Shown here: positions 1 to 64,000 of the stretch, piece after piece
Layout: the number at the start of each line of letters is the position of its first letter
Numbering within the stretch: position 1 is the stretch's first letter
NCBI GenBank assembly: GCA_002687175.1
Contig: NYZP01000019.1
Location: 14,629 to 78,628, forward strand
Length of the DNA stretch: 64,000 nucleotides
Direction: 5' to 3'
DNA from: Parcubacteria group bacterium
GTDB taxonomy: Bacteria > Patescibacteriota > Patescibacteriia > Buchananbacterales > UBA6539
Position numbers and translations under genes: made by a program
The notes under the pieces: model-generated
Database searches by the model: none
What the model saw: the letters and a program-made list of their open reading frames with translations, nothing else
Told to the model about the DNA's origin: nothing

Positions 1-330
1 AGCCGCTTGTAATAAAATCTGGGTTCCAGTGACATTAGTTTTAACAAATGCTCCAGCATCAGTAATGGAACGGTCAACGTGTGACTCTGCCGCAAAATGA
101 ACGATTAAATCACACTCACTGACTAACGTTCCAACCACATCAACATTAGTAATACCTCCAAGTACAAATTTGTAATTATTATTTTTTTCAATCTCTTTCA
201 GATTTTCTAGATTTCCGGCATAAGTTAATTTATCTAAATTAACAATCTCATCACCTGGATGAGTCTTTAGCCAATAGCGAATAAAATTTGAACCGATAAA
301 ACCGGCTCCACCGGTAACAAGTAACTTCAT
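1..330 (-). CDS. rfbB: dTDP-glucose 4,6-dehydratase, N-terminal portion (gene continues beyond window start)
   Basis: Reverse translation from ATG at 330 gives MKLLVTGGAGFIGSNFIRYW...NLDKLTYAGNLENL...IVHFAAESHVDRSI...TNVTGTQILLQAA. This is the classic RmlB N-terminus: GxxGxxG Rossmann motif, then the DKLTYAGN and HFAAESHVDRS blocks. Confidence 0.8.
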   Translation of the reverse strand, partial: MKLLVTGGAGFIGSNFIRYWLKTHPGDEIVNLDKLTYAGNLENLKEIEKNNNYKFVLGGITNVDVVGTLVSECDLIVHFAAESHVDRSITDAGAFVKTNVTGTQILLQAA

Positions 331-332
331 AA

Positions 333-746
333 TTAGAATGCTTCTTTAATTTTTTTTAAGTATTCCTCTCTTTCACCCTCTTTATACTCTTTTTGTTTTA
401 AAAATCTAAAGCCATCATTGGCTACTCTGGGTACAACGTGAAAGTGACTGTGCTCAACAGTTTGTAGGGCAACTGGATCATTGTTAACTACTACATTATA
501 ACCTTCATAGCCTAAATTGTCTTTAATAATTTTTCCAACCTTTTTAACCATTTTAATGATAGCAACTAAATCTTCTTCTGGTGTTTCTTCTAAATTAGCA
601 TAATGTTTTTTAGTGGTAATTAAAGTGTGACCAGGGTGAACTGGTAGTTGATCTAAAAATACTATCAGTTGATCATCTTCAAATATTTTAGCTTCGTCGA
701 TTGGAATACCACCATCGACAATTTTACAAAAAATACAGTCAGGCAT
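333..746 (-). CDS. HIT-family (histidine triad) nucleotide hydrolase
   Basis: The ORF track protein contains MPDCIFCKI... and the HSHFHVVPR histidine triad (HxHxHxx). The likely true start is the internal Met (MPDCIF), which places the gene directly after the stop of the upstream gene at 748. Confidence 0.7.
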   Translation of the reverse strand: MPDCIFCKIVDGGIPIDEAKIFEDDQLIVFLDQLPVHPGHTLITTKKHYANLEETPEEDLVAIIKMVKKVGKIIKDNLGYEGYNVVVNNDPVALQTVEHSHFHVVPRVANDGFRFLKQKEYKEGEREEYLKKIKEAF

Positions 747-747
747 A

Positions 748-2439
748 CTACCTAGGTTCTTTAATCTTAAAAAAAACAAAATGCTCGTCTTCAAAAACTG
801 TAACAAAATATTGCTCATTTATCAAGTTTTTTGAAATTTTTATTTCTTCTTCACTGACTCCAGATGGGTAGTTATCTATACCAAAAATGACTGGGTAATA
901 TTCTTCAGCTTTAAAAAATAATAAGGCATCTACTTTGTCTATTGGAGAATTAATAAGTTTTTGATAAAAAGAATCGCTATCAACACTTGAAGCCAGCTCC
1001 GAAATAAATAAATGTCTTTCGGAAAAGTTAGCCGCGGGATGTGAAAAATGAATATTATAACTAATATAAAAATCAAGTGGTAAGTAAGCAGAAATTTGAG
1101 GAATACCGCTGGACAAAATAGTTAAATCTTGGATATTCTCAACATCTTTTAAATTATTAATTAAATTAACAAATTCCCCGCGTAAAGGTTGCTTCATTGT
1201 CACTAATTGTTTTTGAGTGTCTGGCTGATCCACAAAACTACCACCAAGCAGTTGATTGGCTAAAACCAACCAGCCTAAAATAAATAAACCAATTCTTATT
1301 TTTTCGCTTTTAATTTTTTCATTAATAAAAAAGCCGATGCCATAAGCTGCCGAAATTGTCAGAACCGCTCCACCTAAAAACAAAAACGGTTTTGCAGGTA
1401 GAAAAGTAACTTGCCAAAAAATTATGGTTAACAAATTAATAAACTGCCAAAGGTACATTGCTCCAAAAATCGTGGCTAGAGATTTAATAAAAGGTTTTGA
1501 CCAATAGAATATCATAGTCAATAAACCAACCAGAGATACTAAGCCAAAAATTGAAAACTCAAAGAATGGTAAATATAAATCTAAAAACTCAGGAATAAAA
1601 TAAGCTTGTGACCAATTCTCTGAACCAAAAGATATATACGAAGCAATCAGTGGCAGCAGAAATGGTGAAGAAACTATTATTGCTAAAATACCAACGATGG
1701 TTAATACGCTGAAATATCTCTTGGTGTTAACCTTACTAAAAAGTTTAAAAACCGTAAGAGCAATGGCAACTGGCAAAAACCAAAAATAGTAAGTCATAAA
1801 CAATAGGCCGCCAGTAAAACCATAAAAAATAACTTTTCCTAAATCAATTTTTTTATTTTCAAGGTCTGTCAATAAAAAAGCCGTCCAAAAAACTACCAAA
1901 ACGGCCGAGAGAAATTCATAAGGCTTTAAAATAATTGCCGTCCAATCCGCCACCACAAAAATTAAAGCCGAATTTAAAACTATTTGCCACTCGGCTAATT
2001 TTGTTTGCCAATGTGTTTTTTGCCAAACATAAACTATGAATGGTAGTAAAATTAAAACCAAGGTCACCCCTAATTGAGCAGCACTGATGCCATTAAGTTT
2101 AAACAAAAAAGCTAGTAAGCCAACTAGCCAAAAATAAAGTGGATGATAAAATGGCGGCAAGCTAGAGTAAAAAAAGTCAGAAAAGAATTGGCCGGCGGCC
2201 ATTTTTTGTAAAAAGGCAGTAACAAAAATTTCATCACCTTGTAATCCCCACCAAGTTAGCTGTGAACCGTAGATTAAAGCTAAATAAGTAGCCCCCAAAA
2301 AACCAGCTATTAAGCTGATAAACACAGTTGGCTTTTTTATTTTGAAATAAAATAATATTCCTAAACCAATAAACAAATAAAAAAGCAGTTTAACAGCTGC
2401 GATTTGCCATATTTCGCTACCAGTTAAAATCAGATCCAT
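748..2439 (-). CDS. large polytopic membrane protein, putative GT-C-type glycosyltransferase
   Basis: 563 aa. The N-terminal ~400 aa are strongly hydrophobic with many predicted TM helices, followed by a soluble C-terminal domain. It sits in the glycan locus. Fold assignment is inferred from architecture only. Confidence 0.4.
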   Translation of the reverse strand: MDLILTGSEIWQIAAVKLLFYLFIGLGILFYFKIKKPTVFISLIAGFLGATYLALIYGSQLTWWGLQGDEIFVTAFLQKMAAGQFFSDFFYSSLPPFYHPLYFWLVGLLAFLFKLNGISAAQLGVTLVLILLPFIVYVWQKTHWQTKLAEWQIVLNSALIFVVADWTAIILKPYEFLSAVLVVFWTAFLLTDLENKKIDLGKVIFYGFTGGLLFMTYYFWFLPVAIALTVFKLFSKVNTKRYFSVLTIVGILAIIVSSPFLLPLIASYISFGSENWSQAYFIPEFLDLYLPFFEFSIFGLVSLVGLLTMIFYWSKPFIKSLATIFGAMYLWQFINLLTIIFWQVTFLPAKPFLFLGGAVLTISAAYGIGFFINEKIKSEKIRIGLFILGWLVLANQLLGGSFVDQPDTQKQLVTMKQPLRGEFVNLINNLKDVENIQDLTILSSGIPQISAYLPLDFYISYNIHFSHPAANFSERHLFISELASSVDSDSFYQKLINSPIDKVDALLFFKAEEYYPVIFGIDNYPSGVSEEEIKISKNLINEQYFVTVFEDEHFVFFKIKEPR

Positions 2440-2471
2440 AGTAACTTAAATGATTGACTATTAATAATTAG

Positions 2472-2678
2472 CTATTTCTTGGTAATCAGTATTATAGCGC
2501 TAATTATAGCAATAATCAAGAGCCAGATCGGATTTAACCAATTGGTGACAAAGCCGGGCACCAGATAATCAATAGCTAATAAAACAGCAAAACCAATAAA
2601 GGTAAACCGAAAAACTAATTCCGCTAGGCCGTACCAGAATTTTTCTTCATACTGCAAAAAATCAAACTTCATTTTCAT
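2472..2678 (-). CDS. small membrane protein (2 predicted TM helices)
   Basis: 68 aa hydrophobic ORF. Its start overlaps the stop of the downstream ORF (2675-2678), suggesting translational coupling. Confidence 0.4.
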   Translation of the reverse strand: MKMKFDFLQYEEKFWYGLAELVFRFTFIGFAVLLAIDYLVPGFVTNWLNPIWLLIIAIISAIILITKK

Positions 2679-3196
2679 TTTTTTAGAATTACTTTTAATT
2701 GCTTAATTTGTAACTCCCCTTCTTTATCAGTTAATGATGTTGGCTCGGTAGAAATTAAAAAACGATTAATATTTTTTGGAGAATAAACATCAGCTAAGGT
2801 AAAATAAAAAACTGCCTTTTGCCAACCATCTTCTTGGTCAGTATTAATGGTAGCGGTTTTAACGTCATAATTAAATCCCGGACCGGCTTGCCCGCCAACT
2901 CCAGCTAGGCTAAGACCCTCTTCCTTATAAATCAAATGAACTTGGGCTTCTTTAAACCAAGGCATTGCTCGCAAATCAAAATAGATTGGACTTTCCAAAA
3001 CAGTTTGATAACCTTCAACCAATTTAACTCTTGGTTCGGGTCCCAGTTTAGAAATCGCCGGTAAATCTTGGCCTAACTCTGACTCAATAATTAAAGCATC
3101 GTATGACGGAAAATTAATATTAACCAGCCATATTGCAAAACCAATTGTTATGGCGGCGAAAACTAAACTGATTCTTTTTAACCAAGTTTTTTTCAT
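2675..3196 (-). CDS. membrane-anchored exported protein, unknown function
   Basis: 173 aa with an N-terminal signal/anchor (MKKTWLKRISLVFAAITIGFAIWLV). It overlaps the start of the upstream GT-C gene by 4 bp. Confidence 0.5.
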   Translation of the reverse strand: MKKTWLKRISLVFAAITIGFAIWLVNINFPSYDALIIESELGQDLPAISKLGPEPRVKLVEGYQTVLESPIYFDLRAMPWFKEAQVHLIYKEEGLSLAGVGGQAGPGFNYDVKTATINTDQEDGWQKAVFYFTLADVYSPKNINRFLISTEPTSLTDKEGELQIKQLKVILKK

Positions 3197-4764
3197 TTGA
3201 TCTTATATAATAATTCTTGACCAACATTAGTAACTAATTCAAGTTGCAAACCACGTTCCAAATCTAAAGTCGACTCCGGAGCTAAAGCATAATAATAAAC
3301 TGGAACAGCTTCTAATAAGCCTGGTAATAAATCTATAAGTGAGTCATTACGTGATAAAGCTTCAAATGAATGAATTACTCTACGGTCTGGAAAAAAAAGT
3401 TTATCTTTACGAACAGTAACTATCACTGCTTCTGGTTCCGTTAATTCAATGACCTTTGAAGCATTTTCTTTATAAGAAACAATCCGATTGCGTACTGGCA
3501 AAATACTATCAGGTTTTTTCTGTAATACTAAGTTGGCAGAACTATAAAATAAAAAAACTAGCAATAGGAATAAAACGATATTACGAAAACGACGTTTTAC
3601 AAAATTAGTTAAAAAAATTAAACCAATAGCGACAAACGGCAAAGCCAGTAAATAAAGTGGTAGCCAGTATCTGACATACGAAAGTCCTAAAGTATTTAAA
3701 TGTACGGTCAGTAAATCAGTAAACAGCCAGCTACCGTAATAAATAATAAGCCAACCAAAAATAAATAGACTAATACCCATGTAACCAAAGATTTCAATTT
3801 TTTGTTTACCGGTTTGAGTTAAAAAAGCAACTAATCCCAGTATTGCTAAAAGTGACAGCCACCACAAATTTGATAAGTAGTGATTCCAAAAATTTAGAAC
3901 CGCAGTGGTCGGATGAAAGCCAAAAGGTAAAATTAATGATTTAGCAATTTGGCAACTGTGACAAATTGATTCTGACCCTGCGTCAAGCTGACTGTAACCA
4001 GAGGTTAGAAAATTACCATAAATACTTTTTTGTTGATAAATTGCTGGACTAAAAACTATGACAGCCACCGCTAAAAATAAAATTATTTTAGTAAAACTTA
4101 TTTTACTTCTTAAATATACAAAAATAGAAGCATAAGTAGCCATTAGCCAAATAATTTCTGCAGGCCTAATAGCTACAGCCAAACCAGTCAACAAACCAGA
4201 TATTAATATTTGCGATAAGCTTAATTTATTACCTCTAAATAAAAAATAAATTGCTACTAAAATTAATGAAACAAAGGCGACATTAGGTAACATTGAAGTA
4301 ACCGAATAGTACCACCAGGCCGGATGAGCCAGCATCAGAATAGCAGCTAAAAAAGCTATTTGATTATTAAAAATTCTTCTGATAATACCGTAAAATGCTA
4401 AAACTCCTAAAATTGAGAGAATCGGCGTAAAATAGATTATCGCTTTAGTGCTAAATATTTTTGCTAAAGTGCCATAAAATAAAATTAATCCTAAAAAACT
4501 ACCAGGCACTAAGGCGCCATCGTCACGGACATTAAAACTTCGGGGATGAATTTGATTCTTAGCAATTATATTTAATGGTTCATCAATGATTAGTTGACCA
4601 GTTTGGGCATAATTGACTGACCAAAAATAGTTAGTGGTCTCGTCAGGCCAATCAAAACGATGGCTAACATTAGCTTCGGTTCGTCCTGGTGTCACCAACC
4701 AAAAATAAACACCCCCCATCAAGATGCTTAGAAAAACTAAAATAAAAATCTGCTTTTTAACCAT
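3193..4764 (-). CDS. ArnT/PMT-like GT-C family glycosyltransferase (polyprenyl-phosphate sugar dependent)
   Basis: 523 aa with ~11 predicted TM helices. An acidic DWPDET motif in the first periplasmic loop after TM1 resembles the GT39/GT83 loop motif. There is a soluble C-terminal domain. Confidence 0.55.
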   Translation of the reverse strand: MVKKQIFILVFLSILMGGVYFWLVTPGRTEANVSHRFDWPDETTNYFWSVNYAQTGQLIIDEPLNIIAKNQIHPRSFNVRDDGALVPGSFLGLILFYGTLAKIFSTKAIIYFTPILSILGVLAFYGIIRRIFNNQIAFLAAILMLAHPAWWYYSVTSMLPNVAFVSLILVAIYFLFRGNKLSLSQILISGLLTGLAVAIRPAEIIWLMATYASIFVYLRSKISFTKIILFLAVAVIVFSPAIYQQKSIYGNFLTSGYSQLDAGSESICHSCQIAKSLILPFGFHPTTAVLNFWNHYLSNLWWLSLLAILGLVAFLTQTGKQKIEIFGYMGISLFIFGWLIIYYGSWLFTDLLTVHLNTLGLSYVRYWLPLYLLALPFVAIGLIFLTNFVKRRFRNIVLFLLLVFLFYSSANLVLQKKPDSILPVRNRIVSYKENASKVIELTEPEAVIVTVRKDKLFFPDRRVIHSFEALSRNDSLIDLLPGLLEAVPVYYYALAPESTLDLERGLQLELVTNVGQELLYKIK

Positions 4765-4827
4765 GTTCTAATTATAGCAAAAAAAGCTCTTTTTGTGATA
4801 GAATGAATGTATTAAAATAAAATTCCC

Positions 4828-6924
4828 ATGGAGGAAAAGATTACTAAAGTAAAATATTTATCTGTCACTTTAATATTAGGTTTAATAGTGACTTTTAATT
4901 TTTTAAGTTTGTACAATCAAACAATTGGCCTACTAGCGGGCCTGGCTTATATTATTTTTTACAGTTTTATTTTTGGCTCAATTTTTATTAGTCAAAAACC
5001 TTGGCAGTCACTATTTGGTCTGCTTTTTTTTATTTCCCTAGTATCAATCGTTAGTGCTTTGGCTATTTATTTCTACAAGTTTAATGACATGTTCTTCATA
5101 ATTTTAATTTGGATAATTCCCCTGTTTCTCATTAATCCTTATTATAAAATTAGACCCCAAGAAAAATTTTCCTTGCCCAAACTTTTAAAAAAATATTTAG
5201 AAAAAGTTAGGCATCGTAAAGAACATAAATTACATTTTCTGCTGGTTATTCTGTATCTGGTTCTAACTAGTCTGAATTTTATTTTATTATTCTATGGTCA
5301 AACCATAGAATCAATTCAAGCTCCCTGGCAAGTGGTTCCCAGTGTATTTTTATTAATATATTTCTTGGCCACTCTTTGTTTATTAATCTATGTGTTTAAT
5401 GCTAAAAGGACAAAATTGCCTTTAATCTTAATAAGCATCCACACTTTTTTAAGTAGCTCCATTGCTTTAATAGTATATAAAATTGGCTACGGTTTCGACC
5501 CCTTCATTCATCAAGCCACCGAAAAGATTATCAACCAAACTGGTTCAATTGACCCAACACCTCTTTATTACTTAGGACAATATGGGTTGGTAGTTTTTTT
5601 ACATAAATTAACTTTAATTGATTTAGTAATACTTGATCGGTTATTAGTACCAGTATTATTTTCTCTATTATTACCATCAATTACTTTTTATGTTTTTAGT
5701 AAATGGATTCCCAAAAATTATGCTTTGATTTTATCCTTAGTTACTTTGATTATCCCCTATTCAAGTTTCATCATGACTGCCCCCCAAAATTTGGCAAATC
5801 TTTTTTTTATCATTACTATTTTGCTTTCCCTGCTTTATTTTAGAAACCAACTACCGGTGTCAATTCTTTACTTATTAACTATTACCACTTTGGTGATTCA
5901 CCCCCTAGCCGGTATTCCATTACTGATCACGGTTTTGCTAATCAATCTATTTAAAATGATGTATTCCAGTTATATAAAATCAATGAGTCTTTATTTCTTT
6001 GCCTCGTTGGTCTTTGTTTTATTTTTACCATTAGCATTTATGATTAATGGTTCTAATCTAAAGTTATCTATGCCAATATTTTCCAAAGTTGATTTCCCTT
6101 TACCTGTTTGGCTGGACCGCTTTGATCTACCACTTAATTTAGTTTATTTAATCAACTTTAATCAGGCGATCTTCGCTGGGTTGATTATACTAATTGGCAT
6201 AGTTTATATTGCCAAAAATAATTTGTTAAAAAACAATGCCCCCTATCTAATGGCCGCCTTTATAATTTTTTCCAATTTTATTATTACCAAGTATTTTTTA
6301 ACCTTTCCGGACTTAAGAATTTTTGATCAAAACTCTTTTGTCAGTCGTTTATCTGTCCTGACTTTTTACACTTTGCTCCCCTTCTTTTTAATTGGGCTTT
6401 ACGTAACTATTAAAAATGTCTGGACAAAAGATATTTATTTAAAATCATTTTTGGTACTTACTCTGGCTGGCGGGCTGACAATCTCGCTCTATCTTTCCTA
6501 TCCTAGATTTAATCAATTTGAACCAGCTAAATTTTTCAGTTTATCACAACACGATATTAACGCGGTTAATTTAATTGAAAAAACTGCTTCACCTCAACAC
6601 ATTGTCTTGGCTAACCAAATGGTTGGTGTTGCTGCGATAAAAGAATTTGGTTTTAAACAATATTATGACAATCAATTCTTTTACTCAATGCCCATGGGTT
6701 CTCCTCGAACCTTTTATGATCATTTCTTAGCTATGACCCATGAAGGTGCAAAAAAACAGACTATGGAGTCTGTGATGGACGAAGCCGGAGTTGATGAAGC
6801 CTATTTTGTGTTAAACAGCTACTGGCGAGATTTTGATAAAATTGCAACACAGGCACGACAATCAGCGGAAACGGTTTATGATATTGATGAAGGTAAAATC
6901 TTGATTTTTAAGTATATTAGGTGA
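4828..6924 (+). CDS. large polytopic membrane protein (YfhO/GT-C-like), unknown function
   Basis: 698 aa, highly hydrophobic, with many predicted TM helices and a ~150 aa soluble C-terminal domain. An extended -10 element (TGtgATAGAAT) lies upstream at ~4795. Confidence 0.4.
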   Translation: MEEKITKVKYLSVTLILGLIVTFNFLSLYNQTIGLLAGLAYIIFYSFIFGSIFISQKPWQSLFGLLFFISLVSIVSALAIYFYKFNDMFFIILIWIIPLFLINPYYKIRPQEKFSLPKLLKKYLEKVRHRKEHKLHFLLVILYLVLTSLNFILLFYGQTIESIQAPWQVVPSVFLLIYFLATLCLLIYVFNAKRTKLPLILISIHTFLSSSIALIVYKIGYGFDPFIHQATEKIINQTGSIDPTPLYYLGQYGLVVFLHKLTLIDLVILDRLLVPVLFSLLLPSITFYVFSKWIPKNYALILSLVTLIIPYSSFIMTAPQNLANLFFIITILLSLLYFRNQLPVSILYLLTITTLVIHPLAGIPLLITVLLINLFKMMYSSYIKSMSLYFFASLVFVLFLPLAFMINGSNLKLSMPIFSKVDFPLPVWLDRFDLPLNLVYLINFNQAIFAGLIILIGIVYIAKNNLLKNNAPYLMAAFIIFSNFIITKYFLTFPDLRIFDQNSFVSRLSVLTFYTLLPFFLIGLYVTIKNVWTKDIYLKSFLVLTLAGGLTISLYLSYPRFNQFEPAKFFSLSQHDINAVNLIEKTASPQHIVLANQMVGVAAIKEFGFKQYYDNQFFYSMPMGSPRTFYDHFLAMTHEGAKKQTMESVMDEAGVDEAYFVLNSYWRDFDKIATQARQSAETVYDIDEGKILIFKYIR

Positions 6925-6935
6925 CTCTGTTTTCC

Positions 6936-7054
6936 TTCTGTCATTCTGAGACCTCCTCTATTGTCATCCTGAGCGAAGCGAAGGATCTCTGGTGTTAAGA
7001 CGTAAGTAATATCACCAGAGATTCTTCGGCCTTCGGCCTCAGAATGACAGGAGG
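6936..7054. repeat. MITE-like palindromic intergenic element A
   Basis: Terminal inverted repeat CTGTCATTCTGAG (6938-6950) / CTCAGAATGACAG (7038-7050). There is an internal hairpin GAAGGATCTCTGGTG...CACCAGAGATTCTTC and a GGCCTTCGGCC mini-hairpin. A second half-site TTGTCATCCTGAGCGAAGCGAAGG lies at 6961-6984. The element fills the whole convergent gap between two genes. Confidence 0.6.
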
Positions 7055-7064
7055 AAAAAATGTT

Positions 7065-8237
7065 TTACACAAGCTTAGTGAGTTGTTTAATATAATTCGC
7101 CACCGAGAAGTTTCTGATGGACACAAAACAATTCTTGCGAAGCTTTTCAATATTTTCCGGATGATTTAAAAAGTGTTCCAATACTTCAATTAAAATTTTC
7201 TCATTACCGGGCACGAAAGTAAAACCATTATAATCGTCTTTTACAATCTCCGACACTCCCCCAATGTCCGCGGCAATCACTGGAACATTAGCCACCAAAC
7301 TTTCATCAATTACTTTAGGTGAATTTTCATAAACCAATGACGGCACTATCGTTAAATCCGTCTGACGATAATGCTCGGCCAACTTCGGCTGTTCAACATG
7401 GCCAATTAAATTAAACCGTTGATCATCTTTAATCGCTTGCTTAACATCTTTTTCCGCGCCACCAGAACCAATAATCTTCAACTGCCAATTAGTGGGGGTT
7501 ATTTTTTTAAGCGCTTCAATTAAAAATAAGATGCCTTTAAACTTTTCCAGCTGGCCAATAAACAGTAAATTAATTTTCCGGTTACCAATATCTTCTTGAT
7601 CTTCGCGTTTCTCTACTTGTTTAAATACCACTGGATTGGGCATGATTAGCTTTTTAGATTCATAAAAAAATCCTCGGGCTTGGTAATAACCTTGAAGCCA
7701 ACGCGATGGTGAAATTACAATATCGGGATTGCCAAACAACCGTTTAATGGTTTTCTCATAAACTTTGTCGATAATAAAGAAAGGTTTTTCCACTCCAAAG
7801 ATAATTAAACCAGATGGTCTTGATAACTGAACATCGTGAACCGTGTGAATGTGTTGAATTTTTAAACTCTTAATAGCCCTGGGTACCAAATAACCAATCC
7901 CTTTTAGATTATGGCTCATCACCACTTTTGGCTTTTCTTCCCGTAAAATCTTTTTAACTGAAAAATAAGAACTTAAATTAAAAACATCCAACGGATGCCA
8001 AAAAATACGTAACCAAATCGGCCGCTTGTTAATGTCTAAAAAAGAAAAAATATTAAGCGGCGTAATCCGGTGAATGGTTAGGTTGCCTTCCTTGCTAACT
8101 CCCTTTTTTCGGCCAACAGTAATTAACACCACTTCGTGCCCCAACTTCAAAAGCTCGTGGACAATAATTTCCACCACCACTTCCGCTCCCCCGCGAGTGT
8201 AAGGTTTATATAAGCTATGTATTAGACAGATTTTCAT
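7065..8237 (-). CDS. GT4 family glycosyltransferase (GT-B fold)
   Basis: Likely start at the internal MKICLIHSLYKPYTRGGAEVVV. A C-terminal EX7E-type block (SLVYENSPKVIDESLVANVPVIAADIGGVSEIV) is typical of GT4 retaining transferases. Confidence 0.8.
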   Translation of the reverse strand: MKICLIHSLYKPYTRGGAEVVVEIIVHELLKLGHEVVLITVGRKKGVSKEGNLTIHRITPLNIFSFLDINKRPIWLRIFWHPLDVFNLSSYFSVKKILREEKPKVVMSHNLKGIGYLVPRAIKSLKIQHIHTVHDVQLSRPSGLIIFGVEKPFFIIDKVYEKTIKRLFGNPDIVISPSRWLQGYYQARGFFYESKKLIMPNPVVFKQVEKREDQEDIGNRKINLLFIGQLEKFKGILFLIEALKKITPTNWQLKIIGSGGAEKDVKQAIKDDQRFNLIGHVEQPKLAEHYRQTDLTIVPSLVYENSPKVIDESLVANVPVIAADIGGVSEIVKDDYNGFTFVPGNEKILIEVLEHFLNHPENIEKLRKNCFVSIRNFSVANYIKQLTKLV

Positions 8238-8333
8238 AAATAGTTTATAAATAATATATACTTTAGCCAAAAAAGTCAATAAATTTTATATATCTACTAG
8301 TAATCAACTTAATTAATAATTAAACATAAAATT

Positions 8334-8594
8334 ATGTCCAAAGAACAAGGTCCATCTCCTGAAGAAATGGGTATAAAAAATGAAAATTCTGATGATGCAA
8401 AATTAAAAGAGTTTTGGGATCAGTATTCTACTGAAGAATTAAAAAGAGCAATTGAACCAGGTGATCCTATGGATGATATGTGGGGTATGACTCCAGATGC
8501 TGGTGAATTAGGTGAAGATTTCAATCCAACTAAAAGTAGTAAAGATGTTGTAAATAAAATTTTAGAAGAAAGAGGAGAAAATGTTGATAATTAA
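8334..8594 (+). CDS. small acidic hypothetical protein
   Basis: 86 aa ORF rich in D/E, placed 9 bp upstream of the methyltransferase gene. No recognisable motif. Confidence 0.4.
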   Translation: MSKEQGPSPEEMGIKNENSDDAKLKEFWDQYSTEELKRAIEPGDPMDDMWGMTPDAGELGEDFNPTKSSKDVVNKILEERGENVDN

Positions 8595-8602
8595 ATAAAA
8601 AA

Positions 8603-9451
8603 ATGGATCAAAAACAACAAGAACAATTAGAACAACAACGACAAACCTGGGATAAATTTTCCGCTGGTTGGAAAAAATGGGACGAGCTTTTAATGAGTAA
8701 AATGCGTCCGGTTAGTGAGGCCTTAATTGACTCTCTCACCATTAACGACAATGACTCTATCCTTGATGTTGCTTCCGGCACTGGCGAACCAGGTTTAACT
8801 TTAGCTAAAAAATTTCCTAATGCCCGAGTTACTGGCAGTGACTTGTCCGAACAAATGGTCAAGATTGCCAATGAACATGCCAAACAAAGAAATATTGCCA
8901 ATTACTTTAGTGTTCATGCTGATGCTTCTAACATGCCCTCTTTTGAAGATAACCAGTTTGACGGTTTGATTTGTCGCTTTGGTATCATGTTTATGCCCGA
9001 CCTGGACGGTTCGCTAAAAGAAATGGTTAGAGTGGTTAAACTAGGAGCTACCTTTTCCGTCGCTGTTTGGGCGGCACCACAATTTAATGATTTGTTGACC
9101 ACTATTGGTAAAATTGTTAGACATCAATTAAATATACCGGAACCTCCAGTAGACGTACCTGGTATATTTCGCTGTGCTCAAGAAGGTTTTACTTCAGGTA
9201 AGCTGGAGACGGCCGGACTTAATGAAGTTAAAGAATTTGAAATTGAAGGCGTTTCTGATTTTGATTCGCCAGAACATTACTGGGAAGTGATGTCCGACAT
9301 TGCCGGACCAATCATGGATGCCTTGAAAAAAGCCGATGAAGAAACTCAACAAGTAGTTAAAAAAGCAGTTTTGGAAGCAGCCGAAAAATTTGTGGTTGAC
9401 GGCAAGGTAAAATTAAACTGGAAAGCAATTATTGCCACCGGAATTAAATAA
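8603..9451 (+). CDS. class I SAM-dependent methyltransferase
   Basis: Motif I ILDVASGTGEPG and an acidic post-I block (SDLSEQMV), consistent with the Methyltransf_11/25 family. Its GC is moderately higher (~40%) than the neighbouring genes. Confidence 0.7.
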   Translation: MDQKQQEQLEQQRQTWDKFSAGWKKWDELLMSKMRPVSEALIDSLTINDNDSILDVASGTGEPGLTLAKKFPNARVTGSDLSEQMVKIANEHAKQRNIANYFSVHADASNMPSFEDNQFDGLICRFGIMFMPDLDGSLKEMVRVVKLGATFSVAVWAAPQFNDLLTTIGKIVRHQLNIPEPPVDVPGIFRCAQEGFTSGKLETAGLNEVKEFEIEGVSDFDSPEHYWEVMSDIAGPIMDALKKADEETQQVVKKAVLEAAEKFVVDGKVKLNWKAIIATGIK

Positions 9452-9454
9452 AAG

Positions 9455-9745
9455 AAAAAGGGTAAGTACTCTAAGAGCACTTACCCACATGGAATCCTTG
9501 AGGCCGTTACAGGCAGTGACGGGGTCGGATTAGCTAAGTTGCGGTATTTCACACCATTGCTGGTTACCCTCCCGAGGAGGACAATTGCGACTAGCTGTTT
9601 CCCAGAGAAAACAGTTCACAGTCTCCCGCATATTCTAGGAAGTAGCCATCCCCTCAATAGGACCAATGCTAGGGATTCGAACCCTAGTACGACCAACCAC
9701 TGTTTCCATGATGCTAAGATATTATTCTAAATTTTAAAAAAAGTC
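9455..9745 (-). ncRNA. candidate small structured RNA of unknown family
   Basis: A ~250 nt GC-rich (~50%) non-coding stretch in a 30% GC genome. On the minus strand a sigma70-like promoter (TTGACT, 17 bp spacer, TAATAT) sits at ~9743-9715. There is a canonical T-loop-like GGTTCGAATCC with a 5-6 bp stem at 9677-9695. Bases near the predicted 5' end (CAUGGA) can pair with UCCAUG just before the 3' hairpin. The 3' end is a hairpin (9460-9486) followed by a U-run on the minus strand. No full tRNA cloverleaf and no tmRNA/RNase P/SRP consensus could be aligned by eye. Confidence 0.3.
9460..9486 (-). terminator. rho-independent terminator hairpin (U-tract on minus strand; may also attenuate plus-strand read-through)
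   Basis: GGGTAAGTACTC-TAA-GAGCACTTACCC forms a 12-bp stem with one mismatch. The A-tract on the plus strand is a U-tract on the minus strand. Confidence 0.55.
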
Positions 9746-9787
9746 AAGGATAAAAAAAGGCCCAACTACGTTAATTCGTAGTCGGGC
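9746..9787 (-). terminator. rho-independent terminator of the GC-rich 3-gene cassette
   Basis: The plus strand reads AAAAAAAGGCCCAACTACG-TTAATT-CGTAGTCGGGC. On the minus strand this is a GC hairpin followed by UUUUUUU, immediately 3' of the stop at 9805. Confidence 0.65.
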
Positions 9788-9804
9788 TTAATGGTTGTAC
9801 GGAT

Positions 9805-10035
9805 TTACAACTCTATTCCTTGTTGCTCCGCCCATTCTCCTAGGGTCAGGTCTCCAGTGTGTTCTTCGTAGAAACCAAACTCTGGATATTCCGTTATACT
9901 GGGATTCTGCTTGGCCTTCTTAAGGGCTTCAACTTTTTTATCGCATTTAGCGACAACCAGTTCTTGCCACTCTTCTTCCGTGTCGATAACTTCACCGACC
10001 TGTCCGGAAAAACCAAATTTTGGCCACTTTGCCAT
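9805..10035 (-). CDS. hypothetical small acidic protein (foreign GC-rich cassette, gene 3 of 3)
   Basis: 76 aa ORF at ~50% GC. A strong RBS AAAGGAG lies 7 nt upstream of the ATG. It is followed by the terminator above. Confidence 0.55.
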   Translation of the reverse strand: MAKWPKFGFSGQVGEVIDTEEEWQELVVAKCDKKVEALKKAKQNPSITEYPEFGFYEEHTGDLTLGEWAEQQGIEL

Positions 10036-10053
10036 TGCACGCTCCTTTCTGGT

Positions 10054-10338
10054 CTAGTCAAAAACCTCGTAGACCTTCTTGGCTTCCAGAAGAATTCCAT
10101 GCCTGCGCGCTATCAAAAGTACGAACTCCTCGGTCAAGTTGCGACCGCCGGTGGTAGTGCGATTATGCTCCTCTACACCGTTGAAGAATTCATCTTGCTC
10201 GGGATCAAAGCATGGCTCTTCAGGATCTCCTTTGGTTAGATCCCATACCTGGACAAAAGCACCAACGGCCGGATGGTGATCGACACCAAACGCCATGGCA
10301 AACTGTGGGCCACTGACAACTTCGCGACTCATTGGCAA
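10054..10338 (-). CDS. hypothetical protein (foreign GC-rich cassette, gene 2 of 3)
   Basis: 94 aa ORF with RBS GAAGGAGA 8 nt upstream of the ATG. It is 12 bp downstream of gene 1 and 18 bp upstream of gene 3. Confidence 0.55.
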   Translation of the reverse strand: MPMSREVVSGPQFAMAFGVDHHPAVGAFVQVWDLTKGDPEEPCFDPEQDEFFNGVEEHNRTTTGGRNLTEEFVLLIARRHGILLEAKKVYEVFD

Positions 10339-10350
10339 TCTCCTTCTCGG

Positions 10351-10899
10351 TTAAACCAGAATTAAATTCCGGTTAAGTTTGATTCTGCTGCCTTGAGGAA
10401 TCTTTTTAAATTCCTTTTTATACGTTGCATACTGTATTGCGGTCTGGTACCAAGTTGACCAACGAAGTTCATAATCACGGCCAGCTGGGTCGTAAATTCT
10501 TTTCAACTCTTCCTTGAGTTTACGCCCGTACCAGCAATTCCTGGCAAAGGCTAAGCCGAGGAGCCAGTAGGCTGGTTCCAAGGTTAATGGCCCGGCAGGA
10601 ACTGCGGGTATGGAAACTTCACCAGTGACCCAGGTTCTGTTTATCGGCGCGCCGATAAAGTGCCTGGCTATAACCACGTTTCTCCCGGCAGCTTTTATTC
10701 CTTCGGCAAAGCTTAAGATGCAGCGATGCCGTGGCATCCATCCACCGAGTGCTTCGCCTAACTCTTTGGCTGGGTCAAAAAACCAAGCCTCACCGCGGGC
10801 GTTAGTCACCAGTACTGAACGCTCATGTTGAGCAAATCCACTTCTAACAATAATGATCTGGTTCTTCAGTCTCTGTTTCATTCCAATATCCTCCGTCAA
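10351..10899 (-). CDS. hypothetical protein, 182 aa (foreign GC-rich cassette, gene 1 of 3)
   Basis: RBS GGAGGA 8 nt upstream of the ATG. GC is ~50% and the codon usage is unlike the flanking genes. No motif I can assign confidently. Confidence 0.55.
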   Translation of the reverse strand: MTEDIGMKQRLKNQIIIVRSGFAQHERSVLVTNARGEAWFFDPAKELGEALGGWMPRHRCILSFAEGIKAAGRNVVIARHFIGAPINRTWVTGEVSIPAVPAGPLTLEPAYWLLGLAFARNCWYGRKLKEELKRIYDPAGRDYELRWSTWYQTAIQYATYKKEFKKIPQGSRIKLNRNLILV

Positions 10900-11112
10900 G
10901 CTCCCACTTGAAAGAAGGAGCTGGTGTTGTTGTGCAAACAGGTTGTAAGGTACTTCACTAAATACGTCAGAATTCGCAATACTAATTTACCTGGTTTAGA
11001 TTCTATATTGTTAGCTATATTTTTAGCTAGATAGAATACTAAAAGTTAATATTTTAGGTAAAAAAATAAGCGAATATCAAACAATTCACTATACACTATT
11101 TTACCAATTTTG

Positions 11113-11487
11113 TCAATGTTTTGTATCTCTTTTCTTCTGTATTAACTGCAAAACAATAAAGGCAATAATACCAAGGGCATCAATACCAACATCCATAATA
11201 CTACCAACACGTCCCAGAACAAAAGATTGATGCCATTCATCAAAGCCGGCATATCCAATGGCAAAAATAAAAGCGACGAATAATGATCGCTTGATGCCTA
11301 GACCAATACCTTTGAATGCATTAAATACTAAATAGGCTAAAACAAAAAATTCTGCACCATGGGCAATTTTTCGAAAAATTAAATCCCAGACTGGCTGTAG
11401 TTCTGATTTTAAATCTGGTTGAGCTGACAGAAAATAGATCAAGTGCATCCAAAAGTAGATGAGTACAAAGTTGATTATTTTTTTCAT
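11113..11487 (-). CDS. VanZ-like family membrane protein
   Basis: 124 aa with 4 predicted TM helices. It has the conserved HGAEFFVLAYL (H-x2-E-[FY]-x2-L) block and the GFDEWHQSF block typical of VanZ-like proteins. Confidence 0.65.
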   Translation of the reverse strand: MKKIINFVLIYFWMHLIYFLSAQPDLKSELQPVWDLIFRKIAHGAEFFVLAYLVFNAFKGIGLGIKRSLFVAFIFAIGYAGFDEWHQSFVLGRVGSIMDVGIDALGIIAFIVLQLIQKKRDTKH

Positions 11488-11532
11488 ACAATTAAAGCTT
11501 AGTAAAAATAGAAATATAGTTCAAAAAAATTT

Positions 11533-11663
11533 AAAATTCAAAATTTCAAATTTCAAATAAATTACAAATACCAATGATCAAAACTTAAAAATAATGATGA
11601 AAGTATATTTGTAATTTTGGATTTTGGATTTATTTAGAATTTGTAATTTTGGTTTTTGGATTT
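11533..11663. repeat. AT-rich imperfect palindrome built from CAAAAT/ATTTTG short repeats
   Basis: AAATTCAAAATTTCAAATTTCAAATAAATTACAAATA (11533-11571) is mirrored by TATTTGTAATTTTGGATTTTGGATTT...TTTGTAATTTTGGTTTTTGGATTT (11606-11663). It overlaps the last 11 codons of the GT4 gene ending at 11630. It may act as an intergenic terminator or promoter-spacing element. Confidence 0.4.
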
Positions 11664-12817
11664 AACCCATTATAAATCTCATCAAGCTGCTCCCCAATAA
11701 TCTTCCAGTCATATTTGGCCTTAACTTTACGTCGGCCAGCTTTGCCAAATTGTAATGCTTCGTCTGTGTCAGTCAATAAATAATTAATCTTATCGGCTAA
11801 TCCTTCAACATCTTTTGGTTTAACTAATAAACCATTAACATCTTGAGTGACCACACTACGAACACCAACCAAATCAGAAGCAATCACTGGTTTACCACAA
11901 GCCATTCCTTCAACCAAGGCTAAACCAAAAGCTTCGGACTTATCTATAGACGGTAATACTACAACGTTGGCTAAATTGTAATACTTTGGTAAATCTTCAT
12001 TGGAGACGTATCCAGTAAACACGGTCTTAAATTCCATTTTAAATTGAGAGGCTAAATTAAAATATTCTTCTTTTAATTCTCCAGAACCGACGATTACCAG
12101 CTTCCAACTATAAGTCGTGTCACGTAAACGGCTCATTGCTTCAATTAAACCTTCTATGCCTTTAAAGTAATGAGCTTTATCTAAACCACCAACAAATAAC
12201 ACAACTTTATCTTCTGGTTTAATTTCATGTTTGGACATTAAAGTCTGACTTTTGTCTTGTGGCTGAAAATTACTTGTATCAACACCATTAGGTACTTCAA
12301 TAAACTTGTTTGGCTCTTTAGCCGCCAACTTGGCTAAGTCAGAATTTTTACCATAATCCATGGAGGTAAAAATAACTTTATCAACCATCTTAACAATCCT
12401 AGGTAATAACAAGATTTTATGAATTTTAAAAATTAATTTGAATAAACCTTCACCAACCACGTCCATGTGATAGTGCAAGACAATTTTTGCTCCCCGCTTT
12501 TTAAACTTGCGTTTATAAAACCAGATAGTTTCCGCTCCACCAAAAAAGGGATAGTGAAGATGAATAATATTAAAGTCCTTAAGCATCCAATGTAAGGCCG
12601 GGACAAAGGCGGCATTACCATACTTAAGAAGCGGCTTAATCCGCTTGATTTTTAGCTCTGTAAGCTCCTCTTTAAAGTCTTTGGCCTTATTATACTGTGG
12701 GGTGAAAATAGTGACGTCATGGCCTAATTTTGCCAGTTCCAGAGCATTTGAGGCAGCGACATTACCAATACCACCAGCATATGGCGGAAGAGTTGGCGTG
12801 ATAATAGCAATCTTCAT
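11630..12817 (-). CDS. GT4 family glycosyltransferase
   Basis: MKIAIITPTLPPYAGGIGNVA at the N-terminus. The EX7E region is SEAFGLALVEGMACGKPVIASDLVGVRSVV. Confidence 0.8.
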   Translation of the reverse strand: MKIAIITPTLPPYAGGIGNVAASNALELAKLGHDVTIFTPQYNKAKDFKEELTELKIKRIKPLLKYGNAAFVPALHWMLKDFNIIHLHYPFFGGAETIWFYKRKFKKRGAKIVLHYHMDVVGEGLFKLIFKIHKILLLPRIVKMVDKVIFTSMDYGKNSDLAKLAAKEPNKFIEVPNGVDTSNFQPQDKSQTLMSKHEIKPEDKVVLFVGGLDKAHYFKGIEGLIEAMSRLRDTTYSWKLVIVGSGELKEEYFNLASQFKMEFKTVFTGYVSNEDLPKYYNLANVVVLPSIDKSEAFGLALVEGMACGKPVIASDLVGVRSVVTQDVNGLLVKPKDVEGLADKINYLLTDTDEALQFGKAGRRKVKAKYDWKIIGEQLDEIYNGLNPKTKITNSK

Positions 12818-12976
12818 AATTTTACTTAGTTATTCTAACCTATATTTTAATAAATATCAATGATTTTAGCTAAAATTAGCTACTTATTCTCACTATCTAT
12901 TGACAAAATATTAAAAAGTGGAAACAAAAATCACAAACAAATACATCCGCAAGGATGAAAACAAGGAGAATGCCTT

Positions 12977-13249
12977 ATGGCAATTACTGCTGATGACACC
13001 CGTGTTGGGAATGGCAAAGTGACTGATGAAGAGTCAACCGTAGTCTGCCCTTGCTGCGCGGGAATCATGACGGAAGACCCTGACACCCCGAACGGTATGG
13101 GTGTCAAGGGCTACTATGATTGTCCGGTGTGTGGCTTTAGTCACGAGAGTTACCTGCATACGCAGGGAGAAGACGCCGAGATAATACGCCGGGGAGTGGT
13201 CTATATGGACAAACTCGCGGCGGAAGCAGAAAAGGGACGAGGATCTTAG
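12977..13249 (+). CDS. small zinc-ribbon protein (CPCC...CPVC), GC-rich, probably horizontally acquired
   Basis: 90 aa at ~55% GC. Four Cys are arranged CxCC-x21-CPVC. An AAGGAG RBS lies 8 nt upstream of the ATG. It has its own terminator downstream. Confidence 0.55.
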   Translation: MAITADDTRVGNGKVTDEESTVVCPCCAGIMTEDPDTPNGMGVKGYYDCPVCGFSHESYLHTQGEDAEIIRRGVVYMDKLAAEAEKGRGS

Positions 13250-13301
13250 CGAATGCTCGATCTTATCGAGAACTCCGAAGAAAGACCCTAAGCTGCCTCT
13301 C

Positions 13302-13340
13302 CCCCCCCCGGACCCCACCTGATCACGAAAAGTGTGACGG
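13302..13340 (+). terminator. rho-independent terminator
   Basis: GACCCCACC-TGATCACGAAAAGTGTGAC-GGTGGGGTTC followed by TTTTTTT. A poly-C run precedes it. Confidence 0.6.
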
Positions 13341-13380
13341 TGGGGTTCTTTTTTTACCTAAAATTATTAAATTAAAATCA

Positions 13381-13410
13381 TTGGATGAATTTAAAACAAT
13401 CTGCTATAAT
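13381..13410 (+). promoter_or_regulatory. sigma70-type promoter with extended -10 (TGcTATAAT) for the peroxiredoxin gene
   Basis: TGCTATAAT at 13402-13410. A weak -35 TTGGAT lies ~18 bp upstream. Confidence 0.5.
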
Positions 13411-13453
13411 ACAAACGCTAAAAAATAATAATTTATTAAGAAAGGATAAAACA

Positions 13454-14017
13454 ATGATTAAAATAAATGAACAAATTCCTGATTTAGAGTTTGAAATATT
13501 TCATAATGATGAAGAAAAAAAAGCTAAGTTATCTGACTATAAAGGCAAATGGTTAATTTTAGTATTTTACCCGGCAGATTTTACTTTTATTTGCCCCACT
13601 GAATTACAAGAGCTAGCTAAACATTATGAGGAATTTAAAAAATTAGATGCCGAAATTATCAGTGTTAGTACTGATACTGTCTTTGTTCATAAAGCCTGGC
13701 ATGATAATTCCGAGGCAATTAAGCAAGTACAATACCCAATGGCGGCTGACCCAACTGGAAAAATTTGTCGTGCCTTTGGAACTTACATTGAAGACGAGGG
13801 GCTTTCATTGCGAGGTAGTTTTATTATCGACCCTGATGGTTATCTAAAATCTTCCGAAATTCACGATAACAGCATTGGCCGAAGTGCCAAAGAACTCTTA
13901 CGAACTCTTCAGGCTGCTAAATTTGTCAAGGAACACAAGGGACAGGTGTGTCCGGCCAGCTGGGAACCAGGCGAAGATACCTTAGAACCAGGTATGGATC
14001 TTGTGGGTAAAATATAA
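13454..14017 (+). CDS. typical 2-Cys peroxiredoxin (AhpC/TSA family)
   Basis: Peroxidatic Cys in FTFICPTEL and resolving Cys in GQVCPASW. The most plausible start is the internal Met (MIKINEQIPD), which lies after a GGA-containing RBS. Confidence 0.8.
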   Translation: MIKINEQIPDLEFEIFHNDEEKKAKLSDYKGKWLILVFYPADFTFICPTELQELAKHYEEFKKLDAEIISVSTDTVFVHKAWHDNSEAIKQVQYPMAADPTGKICRAFGTYIEDEGLSLRGSFIIDPDGYLKSSEIHDNSIGRSAKELLRTLQAAKFVKEHKGQVCPASWEPGEDTLEPGMDLVGKI

Positions 14018-14046
14018 ATATACCTCACAAATAAAATTAACATCGT

Positions 14047-15162
14047 ATGAGCGCTAAAAATCAAATTTCTAATCTCCTGGCAAAAGCTGATGTTAAAATT
14101 AACGGAAAACGTTCGTGGGATATTCAAGTAAAAAACGAGGCTTTGTACAGTCGATTAATGTCGCAAGGTTCAATGGGCCTCGGTGAATCGTACATGGATG
14201 GCTGGTGGGAATCTGCTGAGCTGGATGAATTTTTTTCTAAAATTTTATCTGCTGATTTAAGTTCACAGATTAAACCAAGTCCGGCATTAATCTTTTCTTA
14301 CCTTAGGAGTAAAATGTTCAACCTACAGAAAAGCTCTCGAGCTTTCCAGATTGGCGAAAGACACTACGATGTCGGCAATGATTTGTACCAAGTAATGCTG
14401 GATAAACGAATGGTTTACACTTGTGCTTATTGGGACAAAGGGGCAAAAAATCTAGATGCTGCCCAGGAAGATAAACTTGATCTAGTTTGTAAAAAAATGA
14501 AATTTAAAAAGGGCCAGCGGGTATTAGATATTGGCTGTGGCTGGGGTAGTTTTGCTAAATATGCCGCTGAAAAATGTGGCGTCAAGGTTGTTGGGGTAAC
14601 AGTGTCTAAAAATCAAGTAAAATTGGGGAACAAATTATGCAAAGGCTTACCAGTTGAATTAAGACTGCAAGATTATCGCGAACTAAATGAAAAATTTGAC
14701 CACATTGTATCCTTGGGAATGTTTGAACATGTTGGTAAAAAAAATTATAGAACATACATGGAGGTGGCTTCAAGAAACTTAAAAGATAATGGACTTTTTT
14801 TACTACAAACTATTGGTAGTAATTTATCAACCAAATCACTCGATCCCTGGATTGAAAAATATATTTTTCCTAATTCAATTCTGCCATCAATCTCAGAAAT
14901 TGCCAAAGCCTCCGAGAATATATTCATCATGGAAGATTGGCACAATTTCTCTTATGATTATTATCTAACTCTAAAAAGCTGGTTTAATAATTTTGATTCA
15001 CACTGGGATGAACTTAAACAAAATTATGATCAACGGTTTTACAATATGTGGAAGTATTACTTAAAATCAACCGCCGGTGGTTTTAAGTCCCGTTCTATCC
15101 AGCTGTGGCAAGTAGTACTGTCTAAGCACGGTGTTACTGGTGGTTACAAGTCGGTGAGGTAA
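14047..15162 (+). CDS. cfa: cyclopropane-fatty-acyl-phospholipid synthase family SAM methyltransferase
   Basis: VLDIGCGWGSFAKYAAEKCGVKVVGVTVSKNQ matches motif I and the post-I block of the CFA synthase/mycolic acid cyclopropane synthase family. Length 371 aa. Confidence 0.75.
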   Translation: MSAKNQISNLLAKADVKINGKRSWDIQVKNEALYSRLMSQGSMGLGESYMDGWWESAELDEFFSKILSADLSSQIKPSPALIFSYLRSKMFNLQKSSRAFQIGERHYDVGNDLYQVMLDKRMVYTCAYWDKGAKNLDAAQEDKLDLVCKKMKFKKGQRVLDIGCGWGSFAKYAAEKCGVKVVGVTVSKNQVKLGNKLCKGLPVELRLQDYRELNEKFDHIVSLGMFEHVGKKNYRTYMEVASRNLKDNGLFLLQTIGSNLSTKSLDPWIEKYIFPNSILPSISEIAKASENIFIMEDWHNFSYDYYLTLKSWFNNFDSHWDELKQNYDQRFYNMWKYYLKSTAGGFKSRSIQLWQVVLSKHGVTGGYKSVR

Positions 15163-15184
15163 AATATTGTTCATAACATTACCA

Positions 15185-15283
15185 TTTGTCATTGCGAACC
15201 CCGCGTATGCGGGGTGAAGCAATCTCTGTCTATAGAGATTGCCACGTCGTCCCGCTAAAGCGGGACTCCTCGCAATGACAAAA
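15185..15283. repeat. MITE-like palindromic intergenic element B (related to element A)
   Basis: Terminal inverted repeat TTTGTCATTGCGAA (15185-15198) / CTCGCAATGACAAA (15268-15283). Three internal perfect hairpins: CCCCGC-GTAT-GCGGGG, GCAATCTCT-GTCTAT-AGAGATTGC and GTCCCGC-TAAA-GCGGGAC. Confidence 0.6.
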
Positions 15284-15293
15284 AGAAAAGAAT

Positions 15294-15605
15294 ATGCCTT
15301 TTATTACTGTTTACACAACCAATAAAAACTTGGCGGAAGCTAAAAAAATTGCTAACTCTTTACTTAAACAAAAGCTGATTGCTTGTGCGAATTTTTTTCC
15401 AATCAAGAATATGTATTGGTGGAAAGGTAAAATAGAAAATGATAATGAAGTTGTCAGTATTTTAAAAACTCGTAAAGAAAATTGGAATAAAGTAAAAAAC
15501 CAAATAAAAAAACTTCATTCTTATGAAGTCCCGTGTATTGAAAAATTTAATGTTAGCGCTAACAAAGATTACGAAAACTGGATTATCAAATCTACCAAAA
15601 AATAA
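15294..15605 (+). CDS. cutA: divalent-cation tolerance protein CutA (CutA1 family)
   Basis: 103 aa. MPFITVYTT at the N-terminus, ...ACANFFPI...SYEVPCIEKF, and the conserved YEVPE-like block. Length and layout are typical of CutA1. Confidence 0.7.
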   Translation: MPFITVYTTNKNLAEAKKIANSLLKQKLIACANFFPIKNMYWWKGKIENDNEVVSILKTRKENWNKVKNQIKKLHSYEVPCIEKFNVSANKDYENWIIKSTKK

Positions 15606-16644
15606 TTTTTCTAATTATTTGCCAATACAAATTAAAGATTGGGTTGGCAACATACTTTAACAACGGATTCTGAACATCTTGAAAATCTATTGTGCCGACA
15701 AACCGTTTGGTAATTTTTTTATCACTAACCTCCCTAATTTTTTGAGCCTTAGTTCTGGCTTTAGATATTTTTATCCAATTAATTGGATTTAAAAAATAGC
15801 CATAAACTTTTAAAAGCTCCCACCACCAACCACTAAAGAATGAATAAAAAAACATTGCTACACTCATTAAAAGACAGGCTGGGGTAATTAAAATCAGCGT
15901 TGGGAGTTTATAATTTTGCAAAATAATTAAATAGCGATTTCGTTCCATCAAATAAAACTTTTTGATGCTTCGGGAGAACTGATACTTATGATAAACAATT
16001 GATTCTGGTGCCAACATTATTTTATAGTCAGCCAATCTCAAGCGCCAACCAAGATCACTGTCCTCGTGATAAGCAAAAAAATCGGGATTAAAAAACCCGA
16101 CTTTTTTTAAAGAATAAACACGTAGCAACACACTTGCTCCGGAAGGATAGGTTATTTCTTTAGATTCCATTTCAGAATCTGGTTTTCGATAGCCACCAGC
16201 AAAACCAAATCCCAGATAATGAGTTTCATTACCGATGCTGTTAATTTTATCTTTGTCAGGATGCAGTAATAACTTTGATTGAACTGCACCAATTTTATGA
16301 TCACTGTCTGCCACGGCCACTGCTTTTTCTAAAAAATCTGGCTCTACTATCGTATCTTGATTTAATAAATAGACATAGTCAAAAGCATAGTCAACGGCAT
16401 ACTGTAAACCCATATTATTAGCGTGAGCAAAGCCATAATTTTTTTGATTTTCCAACAGTTTAAGTGCCCCCCAATTATTTTTTACATAATCAACTGAACC
16501 ATCGGTGGAACCATTATCAACCAAAAAAAACTCATACCTACCGCGTTCGTAGGTAATCTTTGATAAGCTAGTTAAACAATCGCGGAGATAATCCGCGCCG
16601 TTATATATTACAATTACTATTAAAACTCTTTTAGGGTTTATCAT
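15592..16644 (-). CDS. GT2 family glycosyltransferase
   Basis: N-terminal VLIVIVIYNGADYLRDCLTSL and DNGSTDGS (DXD-type region). A soluble GT-A domain is followed by a C-terminal hydrophobic segment. Confidence 0.75.
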   Translation of the reverse strand: MINPKRVLIVIVIYNGADYLRDCLTSLSKITYERGRYEFFLVDNGSTDGSVDYVKNNWGALKLLENQKNYGFAHANNMGLQYAVDYAFDYVYLLNQDTIVEPDFLEKAVAVADSDHKIGAVQSKLLLHPDKDKINSIGNETHYLGFGFAGGYRKPDSEMESKEITYPSGASVLLRVYSLKKVGFFNPDFFAYHEDSDLGWRLRLADYKIMLAPESIVYHKYQFSRSIKKFYLMERNRYLIILQNYKLPTLILITPACLLMSVAMFFYSFFSGWWWELLKVYGYFLNPINWIKISKARTKAQKIREVSDKKITKRFVGTIDFQDVQNPLLKYVANPIFNLYWQIIRKIIFW

Positions 16645-16993
16645 TAATATCTTTTAAAGCAGTATTTCGAACAACTTTAGTAATTTCTTTATCTATTTTT
16701 TCTAGCTTCACAATAATACGAAAAACAATAAAAAACAAGGTGATAACTGATAAGTACACTAATAGGTCGGCTCCTCGTTCAACACCTAGATACTGAGAGA
16801 TAGTATCGGTTTGTTGTGGTACCAAAGTAACTCCCACGACTAGCAACCAAAAAACTGTCCAAATAACCACTTCCCGGCTGGTGATCTCAGCTGCTTTAAA
16901 TCTAACAAAAGTACGCCACAGCACAAAAGCCGCAAAAATAATTATAATAACTTTAATAATCATCGACTTATTCTCCCCAGGATTAAATCCCAA
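16631..16993 (-). CDS. small integral membrane protein (DUF2304-like) coupled to the GT2 genes
   Basis: 120 aa with 3-4 predicted TM helices. It overlaps both neighbouring GT2 genes (14 and 34 bp). Confidence 0.45.
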   Translation of the reverse strand: MGFNPGENKSMIIKVIIIIFAAFVLWRTFVRFKAAEITSREVVIWTVFWLLVVGVTLVPQQTDTISQYLGVERGADLLVYLSVITLFFIVFRIIVKLEKIDKEITKVVRNTALKDINDKP

Positions 16994-17631
16994 ATTATTT
17001 TAAACGAGTTACTGAACTTTTGACCTTTCTGTAACGAATACTCAGTATACTTGATAGTAACCGGAACTTCTCTGAAACGCAGCTGATGTTTTTTTATTTG
17101 TTCAATAATTTCCGAAGCATGCGCCATACCATCTTGTTTAATCTCAATTTTTTCTGCTGCCAAACGTGATAAGGCCCTAAAACCATTATGGGTATCAGTA
17201 ATTGATAATCCGGTATAGATTTTAGTAAAGTAAGTAGCTAATTTTAAGAGAATTTTTCTTGAAATTGGAATTTTACTTTTAGTGTTCAAAAATCTTGAGC
17301 CCAAAACAACATCCTCTTCACCAAGTAGTAGTGGTTTAATAACATTTTCAATATCATCCACTTGATGTTGACCATCAGCATCAAAAGTTACAATAATATC
17401 AGCCCCGGATTTTAAGGCAAAATTAATACCAGTTTGCAGTGCTGCACCCTGGCCTCGATTAATAAAATGTTGTACAACTTGAGCCCCAGCTAAACTGGCA
17501 ACTTCACCAGTCTTGTCGGTAGATCCATCATCAACCACAATTATTTTTGTCACCTTTCCTTTTAGATCAGTGACCACTTGGTTGATTACTTTAGCCTCAT
17601 TGTAAGCCGGCACAACTACTTGAATTTCCAT
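16960..17631 (-). CDS. GT2 polyprenyl-phosphate sugar synthase (DPM1/GtrB/ArnC-like)
   Basis: MEIQVVVPAYNEAKVINQVV...VVDDGSTDKT... This is the DPM1-like family that makes Und-P/Dol-P-linked monosaccharides. Confidence 0.75.
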   Translation of the reverse strand: MEIQVVVPAYNEAKVINQVVTDLKGKVTKIIVVDDGSTDKTGEVASLAGAQVVQHFINRGQGAALQTGINFALKSGADIIVTFDADGQHQVDDIENVIKPLLLGEEDVVLGSRFLNTKSKIPISRKILLKLATYFTKIYTGLSITDTHNGFRALSRLAAEKIEIKQDGMAHASEIIEQIKKHQLRFREVPVTIKYTEYSLQKGQKFSNSFKIIWDLILGRISR

Positions 17632-17643
17632 ATCTAGTTTTTA

Positions 17644-18672
17644 TTACTTTCTCAGTTTACTGGTAGGTCGTAAAATTGATTTATGAGCTTTAAAATAATC
17701 GATCGCGCCTTTTATCCCCTCTTCGAGCAGTACGACTGGAAACCAACTTAATCTTTCTTTGGCTAAAGTAATATCTGGTAGTCCTAAAGGAGACATAAAA
17801 AGTAAAGGCTTTTGAAAAACTACTTTTGATTTGGAGTCAGTTAGTTTAATAACTTTTTTAGCAACATCAGAAATTTTATAATCTAAATCACTGCCTAAAT
17901 TGACAGGACCTGACTCACCACTTCTCATCATTTTCATAAGTCCTTGTACTATATCGGATACATGACATAAAGAGGTTGAAAAACTATTATCGCCGTAAAT
18001 AGCAAGATCCTTGTTGTCTAAAGCATTAAATACAAAATCAGGAAGCATTCTACCTGTTTTCAGTTTCATTCTAGGACCATAGGTTCTAAATATTCTCACA
18101 ATTTTGGTATTTAGATTATATGATTGCCCGTAAGTATAGGTCATAGTTTCAGCAAACCTTTTTCCTTCATCATAACAAGAACGAGGATTTAAGTGATCCA
18201 TTGCTCCTTGATAATCCTCCTTGAAGTGAGGTTTTTTAATATCGCGTGGACCATAAACTACTGCCGAGGAGGTTAACAAAAATTTAGCTTTATATTTTAC
18301 GGCTAAATCTAAAATATTTCTCACGCCAACGGAATTTGCTAACACTGTTGCAATTTGAGTTTTTTTAAAGTCTTTTGGTGAAGTTGGGCAGGCCAAATGA
18401 TAGATTTCCTGAATACCTTGAAATTTAACTTGAAATTTTTCCAATTCTCTTAGGCTCTCTAAGTCAATTGGTTCATTTACATCATGTTTAATAAATTGAA
18501 AATCAGAATTCTGTAATAGATGATCAATGTTAGCCTCATCACCAGAAACAAAATTATCAATACAAATTACTTTATTTTTTTTAACTAGCTCATCACAAAG
18601 ATAAGAGCCAATAAAACCAGCTCCTCCAGTAACTAATATATTCTTTTTTTCAAAAATTGCTTTTGTTGCCAT
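17644..18672 (-). CDS. UDP-glucuronate decarboxylase (UDP-xylose synthase, UXS)-like SDR
   Basis: ILVTGGAGFIGSYLCDELV Rossmann motif. Strongly UXS-like block YDEGKRFAETMTYTYGQSYNLNTKIVRIFRTYGPRM (UXS: YDEGKRVAE...RIFNTFGPRM). Confidence 0.65.
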   Translation of the reverse strand: MATKAIFEKKNILVTGGAGFIGSYLCDELVKKNKVICIDNFVSGDEANIDHLLQNSDFQFIKHDVNEPIDLESLRELEKFQVKFQGIQEIYHLACPTSPKDFKKTQIATVLANSVGVRNILDLAVKYKAKFLLTSSAVVYGPRDIKKPHFKEDYQGAMDHLNPRSCYDEGKRFAETMTYTYGQSYNLNTKIVRIFRTYGPRMKLKTGRMLPDFVFNALDNKDLAIYGDNSFSTSLCHVSDIVQGLMKMMRSGESGPVNLGSDLDYKISDVAKKVIKLTDSKSKVVFQKPLLFMSPLGLPDITLAKERLSWFPVVLLEEGIKGAIDYFKAHKSILRPTSKLRK

Positions 18673-18707
18673 ATAAATTTATTCTACACATTTAGTATAA
18701 CTAAAAA

Positions 18708-19166
18708 CTATTCTAAAGGCAATTTGGTCATTATTTGATTATTTTTAAAAGTCCAAAACCGGTTAAAGCTAAAATTCCAAACGGTAACTAGGGCCGTTGC
18801 GAAAACCCAGGACAATAACCAATGCAGATTAACAAATTCGGTTAAACTATAAATGATACCAGTGTTAATTGTTAATCCAGAGACCATAACAACGGAAAAT
18901 TTTATTAATTGATTTAATACTTCTCTACCCTTTTCGATATTTCTAAAAGTCCAAAATTTATTAGCCCCGAAATTAAAAATGGCCGAGATCAAAAAAGCCC
19001 AAATGGCTGAATTAATATACCAAAATCCTAACCATTGAGTTGCTGAATAATAAATTAAAAAATTAATGACAGCAGAGGTTCCGCCAACAATACAAAATTT
19101 AACCACCTGTTTAAAAAATGGATACTTACGAATATGTTCAATAATTACTTTGGTTTGATACCTCAT
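18708..19166 (-). CDS. GtrA-family membrane protein (polyprenyl-phosphate sugar translocation/accessory)
   Basis: 152 aa with 4 predicted TM helices. It has the GtrA signature blocks KFCIVGGTSAVINFLIYY and NFGANKFWTFRN / NFSFNRFWTFKN. Confidence 0.7.
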   Translation of the reverse strand: MRYQTKVIIEHIRKYPFFKQVVKFCIVGGTSAVINFLIYYSATQWLGFWYINSAIWAFLISAIFNFGANKFWTFRNIEKGREVLNQLIKFSVVMVSGLTINTGIIYSLTEFVNLHWLLSWVFATALVTVWNFSFNRFWTFKNNQIMTKLPLE

Positions 19167-19172
19167 AAAAAA

Positions 19173-21428
19173 TTAATAGCTAATTACTTCGGGACGAACC
19201 CCACCTTTATAGTTTTGCAGATGAGTAACCAAATCAAATAACATTTTACCATTCAAATCAAAAACTTTAACTTCCGAGCTTCCGCCAACACCCATGCCAG
19301 TAACTATTTCATCAATGCCATCATTATCAATGTCATCAGCTGAAACATACACACCATCTAAAAAATTTGGTTCATAGGCAAAGAAGCTGGATAATTGCTC
19401 TCCTCGATGAGAAAACACCCTAACCGTTGGGACTGAATCTTTTTCAATGCTAGCAATGACTTCCGAACCACCATCACCCAATAAATCACCAACCGCAACG
19501 TTAACACCACCTTTGAAATTTTTATTATAAGCAAAAAATTGCGAGATCAAACTACCATCAAAGTTAAAAATTCTAACATGGGGTCCCCCGCCAGCACCAG
19601 CTCCACTAACAATATCATCAACTCCATCACCATTAACATCACCAGTAGCAACGTTAACACCTCCAGTAAAATTTTCTTGATAAGCCATGAATTCTGAAAA
19701 TAAATTTCCTTTAAAATCAAAAATTCTGACTTGTGGTAAACCGCCCTTACCAATTCCGGTGATAATTTCATCGACACCATCGCCATCAACATCACCTACT
19801 GAAACAGGAATTCCACCTCTAAAGCTTTTATCATAGACAAAAAATTGTGACAACACTTGCCCTTCAATATTAAATATACGAATATGCGGCCCACCGCCAA
19901 GTCCAGCACCAGTAATAATTTCATCTAAGCCATCACCGTTCACGTCACCAACCGCCACATTAATTGGACCTGAAAAAAGTGGATCGTAAGCATAAAATGT
20001 TTTAAACTCAGAACCATCAGTTCTTAATATTTTTATTTGGGGCAATGAGCCAAAACCTAGGCCAGCAACAATATAATTATTCTGACCACCTTTAGACTGT
20101 GGTAACTTGGTTCCTAAAGCAAGTTCCAAGGCCTTACCACCATCAATCAACCCAGAACCAAGTTTAGTTAAATAAGCCGGATTATGTGAAGATATATCTT
20201 TAGCAGTTTCTAATATAAAATCTCTAATTTCGTCGGCACTAAAGCCAGGCCTTAAACCTTTAATAGTCGCTAAAACACCACTAACCATCGGTGCCGACAA
20301 AGAAGTACCAGACCAATACCCGTCGTAATACTTGGTAAAACCACTGACACCTTCTTCGTAAACTTGCGCCGCATAAATATTTTCTCCTGGAGCCACAATA
20401 TCAATACAATCACCATAGTTTGAAAAACTTGATTTAGCTAAATTTGATCCGACTGAAGCTACACCAATGAGTATATTTTCAGAATCATCATAACAAACTG
20501 GATAAGATTTATTAAAATCTAAATTAATGCCATTAGCCTGAGGGTCAGTATTACCAGCAGCGGCAACTACTAGAATATCATTATCAAATGCTTTTCTAAC
20601 AGTAGCCAAGAAAAAATTATTAAAACCTGAACCAACAAAACTCATATTGATAACATCAGCACCATTATCAATCGCATAGTCAATAGCTTGCACGACGGAA
20701 AACACATCACCAGAGCCGTTGCTATCTAATACTCTAAGAGGCATCACTTTACTAAACCAGCTACTACCGGCAATGCCTTTAACGTTATGAACACTGGCCG
20801 CAGCCACCCCAGCAACGATAGTACCATGTTTCACGGCGTCTGCATTGTAACCATCACTAAACGATGGGTTAGGGTCAGCGTCACTATCGATAAAATCCCA
20901 ACCATTAATGTCATCGATATAGCCATTATTATCATTATCAATATTGTCGCCAGCAATCTCACTATTGTTGACCCAAATCTTATCAACTAAATCTGGGTGA
21001 TCTAAGTCAACCCCAGTGTCTAAGATGGCAATAGTCGGCTGGTAAGTTATTGTTTCTTGTTGACGAATTAATAAATCCTGAGACCACATATTTCTGGCAT
21101 TTATTTCCGATAGGTACCACTGTAAGGTATAGTCAGGATCATTTGGAAAGGCTGTTATAGTAAACAAGTAATTTGGTTCAATAAACTCTACCGTGGGATT
21201 ATCTTGATAACTGTTAATAATTTCCAATACGTCTTCTTGGTCTGAAAATTGAAATTTATATATTTCCGGATCATTTTTAAATTTAATTAAAAATTCACCA
21301 GACCTAAACTCCAGAATGTCTTCCTCATTTTCATAGGCAAACACTGGAAAATAAAAAAATAATCCGGAACCGATGGATACCAGAGTCAAAAAAAATATAA
21401 ATAAAAATGTTAGTTTAATCCTTAACAT
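19173..21428 (-). CDS. secreted S8 subtilisin-like serine peptidase fused to C-terminal FG-GAP/VCBS-like repeat beta-propeller
   Basis: Signal peptide. Catalytic triad blocks D (ILDTGVDLDHPDL), H (HGTIVAGVAAA) and S (GTSLSAPMVSGV). These are followed by at least 6 tandem ~50 aa repeats of the type GDVNGDG(L/V)DEIITGAG-GGGP-IRIF. Confidence 0.8.
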   Translation of the reverse strand: MLRIKLTFLFIFFLTLVSIGSGLFFYFPVFAYENEEDILEFRSGEFLIKFKNDPEIYKFQFSDQEDVLEIINSYQDNPTVEFIEPNYLFTITAFPNDPDYTLQWYLSEINARNMWSQDLLIRQQETITYQPTIAILDTGVDLDHPDLVDKIWVNNSEIAGDNIDNDNNGYIDDINGWDFIDSDADPNPSFSDGYNADAVKHGTIVAGVAAASVHNVKGIAGSSWFSKVMPLRVLDSNGSGDVFSVVQAIDYAIDNGADVINMSFVGSGFNNFFLATVRKAFDNDILVVAAAGNTDPQANGINLDFNKSYPVCYDDSENILIGVASVGSNLAKSSFSNYGDCIDIVAPGENIYAAQVYEEGVSGFTKYYDGYWSGTSLSAPMVSGVLATIKGLRPGFSADEIRDFILETAKDISSHNPAYLTKLGSGLIDGGKALELALGTKLPQSKGGQNNYIVAGLGFGSLPQIKILRTDGSEFKTFYAYDPLFSGPINVAVGDVNGDGLDEIITGAGLGGGPHIRIFNIEGQVLSQFFVYDKSFRGGIPVSVGDVDGDGVDEIITGIGKGGLPQVRIFDFKGNLFSEFMAYQENFTGGVNVATGDVNGDGVDDIVSGAGAGGGPHVRIFNFDGSLISQFFAYNKNFKGGVNVAVGDLLGDGGSEVIASIEKDSVPTVRVFSHRGEQLSSFFAYEPNFLDGVYVSADDIDNDGIDEIVTGMGVGGSSEVKVFDLNGKMLFDLVTHLQNYKGGVRPEVISY

Positions 21429-21439
21429 GTAGACAAAAA

Positions 21440-23938
21440 CTATTGTTCTAATAACTCGCCCTTATTTAAAAGATCCAAAAATGTTTCGGCTTCAGTTGCA
21501 AAATTAGGATCTAGATCAATTGCCATTTGGGTTATCTCTCTAGCTTTTTGATTTTGACCAACCTTGGCATAAATAGCAGCCAATTTTGCGTAATTCTCGG
21601 GGCTAACTTCTAACTCTGAAATTATTTCTTGAAATTCAATCATCTTGGTAAAATCATTGACCCGATTATATAGATCAAAAACTCTTTGATAATCACTAAC
21701 TGTTGGCTCCCACTCAAAATTTTCAAGCATATAAGTAAATCTCCGTTCAGCTAAATCTGTCTTTCCAAAAACTATATAAATTGTAAGTAAGTTCCATTGA
21801 TCAGCAATGACTTCTGGTGCAAGTTCAGCGCCTTTACTAAAAAATTCTTCGGCTTTTTCATAATTATTTAAAAAGGCATAAGCTTGGGCAATTTCATAAT
21901 AAATATGAGGACGAGTCGGTGAAAGTTCTATCGCTTCAGTCAATATATCAATGACTTGTTGAGAATGGCCTCGATCATACCTAGTAGTAGCATTTAAAAA
22001 AGTTGTTAAAAATAAATATTGCCTTATATTTTTTGAATCTTCAGCCACACTTTCTTTGATTTCGTCAATTGTGAAATCTACCAATTCCCTAGCCTTCGAG
22101 TCAGGCAAATTTTGTTGATTCCTAAGTACCCCATTAACAAAGTTAGCTAATTGTTGTCTGGCTTCATATTTGGTAACTACCGACAGGTCTATAGCTTTTT
22201 CAAAATGTTCCATCGAGTCTAAAAAAGTTTGATCAGATCTTTGGCTCACCAAGGCTTTAAAAATATAATTGTTAGCCTTTAGAGTTTTAATATTAATCGC
22301 CAGCGATCCAATTAAAACTACCAGAATCGTAGCCAAAAAGATATAAGCCGTAAGATCTAATTTATAGCCTTGAATATTATTCTCATCATCTTCGCTAGAA
22401 TTATTATTATTTATACTAAAAGCAACAAAAGCTAAAAATAGAAAAAACGGAATTTCGGTATTTAAAGTATCAAACACAAAAAAGTTCTGCATAAAATATG
22501 CAATGATCAAAGAAACTAACAGCCAACTATAACTAACTGATTTTGTTTTTTTATAATTATTTATTAATGCCAAAGATGCCAAAATTAATATGGCAAAATA
22601 AAGGAGCAATCCTAAAACACCAGTGGTAACAGCAACATCAAAAAAGATATTGTGAGCACGGTCAAACCAAATTCTCGAACCCTCATCCTTATATATTTCG
22701 TTTGGAAAATATTTATTAAAGGCGTAATAATAATTTTCGGGACCATAGCCAATTAAAAATGATTTTGGAGACTCAGTCCAGCCTTTCCAACTTGCTTCCC
22801 AGGTTAATAAACGAGATTCGGTAGTTAGGTCAGTTAACGAAATAGTGGCTAAACGTCTCAAAGTATTGTTCCCTTTAACCAATGCCGTATCTTTACTGGC
22901 CACCAAAACTAGAGGCGAAATTAATATCAAAATTAACAGAACTAGACTTACTATTTTAATCTTTTTATTAATTTTTAAAAATAGACTGACCAAAGCTAAA
23001 AACCCAATACCAGAAGCAAAACCAATAATCGCTCCACGAGTCTGAGTTTGATAAAAAATAAAAAATTCAAAAATAAATATTACCGAAAGTAAAACCCTAA
23101 TAACATGTGTTTTTTGCCGAAAAAACCAAACAGTAAATATAAAAACTTGGGATATTAAAAATGGCCAAAGAAATCTGGGAAATTTAAATGCTTCAATTAG
23201 CATTGGGGTTTTAAAAAATTCAAACAATCCCCAATTTGCACTACTAAATAACTTAAAGAAAATTGAGGAAATAATTAAAAAACCGTCAAACACGGCAAAA
23301 CTTAAAACAAAAAGTTTTAGATCAAATCTTCTTTCTTTAGCCCAAAAATAAAGAATAAAAAATAAATTAAGAACCAAAAAAGCTGCAAAAAAAGTTGGAT
23401 TACCAACTGTACCCGATAATCTACTACCACCTGATGATTGTAAAAGAAAAGTAACGTTGAGCCATTGAGCTAATGCGAGAAAACTCATAACAACGCTACC
23501 AAAAATTGAGAAAGTAAAAAATGAATGCCAATCCTTCTTTTCTTTAAAGGTACTGACTAAAATAAAAAAGTATAAAAGTATATGAAGGAAATGAAAAATT
23601 CCACCCATTCTTTCATAATTTCCCCAAAAGCTTCGATTAAAATTGATGCCAAGAATACCAGCCAAGGAGAATGCTCCAAAAAATGCCAAGACCGTCAAAG
23701 TTAATTTATTAAATTTCGGTCTGAACCTTGGCTCAAAATAAGCTAATATTAAATAAGCTGTGAAAATTAATTCAACAGCAACTCTAAATAAAACATTTTT
23801 CGGAACAATAAAAGGAAAGAAAAACTTACTGTTCATGACTAATGGTAAAAATAAAATAAAAAGAACACCAGCTTTTATAAATTTTTCTAAGTAAAATAAA
23901 ACTTTATCTTTATTAAGCATAATAAAAAGAAACCTCAA
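21440..23938 (-). CDS. O-antigen ligase/Wzy-like polytopic membrane protein fused to C-terminal TPR repeats
   Basis: 832 aa. The N-terminal ~520 aa has >10 predicted TM helices with a large periplasmic loop. The C-terminal ~300 aa are helical TPR-like repeats (YYEIAQAYAFLNNYEKAEEFFSKGAEL...). Confidence 0.65.
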   Translation of the reverse strand: MRFLFIMLNKDKVLFYLEKFIKAGVLFILFLPLVMNSKFFFPFIVPKNVLFRVAVELIFTAYLILAYFEPRFRPKFNKLTLTVLAFFGAFSLAGILGINFNRSFWGNYERMGGIFHFLHILLYFFILVSTFKEKKDWHSFFTFSIFGSVVMSFLALAQWLNVTFLLQSSGGSRLSGTVGNPTFFAAFLVLNLFFILYFWAKERRFDLKLFVLSFAVFDGFLIISSIFFKLFSSANWGLFEFFKTPMLIEAFKFPRFLWPFLISQVFIFTVWFFRQKTHVIRVLLSVIFIFEFFIFYQTQTRGAIIGFASGIGFLALVSLFLKINKKIKIVSLVLLILILISPLVLVASKDTALVKGNNTLRRLATISLTDLTTESRLLTWEASWKGWTESPKSFLIGYGPENYYYAFNKYFPNEIYKDEGSRIWFDRAHNIFFDVAVTTGVLGLLLYFAILILASLALINNYKKTKSVSYSWLLVSLIIAYFMQNFFVFDTLNTEIPFFLFLAFVAFSINNNNSSEDDENNIQGYKLDLTAYIFLATILVVLIGSLAINIKTLKANNYIFKALVSQRSDQTFLDSMEHFEKAIDLSVVTKYEARQQLANFVNGVLRNQQNLPDSKARELVDFTIDEIKESVAEDSKNIRQYLFLTTFLNATTRYDRGHSQQVIDILTEAIELSPTRPHIYYEIAQAYAFLNNYEKAEEFFSKGAELAPEVIADQWNLLTIYIVFGKTDLAERRFTYMLENFEWEPTVSDYQRVFDLYNRVNDFTKMIEFQEIISELEVSPENYAKLAAIYAKVGQNQKAREITQMAIDLDPNFATEAETFLDLLNKGELLEQ

Positions 23939-24023
23939 TGAATTAAGAAGAAGCTAAATAAAAGTGTATTAATTTTACCAATTAAATGATAAATTATCAA
24001 ATAATAAAAAAGTTAATTCAAGA

Positions 24024-24052
24024 TTGACGAAAATAGCTAAATATCGTATAAT
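24024..24052 (+). promoter_or_regulatory. near-consensus sigma70 promoter for the plus-strand operon starting at 24088
   Basis: TTGACG (24024-24029), 17 bp spacer, TATAAT (24047-24052). It lies in the divergent gap between the O-antigen-ligase gene and the PGT gene. Confidence 0.6.
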
Positions 24053-24087
24053 CTATTATAATCAATATTTTAGTTTGTAACTCCTAA

Positions 24088-25482
24088 ATGTCAAATAATT
24101 CAGTTATTAGTTTTAAAAAATATATACTTATTTTTGGGGATATAGCTATCCTCTATTTTTCTCTTTGGCTTACTTTAATTATCCGTTATCAAGCAGATTA
24201 CAACACGGGTTTGTGGCTTAAACATTTTTGGCCATTTACGATGGTCTTTGCTGTCTGGTTAATTATTTTTTATATTGATGATCTTTATGAAATTAACTAC
24301 AACCAAGGTAAAGCCGGACTATTGAGTAGGTTATTAAGAAGTATGCTGATTGGTATTATTTTTGCCATCATTATATTTTATCTTGGTCAAAATAGACTAT
24401 TTACCATTAGACCTCAAAGAGTATTGTTTATCGATGCCGCGTTTGTCACCATCCTAATTTATCTTTGGCATTTACTTATTAGATCATTAATAAAAATTTC
24501 TGGGCGAGCAAATGGTTTAATGATCATTGGTTATAATAAATTAGCTCAAGAGGTTATAACTGAAATTAATAAAAAATCACAATTTGGACTTCAATTAAAA
24601 ACAATTATATTGGATTCAGAAAACGATGAGGTGCCAGAAAAACTCAAAGCCATAACTAAATATAATCAGTTTGATAATCTAAAAAATATTTGTATCGATC
24701 AAAAAATAAATACTATAATTTCTACTGTTCATCCACGAGAAAATACCAAGTTATCTAAGAGTCTCTTTGAATGTTTACCCCTTAAAATTAATTTTTTTGA
24801 AGTTGCCACTTTTTATGAAAAAATTACTGGTAAAATACCAGTCACCACTATAGAACAAATTTGGTTTTTGGAAAATTTATCGGAGAATAGCAAAAAACCT
24901 TATGAAAGCTTGAAATTACTTTTTGACATATTCTTTTCTTTTATTCTTCTACTGTTTTCCTTACCTTTTATACCCTTAATCGCCCTGATTATAAAATTAG
25001 ACAGCAAAGGACCAGTATTTTTTACACAAATTAGAACCGGAAAAGACGGAAAAACATTCAAGGCTATTAAATTTAGAACCATGGTAGAAAATGCTGAGCA
25101 TAATGGTCCACAGTGGGCCAGTCAAAATGATCCACGAGTTACTAGCTGGGGAAGATTTTTAAGAAAAACCAGAATTGATGAGATTCCTCAACTGATCAAT
25201 GTACTGTGGGGAGAGATGAGCTTAATTGGACCACGTCCAGAACGTCCAGAATTTGTTCAACAATTAGAAACTGATATTCCATTTTACCGGGAGAGACTTC
25301 TGCTAAAACCAGGGCTGACAGGGTGGGCTCAGATTATGGGTCCGTCATACGGTGGATCGAAAGAAGAAAGTTTGGAAAAACTTCAATACGACTTGTTCTA
25401 CCTAAAAAATCGCTCACTGGCATTAGATTTAAGCATTTTACTAAAAACAGTTAGAACTGTTCTTAGTGTAAAAGGACAATAA
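24088..25482 (+). CDS. initiating polyprenyl-phosphate hexose-1-phosphate transferase (WbaP/EpsL-type bacterial sugar transferase)
   Basis: N-terminal TM helices, a central Rossmann-like region and the C-terminal bacterial sugar transferase domain, with blocks SLIGPRPERPEF, GLTGWAQI and FYL. Confidence 0.8.
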   Translation: MSNNSVISFKKYILIFGDIAILYFSLWLTLIIRYQADYNTGLWLKHFWPFTMVFAVWLIIFYIDDLYEINYNQGKAGLLSRLLRSMLIGIIFAIIIFYLGQNRLFTIRPQRVLFIDAAFVTILIYLWHLLIRSLIKISGRANGLMIIGYNKLAQEVITEINKKSQFGLQLKTIILDSENDEVPEKLKAITKYNQFDNLKNICIDQKINTIISTVHPRENTKLSKSLFECLPLKINFFEVATFYEKITGKIPVTTIEQIWFLENLSENSKKPYESLKLLFDIFFSFILLLFSLPFIPLIALIIKLDSKGPVFFTQIRTGKDGKTFKAIKFRTMVENAEHNGPQWASQNDPRVTSWGRFLRKTRIDEIPQLINVLWGEMSLIGPRPERPEFVQQLETDIPFYRERLLLKPGLTGWAQIMGPSYGGSKEESLEKLQYDLFYLKNRSLALDLSILLKTVRTVLSVKGQ

Positions 25483-25483
25483 A

Positions 25484-26464
25484 ATGACCACCGATGCCAA
25501 ACAAAAAATATTGATTCTTGGTGGAGCTGGATTTATTGGATCAAGAATTGCAAAAAAACTGGTTGACCTTGGACACCAAGTTATTGTCTATGACAAGTTT
25601 TATAATTTTATTGAACCAGAAAAAAGTAAATATGTTTTTTATCTTCAGAAACGTCTAAAAAACTTTTCCCCTGATGTAAAAATTATTTATGGTGATATCA
25701 GAGATGACGTGTCTTTGACAAAGACTTTAAATGAACATCGGCCAGATATTATTATTCACTTAGCCCAAATTCCTCTAGCCAATGTTTCCAATAAAATTTC
25801 GGGGGAAGCTCTAGATATTAATGTTAACGGAACAATTTCTTTAATTAAAGCAATTGGCTCAGTTGATTTTGTTAAACGATTGGTTTACGCCTCTTCAAGT
25901 TTTGTTTATGGTCATTTTCAATACGCTCCGGCTGACGAAAAACACCCGACTAACCCGATTGATGTTTATGGCGGGACAAAACTGGCCTGTGAAAATATAA
26001 TAAAAGGTTTTGGTACTCGTTTTGGAATTGATTATACAATTATCAGACCTTCCGCTGTTTATGGACCAACTGACGTTAACCTAAGAGTCAGCCAAATATT
26101 TGTTGATAATGCTTTTGCTGATAAAGAATTAATTTTAGATGGCGGTGGCCAAACTACCCTAGATTTTACTTACGTTGATGACATAGCCCAGGGTTTTGTT
26201 TTAGCAGCTTTATCAACTGAAGCAAAGAATGAGATATTTAATATCACTCGTGGTGAAGGTAGAAGTTTAAAAAATCTGGTCGATATTTTAAAAACACATT
26301 TTCCAGACTTAAAAACCGAAATTAAACCAGCGGACGAAACAAGACCCAAAAGAGGTGCCCTGGACATTTCCAAGGCAAAAAAAATTCTTGGCTATCAGCC
26401 TAAATATTCTCTTGAAGAGGGAATAAAAGAATATATTGAATACATTAAATCAGTAAAAAAATAA
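25484..26464 (+). CDS. NAD-dependent nucleotide-sugar epimerase/dehydratase (SDR)
   Basis: ILILGGAGFIGSRIAKKL Rossmann motif, a YxxxK-type region (YGGTKLACE), ~326 aa. Confidence 0.75.
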   Translation: MTTDAKQKILILGGAGFIGSRIAKKLVDLGHQVIVYDKFYNFIEPEKSKYVFYLQKRLKNFSPDVKIIYGDIRDDVSLTKTLNEHRPDIIIHLAQIPLANVSNKISGEALDINVNGTISLIKAIGSVDFVKRLVYASSSFVYGHFQYAPADEKHPTNPIDVYGGTKLACENIIKGFGTRFGIDYTIIRPSAVYGPTDVNLRVSQIFVDNAFADKELILDGGGQTTLDFTYVDDIAQGFVLAALSTEAKNEIFNITRGEGRSLKNLVDILKTHFPDLKTEIKPADETRPKRGALDISKAKKILGYQPKYSLEEGIKEYIEYIKSVKK

Positions 26465-26466
26465 AA

Positions 26467-27585
26467 ATGAAAATATCTTTATCAAAACCAGCTATTAGTA
26501 ACGCTGAACTTAAAGCTGCCCAATCAGTTCTCAAGAGTGGCTGGTTAACCGATGGCCCAAAGAATGAGCAGTTTGAACATTCCTTTGCTAAATACGTTGG
26601 GACTAAACATGCTCAAACAATTAATTCTTGTGCTTCGGCACTTTTTATTGTTTTAAAAGCTTTAAACATTAAAGGTGAAGTTATTATCCCCAGTTTTACT
26701 TTTGTTGCTACAGCCAATGCAGTTATGGCTGCTGGTGCTAAACCAGTTTTTGCTGATATTGATTTTGAGTCAGGTAACGTCACGGCTGATACTATTAAAC
26801 CACTAATTACTTCAAGAACAGAAGCGATTATGCCAGTTCATTTTGCTGGTCAAAGTTGTCAAATGGATCCAATTATAAAACTGTGTCGAAAACACAAATT
26901 AGTATTAATTGAAGATTCAGCTGAAGCTATCGGCAGTACCTACAAAAATAAAAAAACTGGCTCATTTGGTATTGGCTGCTTCTCTTTTTTCCCCACAAAA
27001 AATATTACTACTGGAGAAGGTGGAATGATAACAACTAACGATAAAAATCTGAAGCAAACTATAAAAACCATGATTTCCCATGGTATTGCAAAAAATACAA
27101 AAACAAGGTATAATTGGCAAAGAGAGGCGGTAGTAGCAGGCTTTAATTTACGTATGAGTAACGTTCTAGCAGCGATTGGATTAGAACAGCTAAAAAAACT
27201 CAATAAGCTCAATAATTTGCGTCGCCAGCACGCAAGATATCTGACAGCTGGATTAGATAAACAAATAGTTATCCCCCCTTCTGCTAAACAATTCTGTAAG
27301 CATGTTTATCAAATGTATACCGTAAAAGTAGATCCTAAAATTAGAAATAGATTAGTTGAAAAACTAAAGAAAGTAGGTATTGGGGCATCAGTTCACTTTT
27401 CACCGCCAGTTCATCAGCAAAAATTCTACAAAAAGTTTGCTCATCAAAATTTGAAAAATACTGACAAACTGGCAAATTCTATATTAACTCTTCCGATGTA
27501 CCCTGATTTAAAAATAAAAGAGTTAGATTATATTATCAATCAAACAAACAGATTAACTCATAAATTGTTGGAGGACAGAACTTAA
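26467..27585 (+). CDS. DegT/DnrJ/EryC1/StrS-family PLP-dependent sugar aminotransferase
   Basis: SGWLTDGPKNEQFEHSFAKYVGTKHAQTINSCASALFIV, and the SFFPTKNITTGEGG block with the PLP-binding Lys (FFPTK). Confidence 0.8.
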   Translation: MKISLSKPAISNAELKAAQSVLKSGWLTDGPKNEQFEHSFAKYVGTKHAQTINSCASALFIVLKALNIKGEVIIPSFTFVATANAVMAAGAKPVFADIDFESGNVTADTIKPLITSRTEAIMPVHFAGQSCQMDPIIKLCRKHKLVLIEDSAEAIGSTYKNKKTGSFGIGCFSFFPTKNITTGEGGMITTNDKNLKQTIKTMISHGIAKNTKTRYNWQREAVVAGFNLRMSNVLAAIGLEQLKKLNKLNNLRRQHARYLTAGLDKQIVIPPSAKQFCKHVYQMYTVKVDPKIRNRLVEKLKKVGIGASVHFSPPVHQQKFYKKFAHQNLKNTDKLANSILTLPMYPDLKIKELDYIINQTNRLTHKLLEDRT

Positions 27586-27588
27586 ACC

Positions 27589-28503
27589 ATGGAACGCTTT
27601 AATCTACCTTACATAGTAGTCTTTATTCCTGCTTATAACGAGGAGGAATCAATTGAGGAAGTAATTCGAAAAATTAAAGAGACGTATCAAGGACCTAATC
27701 AAAAAGATTTTGTTCTTGATATTATAGTCGTAAATGATGGATCAAAAGACAACACTTTTGAAGCTGCTCAAAAAGCCGAAGTTAGAAAAATAGTGAATCA
27801 TCCTTATAATAAAGGTCTGGGAGCGGCTACCCGAACAGGTTTACAAACAGCTTTGGAGATGAACGCTGATGTTGCGGTTAAGATTGACGCTGATATGCAA
27901 AATGATCCCAAGGATATTGAAACGGTTGTTCGTCCAATTCTTGATGACCAAGCTGACAGCGTTTTTGGATCTCGTTTAATGGGCGGATTAGAATATAAGA
28001 TGCCATTTTATCGAGATATGGGAAATAAATTTTTTGCTTGGCTGACCTCTAAGATAACTGGGCTGAAAGTCACCGATGCGACAACCGGCTTGATGGCTTT
28101 TCATAAAAGGTATTTAAAAATTTTTACAATTATCAAAGATTATAATGAAACTCAGCAATTGATTATTGATTCTTGGGGTAAACACATGCGAGTAATGGAA
28201 GTTTCAACAGTATTTCACGAAAGAAAAACTGGTCAATCATTTATTAAAATTGGTTTCAAATATCCGGGGATTGTTATCCCAACAATGATCCGGATGTATA
28301 TGCACTTTAAACCATTACGATTTTTTCTGACAACTGGTTTAATTTTTATAATCGTGGGTATTCTCGGCGGACTTCATATCATATTCAATGGTGGTGAAAC
28401 AACATTGTTTGGTGACGCCGCCGTGACTATTACCACTATACTAGGCTTTCAAATCATATTCTTTGGTTTATTAGCTGACCAGGTAAGTTACCGCAGAAAA
28501 TAA
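27589..28503 (+). CDS. GT2 polyprenyl-phosphate sugar synthase (ArnC/GtrB-like) with C-terminal TM helices
   Basis: VVFIPAYNEEESIEEVI...VNDGSKDNT. Two C-terminal TM helices. It is adjacent to the aminotransferase, as in arnB-arnC. Confidence 0.75.
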   Translation: MERFNLPYIVVFIPAYNEEESIEEVIRKIKETYQGPNQKDFVLDIIVVNDGSKDNTFEAAQKAEVRKIVNHPYNKGLGAATRTGLQTALEMNADVAVKIDADMQNDPKDIETVVRPILDDQADSVFGSRLMGGLEYKMPFYRDMGNKFFAWLTSKITGLKVTDATTGLMAFHKRYLKIFTIIKDYNETQQLIIDSWGKHMRVMEVSTVFHERKTGQSFIKIGFKYPGIVIPTMIRMYMHFKPLRFFLTTGLIFIIVGILGGLHIIFNGGETTLFGDAAVTITTILGFQIIFFGLLADQVSYRRK

Positions 28504-28561
28504 AACAATTAAAGAAATTTACAAGTTAAAAAATTATTAGTAATTAAATATCAATTAATAT

Positions 28562-30016
28562 ATGAAGATACTACTCATTAACCCCCCTACTTTCAATATG
28601 ATTACTTCGGCTTTGCCCGGTGTCATTGAAGAGGAACGAGGAGTCAATCCCCCCTTAGGCATCCTGTATATTGCAGGTTACTTAAGAAAATTTACTGACC
28701 ATGAAGTAGAGATGTTTGATACTCAATTGGAAAAGTCTAGCTATGAGGAAATTGAAGAACGTATCAAGAAAAGTAATCCTGATGCCGTTGGTATTACGGC
28801 AATGACATTTACCATTATTGATGTGATAAAAATTTGTAAAATTATTAAAAACTTTAACCCTAACATTAAAGTTATTTTAGGCGGACCGCACATCAATATT
28901 TATCCAAATGAAACAATGGAAATTCCCGAGGTAGACTTTCTGGTAATGGGTGAAGGAGAAATGGTGATAAAAGATTTGGTCAACAATATTAATGATCAAG
29001 AAAAACTACATCAAATTACTGGATTAGTTTTTAGAGATGATGGACAAATTGTTAAAACCGGTGTCAGAGAACTACTTCAAGATTTAGATATCTTGCCTTT
29101 TCCGGCCAGAGAAATAACGCAATACAAAAAATACTCTTCTGTTTTGGCAACGCATAAAATTGTAACAACAATGTTTACTTCTAGGGGTTGCCCTTACAAA
29201 TGTTCATTTTGTGATCGACCGCATCTAGGCAAAAGATTTAGAGCTCGAACAGCAGCAAATGTCGTAGACGAAATGGAATTATGCCAAAACATGGGTATTG
29301 GTGAAATATTAATTTACGATGATACCTTCACTATTGATCGACGTCGTGTTGTTGCTGTATGTGAAGAGTACTTAAAAAGAGGTCTAAAGATAAATTGGGA
29401 CATCAGGGCCAGGGTTAATACTGTTGACACCGAACTACTAAAATTAATGAAAAAATCTGGCTGCACCAGAATTCATTACGGTGTTGAAGCAGGAACCGAG
29501 AAGATACTTAAGGTATTGAAGAAAGGAATTAACCGTAAAATGGTTAAAAAGGCCTTTAAATTAACTAATAAAGAAGGTATAGAAAGCTTAGCCTACTTTA
29601 TGATTGGTTCTCCAACCGAGACAGTAGATGATATTAAAGAAACAATAAAATTTGCTAAAAAAATAAAACCAAATTTTGTACACGCTACAGTTTTAATGCC
29701 TTTTCCGGCCACTGATATTTACTACCAAGGTCTAGAAAGTAAGGTAATAAAATCAGACCATTGGCGAGAATTTGCCAAAAATCCTACAGCCGATTTTAAA
29801 CCACATCTTTGGACTGAAAACTTTGATGAGAAAGAACTGTTTCAATTGCTGCGGTTATTTTATCATAAATTTTATCTGAGACCATCGTTCATCGTTAAAA
29901 AATTAGCTGAATTAAAGTCTTGGGATGAATTTGTTAGAAAATTTAAAGCTGGGATGAGCATCATAAAAATGAAAAAAAATCCGCACAAGTTAATCTCCGC
30001 TAGAGTTGCCGAATAA
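28562..30016 (+). CDS. B12-binding domain radical SAM enzyme (class B radical SAM methyltransferase-like), paralog 1
   Basis: N-terminal cobalamin-binding Rossmann region (ILLINPP...VGITAMTF), then the radical SAM cluster motif CPYKCSFC (CxxxCxxC). 484 aa. Confidence 0.75.
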   Translation: MKILLINPPTFNMITSALPGVIEEERGVNPPLGILYIAGYLRKFTDHEVEMFDTQLEKSSYEEIEERIKKSNPDAVGITAMTFTIIDVIKICKIIKNFNPNIKVILGGPHINIYPNETMEIPEVDFLVMGEGEMVIKDLVNNINDQEKLHQITGLVFRDDGQIVKTGVRELLQDLDILPFPAREITQYKKYSSVLATHKIVTTMFTSRGCPYKCSFCDRPHLGKRFRARTAANVVDEMELCQNMGIGEILIYDDTFTIDRRRVVAVCEEYLKRGLKINWDIRARVNTVDTELLKLMKKSGCTRIHYGVEAGTEKILKVLKKGINRKMVKKAFKLTNKEGIESLAYFMIGSPTETVDDIKETIKFAKKIKPNFVHATVLMPFPATDIYYQGLESKVIKSDHWREFAKNPTADFKPHLWTENFDEKELFQLLRLFYHKFYLRPSFIVKKLAELKSWDEFVRKFKAGMSIIKMKKNPHKLISARVAE

Positions 30017-30087
30017 TATATATCCAAAATTAAAAAACCAAAGTATTTATGGTTTTTTAATTTGACCAAAATTGAATTATCATAAAT

Positions 30088-31077
30088 ATGTCAATAGCAT
30101 CTTATTTACTCTCAAAATCAAACGTTAGAGAATTGGATAAGCTTATCGCCAAAACACCAATTCTAAAACATCCCAGAAAATTATTAGTTCAGGGGTTGAT
30201 TGATTATGAGTTTCCGGTTCATATTTTTATGGAGCTGACTAGTGCTTGTAATTATTTATGCTTAATGTGTCCACGAACCAAGCCGGGTACCTTAGTAGGT
30301 CATATGGAAATCGACGTGATAAAAAAAATTGTTGATGAAGCAAGTAAGTATGGTGGTAAGTCATTCTCACTCCACGGTTTTGGTGAACCATTCATGGCAA
30401 AAAATTTCGACTTTGCCGTCAAATATATTAAAGAGAAACATCCCCAAAATAATATTTTACTTACTAGTAACGGTTCAAGAATAACTGACGATAAAGCCAA
30501 AAAAATAGTTGAAGCCGGCGTTGATAATATATATATAAGTTTCACCAGTCCTGATAGAGAAACTGCTATTAAAAAAGTTGGCGTTGATCAACTCGAGATA
30601 TCTGAAAAAAATATTAATAACCTGATTAGAATTAAAAAAGAACTTAATTCAAAAACTCCAAAAATTTATGTTCGGTTAATTGTTGATGCCGAGACAAAAC
30701 CGCAGACAGAAGAATTTGTCAATCGTTGGAAAGACAAAGACGTAACAGTAGAGCTCAGAGAAGTACATAACTACGGTGGTGAAATTGAACAACGCATAGA
30801 AAAAAAGCTGCCTACGAGGCACCCTTGCTATCATCTATGGTTTGCTCCAATGATTCACTGGAATGGAGATTTTTCTATCTGCTGCGATGACTGGCCACGA
30901 AAAGCAGTTCTTGGCAGTATTAAAAATCAAAGCATCAATGAGATCTGGAACAGTCGAAAGATAAAAGAATTTAGAAAACTTCATCTCTCAGGACAATACG
31001 ATAAAATGTCGCTCTGTAAAAACTGTAATGTTTGGTCTGAGTACAACGACTTCTTCTTTAAACATCAAAAAAAGTAA
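30088..31077 (+). CDS. radical SAM protein with C-terminal SPASM/twitch-like Cys-rich domain
   Basis: CNYLCLMC (CxxxCxxC) at residues ~54-61. C-terminal cysteines CYHLW...CCDDWP...CKNCNVW suggest an auxiliary Fe-S cluster. Confidence 0.65.
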   Translation: MSIASYLLSKSNVRELDKLIAKTPILKHPRKLLVQGLIDYEFPVHIFMELTSACNYLCLMCPRTKPGTLVGHMEIDVIKKIVDEASKYGGKSFSLHGFGEPFMAKNFDFAVKYIKEKHPQNNILLTSNGSRITDDKAKKIVEAGVDNIYISFTSPDRETAIKKVGVDQLEISEKNINNLIRIKKELNSKTPKIYVRLIVDAETKPQTEEFVNRWKDKDVTVELREVHNYGGEIEQRIEKKLPTRHPCYHLWFAPMIHWNGDFSICCDDWPRKAVLGSIKNQSINEIWNSRKIKEFRKLHLSGQYDKMSLCKNCNVWSEYNDFFFKHQKK

Positions 31078-31090
31078 TACTTTTTAATAA

Positions 31091-32071
31091 CTATTTTCTA
31101 AGATCTTTTAGCTTGATTGGTTTGAGTATCCAGGCCACTAGGCCAAAAATAGTTGTAGCCACGGTGATTAGTAGTAATAACATTGAAAAAATTATTGCCT
31201 TCTCGGCAGCAACGTCTTTCAGACCAAATAATAAAATAACCAAAGCATCGCGAGTACCAATTCCATATATGCTAACTGGTACTAGACTGATCAGCATAGA
31301 TAGAGCCAAAACTATAGCAGTATAGATAAATCCAAGGTAGTCTAAATTCATTGCCTTAACTATCCACCACGACATTACAAACGACAATAACCATGAAAAA
31401 AAAGTTAGAAAAGAAATTACTAAGTAGTCATTCAACTTAAATTGTTTAAATCGTTCAACAAAATCTGAGAAAACTAAATTAGCATTTTTACGATATTTTT
31501 TGGGAGTTAACCCAAAAAATATTTTTTTTAAAACACTTTTATAAATTCCTTTCTTGTATACAATAAAAATTAATAAAATCAACACTATTAATATTACTAA
31601 AGAAAAAAATATTACACTACTGCTATCAAGATAGGACGTAAAATAAAAAAAACTTGCTAGGCAAACGATAAGCAGAAATAACAAGTCAGATAATCGGTCT
31701 AAAAAAACTGAGACAATACCAGGAACTAACGGGTGGCCATCGGATTTTAAATAGTATACTTTACTAAACTCCCCTATTCTAGCCGGCGTAAACGAACCGA
31801 TATAAATTGAAGATAAGTAAGCCAAAAATGAATCTTTAAAACTGTAACTAATACCCATCGTACTAAGTATCATCTTCCAACGAAAAGATCTAATCATAAT
31901 AATTGGTAGTCCTAAAAAAATGGCTCCTACTATATAGATGATGTCAATTTGATTCAATAAACTAAGATAATAGCCAAAGTCAATCTTCGATAAGATAAAA
32001 ATAAAAAGACCAATACCAAATAAGTATATCAGCTTATCTACCCTACTAAAAAACCAACGTCCTAAAGCCAT
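31091..32071 (-). CDS. flippase-like (UPF0104/lysylphosphatidylglycerol-synthase TM-region-like) membrane protein
   Basis: 326 aa with ~8 predicted TM helices. The N-terminal block GAIFLGLPIIMIRSFRWKMIL is typical of the UPF0104 family. Confidence 0.5.
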   Translation of the reverse strand: MALGRWFFSRVDKLIYLFGIGLFIFILSKIDFGYYLSLLNQIDIIYIVGAIFLGLPIIMIRSFRWKMILSTMGISYSFKDSFLAYLSSIYIGSFTPARIGEFSKVYYLKSDGHPLVPGIVSVFLDRLSDLLFLLIVCLASFFYFTSYLDSSSVIFFSLVILIVLILLIFIVYKKGIYKSVLKKIFFGLTPKKYRKNANLVFSDFVERFKQFKLNDYLVISFLTFFSWLLSFVMSWWIVKAMNLDYLGFIYTAIVLALSMLISLVPVSIYGIGTRDALVILLFGLKDVAAEKAIIFSMLLLLITVATTIFGLVAWILKPIKLKDLRK

Positions 32072-32078
32072 AAAATAA

Positions 32079-33791
32079 TTACTTTACTAGATTTAGGAAC
32101 CACATTTCATTAGTATAAACATCGGTTGGTTTCACTAACTCATCCTCTGCCGGAGCAGAAGAAATATTAATTACAGAAGTTTGTTCAAGAATTTTTACTG
32201 ATTGATCTTCATGAAAACCAACAATATATTTAACCCCAAATTTATCAAAAGCTGACTGCAACTCTCCTTCTGCTATTAGTCGATCAGTCGTTTCGGGAGA
32301 AAAGTAAACAAAAGATTTTTCTGCCAAGTAATTGAATAAGACATGCCCTTCTCTAAATGATGTAGCAATTATTTCATCGTCAGCTACCTCTGATTGTTTA
32401 ATTTGTTCACCAATATAAATTGCAGCTAAATTATCTTTGTCGTCGTAAGCTCGTCCCCAAAAAACATGGCTGGCAATCACTAAATTATAAACTACCAACA
32501 AAACAACAATAATATAAATTGGCCAAAGGAATCTTTTTAATTTAAAATAATCTTTTAATAATAAAAATATAGAACTTAATCCCAACGATACCAAAAGAGC
32601 AATCACCCAACCAAAATCTATTAACCTATTTCTGGTAGATAAGCCCAGATAAGATAACAAAAATAAAACACCAATCATCCAAAAAATAAAAAATTGAAAA
32701 AGTTCTTTACTAATATACTTCAATTTATACAAACCCAATAGCATTAACAGGGTTATTAAGGGACCGCCAATTGCTTCGATCGCCAAAAAACGTGACATGT
32801 GCTTCAAAAATATATTACTACCCACTAACAAGCGCTCACCAAAACCAATAGACCGTTCACCAATATTAGCTCCTACTTTTAAACGACCTAAAACAGTTGC
32901 AAAATCAGAATCAGTATTGGTGATTTGTTGCTCTAACTCTTGATCAGCATCACCTTTCGCAAAATGGTAAGTATAAGGATCAGCGTATAAATGTCCGTAA
33001 AGATGGTAGGCAGGCGATTTTAATTCCTCGGAAGCACCAGTTTTAAAAAGATATAAATTAGAATTTTCTTGACTAAGAAAACTTGGTGCCCAAAAAACTA
33101 ACAGCATTAATGCTAAAGGAATAAAAACTGATAAAATTTCCAGCTTCTTTTTATGGAACACTAAATAAATAAAAAATAGTGGCAAAAACATCATGAAAGT
33201 CTCTCTAGACATTACGGTCAAAGACAGAAAAAATCCTGCCAAAACCAAATAAATTATTTTTAATTTCTGATCTCGCCCCCAAAAATAAAATAAACTGAAA
33301 AGTGATAAATAAAAAAGAGCAAACTCGTAAGTAGCTAGAAACTGGGAGTGTTGCCATTGAAAAGGGAAAAAAATATAAATAAAAGGAAAAACCAGGGCTA
33401 TTGATGAACCAAATAAATAGAAAATAAGCACTGTAAACAATACTAGCGCTAGGGCATGCAATATAAAGCTGGTTATTAAAAGTTGATTAATACTTAGCTG
33501 CCCAATGGCTTTAAATAAGTAACCATACGAATAGTAAGTAAATTTGTTACTGACTGTGCTAGTATTAGCCCTTTCTTCGACTAAACTTGGGGCAACAAAA
33601 ATATTAAGGTTATCTTCCATACCAAATACATCCGATTGACTATAATTTCTAGCTATTAAAATACCATAACCCATTGGCTGTGATGAATAACCTTTTAACA
33701 AAACAGGCGAATACCAAACAGTAATCGCCAATAAAAAAATAAAAACTAAAAATATACTAAACAATAAACGAGTCTTCAGCCGTCTAGACAT
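32079..33791 (-). CDS. large polytopic membrane protein, putative GT-C-type glycosyltransferase
   Basis: 570 aa with many predicted TM helices, large loops and a C-terminal soluble domain. No diagnostic motif. Confidence 0.4.
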   Translation of the reverse strand: MSRRLKTRLLFSIFLVFIFLLAITVWYSPVLLKGYSSQPMGYGILIARNYSQSDVFGMEDNLNIFVAPSLVEERANTSTVSNKFTYYSYGYLFKAIGQLSINQLLITSFILHALALVLFTVLIFYLFGSSIALVFPFIYIFFPFQWQHSQFLATYEFALFYLSLFSLFYFWGRDQKLKIIYLVLAGFFLSLTVMSRETFMMFLPLFFIYLVFHKKKLEILSVFIPLALMLLVFWAPSFLSQENSNLYLFKTGASEELKSPAYHLYGHLYADPYTYHFAKGDADQELEQQITNTDSDFATVLGRLKVGANIGERSIGFGERLLVGSNIFLKHMSRFLAIEAIGGPLITLLMLLGLYKLKYISKELFQFFIFWMIGVLFLLSYLGLSTRNRLIDFGWVIALLVSLGLSSIFLLLKDYFKLKRFLWPIYIIVVLLVVYNLVIASHVFWGRAYDDKDNLAAIYIGEQIKQSEVADDEIIATSFREGHVLFNYLAEKSFVYFSPETTDRLIAEGELQSAFDKFGVKYIVGFHEDQSVKILEQTSVINISSAPAEDELVKPTDVYTNEMWFLNLVK

Positions 33792-33855
33792 AAATAAATT
33801 TTGAGATTTATCCTACTGTTGTTATTTTAAAATGACAATAAAATAACAATATGTA

Positions 33856-35286
33856 TTACATTTTAACAAAAATTCCTCTAAGCACAATAAACAATCCGCT
33901 AATACTATTTTTCAATTCACTAAAATTCAAATTCATTAATCTTTTAAAGATGTACTTTGGTCGAAAATAAAATGAGGTTACTGCTTTACGATATGCCTTA
34001 CTGAGCTCTTTGTCTGTCATTTTAGTGGCATTAATTTGTAATTTTTCATATCCATAATCGTTGATATCATTCTTGTCTATAAACCAATCATTCTCAATGG
34101 CCTGACCATAAAGGTCGGAGCCAGGAAAAGCCGTCAGATAAGTAAACGAAGCGTAATCTGGATCAATATCTCTTAGAAACTTTAAAGTCTCATCTAAAGT
34201 CTCTGTGGTTTCTCCGATGCCACCAAGGATCATATCAACGGCTGACTTAATCTTATATTTTTTAGTTAACCTCATTGCCTCTACCGCCTGTTCAATTTTA
34301 GCATCTTTATTGAGGTTATCAAGTATTTCTTGACTACCTGACTCAACGCCGAACGTGATAAGCGAGCAACCAGCCCTACTCATTAGATCTAAAATTTCGT
34401 CATCAACCCGATCTACTCTAGAATTACATGTCCACACAAAATCATAATTCTTGGCAATCATTAAACGACAAAGGTCAGCAACATTTCTTCTGTTTATCAA
34501 AAAATCACTATCTTTAAAATTAATTTCTTTGACATTATAATCTCTAACTAAAGTATCAAGATTTTCTATTGTTTTTTCTGGAGACTCACTACGATACTTA
34601 CGGCCAAACATTGAACGAACGCCACAAAAATTACAGTTGAAGGGGCATCCCCGACTTCTAATATAAGTTACGTAAGGTTTACGTGTTGAAGCTAGACTAC
34701 TGTATTTATCTAAGTCTAGAAGGTCGTAGGCAGGAAACGGTAAACTGTCAACTTCTGGCATCAGCTGCCGAAATTCGGTCCGTATTAATTTGTCACCTTC
34801 GTGATAAAGAATACCTTTAATTTTACTATAATCTGAATCACCAGCCTCAAACTGTTTTAATAACTCAATCATAGTAATTTCCCCTTCACCGACAACCACA
34901 AAATCATAATTTTTGTTTTGAATTACTTCATGAGGCCTAACTGTGGAATGATAACCACCACATATCACAATAGTGTTAGGATTTATTGACTTAACAATGT
35001 CGGCAACGTCTGTTGCTCCGTCAACGAGCAAACTAGTATAGCTAAGGCAAACTACTTCTGGTTTAAACTCGAGAAGTACTTTTTTGATATTTTTAATAGG
35101 ATCTTTTTCAACATTACCATCAAATAATTTAACCTGATAACCATTATCTCTTACCACTGAAGCTAACGCCGTGATACCTATTGGTGGATATTTTAATTTA
35201 CCCACGATCCGATAACTAACCGTGGTTGGTGGATGAATAAACAATATTTTTTTGTCTTTGACTAACACTTTGTCTTTGACTAACAT
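33856..35286 (-). CDS. B12-binding domain radical SAM enzyme, paralog 2
   Basis: ILFIHPP...VVCLSYTS B12-binding region, then CPFNCNFC. 476 aa, colinear with paralog 1. Confidence 0.75.
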   Translation of the reverse strand: MLVKDKVLVKDKKILFIHPPTTVSYRIVGKLKYPPIGITALASVVRDNGYQVKLFDGNVEKDPIKNIKKVLLEFKPEVVCLSYTSLLVDGATDVADIVKSINPNTIVICGGYHSTVRPHEVIQNKNYDFVVVGEGEITMIELLKQFEAGDSDYSKIKGILYHEGDKLIRTEFRQLMPEVDSLPFPAYDLLDLDKYSSLASTRKPYVTYIRSRGCPFNCNFCGVRSMFGRKYRSESPEKTIENLDTLVRDYNVKEINFKDSDFLINRRNVADLCRLMIAKNYDFVWTCNSRVDRVDDEILDLMSRAGCSLITFGVESGSQEILDNLNKDAKIEQAVEAMRLTKKYKIKSAVDMILGGIGETTETLDETLKFLRDIDPDYASFTYLTAFPGSDLYGQAIENDWFIDKNDINDYGYEKLQINATKMTDKELSKAYRKAVTSFYFRPKYIFKRLMNLNFSELKNSISGLFIVLRGIFVKM

Positions 35287-35306
35287 ATATGTAAATTTGA
35301 TATTAA

Positions 35307-35984
35307 TTAAAATTTTTTACCAACGATTAATTGGTTACACATTATTTTTCCTAAACCAATACGACTTAAAAAATTTTCATATTGCTTTTCAAATGGAATT
35401 TTAAAAAAAGGAAATAACATAAAGTATTTCGATTTGACTACTTTAAAATTACTATCTCTTAGAATTGCTTCTAATTTTTTTAAAGTAAACTTCTCATTGT
35501 GCTCTTCAGAAGGGGTATACCCAAACATTTCTGACATATTGTCATGCCAGGGATTTGCAACAGTCAAAATAACGATACCATCATCTTTTAAAGCCCTAAA
35601 ACACTCTTTGAGCACTTTATGAGGGTCTTCTAAATGATCAATAGCAGATATTATTATTATAACATGAAATGAGTTATTTGCAAACTCTAAATTTGCGGCA
35701 TCACCAAGCTTTAATTGAATATTTGGATCCTTGTTTGTATCAATTAAATCTTGGCTCATATCAATGCCAATGGCTTGATTAAACTTAAAAATTTTATTAA
35801 GTTTGCTCAACATTAAACCATCAGCTGTCCCAATATCTAAGCAGTTTAAATCAGAATAGTTACTAAAATTCTTTTTAATCACCCTTTTAACTTCATCGGT
35901 GCGACGATTTAAACGATAGATATAATCAATTCTTTTTTGTCTTTGATGATGATAATGTTTTTCTACTACTCCTGGCTCATGCAT
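35307..35984 (-). CDS. class I SAM-dependent methyltransferase
   Basis: Motif I CLDIGTADGLM. 225 aa. Confidence 0.65.
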   Translation of the reverse strand: MHEPGVVEKHYHHQRQKRIDYIYRLNRRTDEVKRVIKKNFSNYSDLNCLDIGTADGLMLSKLNKIFKFNQAIGIDMSQDLIDTNKDPNIQLKLGDAANLEFANNSFHVIIIISAIDHLEDPHKVLKECFRALKDDGIVILTVANPWHDNMSEMFGYTPSEEHNEKFTLKKLEAILRDSNFKVVKSKYFMLFPFFKIPFEKQYENFLSRIGLGKIMCNQLIVGKKF

Positions 35985-35990
35985 AAATTT

Positions 35991-37262
35991 TTATTCTAAT
36001 GATTCAAAATAAAACTTCTCTAACTTTCTGGCCTGTTTTTCTAAAGTAAAAAACTTAGTGACTCTTAACAAACCATTATTACCAAACTCCTGAGCTAAAT
36101 CTTCGTTCTTCAAAAGAGTTAATAATTTTTCAGCGAACCTGTCAATATTTAACGGATTAACAATAAAACCTGTCAAATCATTTATCACTAGCTCTTTCGT
36201 GCCACCGAAACAGGTTCCAACTACAGGTAACCCAGCGGCCATTGCTTCCAAATTAACAGTCGGAAAAGGATCAAGGTATATTGAAGGCACCACAACGATG
36301 TCTGATGCTTGGAAAGCAACAGCAATCTCCTCTCGATCTAACCAGCCTGTAAAAACTAGATTATCTTCAACTCCTAATTTCTTAGCAAACTCAATTAGCT
36401 TAAGTGCAACGTCACCTTTTTTGCCAGCGATCAATAATTTTGTTTGTGGAGCTTGATGAATTAATCTGGCCAATGCTGCTACTATTACTTCAGCGCCTTT
36501 AGCCCCGGAAAGTCGTCCGCCATATAAAATAATTTTATTACCCGCTAACCCATGTTTAATCTTAAATTTTTCCTTCTGATCCTTGTTAACTGTTGAAATA
36601 ATTGAATCAATTCCGTTATGAACCGTTATAATATTTCTAACACCGTTAGTCTCCAAAGCATTTTTTAATTCATCACAGACGCTAAAAATTTGATCGATAT
36701 ATTTTAAGTAATACCTAATAATAATATTACGAAAAGGGTTAAAACGTTTTTTAGAAAACCTTAAAAGATGCCAAACTGAAATTTTATAATTAAATTTTGG
36801 TTTATCAGACAAGTCATTATAATTTACAAACTCTCTAAACTTATCATAATGAACTAACATCATATCATGAACGGTTAAAAAAGTTTTGGCACCGAATTGC
36901 TTAGCCAGCTTGAAACAAGCATAAGATAATCGCCAATGCACATTATGAAAATGAACGATATCTGGTTGAATATCTGATATTAACTGTTTAACTCGCTTAA
37001 CAGTATTTTTATTATACAAACTGTGATAAGCGCGCCAGCGAACATGATGGTTAGTATAAATTTGAAAAATTGTTAAACCTTGATATTCAATTTTCTCTGG
37101 TAAATCAGATTCTTGAACAGTAGTGATTATATAAATCTTGTGTCTCAACTCTTTCATTTTTTTAGCTAAATTGTAAGCAACAATACCAGCCCCAGCCGAA
37201 TGAGGTGGAAAGGAGTCATTAAAATAAATGATTTTTAATTTTTTATTTAGTAGATCTGCCAT
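35991..37262 (-). CDS. GT4 family glycosyltransferase
   Basis: EX7E block PFPTVNLEAMAAGLPVVGTCFGGTKELV. Glycine-rich GGRLSGAKG nucleotide-binding loop. Confidence 0.8.
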   Translation of the reverse strand: MADLLNKKLKIIYFNDSFPPHSAGAGIVAYNLAKKMKELRHKIYIITTVQESDLPEKIEYQGLTIFQIYTNHHVRWRAYHSLYNKNTVKRVKQLISDIQPDIVHFHNVHWRLSYACFKLAKQFGAKTFLTVHDMMLVHYDKFREFVNYNDLSDKPKFNYKISVWHLLRFSKKRFNPFRNIIIRYYLKYIDQIFSVCDELKNALETNGVRNIITVHNGIDSIISTVNKDQKEKFKIKHGLAGNKIILYGGRLSGAKGAEVIVAALARLIHQAPQTKLLIAGKKGDVALKLIEFAKKLGVEDNLVFTGWLDREEIAVAFQASDIVVVPSIYLDPFPTVNLEAMAAGLPVVGTCFGGTKELVINDLTGFIVNPLNIDRFAEKLLTLLKNEDLAQEFGNNGLLRVTKFFTLEKQARKLEKFYFESLE

Positions 37263-39274
37263 AAATAATAGTCTTCATCGGGATCAGAACTGTTCCATTG
37301 TCCTAGAATTTTAAATAATTCGGGATCAGATAAAAGCTTATCCCAAAGAATTTTTTCTCTAGGGTAATAGGTATTATTATTTTTTAAAACGTACTTTATA
37401 TTTTTATCCTTAAACAGTGCCGATAGTTCTTCTACAGTTAGATCATCGTTATATTCTAAATCCGTTAGCAGATTAAAGCCAAAAGTGGTTATCCGGGCAA
37501 CATTATAGTCACCGTGCCAAGCTAAGTACTGAGTCTGGCGAGTCAGAATATAAAAATCATCCTTATTATTTGGATGAAGTTGATCCAAAATTTTTCTTGC
37601 TTCAACACCACCGTAATAAACGTGTTGTACTGGAAAATGGAAACCACCATGTCGAGGGTAATAGACAAACGACATTCCCCAGGAGTTTAAAAACAAAATG
37701 ATTATAATAAAAGCCATCAACCATGCAGCTTTTACCTTTTTTAGCATCGGAACTAATAAAACAAAAAATAAGAAAATTAAAATTGGGATCCAAACATTAA
37801 CCCAACTTTTATTAGCGACAAATCTTATTTTAAGAAAATATAGACTATAGGTAAAAAGTAATACTAATTTATAACGATCAGTATTTTTCCATATTGCCAC
37901 CGCCATAAATGGCAACAAAATAATTAATACTGTCAAAGCATTATTGGCTACCAAGTCAACAAAAAATTTAAGTGGTTCTAAAATTGTCTCAAATTTTGAG
38001 ATAAAAACACTTGATGAATCAACAACGGCTGTTGTTAAAATACCGAATATCGCTAAAAGCTGCAAACCAAGTAAGAACCACTTAGACTTAAGCTGTTGGA
38101 GATATAAAATACCATAAACCAACCAAAGGCCAAAAAAGGCATAATGCCAACGATCAATTGAAACCGAAGAAAAGAAAATTGTTAAAGTGGCAACAAAATA
38201 GATTATATTGAAAGAAAGATACTCCCATTTTTTATTTTTTATAAACCCCAAAAAACTTAAAATAATAATCGGGTATATAAAAAACATCTGTCTAAATGAA
38301 TAGATAACTCGATGTAAAGGCTGCAGTAATCTATCATCAAGAATAGTAAAAAGCCTTGAAGCATCAAAAATTTCATAATACTTACCCTTGAATATATCAT
38401 TAAATAGTGGAAAAACTGGATTCTCGTAAATTAAATAATTTCGGATGAACCAAAGTATTACTGGAGTACCTAAAAGTAAAGCATAAATGATAAATCTTTT
38501 TTTGTTTTTTGACTTCCAAAACATGTAGAGCAACAATAAACCCCACAACAGTCCTACCATCTTAGATAAAATAAGTAGGACAAAACTTAATATAACGATA
38601 AGTAAATCAAAGTTTGACTTTTGAATTTGATATTTCTCCCAAAAGTATAAAAAACAAGTAGCCGAAAAAATAATTAATGTTTCCTGCATTATATTCCAAC
38701 CACCCCAAAACCAAACCATTTCATTTGTCAAAAATAAAAGAACTAGAAATGCTAAGTTAGTCTTATTGATACCCTTCTCTTCCCCCCACTTGTAAATCAA
38801 ATACAATGTCAATGAGCCGAAAATAAATGGAATCCACATCAATGTTAACTCATTAAATGTGTTAAGAAGTAAAAAGGTGCTGGCTGACAGAATTGGTAAT
38901 AATGGCATACGGGCAAAATGATACAACTCTGTACCATAAGCAAAATCAACAAAGCCATTATTTTCAACAACTAGCCTAGCGTAAGGTAACCAATAGCCAG
39001 TAACATCACCGGAGAAAAAACCACGAAGCATCATTACTCCTAAGATACTTGCGGGAAATAAAACTAGAAAAATTAGCACCTTTTTATCAAAAACTATTTT
39101 TTTTCGAAATACGAATAGCAATAATAAAATGAAAAATAAAGAGAGTGAAACCGTAAAAAAATTAAGGATCCCTGCTAACCCAAAAATTAAATTTAATAAA
39201 AAGAAACTATAAACTAAAATTAGAAATGATTGAATGGTATCTAGGTTAGGTAATTTTTTAATAAAATTTTGCAT
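37247..39274 (-). CDS. large polytopic membrane protein, putative GT-C-type glycosyltransferase
   Basis: 675 aa. The N-terminal ~540 aa are highly hydrophobic and the C-terminal ~130 aa are a soluble domain rich in W/Y. Confidence 0.4.
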   Translation of the reverse strand: MQNFIKKLPNLDTIQSFLILVYSFFLLNLIFGLAGILNFFTVSLSLFFILLLLFVFRKKIVFDKKVLIFLVLFPASILGVMMLRGFFSGDVTGYWLPYARLVVENNGFVDFAYGTELYHFARMPLLPILSASTFLLLNTFNELTLMWIPFIFGSLTLYLIYKWGEEKGINKTNLAFLVLLFLTNEMVWFWGGWNIMQETLIIFSATCFLYFWEKYQIQKSNFDLLIVILSFVLLILSKMVGLLWGLLLLYMFWKSKNKKRFIIYALLLGTPVILWFIRNYLIYENPVFPLFNDIFKGKYYEIFDASRLFTILDDRLLQPLHRVIYSFRQMFFIYPIIILSFLGFIKNKKWEYLSFNIIYFVATLTIFFSSVSIDRWHYAFFGLWLVYGILYLQQLKSKWFLLGLQLLAIFGILTTAVVDSSSVFISKFETILEPLKFFVDLVANNALTVLIILLPFMAVAIWKNTDRYKLVLLFTYSLYFLKIRFVANKSWVNVWIPILIFLFFVLLVPMLKKVKAAWLMAFIIIILFLNSWGMSFVYYPRHGGFHFPVQHVYYGGVEARKILDQLHPNNKDDFYILTRQTQYLAWHGDYNVARITTFGFNLLTDLEYNDDLTVEELSALFKDKNIKYVLKNNNTYYPREKILWDKLLSDPELFKILGQWNSSDPDEDYYLWQIY

Positions 39275-39277
39275 AGG

Positions 39278-40057
39278 TTATCTAAAACTTTTGCCTAAAG
39301 ATCTAAATTTTTTAATTTCTTCTTTACCAGGATCGCTAAAATTTGTGCCATCAATTGGATCATTAGCTTTCGGCTCTACCTGATTTTGCTTAATTAGATT
39401 AACTGCTTTAATTAATAAATCTCCTCCTAAAGGAACCGTTTTTTTATAAAGGCTATCAACGGTCTCATTAGAAGAAATTGAAACCTCTTGTTGATTAATA
39501 ATTTTTCCGGAATCTATTTTATCATCAATATAATGAACAGTCACTCCAGTCTTAGTCTCTTGATTCAACAGCAGCCAAAAAGCAATATTTTTTCCTCGGT
39601 ACCTTGGTAACATAGAACCATGAACATTGATATTACCATGCTTTGCTTGTGATAACAAAGGTATTTTTAAAATCACCGGACAAGCGATTGATATAACTAT
39701 GTCAATTTCTAAATCTTTTAATTTATTCACAAACTGTTGATCATTAACGTTTGCCGGATAATGAATAGGTATTTTATTATCTTTAAAAATCTTAGCCACT
39801 GAATAATATTTTCTGATAGGAAAAATGTAACTAATTTTATTTAACAACTTGGCTTTCATAAAATCAAACACCTGAATAACAAAACTTCGTAAACCATATA
39901 ATTCAAAAAGTCCGGACATGACCTGAAAACTGGACTTCCTTGTATACCTTGGTAAAATTGCCACTCCCACAATTTCGGTTGCCAATGATCTTACTACTTT
40001 CTCTATTGATAAAGGTAAGTAGAATGGTTCATCTTGGGTGATTATAAAAATTTTCAT
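39278..40057 (-). CDS. formyltransferase-domain protein (ArnA N-domain/Fmt-like sugar N-formyltransferase)
   Basis: HGSMLPRYRGKNIAFWLLLN...GVTVHYIDDKIDSGKII carries the formyl_trans_N signature (SLLP-x-xRG, H...D). Confidence 0.65.
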   Translation of the reverse strand: MKIFIITQDEPFYLPLSIEKVVRSLATEIVGVAILPRYTRKSSFQVMSGLFELYGLRSFVIQVFDFMKAKLLNKISYIFPIRKYYSVAKIFKDNKIPIHYPANVNDQQFVNKLKDLEIDIVISIACPVILKIPLLSQAKHGNINVHGSMLPRYRGKNIAFWLLLNQETKTGVTVHYIDDKIDSGKIINQQEVSISSNETVDSLYKKTVPLGGDLLIKAVNLIKQNQVEPKANDPIDGTNFSDPGKEEIKKFRSLGKSFR

Positions 40058-40851
40058 CTCAATTTTGTTTGGTAATCGTTAGCTAATTCAGAAATGGCAG
40101 CTGACTTGTAACCCTGAGCCAAAATATATTTAATAAATTTCTCTAAAATTTTTAATCCTTTGCCCTGATTCCTAATATAAAAAATTCTTTGCAAAAGTGG
40201 TAATTTTTGTTTACCAGCGATTTTACTTAAATTATGGAGATGAAAATCAAATATTAAAACGTGTGGCAAACCAAGAAGCTTTAAAATAATTTTGTAAACA
40301 TGCCAACCTAAAAATTGAATGTAACTCTGAGAAATTGGAAACCTAAGCTTTGGAGTAACGGCAAAAGGAAACTCTAAAATTCCATTTGTCTGTTTAAAAG
40401 GTACCATTGGTGAACTGGCGTTATTAAACACTCCTGGTCGATAAAATGGGAATAAGCTAAAATTATTTTTAAAACCAAATTCTTTCAGGACATCAAGATC
40501 TTGGTCAGTAAAATATCCTTGAGGAAAACGATAATGCTCTGGCGGACTGTTGAAATAATTAATAAAAGCCTGCTGAGACTTTTGAACTTCTTCTCGAGTC
40601 TCTGCCAGGCTATTTTTTTTACCAGATATATGATAATAAGAATGCACTCCAAAATCACATCCAAATTTTTGCAATTTACTGATAACTTCAGGATATTCAT
40701 CAATTAAATGCCCAGAAAGAAATACCGAAAGTTTAATATTATATTTTTTAAAAAGATTCAGTAAAGGATCTATGTTTTCTGCTGCCGTAAAAGTGTCTAA
40801 CCAACCATAATCTTTTTCTAAATCTAAGGTGAAACAAACTAATTTTTCCAT
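40054..40851 (-). CDS. NodB-type polysaccharide deacetylase/deformylase (ArnD-like)
   Basis: FTLDLEKDYG (Asp motif) and HSYYH (His motif) of the carbohydrate esterase 4 fold. It overlaps the formyltransferase gene by 4 bp. Confidence 0.6.
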   Translation of the reverse strand: MEKLVCFTLDLEKDYGWLDTFTAAENIDPLLNLFKKYNIKLSVFLSGHLIDEYPEVISKLQKFGCDFGVHSYYHISGKKNSLAETREEVQKSQQAFINYFNSPPEHYRFPQGYFTDQDLDVLKEFGFKNNFSLFPFYRPGVFNNASSPMVPFKQTNGILEFPFAVTPKLRFPISQSYIQFLGWHVYKIILKLLGLPHVLIFDFHLHNLSKIAGKQKLPLLQRIFYIRNQGKGLKILEKFIKYILAQGYKSAAISELANDYQTKLR

Positions 40852-40935
40852 AAATTACATTCTTATACTTTCTTTTTACCACCCTACCAATTAATATCTC
40901 AGACAAAATCAGCAATTATTTGATTTGCTTTATAT

Positions 40936-41154
40936 TTATTTATTGACTGCTTGATCTTCACCATTCCATTCTTTTATTTTTTTTGTTTGATTGTCTACCG
41001 CTTTATTATAACTGTTGCAATTTTCTGCTGTCCAATGCACGGCATCATCTGAAAAAACATGGATTTTATCTAACTTAATTGCTTCAACAACAGCTTTAGA
41101 TATTTCCTCGACTGAACTATTGGGATATTTAGCCTTCAGCTCCTTTAAAGTCAT
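40936..41154 (-). CDS. small hypothetical protein
   Basis: 72 aa ORF filling the gap between the deacetylase gene and the radical SAM gene. No motif. Confidence 0.35.
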   Translation of the reverse strand: MTLKELKAKYPNSSVEEISKAVVEAIKLDKIHVFSDDAVHWTAENCNSYNKAVDNQTKKIKEWNGEDQAVNK

Positions 41155-41156
41155 AC

Positions 41157-42593
41157 TCAGTTACATTTTTTAATTTCTTGTTTCCACTCAAACATACGAC
41201 GTATAAGGCCATACAGCCCTCTGCTATAAGCTTTAAACTCACCCCAGGTTTTAATTCTAGAAATCATTTCAAATACTTTCTTTGGCCGAAAATAAAACTG
41301 TTTAAAAGCACTATTAGTATAGTCTTGAAGTTCTTGACTGGAAACATCACAAATATCTGCCATTGGAACGACACCTTTTGGTACAAAATCATCCCAATTA
41401 GTGGCATTGTCTAAATGTTTGTAATGAGTGGTATATACTTCTGTACCAGGAAAAGGTATGAGGCGATTAAATGAGGCTATCGTTGGGTTAACCTCTTTTG
41501 CAAAATCAATAGTTTGCTCAACAGTTTGTTTTGTTTCACCAGGAGCACCTAAAATAAAAGAGGCGATAGTTTTAAAACCAAGTTCATTTGACCTTTGAAC
41601 AGCCCAACGAATTTGATCAAGAGTTGTTCCCTTTTTAAAATTATTTAAGATGTCTTGATTACCAGATTCAATGCCATATAAGATACTAAAACAACCGGCT
41701 CTTCTCATCAACTTTAACATTTCTTCATTAATGGTATTCACTCTAGAAAAGCAGTACCAATCAATTTTCAATTGACGATCAATTATTCCTTGACAAATTT
41801 CCGTTGTCCTTTCTTTATTTACGGTAAAAGTGTCATCAACAAAAATAATATATTCAACTCCATATTCCTTCATTACGTACTCTATTTGGTCTAACATATA
41901 TTTAGGGCTATGATATCTAAAAGAGTAACCTAAAGTTTTCCACGAAGCGCAAAATGTACACCTTGCTGGACAGCCACGACTAGATATTAAAGTAATTGAT
42001 TTTTTACCCCTATCTAAATGGACATTTGGTCGATAATTATTAATATCAACAAGTTCCCAAGCAGGATATGGCAAATCGTCCAGCTCTTGAATTAATTGAC
42101 GAGCTTCTGTCACTACAATCTCACCATCTTTGTTTTTATAAACGAGCCCTTTAACATCAGAAAAATCCCGTGAGCCACTTTCATATTTTTTAACAATATC
42201 AAGTATGGTGTAATCTGACTCAGCAATTGATATTAAATCAAATTGTGGAAAATTTTTGGCTATTTGAGTTGGTACTGATGAGGCGTGAATACCACCTAGG
42301 ACAGTAAAAGTACCTAATTCTTCCTTGATTAATTCCGCCATTTTAGATGCCCCTTTAAAATTTGCTGTCATACAGGTGATACCAATAATTTCAGGATTTT
42401 TTGCTCGTAAGTAAGTAAGTATTTCTTCCTTACCCATATTATATATTTCCGGCTCAAAGATTGATACCTCATGACCCTCTCTCTTTAAAACAGCTGCTAA
42501 ATAACCAATACCAATGGGAAAAGTATAATTAGGACCAACATTTAATGATCCGTATATATCAAGATATGGAGCTTGGATTAAGACTACCTTCAT
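41157..42593 (-). CDS. B12-binding domain radical SAM enzyme, paralog 3
   Basis: VVLIQAP...IIGITCMT B12-binding region, then CPARCTFC. Confidence 0.75.
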   Translation of the reverse strand: MKVVLIQAPYLDIYGSLNVGPNYTFPIGIGYLAAVLKREGHEVSIFEPEIYNMGKEEILTYLRAKNPEIIGITCMTANFKGASKMAELIKEELGTFTVLGGIHASSVPTQIAKNFPQFDLISIAESDYTILDIVKKYESGSRDFSDVKGLVYKNKDGEIVVTEARQLIQELDDLPYPAWELVDINNYRPNVHLDRGKKSITLISSRGCPARCTFCASWKTLGYSFRYHSPKYMLDQIEYVMKEYGVEYIIFVDDTFTVNKERTTEICQGIIDRQLKIDWYCFSRVNTINEEMLKLMRRAGCFSILYGIESGNQDILNNFKKGTTLDQIRWAVQRSNELGFKTIASFILGAPGETKQTVEQTIDFAKEVNPTIASFNRLIPFPGTEVYTTHYKHLDNATNWDDFVPKGVVPMADICDVSSQELQDYTNSAFKQFYFRPKKVFEMISRIKTWGEFKAYSRGLYGLIRRMFEWKQEIKKCN

Positions 42594-42598
42594 ATTTT

Positions 42599-43468
42599 TT
42601 ATTTTTCCCGCCTTAATGATGCCAACTGATCAGCCAATAATCCATTAAAAAATAAAATAACACCAGTTAATATTATAAGGATGCCAGAATTTGGCATACG
42701 ACCAAAAATGACAATACCATTGACCGAGAACAGTAAACCAAAAATAGTTAAAAATAAACTAATTGGCATAAATATTTTAAGTGGATTAAACAACATAATA
42801 ACTCTTAAAATTAATAGAATTGTTTTAAAACCATCTCTAAAATATTTAACGGAACTGTGACTACCTGGTTTTCTTTCTTGAATATGGATTGGAACATAAC
42901 CAACGTTAAGACCTTCTTTGAAAAAAGCTAAAGTGATTGTTGTTGACAAAGAAAATGAATTAGGCAAGATATGAACAAACTTTAAAAATAAATCTTTTTT
43001 AACAACTCTTAATCCTGAATTTAAATCAGGAATTTTTTTATCAACTAATACATTAGCTATCAACTGTAATATTTTCTTACCGGGCATTCTAGATTTTGGA
43101 CCTTTATACTCAACCCGAGAACCAACGACCATATCAAACTGATCAATTTTTTCTAACACCGGTTGCAAAATTTCGGCTTGATGCTGGCCATCACCATCAA
43201 AAAATAATACCCAATCATATTTAGAATTTTTTACACCAGTTTTCAATGATGCACCATAACCCTTATTATAAGGATGATTAATTAATCTGACAGGTTTAGA
43301 CTTTACTAATTCTGCTGTCTTGTCAGCTGAAGCATCATTAACAATGATAATCTCATGTTTATAATCTTTAAAAAAATTATTTAAGTTATCAATAACTCCT
43401 GAGATTGCTTTTTCTTCATTGTAGGCAGGAACAATAACTGAAATTCCCTGATTTTTAAAACTCATCAT
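42599..43468 (-). CDS. GT2 polyprenyl-phosphate sugar synthase (DPM1-like) with C-terminal TM helices
   Basis: ISVIVPAYNEEKAISGVI...VNDASADKT. Two C-terminal TM helices. Confidence 0.75.
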   Translation of the reverse strand: MMSFKNQGISVIVPAYNEEKAISGVIDNLNNFFKDYKHEIIIVNDASADKTAELVKSKPVRLINHPYNKGYGASLKTGVKNSKYDWVLFFDGDGQHQAEILQPVLEKIDQFDMVVGSRVEYKGPKSRMPGKKILQLIANVLVDKKIPDLNSGLRVVKKDLFLKFVHILPNSFSLSTTITLAFFKEGLNVGYVPIHIQERKPGSHSSVKYFRDGFKTILLILRVIMLFNPLKIFMPISLFLTIFGLLFSVNGIVIFGRMPNSGILIILTGVILFFNGLLADQLASLRREK

Positions 43469-44433
43469 ATAAAATCAATATTAGACTCACGGTCAGGATG
43501 TTTAATATGATAAAGTAATTTATTTATTTCATGATCTTTGCAACATACTTGGCAATCATTATCAACTAATTTACAAGCTTTAATCTTTTTTCTTTTATCT
43601 GATTTCCAGATATCAAGAAAACTGTGTTCATTCAAATTACCAAAAATATATGGCTCCTTACCAAGCTTGTACATGCAAACATTGACATCACCTCGAAAAT
43701 CGATTACTGGACAAAAATTATGGCCGTAGCAGGTATCATAAGTTCTAGGTTTTGTAGCATCTTCAAATTTATATTCTGATAAAATGATTTTAAAATTTTC
43801 GTCTTCTAATTCTTTCAGCTTATAAGGTATTTCAAGATTCTTCTGTTTATCATAGGTTTTGGCTAAAGCTGGTCTAACTTGAAAATAATAAACTCCTAAC
43901 TCTTTGGCTTGTTTGGCATATTCATAAGCTTTTGGATAACTTTCTTCAGTAACATTTAAACAAATACCTATTGGTGTTTTACTGCTGGTATATTCTTTGA
44001 GTAATTTACGATCAATACCATCCATAAATTTCTCGGTTAAAGAAATACGAATCCAATCATAAAATTCTGGATTTATTCTATTTTTTTCGTAACTTAAAGC
44101 ATTAGTAAAAAGTCCTTGAGAAAAACCAAGTTTATGAGCAGTTTCATTAAATTCGTTAATATTTGGATGTAGAGTTGGTTCTCCTCCACCAGTCCAGGAA
44201 ATAGCTTTAATACCCATTGAAGCCATGTCAGATAAGGTTCTAAGCATTACATCTTTATTAATACCGTCACCGCTATGAGTACCACCATAAAAACACCACG
44301 GACATTTAGCATTACAGTAGTTTGTTGGTGAAATCTCGATTAGTACCGGTACGTTATCGCCTGTTTTTAACCAGTCATTAACACGATCCCAATTCCAGAG
44401 TAATTTCATTTGCGGATTAAAGGTAACTTTCAT
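43465..44433 (-). CDS. radical SAM protein (non-B12) with Cys-rich C-terminus
   Basis: SPTNYCNAKCPWC (CxxxCxxC). C-terminal CQVCCKDH cluster. 322 aa. Confidence 0.65.
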   Translation of the reverse strand: MKVTFNPQMKLLWNWDRVNDWLKTGDNVPVLIEISPTNYCNAKCPWCFYGGTHSGDGINKDVMLRTLSDMASMGIKAISWTGGGEPTLHPNINEFNETAHKLGFSQGLFTNALSYEKNRINPEFYDWIRISLTEKFMDGIDRKLLKEYTSSKTPIGICLNVTEESYPKAYEYAKQAKELGVYYFQVRPALAKTYDKQKNLEIPYKLKELEDENFKIILSEYKFEDATKPRTYDTCYGHNFCPVIDFRGDVNVCMYKLGKEPYIFGNLNEHSFLDIWKSDKRKKIKACKLVDNDCQVCCKDHEINKLLYHIKHPDRESNIDFI

Positions 44434-45208
44434 GTATGTATTCTTTTAAAGCTAATTTATAAGATCTTAAGTGTTTAGTTTTAATTGATGAGTCTTTAAC
44501 TCTCGGGGCAATTTCTTTGAAGTTATTATTGATAAAAAATTTATGTTTTTTCCCTAAAATATTTGCTATTTCGTTAGCTAGTTGCCAACGGGTGACCCGA
44601 CCTTGATTACCAACTTCATAAATCCCAAACTGTTTATTTTGATATTTTTTCCAACAAAAATCTATTAGATCTTTAATATAAGTTGGCGAGCTATACCGAT
44701 TATTAGTAAGTTCTATCCGGTGTCCAGTTTTTAAAGATTTCAGTAAAAATCCTACAAAATTTTTATCCTTATGTTTTCCGCCACCAAACAGTAAGTCCGT
44801 CCGAAAAACAAAAAACTTTTTATAAATTTTTTTATTAAATAACTTAACTGATAGATATTTAGTAACTGCGTAAACATTTATCAAATCTTTATCTTGGGTA
44901 GACCCAAAATGCATCAGGGGAACATTTTTTTGTTGACAGATTTTTAACAGATTAGCTGGGCCTAAAAAATTTGTTTTTACTGCTTGTTTAGGATTTTTTT
45001 CACAGTAATCTATATTACTAATAGCAGCACAGTTTATTACTAGATCTATTCCTTTTTTAATATACTGTTTCACCTCTGGTAACTCAGCAATGTCACACTC
45101 TTTTTGTGTAGGTAAAATCAATTCATAGTCTTTGTCAAGAAACCTTACAAACTCACTACCCAACATACCATTACTACCGAAAATCAAAATCTTTTTATTT
45201 TTTACCAT
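44417..45208 (-). CDS. dTDP-4-dehydrorhamnose reductase (RmlD)-like NAD(P)-dependent reductase
   Basis: KILIFGSNGMLGSEF Rossmann motif. A YxxxK region (YAVTKYLSVK). 263 aa. Confidence 0.55.
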   Translation of the reverse strand: MVKNKKILIFGSNGMLGSEFVRFLDKDYELILPTQKECDIAELPEVKQYIKKGIDLVINCAAISNIDYCEKNPKQAVKTNFLGPANLLKICQQKNVPLMHFGSTQDKDLINVYAVTKYLSVKLFNKKIYKKFFVFRTDLLFGGGKHKDKNFVGFLLKSLKTGHRIELTNNRYSSPTYIKDLIDFCWKKYQNKQFGIYEVGNQGRVTRWQLANEIANILGKKHKFFINNNFKEIAPRVKDSSIKTKHLRSYKLALKEYIHESYL

Positions 45209-46774
45209 CTAGGTAACCCGCGCTTCCTTCTGGGTCAATACTTGAAACAAAAATTTTATTCTTTCGGCAAACTTCAAAATTGAACCACTAAATAAATATA
45301 CCAATATTCCTTTAGAAGCTAACAAGCGCTCATTGGTCTTATTAAAAAAACTTCTTTTTTCTGGATCACCAATTCGAAAAATATGCTGTCTGATTAATAC
45401 TCGACTTAAATAATGATCATTATATCTTAAAGATTCTTTAATAAGATGTGGTAAAACAGTCTCGTGAGGAATATTTTCAAATAATGGAATGTGTGTTGGC
45501 GTTGACATTAAATAGTTACGCTTGTCTTCAAACGGTTCAACCCAACTAAAATTCATTTGATTTCTTCTTTCAGCTACTTTTTCTAATTCAGCACCAGGAT
45601 AAATTCTTAAAGCGCCAATACCACCAGCTTCAATCAAATACTTTCTTAATTTTTTATGTAATCTGACATTTTCTGAAACATCATCGAGGGTCTCACCAGG
45701 AGTGGAAATTAAAATACCACCACGAACAATAATTTTATTTCTGTTGAGAGTTTCGAGACACTTAAAAGTTTGATCTATACCAATCTTTTTCTTCATTAGC
45801 TTCAAAGAATTGTTGCTTAAATTTTCTATACCTAAGGTAATCATTCGGCAACCACTTTCGTAAAGTTTCTTAGCTGTTTCATCATCAACTGAATCAATCC
45901 TAGCCAAGCAAGCATAACGTATTCGACTGTCTAGATTCTTTAGACCGTCGGCTAACTCATGAAACCATTTTTTATTGGCGATTAAATGATCGTCCTGAAA
46001 AACAAAATCGGTGATTCCTTGATCTAAAAAATACTTTACTTGCTTTAAACAATTTTCTACTTTTAATGTTCTTAATGTTCTGGTCCACATTGCTTCGGCT
46101 GAACAAAAGACACAGTTAAACGGACAACCACGAGAAAAAATTAAATTAGCCATTGGCTTTTCAGTTTTGTTCTGACGAACAATGGACATCTTATCTAAGT
46201 CATCATATTCTTCTTCCTGTGGAATATAAGATTTATACTTATGATTGTTAGCCAGTGAGAAATCCGGCATTGGCAAGTCATTCAAATCTTTGACAGCATC
46301 TTGAGCAGGGTTAATAATTGTCTTACCATTTTCTCGATAAGTTATACCCTTAACTTCCGCCATTGACCTTTTGCCTTCTAAAACTTCAAATAACTGAACA
46401 ATTGTTTTCTCACCTTCACCGCGAATTGCCACATCAACATAATCTAACTTATCAATAATATCTCGGTGAACCATGGTGGGAAAAGGACCACCCAGTACCA
46501 CCAGTGACTGCGGACGCGCTGCTTTGGCAAGCTTAGCCGTGTCAAAAGCGGCAATGCGGTCTTCAACATTAAAAGATATTCCAATAACGTCTGGCTTAAA
46601 ATCTTTGACCATGCCTTGAAACTCTTCTGGGCTTGGATTATCCAAATAAGCATCCATATACTTAACCTCCGCGCCATACTGTTTGGCAACCGTGGCTATA
46701 CTGAGCATGCCAATTGGGCTTAAAATGTGCTTTTCGCCATAATACCCTATTGGATTTGTAATAAAAAAACGCAT
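45209..46774 (-). CDS. B12-binding domain radical SAM enzyme, paralog 4
   Basis: B12-binding N-terminal region, then CPFNCVFC. 521 aa. Confidence 0.75.
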   Translation of the reverse strand: MRFFITNPIGYYGEKHILSPIGMLSIATVAKQYGAEVKYMDAYLDNPSPEEFQGMVKDFKPDVIGISFNVEDRIAAFDTAKLAKAARPQSLVVLGGPFPTMVHRDIIDKLDYVDVAIRGEGEKTIVQLFEVLEGKRSMAEVKGITYRENGKTIINPAQDAVKDLNDLPMPDFSLANNHKYKSYIPQEEEYDDLDKMSIVRQNKTEKPMANLIFSRGCPFNCVFCSAEAMWTRTLRTLKVENCLKQVKYFLDQGITDFVFQDDHLIANKKWFHELADGLKNLDSRIRYACLARIDSVDDETAKKLYESGCRMITLGIENLSNNSLKLMKKKIGIDQTFKCLETLNRNKIIVRGGILISTPGETLDDVSENVRLHKKLRKYLIEAGGIGALRIYPGAELEKVAERRNQMNFSWVEPFEDKRNYLMSTPTHIPLFENIPHETVLPHLIKESLRYNDHYLSRVLIRQHIFRIGDPEKRSFFNKTNERLLASKGILVYLFSGSILKFAERIKFLFQVLTQKEARVT

Positions 46775-46778
46775 ATTG

Positions 46779-47999
46779 TTAAGAATTTCTTAATAATAAC
46801 GAAGAATAAGAATCTCTGATTCTTAAAGCTAATTGGCTAAAATTAGTATTTTTCTCGACAAATTGACGAGCATTTTTGCCGAATTGTGATATATGAGAAG
46901 GATATAAGATAAAATGCTCCATGGCTTTAGATAACTCCTCTATATTACCATGATTTATAGAAATTCCAAGACCACTATTCTCAAAGTTAATTGTATCATA
47001 CTTCTTTGATAAAATCACTGGTTTTCCCATTGCCATGGCCTCGATATGGACTTTATAAATACCAAATTGACCCAAGGCATCAGACACGAAAACATCACAA
47101 ACAGCATAATAGTCAAGTCGTCTATTTCCGACTACTTTTCCGACAAATTCGATTTTTTTATTATCTCCAGCTAATTTTTTAAAATCAGCTTCACTTGAAG
47201 GGGCTCCTTCACCAGCAATAATTAATTTAACATTTTTATATTTTTGACAAAGTAAATTAAAGGCTTGAATAACATAATGGAGACCTTTTCTCTTTGATAG
47301 CATACCTAAAAATAAAAAAGTAATAGCTTTATTATCTTTTTCTATATTAGACTTGTAATCTAAATTAAATTTTTCAGCATTAACTGCCATGGGGAAAAAA
47401 ACAAAATCAGATTTATAACCCTTAGCTTTTAAGTCATCAATAATTTTTGTTTCCCTAACAGCGTACAAATCAACGCCGCGAGGAAACTTTTCATCAGGAA
47501 TAAAAATTTTGTAAAAGTAATGAGAAAACTTATTAAATATTTTTTCTAATAGGCCATACTTAGGTTGTGGCAAAGAAATTTCTTCCCATTTTTTTTGACG
47601 GTCATAATTAATGTCGTCAAGAAACTCTTTATCTTCATAATCGTACGGTAGGTCAGCAGTTGAAACAAATGGTCTAAGTTTAAATCGACTAAAAGGATGA
47701 GGACCATTAGTTGGTATTAAATGAATAATATCTATTTTTTTAAAAAATATTAATGGCAGGGAATAAAAAAATGTTTTTAGCATATATGGTTTAGTGAAAT
47801 TAGGAATTTTTTGACACCCCGGAACTGTATAAACTTTAATATTAGGATGAAGCTTGGACTCTTTAATCTCGGTAAAGCAAGACACTACATAAATTTTAAT
47901 ACCTAGCTTGGCCAGTTCATGTGATAACCCCCAAGCACCTTGGACCTCCCCGCCAACATGGATGTCAGAAAATATGTGTGTGATAAATAAAATTCTCAT
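46779..47999 (-). CDS. GT4 family glycosyltransferase
   Basis: Two-domain GT-B layout. A C-terminal block HIEAMAMGKPVILS ends in an acidic/G-rich region. Confidence 0.7.
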   Translation of the reverse strand: MRILFITHIFSDIHVGGEVQGAWGLSHELAKLGIKIYVVSCFTEIKESKLHPNIKVYTVPGCQKIPNFTKPYMLKTFFYSLPLIFFKKIDIIHLIPTNGPHPFSRFKLRPFVSTADLPYDYEDKEFLDDINYDRQKKWEEISLPQPKYGLLEKIFNKFSHYFYKIFIPDEKFPRGVDLYAVRETKIIDDLKAKGYKSDFVFFPMAVNAEKFNLDYKSNIEKDNKAITFLFLGMLSKRKGLHYVIQAFNLLCQKYKNVKLIIAGEGAPSSEADFKKLAGDNKKIEFVGKVVGNRRLDYYAVCDVFVSDALGQFGIYKVHIEAMAMGKPVILSKKYDTINFENSGLGISINHGNIEELSKAMEHFILYPSHISQFGKNARQFVEKNTNFSQLALRIRDSYSSLLLRNS

Positions 48000-49396
48000 G
48001 ATGCTTTTTGCTGTATTTTATTTAATTGATTTCTTAACAGAAAAAAATTAACTACTAAGGAAAAAAGAGCCCAATAAATTATCAGAGTGATAACACTTTT
48101 TAAAGGTGACATAAATTGCAATATAAAAATAAATAAAGCGAGGCCAGAAACTAAATTAGTGACATTAGCTGCTATCACTGTCTTCATTTTATTCATCGTT
48201 CTATATAATGAACTGTAACCAACGGCAAATCCTGCCATGATAGTACTAAGACTTAAAACATAAACTAAATTAATACTTGGAATAAATTCACGCCCATATA
48301 AAAATTTAATAAGCACTGAAGCAATCACTAAAAAACCTAAAGTTAAAATAATAAAAATTATACCAGTATAAAATGACGATTTATAAAAATTACTTTTTAA
48401 ATCTCTAGCGCTAGCAGCCTTAGCTTTAGGTAATTGAACTTGTAATAGTCTGGCAATTGGTCCTAAAAATATTTTTGGTAATGTTAAATAAGCAATCGCT
48501 ATTTTTAAATTAGCAACTTGCTCTGGTGTTCCTAAAAAACCTAAAAAAATTAAAGGTAAAATAGCAAAAGAGTTAGCAATGTTTTTATCAACTGCAATAG
48601 TAAAACCAAATTTAAAATATTTAGAAACTTTTACTTTACTAAAGTTTTTATATATTTCTACCAATGATGGGACTAATTTATTACGCCGAGAAAAATGAAA
48701 GTATACCCATAACGAAAAAAACATAAAAACTATCGTGGTCAATAAGTGACCCCAAACAATCCCCCAAAGACCCAAACCTAATAAAACAAAAATAGCCGGA
48801 ATAAGATTTAAAAATAATTTATTAATATTTTCTACTACTGTTAAGTACCTTATTTTTCTTAATACTTGAAGCATAATTACCAGTAAAGAAAAAAATGTAC
48901 GAATAATAACAGCTATTAAAATTAATCTAGCTAAGTTACCAATTTGTGGTTGATGATATAAAATATTGGTTAACCAGGGAGCTAGAATAATTGCTAAAAA
49001 ACCAACGGTTAATACAGAAATTAAACTAACTTTTAAAAAATAGGTTAGAATATCTTTTACTTCGTCTTTATTACCGTTAGCATATGCCTCAGACAACAAG
49101 GTAATAGTGGCATAGCCAATCCCCCAATCCATAAAAATACCAACTAAAGCAGTAAAAGCAAAAATCAAAGCATAATTTCCATAAACTTCAGCTCCTAAGA
49201 CACGGGCAAAGATAACCGAGGCTACCAAGGCGATAGCTGTACCAAAAAAAGATCCTACTTGTAAGGTAAATACATCTCTGACAAACTTTAAATTTCTAAA
49301 ATAATTAAATTTATTTGTTAAAACCTTAACCATAAACTTTTTTATATTTTTCAATAACCTCTGACCAATCAAATTGTCGTACCCATTTTTTACCAT
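47996..49396 (-). CDS. Wzx-like oligosaccharide flippase (polysaccharide biosynthesis protein, MOP superfamily)
   Basis: ~12 predicted TM helices. The true start may be the internal MVKVLTN (~49333), which would remove the 71-bp overlap with the upstream GT4 gene. Confidence 0.65.
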   Translation of the reverse strand: MVKNGYDNLIGQRLLKNIKKFMVKVLTNKFNYFRNLKFVRDVFTLQVGSFFGTAIALVASVIFARVLGAEVYGNYALIFAFTALVGIFMDWGIGYATITLLSEAYANGNKDEVKDILTYFLKVSLISVLTVGFLAIILAPWLTNILYHQPQIGNLARLILIAVIIRTFFSLLVIMLQVLRKIRYLTVVENINKLFLNLIPAIFVLLGLGLWGIVWGHLLTTIVFMFFSLWVYFHFSRRNKLVPSLVEIYKNFSKVKVSKYFKFGFTIAVDKNIANSFAILPLIFLGFLGTPEQVANLKIAIAYLTLPKIFLGPIARLLQVQLPKAKAASARDLKSNFYKSSFYTGIIFIILTLGFLVIASVLIKFLYGREFIPSINLVYVLSLSTIMAGFAVGYSSLYRTMNKMKTVIAANVTNLVSGLALFIFILQFMSPLKSVITLIIYWALFSLVVNFFLLRNQLNKIQQKAS

Positions 49397-50444
49397 TGAC
49401 TCCTAATTCTTGTGAGAAGTCTTTATCTTTTAAAATTTTAATAATTGCTTGAGCAGTTTGGTCAATGTTCTCTTGTTCAACTAATAAACCGCTATAACCA
49501 TCTCTGATGGCATCTTCGGCACCGCAACCTTTAGTACCAATAACTGGTTTACCATAGGCGCTAGCCTCTAAATAAACTAAACCAAAACCCTCAAACTTAT
49601 TTTTACTGACAACAATTGGCGTTAACAAAAAAAGATTACATTTTTGATAGAAATCTTTTAGCTCATTATCAGATAAATTTTGTAAAAATATAACAGTTTG
49701 TTCTAATCCATGTTTAGCGGTTAATTCCTCAAGTTGATTAAAATAGTCAGCGTCTGGTTTACTGGCAACAATAAAATATTTAACGTCGGGAATTTCTTTT
49801 TTAACCTTGGCCATAGCGGCAATAGTAACATGATAACCTTTACGATGTTTCAAGTTACCGACACTTAGGACAATCGGAAAATCTTCTTGACCATGACGAT
49901 CAACTAACTGGCCTTGACTGGTAAATTCATCCAAGTTAATTCCATTACTAATGACTTCTAAATTATTGAGTTCTATCCTTTTGGTAATTTGTTGCTTAGT
50001 AAAATTACTAACACATATAACTTTGTAAGCCACTTTAAAGGATTTTATTAACAGACCACGAGAACGTTTATTGTCCAACGGGGCAACACCGTAAGTACCG
50101 TGAACGGTAATAAATCTTTTTTTAAATTTAGCTGGAATGAAACTAAAAAAAGTACAGTAAGGATAATCAGAAAAAAAATGAACTAAATCTGCTTTTAAAA
50201 AATAAGGTAAAATTTTAAGTGTTTGCCGTAGATAAATCAACGGCTTTGTTAATTTTTCTATTGCCGGTAAATCGTAAATTTTCAACTTCAAACCGTCTAA
50301 ATCATGTTCGTCAGACCTTGGTCTTTCCGAAGTAAAAACAGTGATTTGAAAATCACTACTTAACTGCTTCAGCATTTCCACAGAGTATCTCCCCTGCCCT
50401 TCAGTCACCGATAACGACCTGGTTAAAACTAACAATTGTTTCAT
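49326..50444 (-). CDS. GT4 family glycosyltransferase
   Basis: EX7E block GFGLVYLEASAYGKPVIGTKGCGAEDAI. Confidence 0.8.
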   Translation of the reverse strand: MKQLLVLTRSLSVTEGQGRYSVEMLKQLSSDFQITVFTSERPRSDEHDLDGLKLKIYDLPAIEKLTKPLIYLRQTLKILPYFLKADLVHFFSDYPYCTFFSFIPAKFKKRFITVHGTYGVAPLDNKRSRGLLIKSFKVAYKVICVSNFTKQQITKRIELNNLEVISNGINLDEFTSQGQLVDRHGQEDFPIVLSVGNLKHRKGYHVTIAAMAKVKKEIPDVKYFIVASKPDADYFNQLEELTAKHGLEQTVIFLQNLSDNELKDFYQKCNLFLLTPIVVSKNKFEGFGLVYLEASAYGKPVIGTKGCGAEDAIRDGYSGLLVEQENIDQTAQAIIKILKDKDFSQELGVNGKKWVRQFDWSEVIEKYKKVYG

Positions 50445-51814
50445 AATGCTGAGCGGACAAATTTTACTAGCCGAGTATAAAATTCCGGCTTTAGGAAATA
50501 AAAATTACCAAAATTGTATTTATATTTATAGTGCCAACGGTAAATTCTGGCTAACCACGGTGGCTGAGCTACGCCAACACGGCCGGCATATTTTTCTAAA
50601 TTTTCCCAGTCAAAATCTTTACCTTCTTGTTTTTTTAACATCTGATACATTTCCGTTCCAAAATAAGGGATTGGTAAGTTAGGAGCACACATCGTTTTTA
50701 TTTTATTATCAGCTAAAAATTTTTCGGTTTCAGCAATCGTCTGCCTGGTTTCACCAGGAAGATTCAAAATTGAATAGGCACCAATATTAATGTTGTGCTT
50801 TTTACAAATATCAATTGAATTTTGGGTCTCAGACATCTTAACCTGTTTTTTGGCCATGTCTAAAACTTTTTGAGAGCCACTTTCAAAACCAATGTTAATT
50901 CGGACACAGCCAGCTTTTTTCATTTTAGCTACTCGTTCATCTGTTAAATCAGAAACCCTGGCATTGGCGCCCCATTTAATATCTAAACCGGCTTCAATAA
51001 TTAAATCGCAGATCTTTTCTACTCGTGAATGAATTATCAAAAACTCCCAGTCCTGAAAATATATTCCCTTGATCCCATAATTTTCTGCCAAGTACTTCAT
51101 CTCTGCTACTACACTTTCCGGACTGCGAACAATGTAAAGTTTATCCATCATCTTTTTTAAACAATAAGTACAGTTAAATGGACAACCACGGGAAGTGATC
51201 ATCAAAGAAAATGGTTTAGGAATATCAGGGAAAGAATAGCTGTACTTGTCCATTGGTAATAAATCAAAAGCCGGGTAAGGCATCTCATCTAAACTTTTAT
51301 TCCGTCTGGCATCAGGGTTATTAGTGATCTGGCCGTCTTTAACATAAGAGATGCCGGCGACGTTTGAAGTATCTCCACCAGCAACCAAGGTATTTACTAA
51401 ATCTACGGTGGTTAGTTCTGGTTCGCCACGAATGACATAATCAACTTTGGCTCTTTCTAAAATCCATTCCGGTTTCACCGTACCATGTGAACCAAGTAAT
51501 ATAGTATGCTTGATTTCTACACTATTGATAGTATTTACCAAATTATCAATCAATAACTTAATGTGGGCATGCGATGGTACCTCCCAACGGTCCATGGGAG
51601 TTGAGGTTAAAATAAGCATGTCCGGTTTAAACTTTCTAATTTTTTCAATAGTACTGGCAAAATCTAACTTAAGAACGTTAGCATCCAAGAGTCTAATTTC
51701 ATGCTTATCACGAAGCAAACTGGCAATGTAAGCCAAGCCTAGCGGCTGACGTCGACGTGACAGCGTTTTAAGTTTTCCCGTAAAAAGAAATGGATTAAGA
51801 ATAAATATCTTCAT
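50441..51814 (-). CDS. B12-binding domain radical SAM enzyme, paralog 5
   Basis: B12-binding N-terminal region, then CPFNCTYC. 457 aa. Confidence 0.75.
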   Translation of the reverse strand: MKIFILNPFLFTGKLKTLSRRRQPLGLAYIASLLRDKHEIRLLDANVLKLDFASTIEKIRKFKPDMLILTSTPMDRWEVPSHAHIKLLIDNLVNTINSVEIKHTILLGSHGTVKPEWILERAKVDYVIRGEPELTTVDLVNTLVAGGDTSNVAGISYVKDGQITNNPDARRNKSLDEMPYPAFDLLPMDKYSYSFPDIPKPFSLMITSRGCPFNCTYCLKKMMDKLYIVRSPESVVAEMKYLAENYGIKGIYFQDWEFLIIHSRVEKICDLIIEAGLDIKWGANARVSDLTDERVAKMKKAGCVRINIGFESGSQKVLDMAKKQVKMSETQNSIDICKKHNINIGAYSILNLPGETRQTIAETEKFLADNKIKTMCAPNLPIPYFGTEMYQMLKKQEGKDFDWENLEKYAGRVGVAQPPWLARIYRWHYKYKYNFGNFYFLKPEFYTRLVKFVRSAL

Positions 51815-51828
51815 ATATCTAATATAAA

Positions 51829-52413
51829 TTATTTGATCATATAAGCATTATACCCCGACGTTTGGTTTTTAGAAGGTAGTAAATTATCTAAAATTCTGGC
51901 TATTGGCCGACAAAACCGACGGATTGGACTAACCGGGAATAGATTAACAATGGTCTCAAAAATACCTCTAACTTTAAAAATTTCAATTTTAGAAAAATCC
52001 CTAAACATATACTTAACACCATCGGCAGTAAAGCGATAAAAATCGCCATAATAGCCCTTTTCCGCATGATAAGGGTATAAAAATGGTACTGATACCAAAC
52101 ACTTGCCACCGGGCTTTAAAACACGGTGCATTTCAGCCACTGCTTTAAAAGGATCATCAATATGTTCCAGAACCGCCCGACAAATTAAAGCATCAAGGCT
52201 AGCATCAGCTAAAGGAATATTCTTGATATCCCCGATAATATCTGGTTTATAGTCAGGTACATTATCTAAAGTTTTGTAATCAGCTTGACTAAACAAGGCC
52301 TCATATTCCTTCATTCCTTTTTGAAATCTGTTGCCACCTCCAACATCCAAAACAGATTTGGAAGTTTTGGCAATTTCAGATATTTTTTCATCCCAAAATA
52401 TTTTCCACTTCAT
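51829..52413 (-). CDS. class I SAM-dependent methyltransferase
   Basis: Motif I VLDVGGGNRF and the LDALICRAVLEH block. 194 aa. Confidence 0.65.
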   Translation of the reverse strand: MKWKIFWDEKISEIAKTSKSVLDVGGGNRFQKGMKEYEALFSQADYKTLDNVPDYKPDIIGDIKNIPLADASLDALICRAVLEHIDDPFKAVAEMHRVLKPGGKCLVSVPFLYPYHAEKGYYGDFYRFTADGVKYMFRDFSKIEIFKVRGIFETIVNLFPVSPIRRFCRPIARILDNLLPSKNQTSGYNAYMIK

Positions 52414-52461
52414 ATAATTATGACGTTATTTATCACTATTAGTTTCAGAAGGTATACTCGT

Positions 52462-53616
52462 TTAGGAAATAAAATTTAACACCTTTTTAGCTCTTTTATC
52501 CCAGGTGTAATCCTGAACCGTAGTATAGGCATTCTGGGAAACCTTCTCTGCTAGCTCTTCGTTGGATAAAATATTTTTAATACCATCTGCTAGGGCTGAG
52601 GAATCATCTGGTGCAACTAGCACTGCATTGTCTGAATTTAAAACTTCTTTGATCGACGGAATGTCCGAAGCAACAATCGGTTTGTTAGCGGCCATATATT
52701 CAAACATCTTCATTGGTGAAGTGTAATGTTCAGAAATTTTATTCTTGCCTGAGTTAGGTAATACTAGGATATCGGCGGCTTTAAGGTAAACTGGAATATC
52801 CTTTGGCGGTTTATAACCAACGATTAAAATATTTCTTAAATTTTTTTCTGAAATAAATTTATTTAATTTTTTTTGATCATGTTCCATGCCGCCAACTATA
52901 ACTATTAAATCATTATCGGCTAAATAACTGGATGATTCAACCAATCGGTTTACTCCCTTCCAACCAAATAAATGCCCCGTGTATAAAATAATATTTTTAT
53001 CAAGCGGTAAACCTAATTGGTCGCGACACTCTTTTCTAGTTTTGGAAATTACAAATTGTTTTAGGTCTACAGCATCGGCCGATACCACAATTTTATCTTG
53101 ACTTACCCCCAATTGATTCTCTAGTAAACCCTGAAGACCTTTAGTGATAACAACTATTTTTTTTACTCTGCGAAAAAGAAATTTGAATAAAATCATTTTG
53201 TATAATTTTTTGCTTTCAGTAAAAGTATGAAGTTCAAAAACCAAATTTTTTTTAAAAAAACTTAATAAGAACAAAGAAAATTCATCTCGAGAATAAATAA
53301 TATCTGCTTTACTAAACAGTAAGCTAAAAAATGCTGAGATGGCAAACGAAGTATTTTGCAATGGTACGCTTAAGCCTTTAATTGAGAGACCAAGGTCAAC
53401 TAAATCTATTAGCGGTAATTTTTTAATTTTGAATCTTTTTTTAAGACCGTAATAATTAAAAGGATCTTCATGCTCCAGTTGATTATTAGCCCGCTTAGCC
53501 ACCACCAATTCTACGTCAACTCCCTGACCTTGAAAAGCTTCTACCATCTTCATTATCTGAAGACCGTGAGCTTTTTCAGTTGGAATTCTAGCATTTTCTA
53601 AATAGATCATTTTCAT
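52462..53616 (-). CDS. GT4 family glycosyltransferase
   Basis: GT-B layout with a C-terminal EX7E-type block EHYTSPMKMFEYMAANKPIVASDIPSIKEV. Confidence 0.75.
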   Translation of the reverse strand: MKMIYLENARIPTEKAHGLQIMKMVEAFQGQGVDVELVVAKRANNQLEHEDPFNYYGLKKRFKIKKLPLIDLVDLGLSIKGLSVPLQNTSFAISAFFSLLFSKADIIYSRDEFSLFLLSFFKKNLVFELHTFTESKKLYKMILFKFLFRRVKKIVVITKGLQGLLENQLGVSQDKIVVSADAVDLKQFVISKTRKECRDQLGLPLDKNIILYTGHLFGWKGVNRLVESSSYLADNDLIVIVGGMEHDQKKLNKFISEKNLRNILIVGYKPPKDIPVYLKAADILVLPNSGKNKISEHYTSPMKMFEYMAANKPIVASDIPSIKEVLNSDNAVLVAPDDSSALADGIKNILSNEELAEKVSQNAYTTVQDYTWDKRAKKVLNFIS

Positions 53617-53623
53617 AATAAAA

Positions 53624-54724
53624 CTAGTTTCCTGGAATCTGTTTTAAACTATTAGCTACGTACTCTTGCTCTTCTTTAGTAATTCCCAAAAATAGTGGCA
53701 AAGACAGTACTTGTTCAGAAACTTTATCGGTTATTGGACAGGGGTCACCCGATTCTTTATAAAAGGGCTGATCATAAACCGGTACCGGATAATGGACTGC
53801 TGTTTGGATTCCTAGCTCTAACAAGTCTTGTCTAACTTTATCTCTATCCCCTTCTAAGATTCTAATTATATATAAATGATAAATACCAGAGCCCTTATCA
53901 AGCTCTTTAATTAATTTAATTTTATTATTAGATATTAGATCATTATAAATTTTAGCAGACTTAATTCTAGCGTCATTATTATCTTCTAGAAATGGCAACT
54001 TTAAATTTAAACAAATGGCTTGGATTGGATCAAGGCGCATGTTATAACCTAACTGCTCATGTTGATTATTTTTGTTCTTACCTAAATTCCTAATAACATT
54101 AATTTTATTTTTTATTTCTTCATTGTTAGTGACTACTGCTCCCCCATCACCAAAAGCCCCTAAATTTTTAGTCGGATAAAAACTGAAGGTTGCAACATCA
54201 CCCCAATTACCAACGTATTTATCTTTAAACTTTGTCAGATGGGCTTGAGCACAATCTTCAATAACATATAAATTATGCTTTTTAGCAATCTCTACAACTG
54301 TTTCAATGTCACAAGATTGACCATATTGATGTACTGGTAATATTGCTTTGGTTTTGTCAGTGATAATATCCTCAAGTTTCGTAACATCAAGTGTTAAGCT
54401 GTCTTCATTAATATCGCAAAATCGTGGCACAGCTCCCACTCTTAGAATTGCGGTAACCGTGGCATTATAAGCATTCCCCTGAGTTATTACTTCATCACCA
54501 GCTTTAATATCTAGGGCTCGTAAAGCTAAATACAAAGCATCAGCACCGCTACTGGTGCCGATACAAAATTTAGTACCAACGGCTTTGGCCCAGCTATGTT
54601 CAAACTTTTCTACCTCTTCAGTTAAAATAAAACGACCCTGATCTAAAAATTGATCAACTGACTTTAAATAGTCTTCTTTGATTTGTTGAGTATTTTTAGT
54701 TAAATCGTTAAATGGTACATTCAT
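53624..54724 (-). CDS. DegT/DnrJ/EryC1/StrS-family PLP-dependent sugar aminotransferase (second copy)
   Basis: GTKFCIGTSSGADALYLALRAL, and SFYPTKNLGAFGDGGAV with the PLP-binding Lys. Confidence 0.8.
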   Translation of the reverse strand: MNVPFNDLTKNTQQIKEDYLKSVDQFLDQGRFILTEEVEKFEHSWAKAVGTKFCIGTSSGADALYLALRALDIKAGDEVITQGNAYNATVTAILRVGAVPRFCDINEDSLTLDVTKLEDIITDKTKAILPVHQYGQSCDIETVVEIAKKHNLYVIEDCAQAHLTKFKDKYVGNWGDVATFSFYPTKNLGAFGDGGAVVTNNEEIKNKINVIRNLGKNKNNQHEQLGYNMRLDPIQAICLNLKLPFLEDNNDARIKSAKIYNDLISNNKIKLIKELDKGSGIYHLYIIRILEGDRDKVRQDLLELGIQTAVHYPVPVYDQPFYKESGDPCPITDKVSEQVLSLPLFLGITKEEQEYVANSLKQIPGN

Positions 54725-54811
54725 AGTTGTTGACTGATTGATTCATCTCTGTCAAAATGTGAAATAGATATAAATTGGATTAATAATTAATTTGTTATTT
54801 AAGATAATACT

Positions 54812-55303
54812 ATGATTGATGGTGTAAAAGTAAAAAATTTAGTTATTCGCCAGGACATGCCCGACAAGGGAGAAAAAGGTGATGCTCCCAGTGGTGAAAA
54901 ACGCGGTATCTTATTAGAAGTTCTTCGAAAAGATGAAGGACTGTTATCTAAATTTGGTCAAACCGTTTTTACCATTTCTTATAAAAATACGATTAAGGCA
55001 TTTCATTGGCATCGAAAACAAGATGATCTGTGGTTTGTCGCCAGTGGTAAAGCCAAAATTGTTTTATATGATCAGCGTAAGGACTCGCCAACTCATGGTG
55101 AAACTCAGGTTCTTTACGCCGGTACTGATGACTACAAACTTATTTTGATTCCAGTTGGTGTGGCCCATGGTTATAAAGTAATCGGTGATGAACCGGTTCT
55201 GCTGTTTTATCACGTGACTGAAACTTACGTTGATTGGGAACCAGACGAAAAGCGTATTCCCTTCGATGACCCAACTATCAACTTTAACTGGGACGAAGAC
55301 TAG
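54812..55303 (+). CDS. RmlC-family cupin (dTDP-4-dehydrorhamnose 3,5-epimerase or 3,4-ketoisomerase-like)
   Basis: FHWHRKQDDLWFVASGKAKIVLYDQR...LIPVGVAHGYKVIGDE...YHVTETY matches the RmlC blocks (H-x-H/Q, WIPxGFAHGF, YK-T-Y). Confidence 0.65.
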   Translation: MIDGVKVKNLVIRQDMPDKGEKGDAPSGEKRGILLEVLRKDEGLLSKFGQTVFTISYKNTIKAFHWHRKQDDLWFVASGKAKIVLYDQRKDSPTHGETQVLYAGTDDYKLILIPVGVAHGYKVIGDEPVLLFYHVTETYVDWEPDEKRIPFDDPTINFNWDED

Positions 55304-55310
55304 TGGCTAT

Positions 55311-56027
55311 CTAATGCTTAAATAATTTAGTCTCGTCGTCAATCTCTAAAAATTTCTTCATCTTACTAATATCTAAACTGGTGTCTTGGGGCACCCACTC
55401 AGGACGAGGAATGGTTTCAATATCAGACCTCGTTCTTTTGGCATAATCTTCTAAGCTATTTCGCGGCCCACCCAAATTCATTACTCCGGTCGCTTCTGAT
55501 TTAGCTGCTTGAACAATCAATGGTGCCATCTCGTCAACATAAAGCTTGGAATTAAATTGGTCTTCATAAACTTTTTCCCAGGGAAATGGTATTGGACCAA
55601 AACTTAACCGAAGAATCAAATGGTTATCAATCATTCGAACAGCACACTCACCACCAACTTTTGACCAACCAAATTTATAAGGTGTTAAAATAGCTTCATC
55701 TTCTTTATGTGGTCCTGGTCCAGTATATAAATAATCAGTTGAAGTATAAACTAATTTGGCGCCAATCTGATGACAACCTAAAACTATATTAGCCGTACCT
55801 TTAATATTAATTTCTAATCCTGGCTCAGGATTTTTTTCATGTTCTGGTGGTTGAGTAAAAGCCGCTAAATGAATAACCACATCTGGTTTTTCTTTTTGTA
55901 AAACCTCGATCACCTGATCCTTGTTGGTAATGTCTAATTCGGCAACATCAGTAGCAATAATTTCTGGATCAACTTTTTGTATTTCACTACCCATTAAGCC
56001 GGCGCTGCCAGTCATTAAAATTTTCAT
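55311..56027 (-). CDS. short NAD(P)-dependent epimerase/reductase (SDR fold)
   Basis: MKILMTGSAGLMGSEI Rossmann motif, and YTSTDYLYTG. 238 aa. Confidence 0.55.
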   Translation of the reverse strand: MKILMTGSAGLMGSEIQKVDPEIIATDVAELDITNKDQVIEVLQKEKPDVVIHLAAFTQPPEHEKNPEPGLEINIKGTANIVLGCHQIGAKLVYTSTDYLYTGPGPHKEDEAILTPYKFGWSKVGGECAVRMIDNHLILRLSFGPIPFPWEKVYEDQFNSKLYVDEMAPLIVQAAKSEATGVMNLGGPRNSLEDYAKRTRSDIETIPRPEWVPQDTSLDISKMKKFLEIDDETKLFKH

Positions 56028-56665
56028 ACGTTTAATTGTTTAAGATAATCTAAACCTTCTTTAAAAGACGCCATAGCATAATTAGCGTCGCCACTGTTGG
56101 CTAACTGGCGATAATTTAATATTCTAGCAAACTCGGCTGATAATCTTCCTAAACGAGTAGTCACTTCTGGCGGACTGGCTAAAGCTTTTATTTCAATTTC
56201 TTCCATCCAGTTACAATTATTCAAAGTCTTGGGATAAAGTTTTGTGTTAACTTGATTTTTTTTGAAAGTTGCTAAATTTGTCAAAAATGCTCTAATAATA
56301 TGTTGTGGCGTAGAAATTATAATTGCTGAATCAATATTATTTTCTTTAGCAAATTGCATAAAACCTTTGGCTTCAGCATAAGTATGATCAGCCTCGCCAA
56401 TGGAGTGAATCACATCTTGCGGAATAGAAAATTTGTTTTCTAGCTGTTCTTTCCAATATTCAAAACCTTTTAAACCAACTTCGTATTCGTCGTGGCCATT
56501 GAGCACAATCATCTTAGCTCCTGAATCTTCATAATGAAGAGCCACTAATTTAATCATGTCATCCTTTAAATCATCCCAGCCATGGACAAAAATTGCTTCA
56601 GCTTTAACCTGATCTTGATTAAAAATTTTGTTAGTTAGCTCTAACCAGTCTTGTTGGTTTTCCAT
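56024..56665 (-). CDS. DUF218/YdcF-like domain protein
   Basis: IFVHGWDD...IVLNGHDEYE...ISTPQHIIRAF resembles the ElyC/SanA/YdcF fold. Low-confidence family call. Confidence 0.35.
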   Translation of the reverse strand: MENQQDWLELTNKIFNQDQVKAEAIFVHGWDDLKDDMIKLVALHYEDSGAKMIVLNGHDEYEVGLKGFEYWKEQLENKFSIPQDVIHSIGEADHTYAEAKGFMQFAKENNIDSAIIISTPQHIIRAFLTNLATFKKNQVNTKLYPKTLNNCNWMEEIEIKALASPPEVTTRLGRLSAEFARILNYRQLANSGDANYAMASFKEGLDYLKQLNV

Positions 56666-56668
56666 AAA

Positions 56669-57841
56669 TTATTCAATGATTCGTGGCTGCGGGACATGAG
56701 TAATCCATTTACCGCCACCTTGGCGAAACCAAGCTTGGTACTTATCAATTTCTGGTAAATGATTCCAAGCAAACAAGAAAGAATAATCAACATTTTTAAA
56801 TTCTTCTTGGGGCACAATTGGAATATGTACTCCTGGATAAAATTTACCTTGCTTGATTGGCGTATTGTCAGTAATAAATGGAATTAAATCAGGACCAATG
56901 TCACAGTAATTACAAATAATTACTCCCTTTGAAGTTGCGCCAAAACCACAAATCTTTTTATTTTCTTTTTTAACTTTATTCAAAATGTTTACTAACTCAA
57001 CCTTAGACTTTTTAATATTGCTGTTTAACTCCTCCATTTTTCGGTCTAGATCTTTTTCTTTATTCAACCATTTATCAACTTCTGGTTTCTTAGGAAAATT
57101 ATCTTTGTGACCAACGTACATTCTAAGTTCACCACCATGAACATCAATATGCTCACAGTCAAAAACATGATAACCTAGTGGCTCTAAGACATTATTGATA
57201 AACGAAATGGTAAAATACCAAACATGCTCATCATAGACTTGGTCATAAGAAGTTTTTTCATAGATATCCATAAAGTAAGGATCTTCAAATACCCAAACAC
57301 CTTCTTTGCCAATTAGTTTAGTCACATTTTTTACATAACTTAAAAAATCTTCTATATGACAAGAAACATTGGCACCAAAAACTAAACTAACCTTACCTTT
57401 GCTTAATATATCTTCGACGACTTTATCGTTCATGAAACTATTAATTACATGATGACCTTTAGACCGAGAAACTTCAGCCACATTTTTTGATGGTTCAACC
57501 CCAACTGCGGCCACACCTAATCTTTTCCAAGCTTTAAGCATAATGCCATCATTAGAACCAACTTCCACCACAATTCCCTCTTTAGCATAGGGCGCTAATT
57601 TTTGAGCAGTCTCAGCAAAATGCAATGCCATCCCTTGAGAAGTTGAAGAGAAGAAAGCATAATTTTCGTGAAACATTTTTTCTGGCGGTACTTTATTAAT
57701 TAAGCCAATCGCTTTTGTGTTAGCATCATAACCAAGCACCATGTCATAAAAAAACTCATCTTTAAATTGATCCTCAGTTAAAAAAGCATTAGCAATGGGC
57801 ATTTTGCCAAAATCAATTAGTGGTTGTAATTTTATATCCAT
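56669..57841 (-). CDS. SAM-dependent sugar C-methyltransferase-like protein (TylCIII-like architecture)
   Basis: Motif I VVEVGSNDGIMLKAW. The ~390 aa length and the C-terminal extension resemble NDP-hexose C-methyltransferases. Confidence 0.5.
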   Translation of the reverse strand: MDIKLQPLIDFGKMPIANAFLTEDQFKDEFFYDMVLGYDANTKAIGLINKVPPEKMFHENYAFFSSTSQGMALHFAETAQKLAPYAKEGIVVEVGSNDGIMLKAWKRLGVAAVGVEPSKNVAEVSRSKGHHVINSFMNDKVVEDILSKGKVSLVFGANVSCHIEDFLSYVKNVTKLIGKEGVWVFEDPYFMDIYEKTSYDQVYDEHVWYFTISFINNVLEPLGYHVFDCEHIDVHGGELRMYVGHKDNFPKKPEVDKWLNKEKDLDRKMEELNSNIKKSKVELVNILNKVKKENKKICGFGATSKGVIICNYCDIGPDLIPFITDNTPIKQGKFYPGVHIPIVPQEEFKNVDYSFLFAWNHLPEIDKYQAWFRQGGGKWITHVPQPRIIE

Positions 57842-58750
57842 TTATTTTTGTATTCCTTTTAAATTATTAATAGTTGTGGCAATCCCTTCTTCTAAATCAC
57901 CCTGAGCGGTAAATCCTTTTTGGGCTATCTTGTCAATTTTAACATCATAAGACAATTGATTCATAATTTCTGATTCAACCATCTTTACCTCTAAATCTGG
58001 AATAAACTTCTTAATTGTTTCGATAATATCTTTGACCGCCAAATTTGCAGTCACCACATTATAAATTTCTTCGTCAAATATATCTTTATTTAGAATTAAA
58101 TTTATTGCCTTAACGCAATCAGCTAAATCTAAATAAGGTCTTTTTTGATCCATGGCAGTTTGCCAAACAGTTACCGGCTGACTATTGACCGCTTGCCAGG
58201 TAAATTTATTAACCGCCGTATGGAAACGCATGCCAACTGACCAACCAAAAATAGTACCGAACCGACAAATCACATATTTTAAACCTTTAATCTTTAATTC
58301 AGCTAAATATTTTTCGGCATCGATCTTTGATTGAGCATAAGGACTTTGAGAATTAACTTCACTGGTTTCATCAACAATTGACTCTTTACTACCATATACA
58401 CTAGTAGTTGAGGGAAAAATTAATTTAACATTTTTTTCCAAACATTGATCAGCAACTTTTTTTAAACCATCAAGGTTAACTCGCTCAACTTCTTCTGGTT
58501 CTTTTGTCGAATAAGTAGCATCGGTAATTGCCGCTAAATGAATTACCGCTTCTACACCATCAAGTGGCAAAGCAGTATCTAAAATATCACCCTGAATGAA
58601 TTGATATTTTTTATCAGTTGGTAAATTAAAAAGTGAGGCATATCGCTGGGTAACTAAATTATCAACTAAAATAATTTCTTCAGCCTCAATTTCTCTGATT
58701 AATTTTGAACCGATGTGACCAAGAGCACCGGTAACTAAGACCTTCTTCAT
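57842..58750 (-). CDS. NAD-dependent nucleotide-sugar epimerase/dehydratase (SDR)
   Basis: VLVTGALGHIGSKL Rossmann motif. A YAQSKIDAEKY catalytic YxxxK. Confidence 0.7.
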   Translation of the reverse strand: MKKVLVTGALGHIGSKLIREIEAEEIILVDNLVTQRYASLFNLPTDKKYQFIQGDILDTALPLDGVEAVIHLAAITDATYSTKEPEEVERVNLDGLKKVADQCLEKNVKLIFPSTTSVYGSKESIVDETSEVNSQSPYAQSKIDAEKYLAELKIKGLKYVICRFGTIFGWSVGMRFHTAVNKFTWQAVNSQPVTVWQTAMDQKRPYLDLADCVKAINLILNKDIFDEEIYNVVTANLAVKDIIETIKKFIPDLEVKMVESEIMNQLSYDVKIDKIAQKGFTAQGDLEEGIATTINNLKGIQK

Positions 58751-58752
58751 AA

Positions 58753-59724
58753 TTATTTTTTAATTCTTTCCTTGGTTAACTTTAGACCTTCAGCTAGTGA
58801 ATATTTCGGTTGCCAATCAATTAAGCCCCGAAGTTTGTCTGAAGAAAATAATACTTTTTCAATTTCAATACGTTTACGTAAATCAGGCCACGGTTCAAAT
58901 TCTACTTTAATTTGACCAAATGTTTCGGCAATGGCCTCAGCAATTTCCTTAACACTATGATGATCAGTATGAGTTGCAAAATAAGATTCCCCAAATAATT
59001 TAGAACTATGAGCTGCTTGCCATAAAATTTCGGTTGCGTCATCGACAAACATCACATTTCTAGTCTGATGGCCATCACCAAAAATTTTAATTGGTTCATT
59101 GTCAGCAGCTAAACCAATAAAATAATTTACAAAACCAAAGGCTGGATCCTTTTTGCCATAAGGACCATACAAATTGGCAAATCGTAAGACGACTGTTTTA
59201 ATATCATAAACCGTATTAAAAACTCGATAATATTTTTCGGCTACTCCTTTGTTAGTCGAGTAGATGTCTAATGGGCGCTCACCATGATTTTCATCAATCA
59301 CGTCACCAACCGCTTTACCAACAACTGTTGAGGATGATGGATAAACCACTACCGCGTCTTTGGCATGATCACGAACAGTTTCTAAAAGTTTAATGTTACC
59401 AATGCAGTTAACTTCTGTATCAAAAACAGGATCTTTAAAAGATAAAGTGTGAGAAGTTTGGGCAGCACAATTAAAAATAATATCTTGACCAGTTACTACT
59501 TCCTGAAGTAATTTTCTATCTAAAATATCACCTTCAATAAAGGTGATTTTATCCATGACATCAGCCAAGGTATCTTTGGTGCTTAACAATTTTGGATCTA
59601 GAGAATCAACGGCAGTTACTGCAATATTTTCTTCTTGAAGTACCCGACGAACCAAGTTTGAACCTAAGAAGCCGGCAGCCCCTAAAATTAGCACTTTTTT
59701 TGGGTTTTTTAAGCTATTTTCCAT
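58753..59724 (-). CDS. NAD-dependent nucleotide-sugar epimerase/dehydratase (SDR)
   Basis: VLILGAAGFLGSNLVRRV Rossmann motif. A YSTNKGVAEKY YxxxK. Confidence 0.7.
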   Translation of the reverse strand: MENSLKNPKKVLILGAAGFLGSNLVRRVLQEENIAVTAVDSLDPKLLSTKDTLADVMDKITFIEGDILDRKLLQEVVTGQDIIFNCAAQTSHTLSFKDPVFDTEVNCIGNIKLLETVRDHAKDAVVVYPSSSTVVGKAVGDVIDENHGERPLDIYSTNKGVAEKYYRVFNTVYDIKTVVLRFANLYGPYGKKDPAFGFVNYFIGLAADNEPIKIFGDGHQTRNVMFVDDATEILWQAAHSSKLFGESYFATHTDHHSVKEIAEAIAETFGQIKVEFEPWPDLRKRIEIEKVLFSSDKLRGLIDWQPKYSLAEGLKLTKERIKK

Positions 59725-59825
59725 TTAAAATTAGTGGTTACTAATACAAAATAATAACACAAAAGGTATAAAATTACAAGGGTTTAATGTTCATTGACAA
59801 AGTCAAGTATTTTTAATAGGATTAA

Positions 59826-60908
59826 TTGTTGGCATTACGTCAATTTGCACCTATAAAACTCAGAGGAGAGATACTGATGGAAATTACATTGTTTGATTTC
59901 GTGCTTCATGTCATGGAAGAGATTGACAAGCAACGCATTCGGCTCAAAGATCAGATCTCCCAAGCGGTTGAGTCAACTGATCGAGGTAAACAACAAGCTC
60001 GGCTGGAACAATGGATTTATGATTTTCTCAAACAAGAAGTCATGGAATCACTCAAGTCGATGAATGCGGGGGTTCGGCTCAATGCTGAAGGTTATGAACC
60101 AGTAGAAAACGGCTTACCGGTAGAACAAGTGATCAATATTGATCCTTGGGATGGCACGGCCAATGGTTGTCGCTTCATAGATGGCGGTCAGCAAATTGGC
60201 TCCTCCTTTGCGACGGTGATCTCGGTAATGCCGGAAATGGAAAATACGACGTTTGGTGATGTTTAAATCGGCGCTGGACTTGACCTTCGTACCGGACAGT
60301 ATTGGATTGCTGAAGTAGGACGAGGGGCTTTTAGTGGAATTGAGGCAGCTCAAAGATCAACAATTCAAAGATCAGAAATACAACAGCTGGCTCCAAATCC
60401 TCAGTACCACCGCCACAGTCCATTACTGGCCTCTGAGTTCTGTCGTCAGATCAATTGGCTCACTCGTTTGCTGATCAACCAACCAGTTGAATGGACCGAC
60501 TGCGCTAGCAGTTTCATCAACATGCTACGGGTTGCTCTTGGTGAAACTGACTGTTTCTTCAATAATGTTTTCCCATCAATCTCCAAGGAGGGACAGCGTG
60601 GACACGAACTTGGTGCCATGATGCCGTTCATTAAAGAACTTGGGGCTTGTGCCATTGATACCAGAACTGGTAAAAATCTAATGACAACACCTTTCACCTT
60701 TGACGGTATGACACCGGTGATGATCGGCGTTGACGAAGATACGGTCAAGTACTACAAAGAAATGATGGAGGAAAATCTTGAACAAGAAATTCAAATTTAT
60801 CCTGGGCTGGCTATAAAGCTTCGAGATCTGATTCCGGCCATTCATAACGGAATTGGCACTCAGCGCTGGTCTCATCGAGATCTACCACGAGCTAAAGTCG
60901 AAGTTTAA
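59826..60908 (+). pseudogene. GC-rich inositol-monophosphatase-like gene split by one in-frame TAA (two ORFs in the same frame)
   Basis: ORFs 59826-60266 and 60468-60908 are in the same frame, with no other stop between them. The first contains the IMPase-family DPxDGT-like block INIDPWDGTANGCRF. A strong RBS (GAGGAGAG) precedes the internal ATG at 59877. Both annotated ORF starts are TTG. GC is ~45% against ~30% background. A terminator follows at 60920-60950. Confidence 0.5.
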
Positions 60909-60919
60909 ACATTGTTCTT

Positions 60920-60950
60920 TATTTCTGCCATTCCATTGGAGTGGCTCTTT
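60920..60950 (+). terminator. rho-independent terminator
   Basis: GCCATTCC-ATT-GGAGTGGC hairpin (8-bp stem, one G-U pair) followed by TCTTTTTTT. Confidence 0.6.
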
Positions 60951-60957
60951 TTTTACT

Positions 60958-62013
60958 TTAAAGTTCTAACAAAATATTTTTAAAAGTCTCACCAATCTTT
61001 TTTGATGTAATTTCTGCTTTAAACAACTGATAACCATTGTTGGCAATCTTGTCTGCGAAATCTGGATTATTTTTTAGTTCTAAAATCTTTACCGCTAAAT
61101 CCTTGCCATCAGCACCCTTACAAAACAAGATATGTTCCCGGTCAACAAAAAATTCTTGCATTGCTGGAGTGTCAGCGGTGATTACCGGTTTTTTTAAAGC
61201 CATGGCCTCAATTACTTTAAAAGCCGCAGTCATGTAGGACTTTTGAACATGGCCAAACATTCCTAAACAAATATCAGAAACTGCCATTTGCTCAGCCAAT
61301 TTTTCGTACGGTAGTAGATCAATAAAGTTAACTCTGGCTAAACTGTTTTTTCTACAATAATCTATTTCTTTATGATAATTGCCCAATTTTCCAATAATAT
61401 TAAAGGTTATACCTTCATTTTTTAATTCTTCGGCGGCTTTAATAATATAATCCACCCCTTGAACCGGGGCATAACTGCCGTGAAAATGGACGATAAAGTC
61501 ATCACCATCTCTTTTAATATCTCGAGGATAAAAAATATCTTCATCACAACCAATTTCTAGTCGTCTAAATTTCTTCTTTGAAATTTTAAAAGTTTTTACA
61601 AAATAATCAATATGGGTATTAGTTTCTAATAAAACTCTGTCCGGCAAAAAACTGGCCAACCAATCCATAAAATAATATTTCAAACCCCAAAAACTGTATT
61701 TTGAATGGGCCTTACGATCAAAGATAACTGAATCATATTCCGAAACAAACATGTCAATGACTAACTTTTTTCCATTTAGTTTAGCTAACAACCAAGCCAA
61801 AGGCATAATGGCATGTCCAGCAAAACCAACCACCATCACGTCATAGTTATTCTTAACAGCTTTATGTTTTTTTATTAAATCAAAATATTTCCTTTTTGAT
61901 TTTAGTTCTGTCCGGCACTCGATCACTTCAATACCATTTTCTTTTAAACCCTTTATATTAATTCTATTGCGAGTATACAAAGGATCAAATGTTCCAAAAT
62001 AACAAACCTTCAT
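60958..62013 (-). CDS. GT4-like glycosyltransferase (GT-B fold)
   Basis: C-terminal block AAFKVIEAMALKKPVITADTPAMQEFF (EX7E-like). 351 aa. Confidence 0.65.
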   Translation of the reverse strand: MKVCYFGTFDPLYTRNRINIKGLKENGIEVIECRTELKSKRKYFDLIKKHKAVKNNYDVMVVGFAGHAIMPLAWLLAKLNGKKLVIDMFVSEYDSVIFDRKAHSKYSFWGLKYYFMDWLASFLPDRVLLETNTHIDYFVKTFKISKKKFRRLEIGCDEDIFYPRDIKRDGDDFIVHFHGSYAPVQGVDYIIKAAEELKNEGITFNIIGKLGNYHKEIDYCRKNSLARVNFIDLLPYEKLAEQMAVSDICLGMFGHVQKSYMTAAFKVIEAMALKKPVITADTPAMQEFFVDREHILFCKGADGKDLAVKILELKNNPDFADKIANNGYQLFKAEITSKKIGETFKNILLEL

Positions 62014-63273
62014 CTAGTTTTTTATAATTTCTAAAAACTTATTAATGATCGCATCGTAAGTATAGTTTTCTAAAACTCTCTTCCGAGCATTGTCGCCCAA
62101 TTTCTTGGCCAAAGCCTCATCTTTTAAAATATTAATTACCGAGTTAGCCAAAGTGACTGAATCTCTAACTGGCACCACAAAACCGGTCTGACCATTAATA
62201 TTTATTTCTGGACTGGCTCCGGCATCAGAAGTAACCACTGGTACTCCACAAGACATTGCCTCAATAGTGACTTGACCAAATGCCTCCATCCAGATGGACG
62301 GCACAACAAACACGTCAGAGGCATTAATATATTTTACTAAATCCTTGAACGGTTTTTTACCAACAGCTTGAACATTATTTTGTAAGTTCAAATCACCAAT
62401 TAACTTATTCATCCACTCGCTCTCTCCTCCTCCACCAATGATTACCAAATTTGAATTAGGAACTTCAGTAATAATTTTTTGCATCGCATCAAGCAAAACA
62501 CCAATGCCTTTTTCGGCAAAATTTATTCGACCAATAAATAAAACTACTTTTTCACCTTTAATTCCCAGCTCTTGCCGTAATTCAGATTTTCTATTCAACG
62601 GTTTAAATAAATCTTCTTCAATGGCCACACCTAAGTCAACCGCTTTTGTTTGATCAAGACGGAAGGCCTTACTTTCTTCAATTGCTGCTTTACTTAAAAA
62701 AACTATTTTGTCAGCATTATCATAAATTGACTTGGCAAAAATTTGTTGAGATTTTTTATCCAATAAAAACTTTAATATTATATTAACGCCAAAATTCCGT
62801 AATACTTTATGCCAACGACGATTAGCAAAAATTTCTTCCGGACCACGTTTAAAATGCCACTGCCAAGCAGTAATTTGCCGAAAATAAAATGGTACTCCCA
62901 ATTGCTCTTTAATTTGGGCAATAGCGTAACCGCTTTCCCTAGCCTGCCAAACATAGACTAGATCTACCGAGTTTTGTTTGACTACTTTTAAAGTTACTTT
63001 TTGGGTTTGTTTAATATAAAGCCGTCTAATAATCTTGTTAATTGGCCACAACCAAATTTTATTAACCATTAATGGCCAAAAACGGATAATTTTTACACCA
63101 TCAACTTCTTTACTGCCGCGTTTAGTCAAACTTAACCACGGACAAACCACATAGACTTGATGGCCTTGTTTAACCAACTTCCGCATTTTTTCAATAAAAT
63201 AATGATACGTTCCGAGATGTTCTCCCAACTCTTTTTCAGTACCAAATTTATAAGCCACTACACAAATTTTCAT
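62014..63273 (-). CDS. GT4 family glycosyltransferase
   Basis: EAFGQVTIEAMSCGVPVVTSDAGASPEII EX7E block. GIGVLLDAM loop. 419 aa. Confidence 0.8.
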   Translation of the reverse strand: MKICVVAYKFGTEKELGEHLGTYHYFIEKMRKLVKQGHQVYVVCPWLSLTKRGSKEVDGVKIIRFWPLMVNKIWLWPINKIIRRLYIKQTQKVTLKVVKQNSVDLVYVWQARESGYAIAQIKEQLGVPFYFRQITAWQWHFKRGPEEIFANRRWHKVLRNFGVNIILKFLLDKKSQQIFAKSIYDNADKIVFLSKAAIEESKAFRLDQTKAVDLGVAIEEDLFKPLNRKSELRQELGIKGEKVVLFIGRINFAEKGIGVLLDAMQKIITEVPNSNLVIIGGGGESEWMNKLIGDLNLQNNVQAVGKKPFKDLVKYINASDVFVVPSIWMEAFGQVTIEAMSCGVPVVTSDAGASPEININGQTGFVVPVRDSVTLANSVINILKDEALAKKLGDNARKRVLENYTYDAIINKFLEIIKN

Positions 63274-64000
63274 ACAAATTGTTCAACAATTTTTTTAACT
63301 AGATTATCTAGGTTATGATTGTCTACAACTTCTTGTCTTAACTGTTTACGTAACTGAATGGCTTTATCTTTAAGATCAAATAATGATCTAATACTTTCTG
63401 CCAAAGCCTTTGGATTATTTTGTTCAACCATTAATTCTAAAGGCAAAATATTTTTAAAGGCTTCATTACTGGTTAACACTAAAGTCCCCGAAGCCATGGC
63501 TTCTAAAACCGCCTTATCAATGCTGCCCGTTCCACTAAGGTTTATAAAAGCATCCGCTATCCTTAAATAATCCGGGATTTGAGAATTTTTAATAGCCCCC
63601 AAAAAATGAACTTGCTCACTTAAATTCATCTTAGTCACCATGGTTTTAAGATTTTCTTCATAGGCCTTGTGATTCTCAAGACCTGGCTGACCAATGATAG
63701 TTAGGATAACATTTTTATCATCTAAAATATCAACGGCTTTAATCATTGTTTCATAATCCTTGGTTGGTGAAATTCGACCGATTGACATTAAATTGAATTC
63801 ATCTGTATCCTGACCATAGAAGCCGGGACTAAATTTTTCAGTATCAATTCCATGTCCGGTTATTTTTAATTTTTTGGTATCTAAACGAAAACTTTCCTTA
63901 GAAGCTGATAAAACAACATCTGCCAACTTTTCCATTTTTTTCATTTTATAATCAACTTGTTTATGCATATACCAGCTAACAACTTTTTTCTTATGTCGTT
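63270..64000 (-). CDS. GT4 family glycosyltransferase, C-terminal portion (gene continues beyond window end)
   Basis: EX7E block KAVLEAMASGTLVLTSNEAF. The reading frame stays open upstream of the listed ATG to the window edge (...RHKKKVVSWYMHKQ...), so the N-terminal domain lies outside the window. Confidence 0.7.
   Translation of the reverse strand, partial: RHKKKVVSWYMHKQVDYKMKKMEKLADVVLSASKESFRLDTKKLKITGHGIDTEKFSPGFYGQDTDEFNLMSIGRISPTKDYETMIKAVDILDDKNVILTIIGQPGLENHKAYEENLKTMVTKMNLSEQVHFLGAIKNSQIPDYLRIADAFINLSGTGSIDKAVLEAMASGTLVLTSNEAFKNILPLELMVEQNNPKALAESIRSLFDLKDKAIQLRKQLRQEVVDNHNLDNLVKKIVEQFV

Follow-up and report, generated by a model that had tools for sequence, protein, structure and literature searches.

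A premature in-frame TAA in an IMPase/FBPase-superfamily gene of a Parcubacteria surface-glycan locus: probably a very recent nonsense mutation

The stretch of marine Parcubacteria DNA analysed here, 64 kb in length and called the window below, contains a gene of the IMPase/FBPase superfamily whose reading frame is broken by a single internal TAA. Most probably, a nonsense mutation has very recently inactivated a resident gene of a surface-glycan cluster, and the locus would be either a young pseudogene or an allele of the sampled population that has lost its function. A preliminary description of this DNA had left three options (pseudogene, sequencing error or programmed read-through), and the first of these fits the evidence best.

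The gene is a single frame of 344 codons on the forward strand (59877-60908, both stops counted), and its parts are listed in Table 1 together with its signals and neighbors. Two ORFs of 146 aa had been reported in this frame, and they are indeed there (59826-60266 and 60468-60908), with the TAA and 67 further sense codons between them. Their TTG starts, on the other hand, are artefacts of a mechanical ORF listing: the N-termini of the homologues align at the ATG at 59877, which is the true start, and the TTG at 60468 sits midway through conserved sequence. Residues are numbered from this ATG throughout.

The expression signals proposed for the gene have fared well for the most part. The ribosome-binding site GAGGAGAG lies ahead of the internal ATG, and the start that it serves is backed by the homologue N-termini. 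The clean terminator is also present, as a GC-rich stem of 8 bp (60927-60945; -12.3 kcal/mol) that is followed by a T-run; its z-score is -3.83, and none of 200 shuffles folds as well. The promoter is a more equivocal case. A TTGACA-like -35 with a -10 can be found in the divergent intergenic region that the gene has in common with the SDR gene, but the region holds three such sites against 4.3 expected from shuffles. Because the count does not exceed the shuffle expectation, the promoter is plausible but lacks statistical support.

Table 1. Coordinates of the interrupted gene, its signals and its immediate neighbors (window positions)
Feature	Position	Strand	Remarks
323-aa NAD-dependent epimerase/dehydratase (SDR)	58753..59724	-	conserved divergent neighbor
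Sigma-70-like promoter candidate, TTGACA-17-TAGGAT	59794..59822	+	10/12 positions match
Shine-Dalgarno GAGGAGAG	59863..59870	+	read directly; 6 nt upstream of ATG 59877
N-terminal 129 codons of the IMPase/FBPase-superfamily gene	59877..60263	+	carries K38, E71, D89-P-W-D92-G93-T94
Premature in-frame TAA	60264..60266	+	frame reading, homologue alignment
C-terminal 213 codons and normal TAA stop	60267..60908	+	all family-invariant residues kept
15-nt tandem duplication (QRSTI/QRSEI)	60350..60379	+	variable, low-confidence surface loop
Intrinsic-terminator-like hairpin and T-run	60927..60955	+	between the convergent IMPase-like and GT1 genes
351-aa GT1-family glycosyltransferase	60958..62013	-	conserved convergent neighbor

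The evidence that the two halves are one gene comes from intact homologues. When the joined translation was compared with 5.8 billion protein clusters, 17 intact homologues of 319-345 aa were recovered, with 34-54% identity and coverage of 81-100% of the joined translation. All 17 are single chains, and their alignment passes straight through the position of the stop with the frame unchanged. Because these homologues cover both halves, the interrupted frame is one gene and not two unrelated proteins.

Apart from the stop, the gene appears undamaged. The alignment has 26 invariant columns, 18 of them after the stop, and the window sequence matches every one; the invariant residues retained past the TAA include H180, N193, D208, D225, N229-N230, G239-QRGHEL-245, F275, T279-P280 and Y293. 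There are no private substitutions at positions where all other sequences agree, while several of the intact homologues have from one to seven. Comparison of the 344-codon frame with the homologues revealed no frameshift and no second stop. The short tandem duplication downstream of the TAA falls where the alignment is rich in indels, and residues 161-165 have pLDDT values below 50 in an AlphaFold2 model.

The column interrupted by the stop is occupied by a sense codon in each of the 17 homologues, variously M, L, T, I, E, V, F or A, and the residue is hydrophobic in most. The closest two homologues read TFGDV-L-IGAGL (codon CTC; locus L007) and TFGDV-M-IGAGL (codon ATG; locus L010), and the window reads TFGDV-TAA-IGAGL. 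TTA is the commonest leucine codon of the genome (1029 of 2143 Leu codons). The Leu and Met of the two closest homologues suggest a change from TTA (Leu) to TAA; most parsimoniously, the ancestral codon would have been TTA, altered by one T-to-A substitution.

One might ask whether each half is translated on its own and the two products then combine into a split enzyme, given that the ORF listing shows two 146-aa ORFs and that gene callers report products of 129-146 aa and 75 aa from the locus. This is extremely improbable. Between the stop and the TTG at 60468 the frame contains neither ATG nor GTG, a Shine-Dalgarno sequence is likewise absent, and a start at that TTG, 67 codons on, would delete conserved strands along with H180 and N193. 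In the structural model residue 130 immediately precedes beta-strand 132-136 of the N-terminal domain and is not at a domain boundary, and the homologues are single-chain without exception.

Membership in the IMPase/FBPase superfamily, which had been proposed from the DPxDGT-type metal-binding block (DPWDGT at residues 89-94), is agreed upon by a fold search, by profile alignment (hhalign probability 100%) and by the alignment of the block itself. An IMPase HMM applied to the joined translation gave only a weak match: Pfam PF00459 (Inositol_P) scored 13.7 bits (E = 0.044), short of the gathering threshold of 27 bits, and the superfamily assignment was supplied by the profile and fold methods. 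The sub-threshold match extends over the stop (residues 68-228), and NCBIfam PRK12676 (FBPase/IMPase) matches the window protein with E = 0.0017. There is no precomputed Pfam hit for the window protein or for 16 of the 17 homologues; the Inositol_P threshold is passed by the relative P0020 (34.2 bits) and by sister group A2. A profile of the family, searched against 1.84 billion representative proteins, found 14 below 1e-30 and about 140 at E <= 0.001, and all six of the distant matches that were sampled exceed the Inositol_P threshold. Aligned by hhalign to the Inositol_P-positive relatives, the same profile gave a probability of 100% and E = 1.8e-44.

More specific alignments place the conserved blocks on those of known enzymes. 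Against IMPases of the PDB the profile reached E = 0.002, with K38...E71...DPxDGT aligned to EE...DPIDGT of S. aureus IMPase. Against E. coli SuhB, hhalign gave a probability of 95% and placed DPWDGT on DPLDGT, GETDCFFNN on GRVDGFFE, and the invariant GQRGHELGA on GLRPWDFAAG, with H243-E244 opposite W-D. The AlphaFold2 model, built from the homologue alignment, has a pLDDT of 88.9 and a pTM of 0.88 and shows one two-domain fold that is continuous across residue 130. Foldseek returned 222 PDB matches with E <= 0.001 (E down to 5e-12, TM up to 0.77), and every one of the best 50 is an FBPase, an IMPase, an SBPase or some other phosphatase of the IMPase family. The predicted structure is that of the two-domain alpha-beta-alpha-beta-alpha sugar phosphatases.

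The residues E71, D89, D92, G93 and T94 are invariant in 18 of 18 sequences. The metal-binding set thus appears to be kept, with Glu (E244) replacing the Asp of IMPases, as in FBPase, and these residues are putative ligands. The window protein scores below the Pfam threshold and belongs to a clade with no characterised member, so that its enzymatic function, presumably a Mg2+-dependent phosphomonoesterase activity, is a prediction. A literature search found no papers on inositol monophosphatase in Patescibacteria.

Comparison with known enzymes sets the family somewhat apart. The two-domain fold is like that of the dual-specificity IMPase/FBPase proteins of archaea and bacteria, such as AF2372, TM1415 and PH1897 (PRK12676), and of the classical IMPase SuhB (PF00459), with TM-scores of up to 0.77 when normalised to the target. 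The window family and the IMPases have in common the invariant Glu (E71), the DPxDGT block and the G-x-x-D-x-F-F strand, and the alignment to SuhB would also put a carboxylate at the WD position. However, identity to solved structures is only 13-16%, and the WDxAAG of IMPases appears to be replaced by the invariant GQRGHELGA, with Glu for Asp, as in FBPase, and His for Trp. The family also differs in an insertion of about 7 residues before GQRGHELGA and in an extra C-terminal extension of about 50 residues, and the window gene resides in a glycan cluster and not in central metabolism. Class I FBPase and sedoheptulose-1,7-bisphosphatase are the top Foldseek matches (E = 5e-12 to 1e-10), and the window protein resembles them in length (about 330 aa). 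The third metal ligand of FBPase is a Glu (E280), which the putative ligand E244 would match, the alignment made here being to SuhB only. The TM-scores to FBPase and SBPase are nevertheless only 0.55-0.65, there is no sequence-level match to FBPase models, and the context of the window gene contains no gluconeogenic or Calvin-cycle genes.

A CysQ-like enzyme in a sulfated-glycan pathway had also been suggested. CysQ 3'(2'),5'-bisphosphate nucleotidase (TIGR01331) is indeed a member of this superfamily and shares the DPxDGT block. However, the window protein does not match the CysQ model at E <= 1, and its distant relatives reach 25-35 bits on that model against a cut-off of 228.8 bits. The sulfated-glycan idea is likewise unsupported, because none of the 40 scanned ORFs of the window is a sulfotransferase or PAPS-synthesis gene.

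TAA terminates 33 of 56 large ORFs, more than any other stop, and 92.8% of the window is coding under table 11. Reassignment of TAA, which had been raised as a very unusual possibility, is excluded by this usage and by the normal coding density under the standard code. A frameshift or slippage event at GTT-TAA-A was also considered and rejected, because homology continues in the zero frame directly past the stop; the +1 frame meets a TGA within a few codons.

The stop could instead be real but leaky, with UAA read through at a low level by a near-cognate tRNA or by an undetected suppressor tRNA, so that some full-length enzyme is made and the gene is down-regulated, not dead. UAA is the most efficiently terminated bacterial stop, and it is also the main terminator in this DNA. 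The A that follows it (TAA-A) may not provide the strongest termination context. The frame and all catalytic residues are preserved downstream, and the column is variable and mostly hydrophobic, with many residues tolerated. A recent mutation would account just as well for the intact sequence downstream, however, and the column is free of stops in all 17 homologues. Folding of the 100 nt that follow the stop is no better than that of shuffles (z = -1.17) and so gives no sign of a read-through stimulator. No tRNA gene that might encode a suppressor was found in the 64-kb window, where Rfam and tRNA scans returned nothing. A leaky stop is accordingly very unlikely, and programmed read-through as first proposed finds no backing in the homologues or in the downstream structure.

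The recurrence of the TAA bears on whether it is present in the organism at all. The identical TAA is found in the 82-kb ENA TARA scaffold_181, which is 100% identical to window positions 52753-64000, and in ERZ5402418 NODE_29142, which is 100% identical across 58359-60494. It is also found in the NCBI MAG (a 91.5-kb contig), where the N-terminal fragment is annotated as the 129-aa 'hypothetical protein' MAF13915.1, in the TARA_037_MES gene catalogue (as a 146-aa call) and in a JGI contig of 1509 bp. The contigs retrieved by exact-protein look-ups of both neighbors are 99.95-100% identical to the window, and they carry the same stop wherever they reach codon 130. An exact look-up of the 145-aa call matched no record, though this product does appear in the cluster table. 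Since no fewer than four public assemblies or catalogues agree on the TAA, an assembler artefact is unlikely, although these assemblies, which come from differing pipelines, may partly derive from common Tara Oceans read sets.

If the TAA were an error of sequencing or consensus, or a minority variant that the assembler chose, the real gene would be intact and functional. Such an error would account for a gene that is otherwise perfect in its invariant residues, expression signals and frame. The small contigs have a coverage of only 2.4-2.8x, and several assemblies end inside the gene (at 60494, 60607, 60648 and 60663), which hints at local coverage problems or microdiversity; no repeats that could explain these breaks were detected. 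Against an error stands the occurrence of the same base in at least four assemblies and catalogues of differing pipelines, since substitution errors that reproduce across Illumina assemblies are rare. In addition, no intact near-identical allele occurs among some 15 billion proteins, where the best match has 54% identity, and none was found in the genome and metagenome collections, where the relatives have at most 53% identity. An error is thus unlikely.

The earlier suggestion that the gene was recently acquired and inserted between two operon blocks can be set against the distribution and the neighborhood of the family. The family is rare and, so far, confined to CPR bacteria. Among 185,579 GTDB species representatives only 5 have it, four of them Saccharibacteria and the fifth a member of the Doudnabacteria. 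JGI metagenomes contribute three loci, and no relatives were found in phage and plasmid collections.

Saccharibacteria MAGs and unclassified metagenome contigs share the neighborhood of the gene. Orthologues of the SDR gene adjoin the IMPase-like gene in L010 (78% identity), L006 (67%) and L008 (35%), and further SDR genes lie close by in L019-L021; the neighboring SDR proteins range from 315 to 323 aa. Orthologues of the GT1 gene (51-55% identity) adjoin the IMPase-like gene in L007, L010, L011 and L012, and a GT1 gene of 350/351 aa is adjacent in L021 and one gene away in L020. A sugar C-methyltransferase of 390/391 aa (70-79% identical), a DegT aminotransferase and dTDP-sugar isomerases are also recurring partners. 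L010 has exactly the order and strands of the window: C-methyltransferase, SDR302, SDR323, IMPase-like gene and GT351.

The 64-kb window as a whole is a glycan super-locus. It contains many GT1 and GT2 genes, a Wzy-type ligase, a flippase, a priming transferase, a formyltransferase and a deacetylase, along with five B12-radical-SAM paralogues and two SPASM radical-SAM genes. The cluster would make a C-methylated amino or deoxy sugar for a surface glycan, and it is in this pathway that the IMPase-like gene would have its role.

The reading in which a foreign gene arrived recently, as a GC-rich island between glycosyltransferase operons, and is already decaying concerns the origin of the gene and can therefore coexist with the other readings. 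It began from a compositional contrast that is real: the gene has 45.5% GC, compared with 33.9% in the window and 33-36% in the neighboring genes, and its GC3 is 0.42 against 0.23-0.29. The gene also lies on the opposite strand to all of its neighbors and has its own expression signals. However, the excess recurs in most of the homologous loci, where the gene is richer in GC than its flanks (0.59 vs 0.48, 0.52 vs 0.43 and 0.44 vs 0.37). GC1 (0.55-0.61) and GC2 (0.38-0.46) are high and nearly constant over the homologues, whatever the GC content of the host, and much of the excess is therefore a matter of protein composition; as a sign of acquisition it finds no support. GC3 is also raised in L010, L006 and L011, and is not raised in L007 or L008.

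The position of the gene argues in the same direction. The SDR323, GT351 and C-methyltransferase orthologues lie beside it in distant CPR genomes, and the arrangement in L010 is identical down to the strand inversion. Neither mobility genes nor convincing direct or inverted repeats were found flanking the gene. Insertion of a mobile element was rejected on the grounds that flanking repeats and phage or plasmid relatives are missing and synteny is conserved. The conserved synteny and the family-wide GC excess together indicate a resident member of the cluster and not a recent insertion, and recent acquisition is quite unlikely. An older xenologous replacement within the cluster may have occurred, since GC3 is still elevated.

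The favored explanation, a recent nonsense mutation in a resident gene, can be stated as follows. The intact form would be an FBPase/IMPase-superfamily enzyme of about 320-345 aa and a standing component of the surface-glycan cluster, with the 315-323-aa SDR, the 350/351-aa GT1, the 390-aa C-methyltransferase and the DegT aminotransferase as its constant partners. One base substitution would have converted codon 130 to UAA, and translation from the ATG at 59877 should then stop after 129 residues. The resulting fragment would be without three strands of the N-terminal domain (132-155, half of the sheet), the whole C-terminal domain, D225 and E244. Without its C-terminal domain and E244, the putative third metal ligand, the fragment should yield no active enzyme, and we infer a loss of function; and since nothing else in the gene is damaged, the inactivation would be very recent.

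The locus resembles the unitary nonsense pseudogenes of bacteria in having one premature stop relative to intact orthologues, in the loss of essential parts and in the presence of expression signals. Unlike them, it has no visible secondary decay. The absence of such decay is equally expected from a sequencing error or from a tolerated, leaky stop, and for this reason a pseudogene is indistinguishable by assembled sequence alone from a polymorphic loss-of-function allele or an error.

The interruption itself is ordinary: one MAG gene would have taken one nonsense mutation, and there is no evidence for recoding. For annotation, the two 'hypothetical proteins' (e.g. MAF13915.1) should be merged as one disrupted IMPase-superfamily gene. 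What is mildly novel is the family, an unannotated, CPR-restricted clade with the IMPase/FBPase fold that is linked to a cluster for a C-methylated amino-sugar glycan. A bolder proposal, which we regard as doubtful though worth stating, is that the intact proteins form an undescribed CPR-restricted FBPase/IMPase branch, marked by GQRGHELGA, that dephosphorylates a sugar or cyclitol phosphate in a C-methyl-amino-sugar pathway (SDR, C-methyltransferase, DegT and GT1); the TAA would then be an on/off variant of the glycan at the population level, perhaps selected by phage or by host attachment. Pathways of this kind currently have no assigned phosphatase step, and the intact homologues may represent a further reaction of surface-glycan biosynthesis in CPR bacteria.

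The IMPase-like gene exceeds its flanks by 6-12 GC points in the window and in the homologous loci L002, L004, L005, L006, L007, L010 and L011, and this excess holds in hosts that differ in GC. The margin falls to only about 1.5 GC points in L008 and in L001, a copy of L008. Protein composition by itself cannot account for the gene's GC3 excess.

Within the gene, a 15-nt unit occurs twice in tandem at window positions 60350-60379 (TCAAAGATCAACAAT / TCAAAGATCAGAAAT), coding for QRSTI/QRSEI. This duplication falls in an indel-rich part of the family alignment, and the structural model places it in the variable loop (pLDDT < 50 at residues 161-165). Four near-identical contigs from other assemblies stop within the gene, between window positions 60494 and 60663 (see table). 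A repeat search of the window found no repeat that accounts for these ends. In the gene's 3' half, either microdiversity among strains or low coverage (2.4-2.8x) may have caused them. The contig L017 has one mismatch to the window, at position 60612, 5 nt from the L017 end.

Among the more distant relatives, the sister group A2 (P0027-P0058) is a broader set of proteins of about 270-310 aa that pass the Pfam Inositol_P threshold and in which WDxAAG is replaced by a shared QKxHELGA motif; not one of them reaches any NCBIfam equivalog cut-off. Three genes past the convergent GT1-family glycosyltransferase gene (GT351), in the same operon direction, there is a gene for a NUDIX hydrolase, and in the 553-aa distant relative P0057 a NUDIX part is fused to an IMPase part. 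The NUDIX neighbor and this fusion hint that a nucleotide-sugar pyrophosphatase and a phosphatase may act jointly.

Coordinates of features in and around the glycan-biosynthesis locus (window positions unless stated)
Feature	Position	Strand
B12-binding radical-SAM paralogue 1	28562-30016	+
B12-binding radical-SAM paralogue 2	33856-35286	-
B12-binding radical-SAM paralogue 3	41157-42593	-
B12-binding radical-SAM paralogue 4	45209-46774	-
B12-binding radical-SAM paralogue 5	50441-51814	-
SPASM radical-SAM gene 1	30088-31077	+
SPASM radical-SAM gene 2	43465-44433	-
Protein without Pfam match	56024-56665	-
Protein without Pfam match	37247-39274	-
Protein without Pfam match	32079-33791	-
Protein without Pfam match	4828-6924	+
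NUDIX hydrolase gene	894-1430 of L013 (matching ENA TARA scaffold), just past right end of window	
Contig end, L014	60494	
Contig end, L017	60607	
Contig end, L016	60648	
Contig end, L018	60663	

Among the ORFs of the glycan locus that were scanned, four proteins spanning 213-698 aa gave no Pfam match. Of these, the 213-aa protein has a counterpart with 51% identity across 140 aa in L010, a syntenic locus. This single CPR glycan-biosynthesis locus also contains five B12-binding radical-SAM paralogues and two SPASM radical-SAM genes. Cobalamin-dependent radical enzymes are thus unusually dense here for a reduced-genome organism, suggesting a glycan that is heavily C-methylated or tailored by other radical chemistry.
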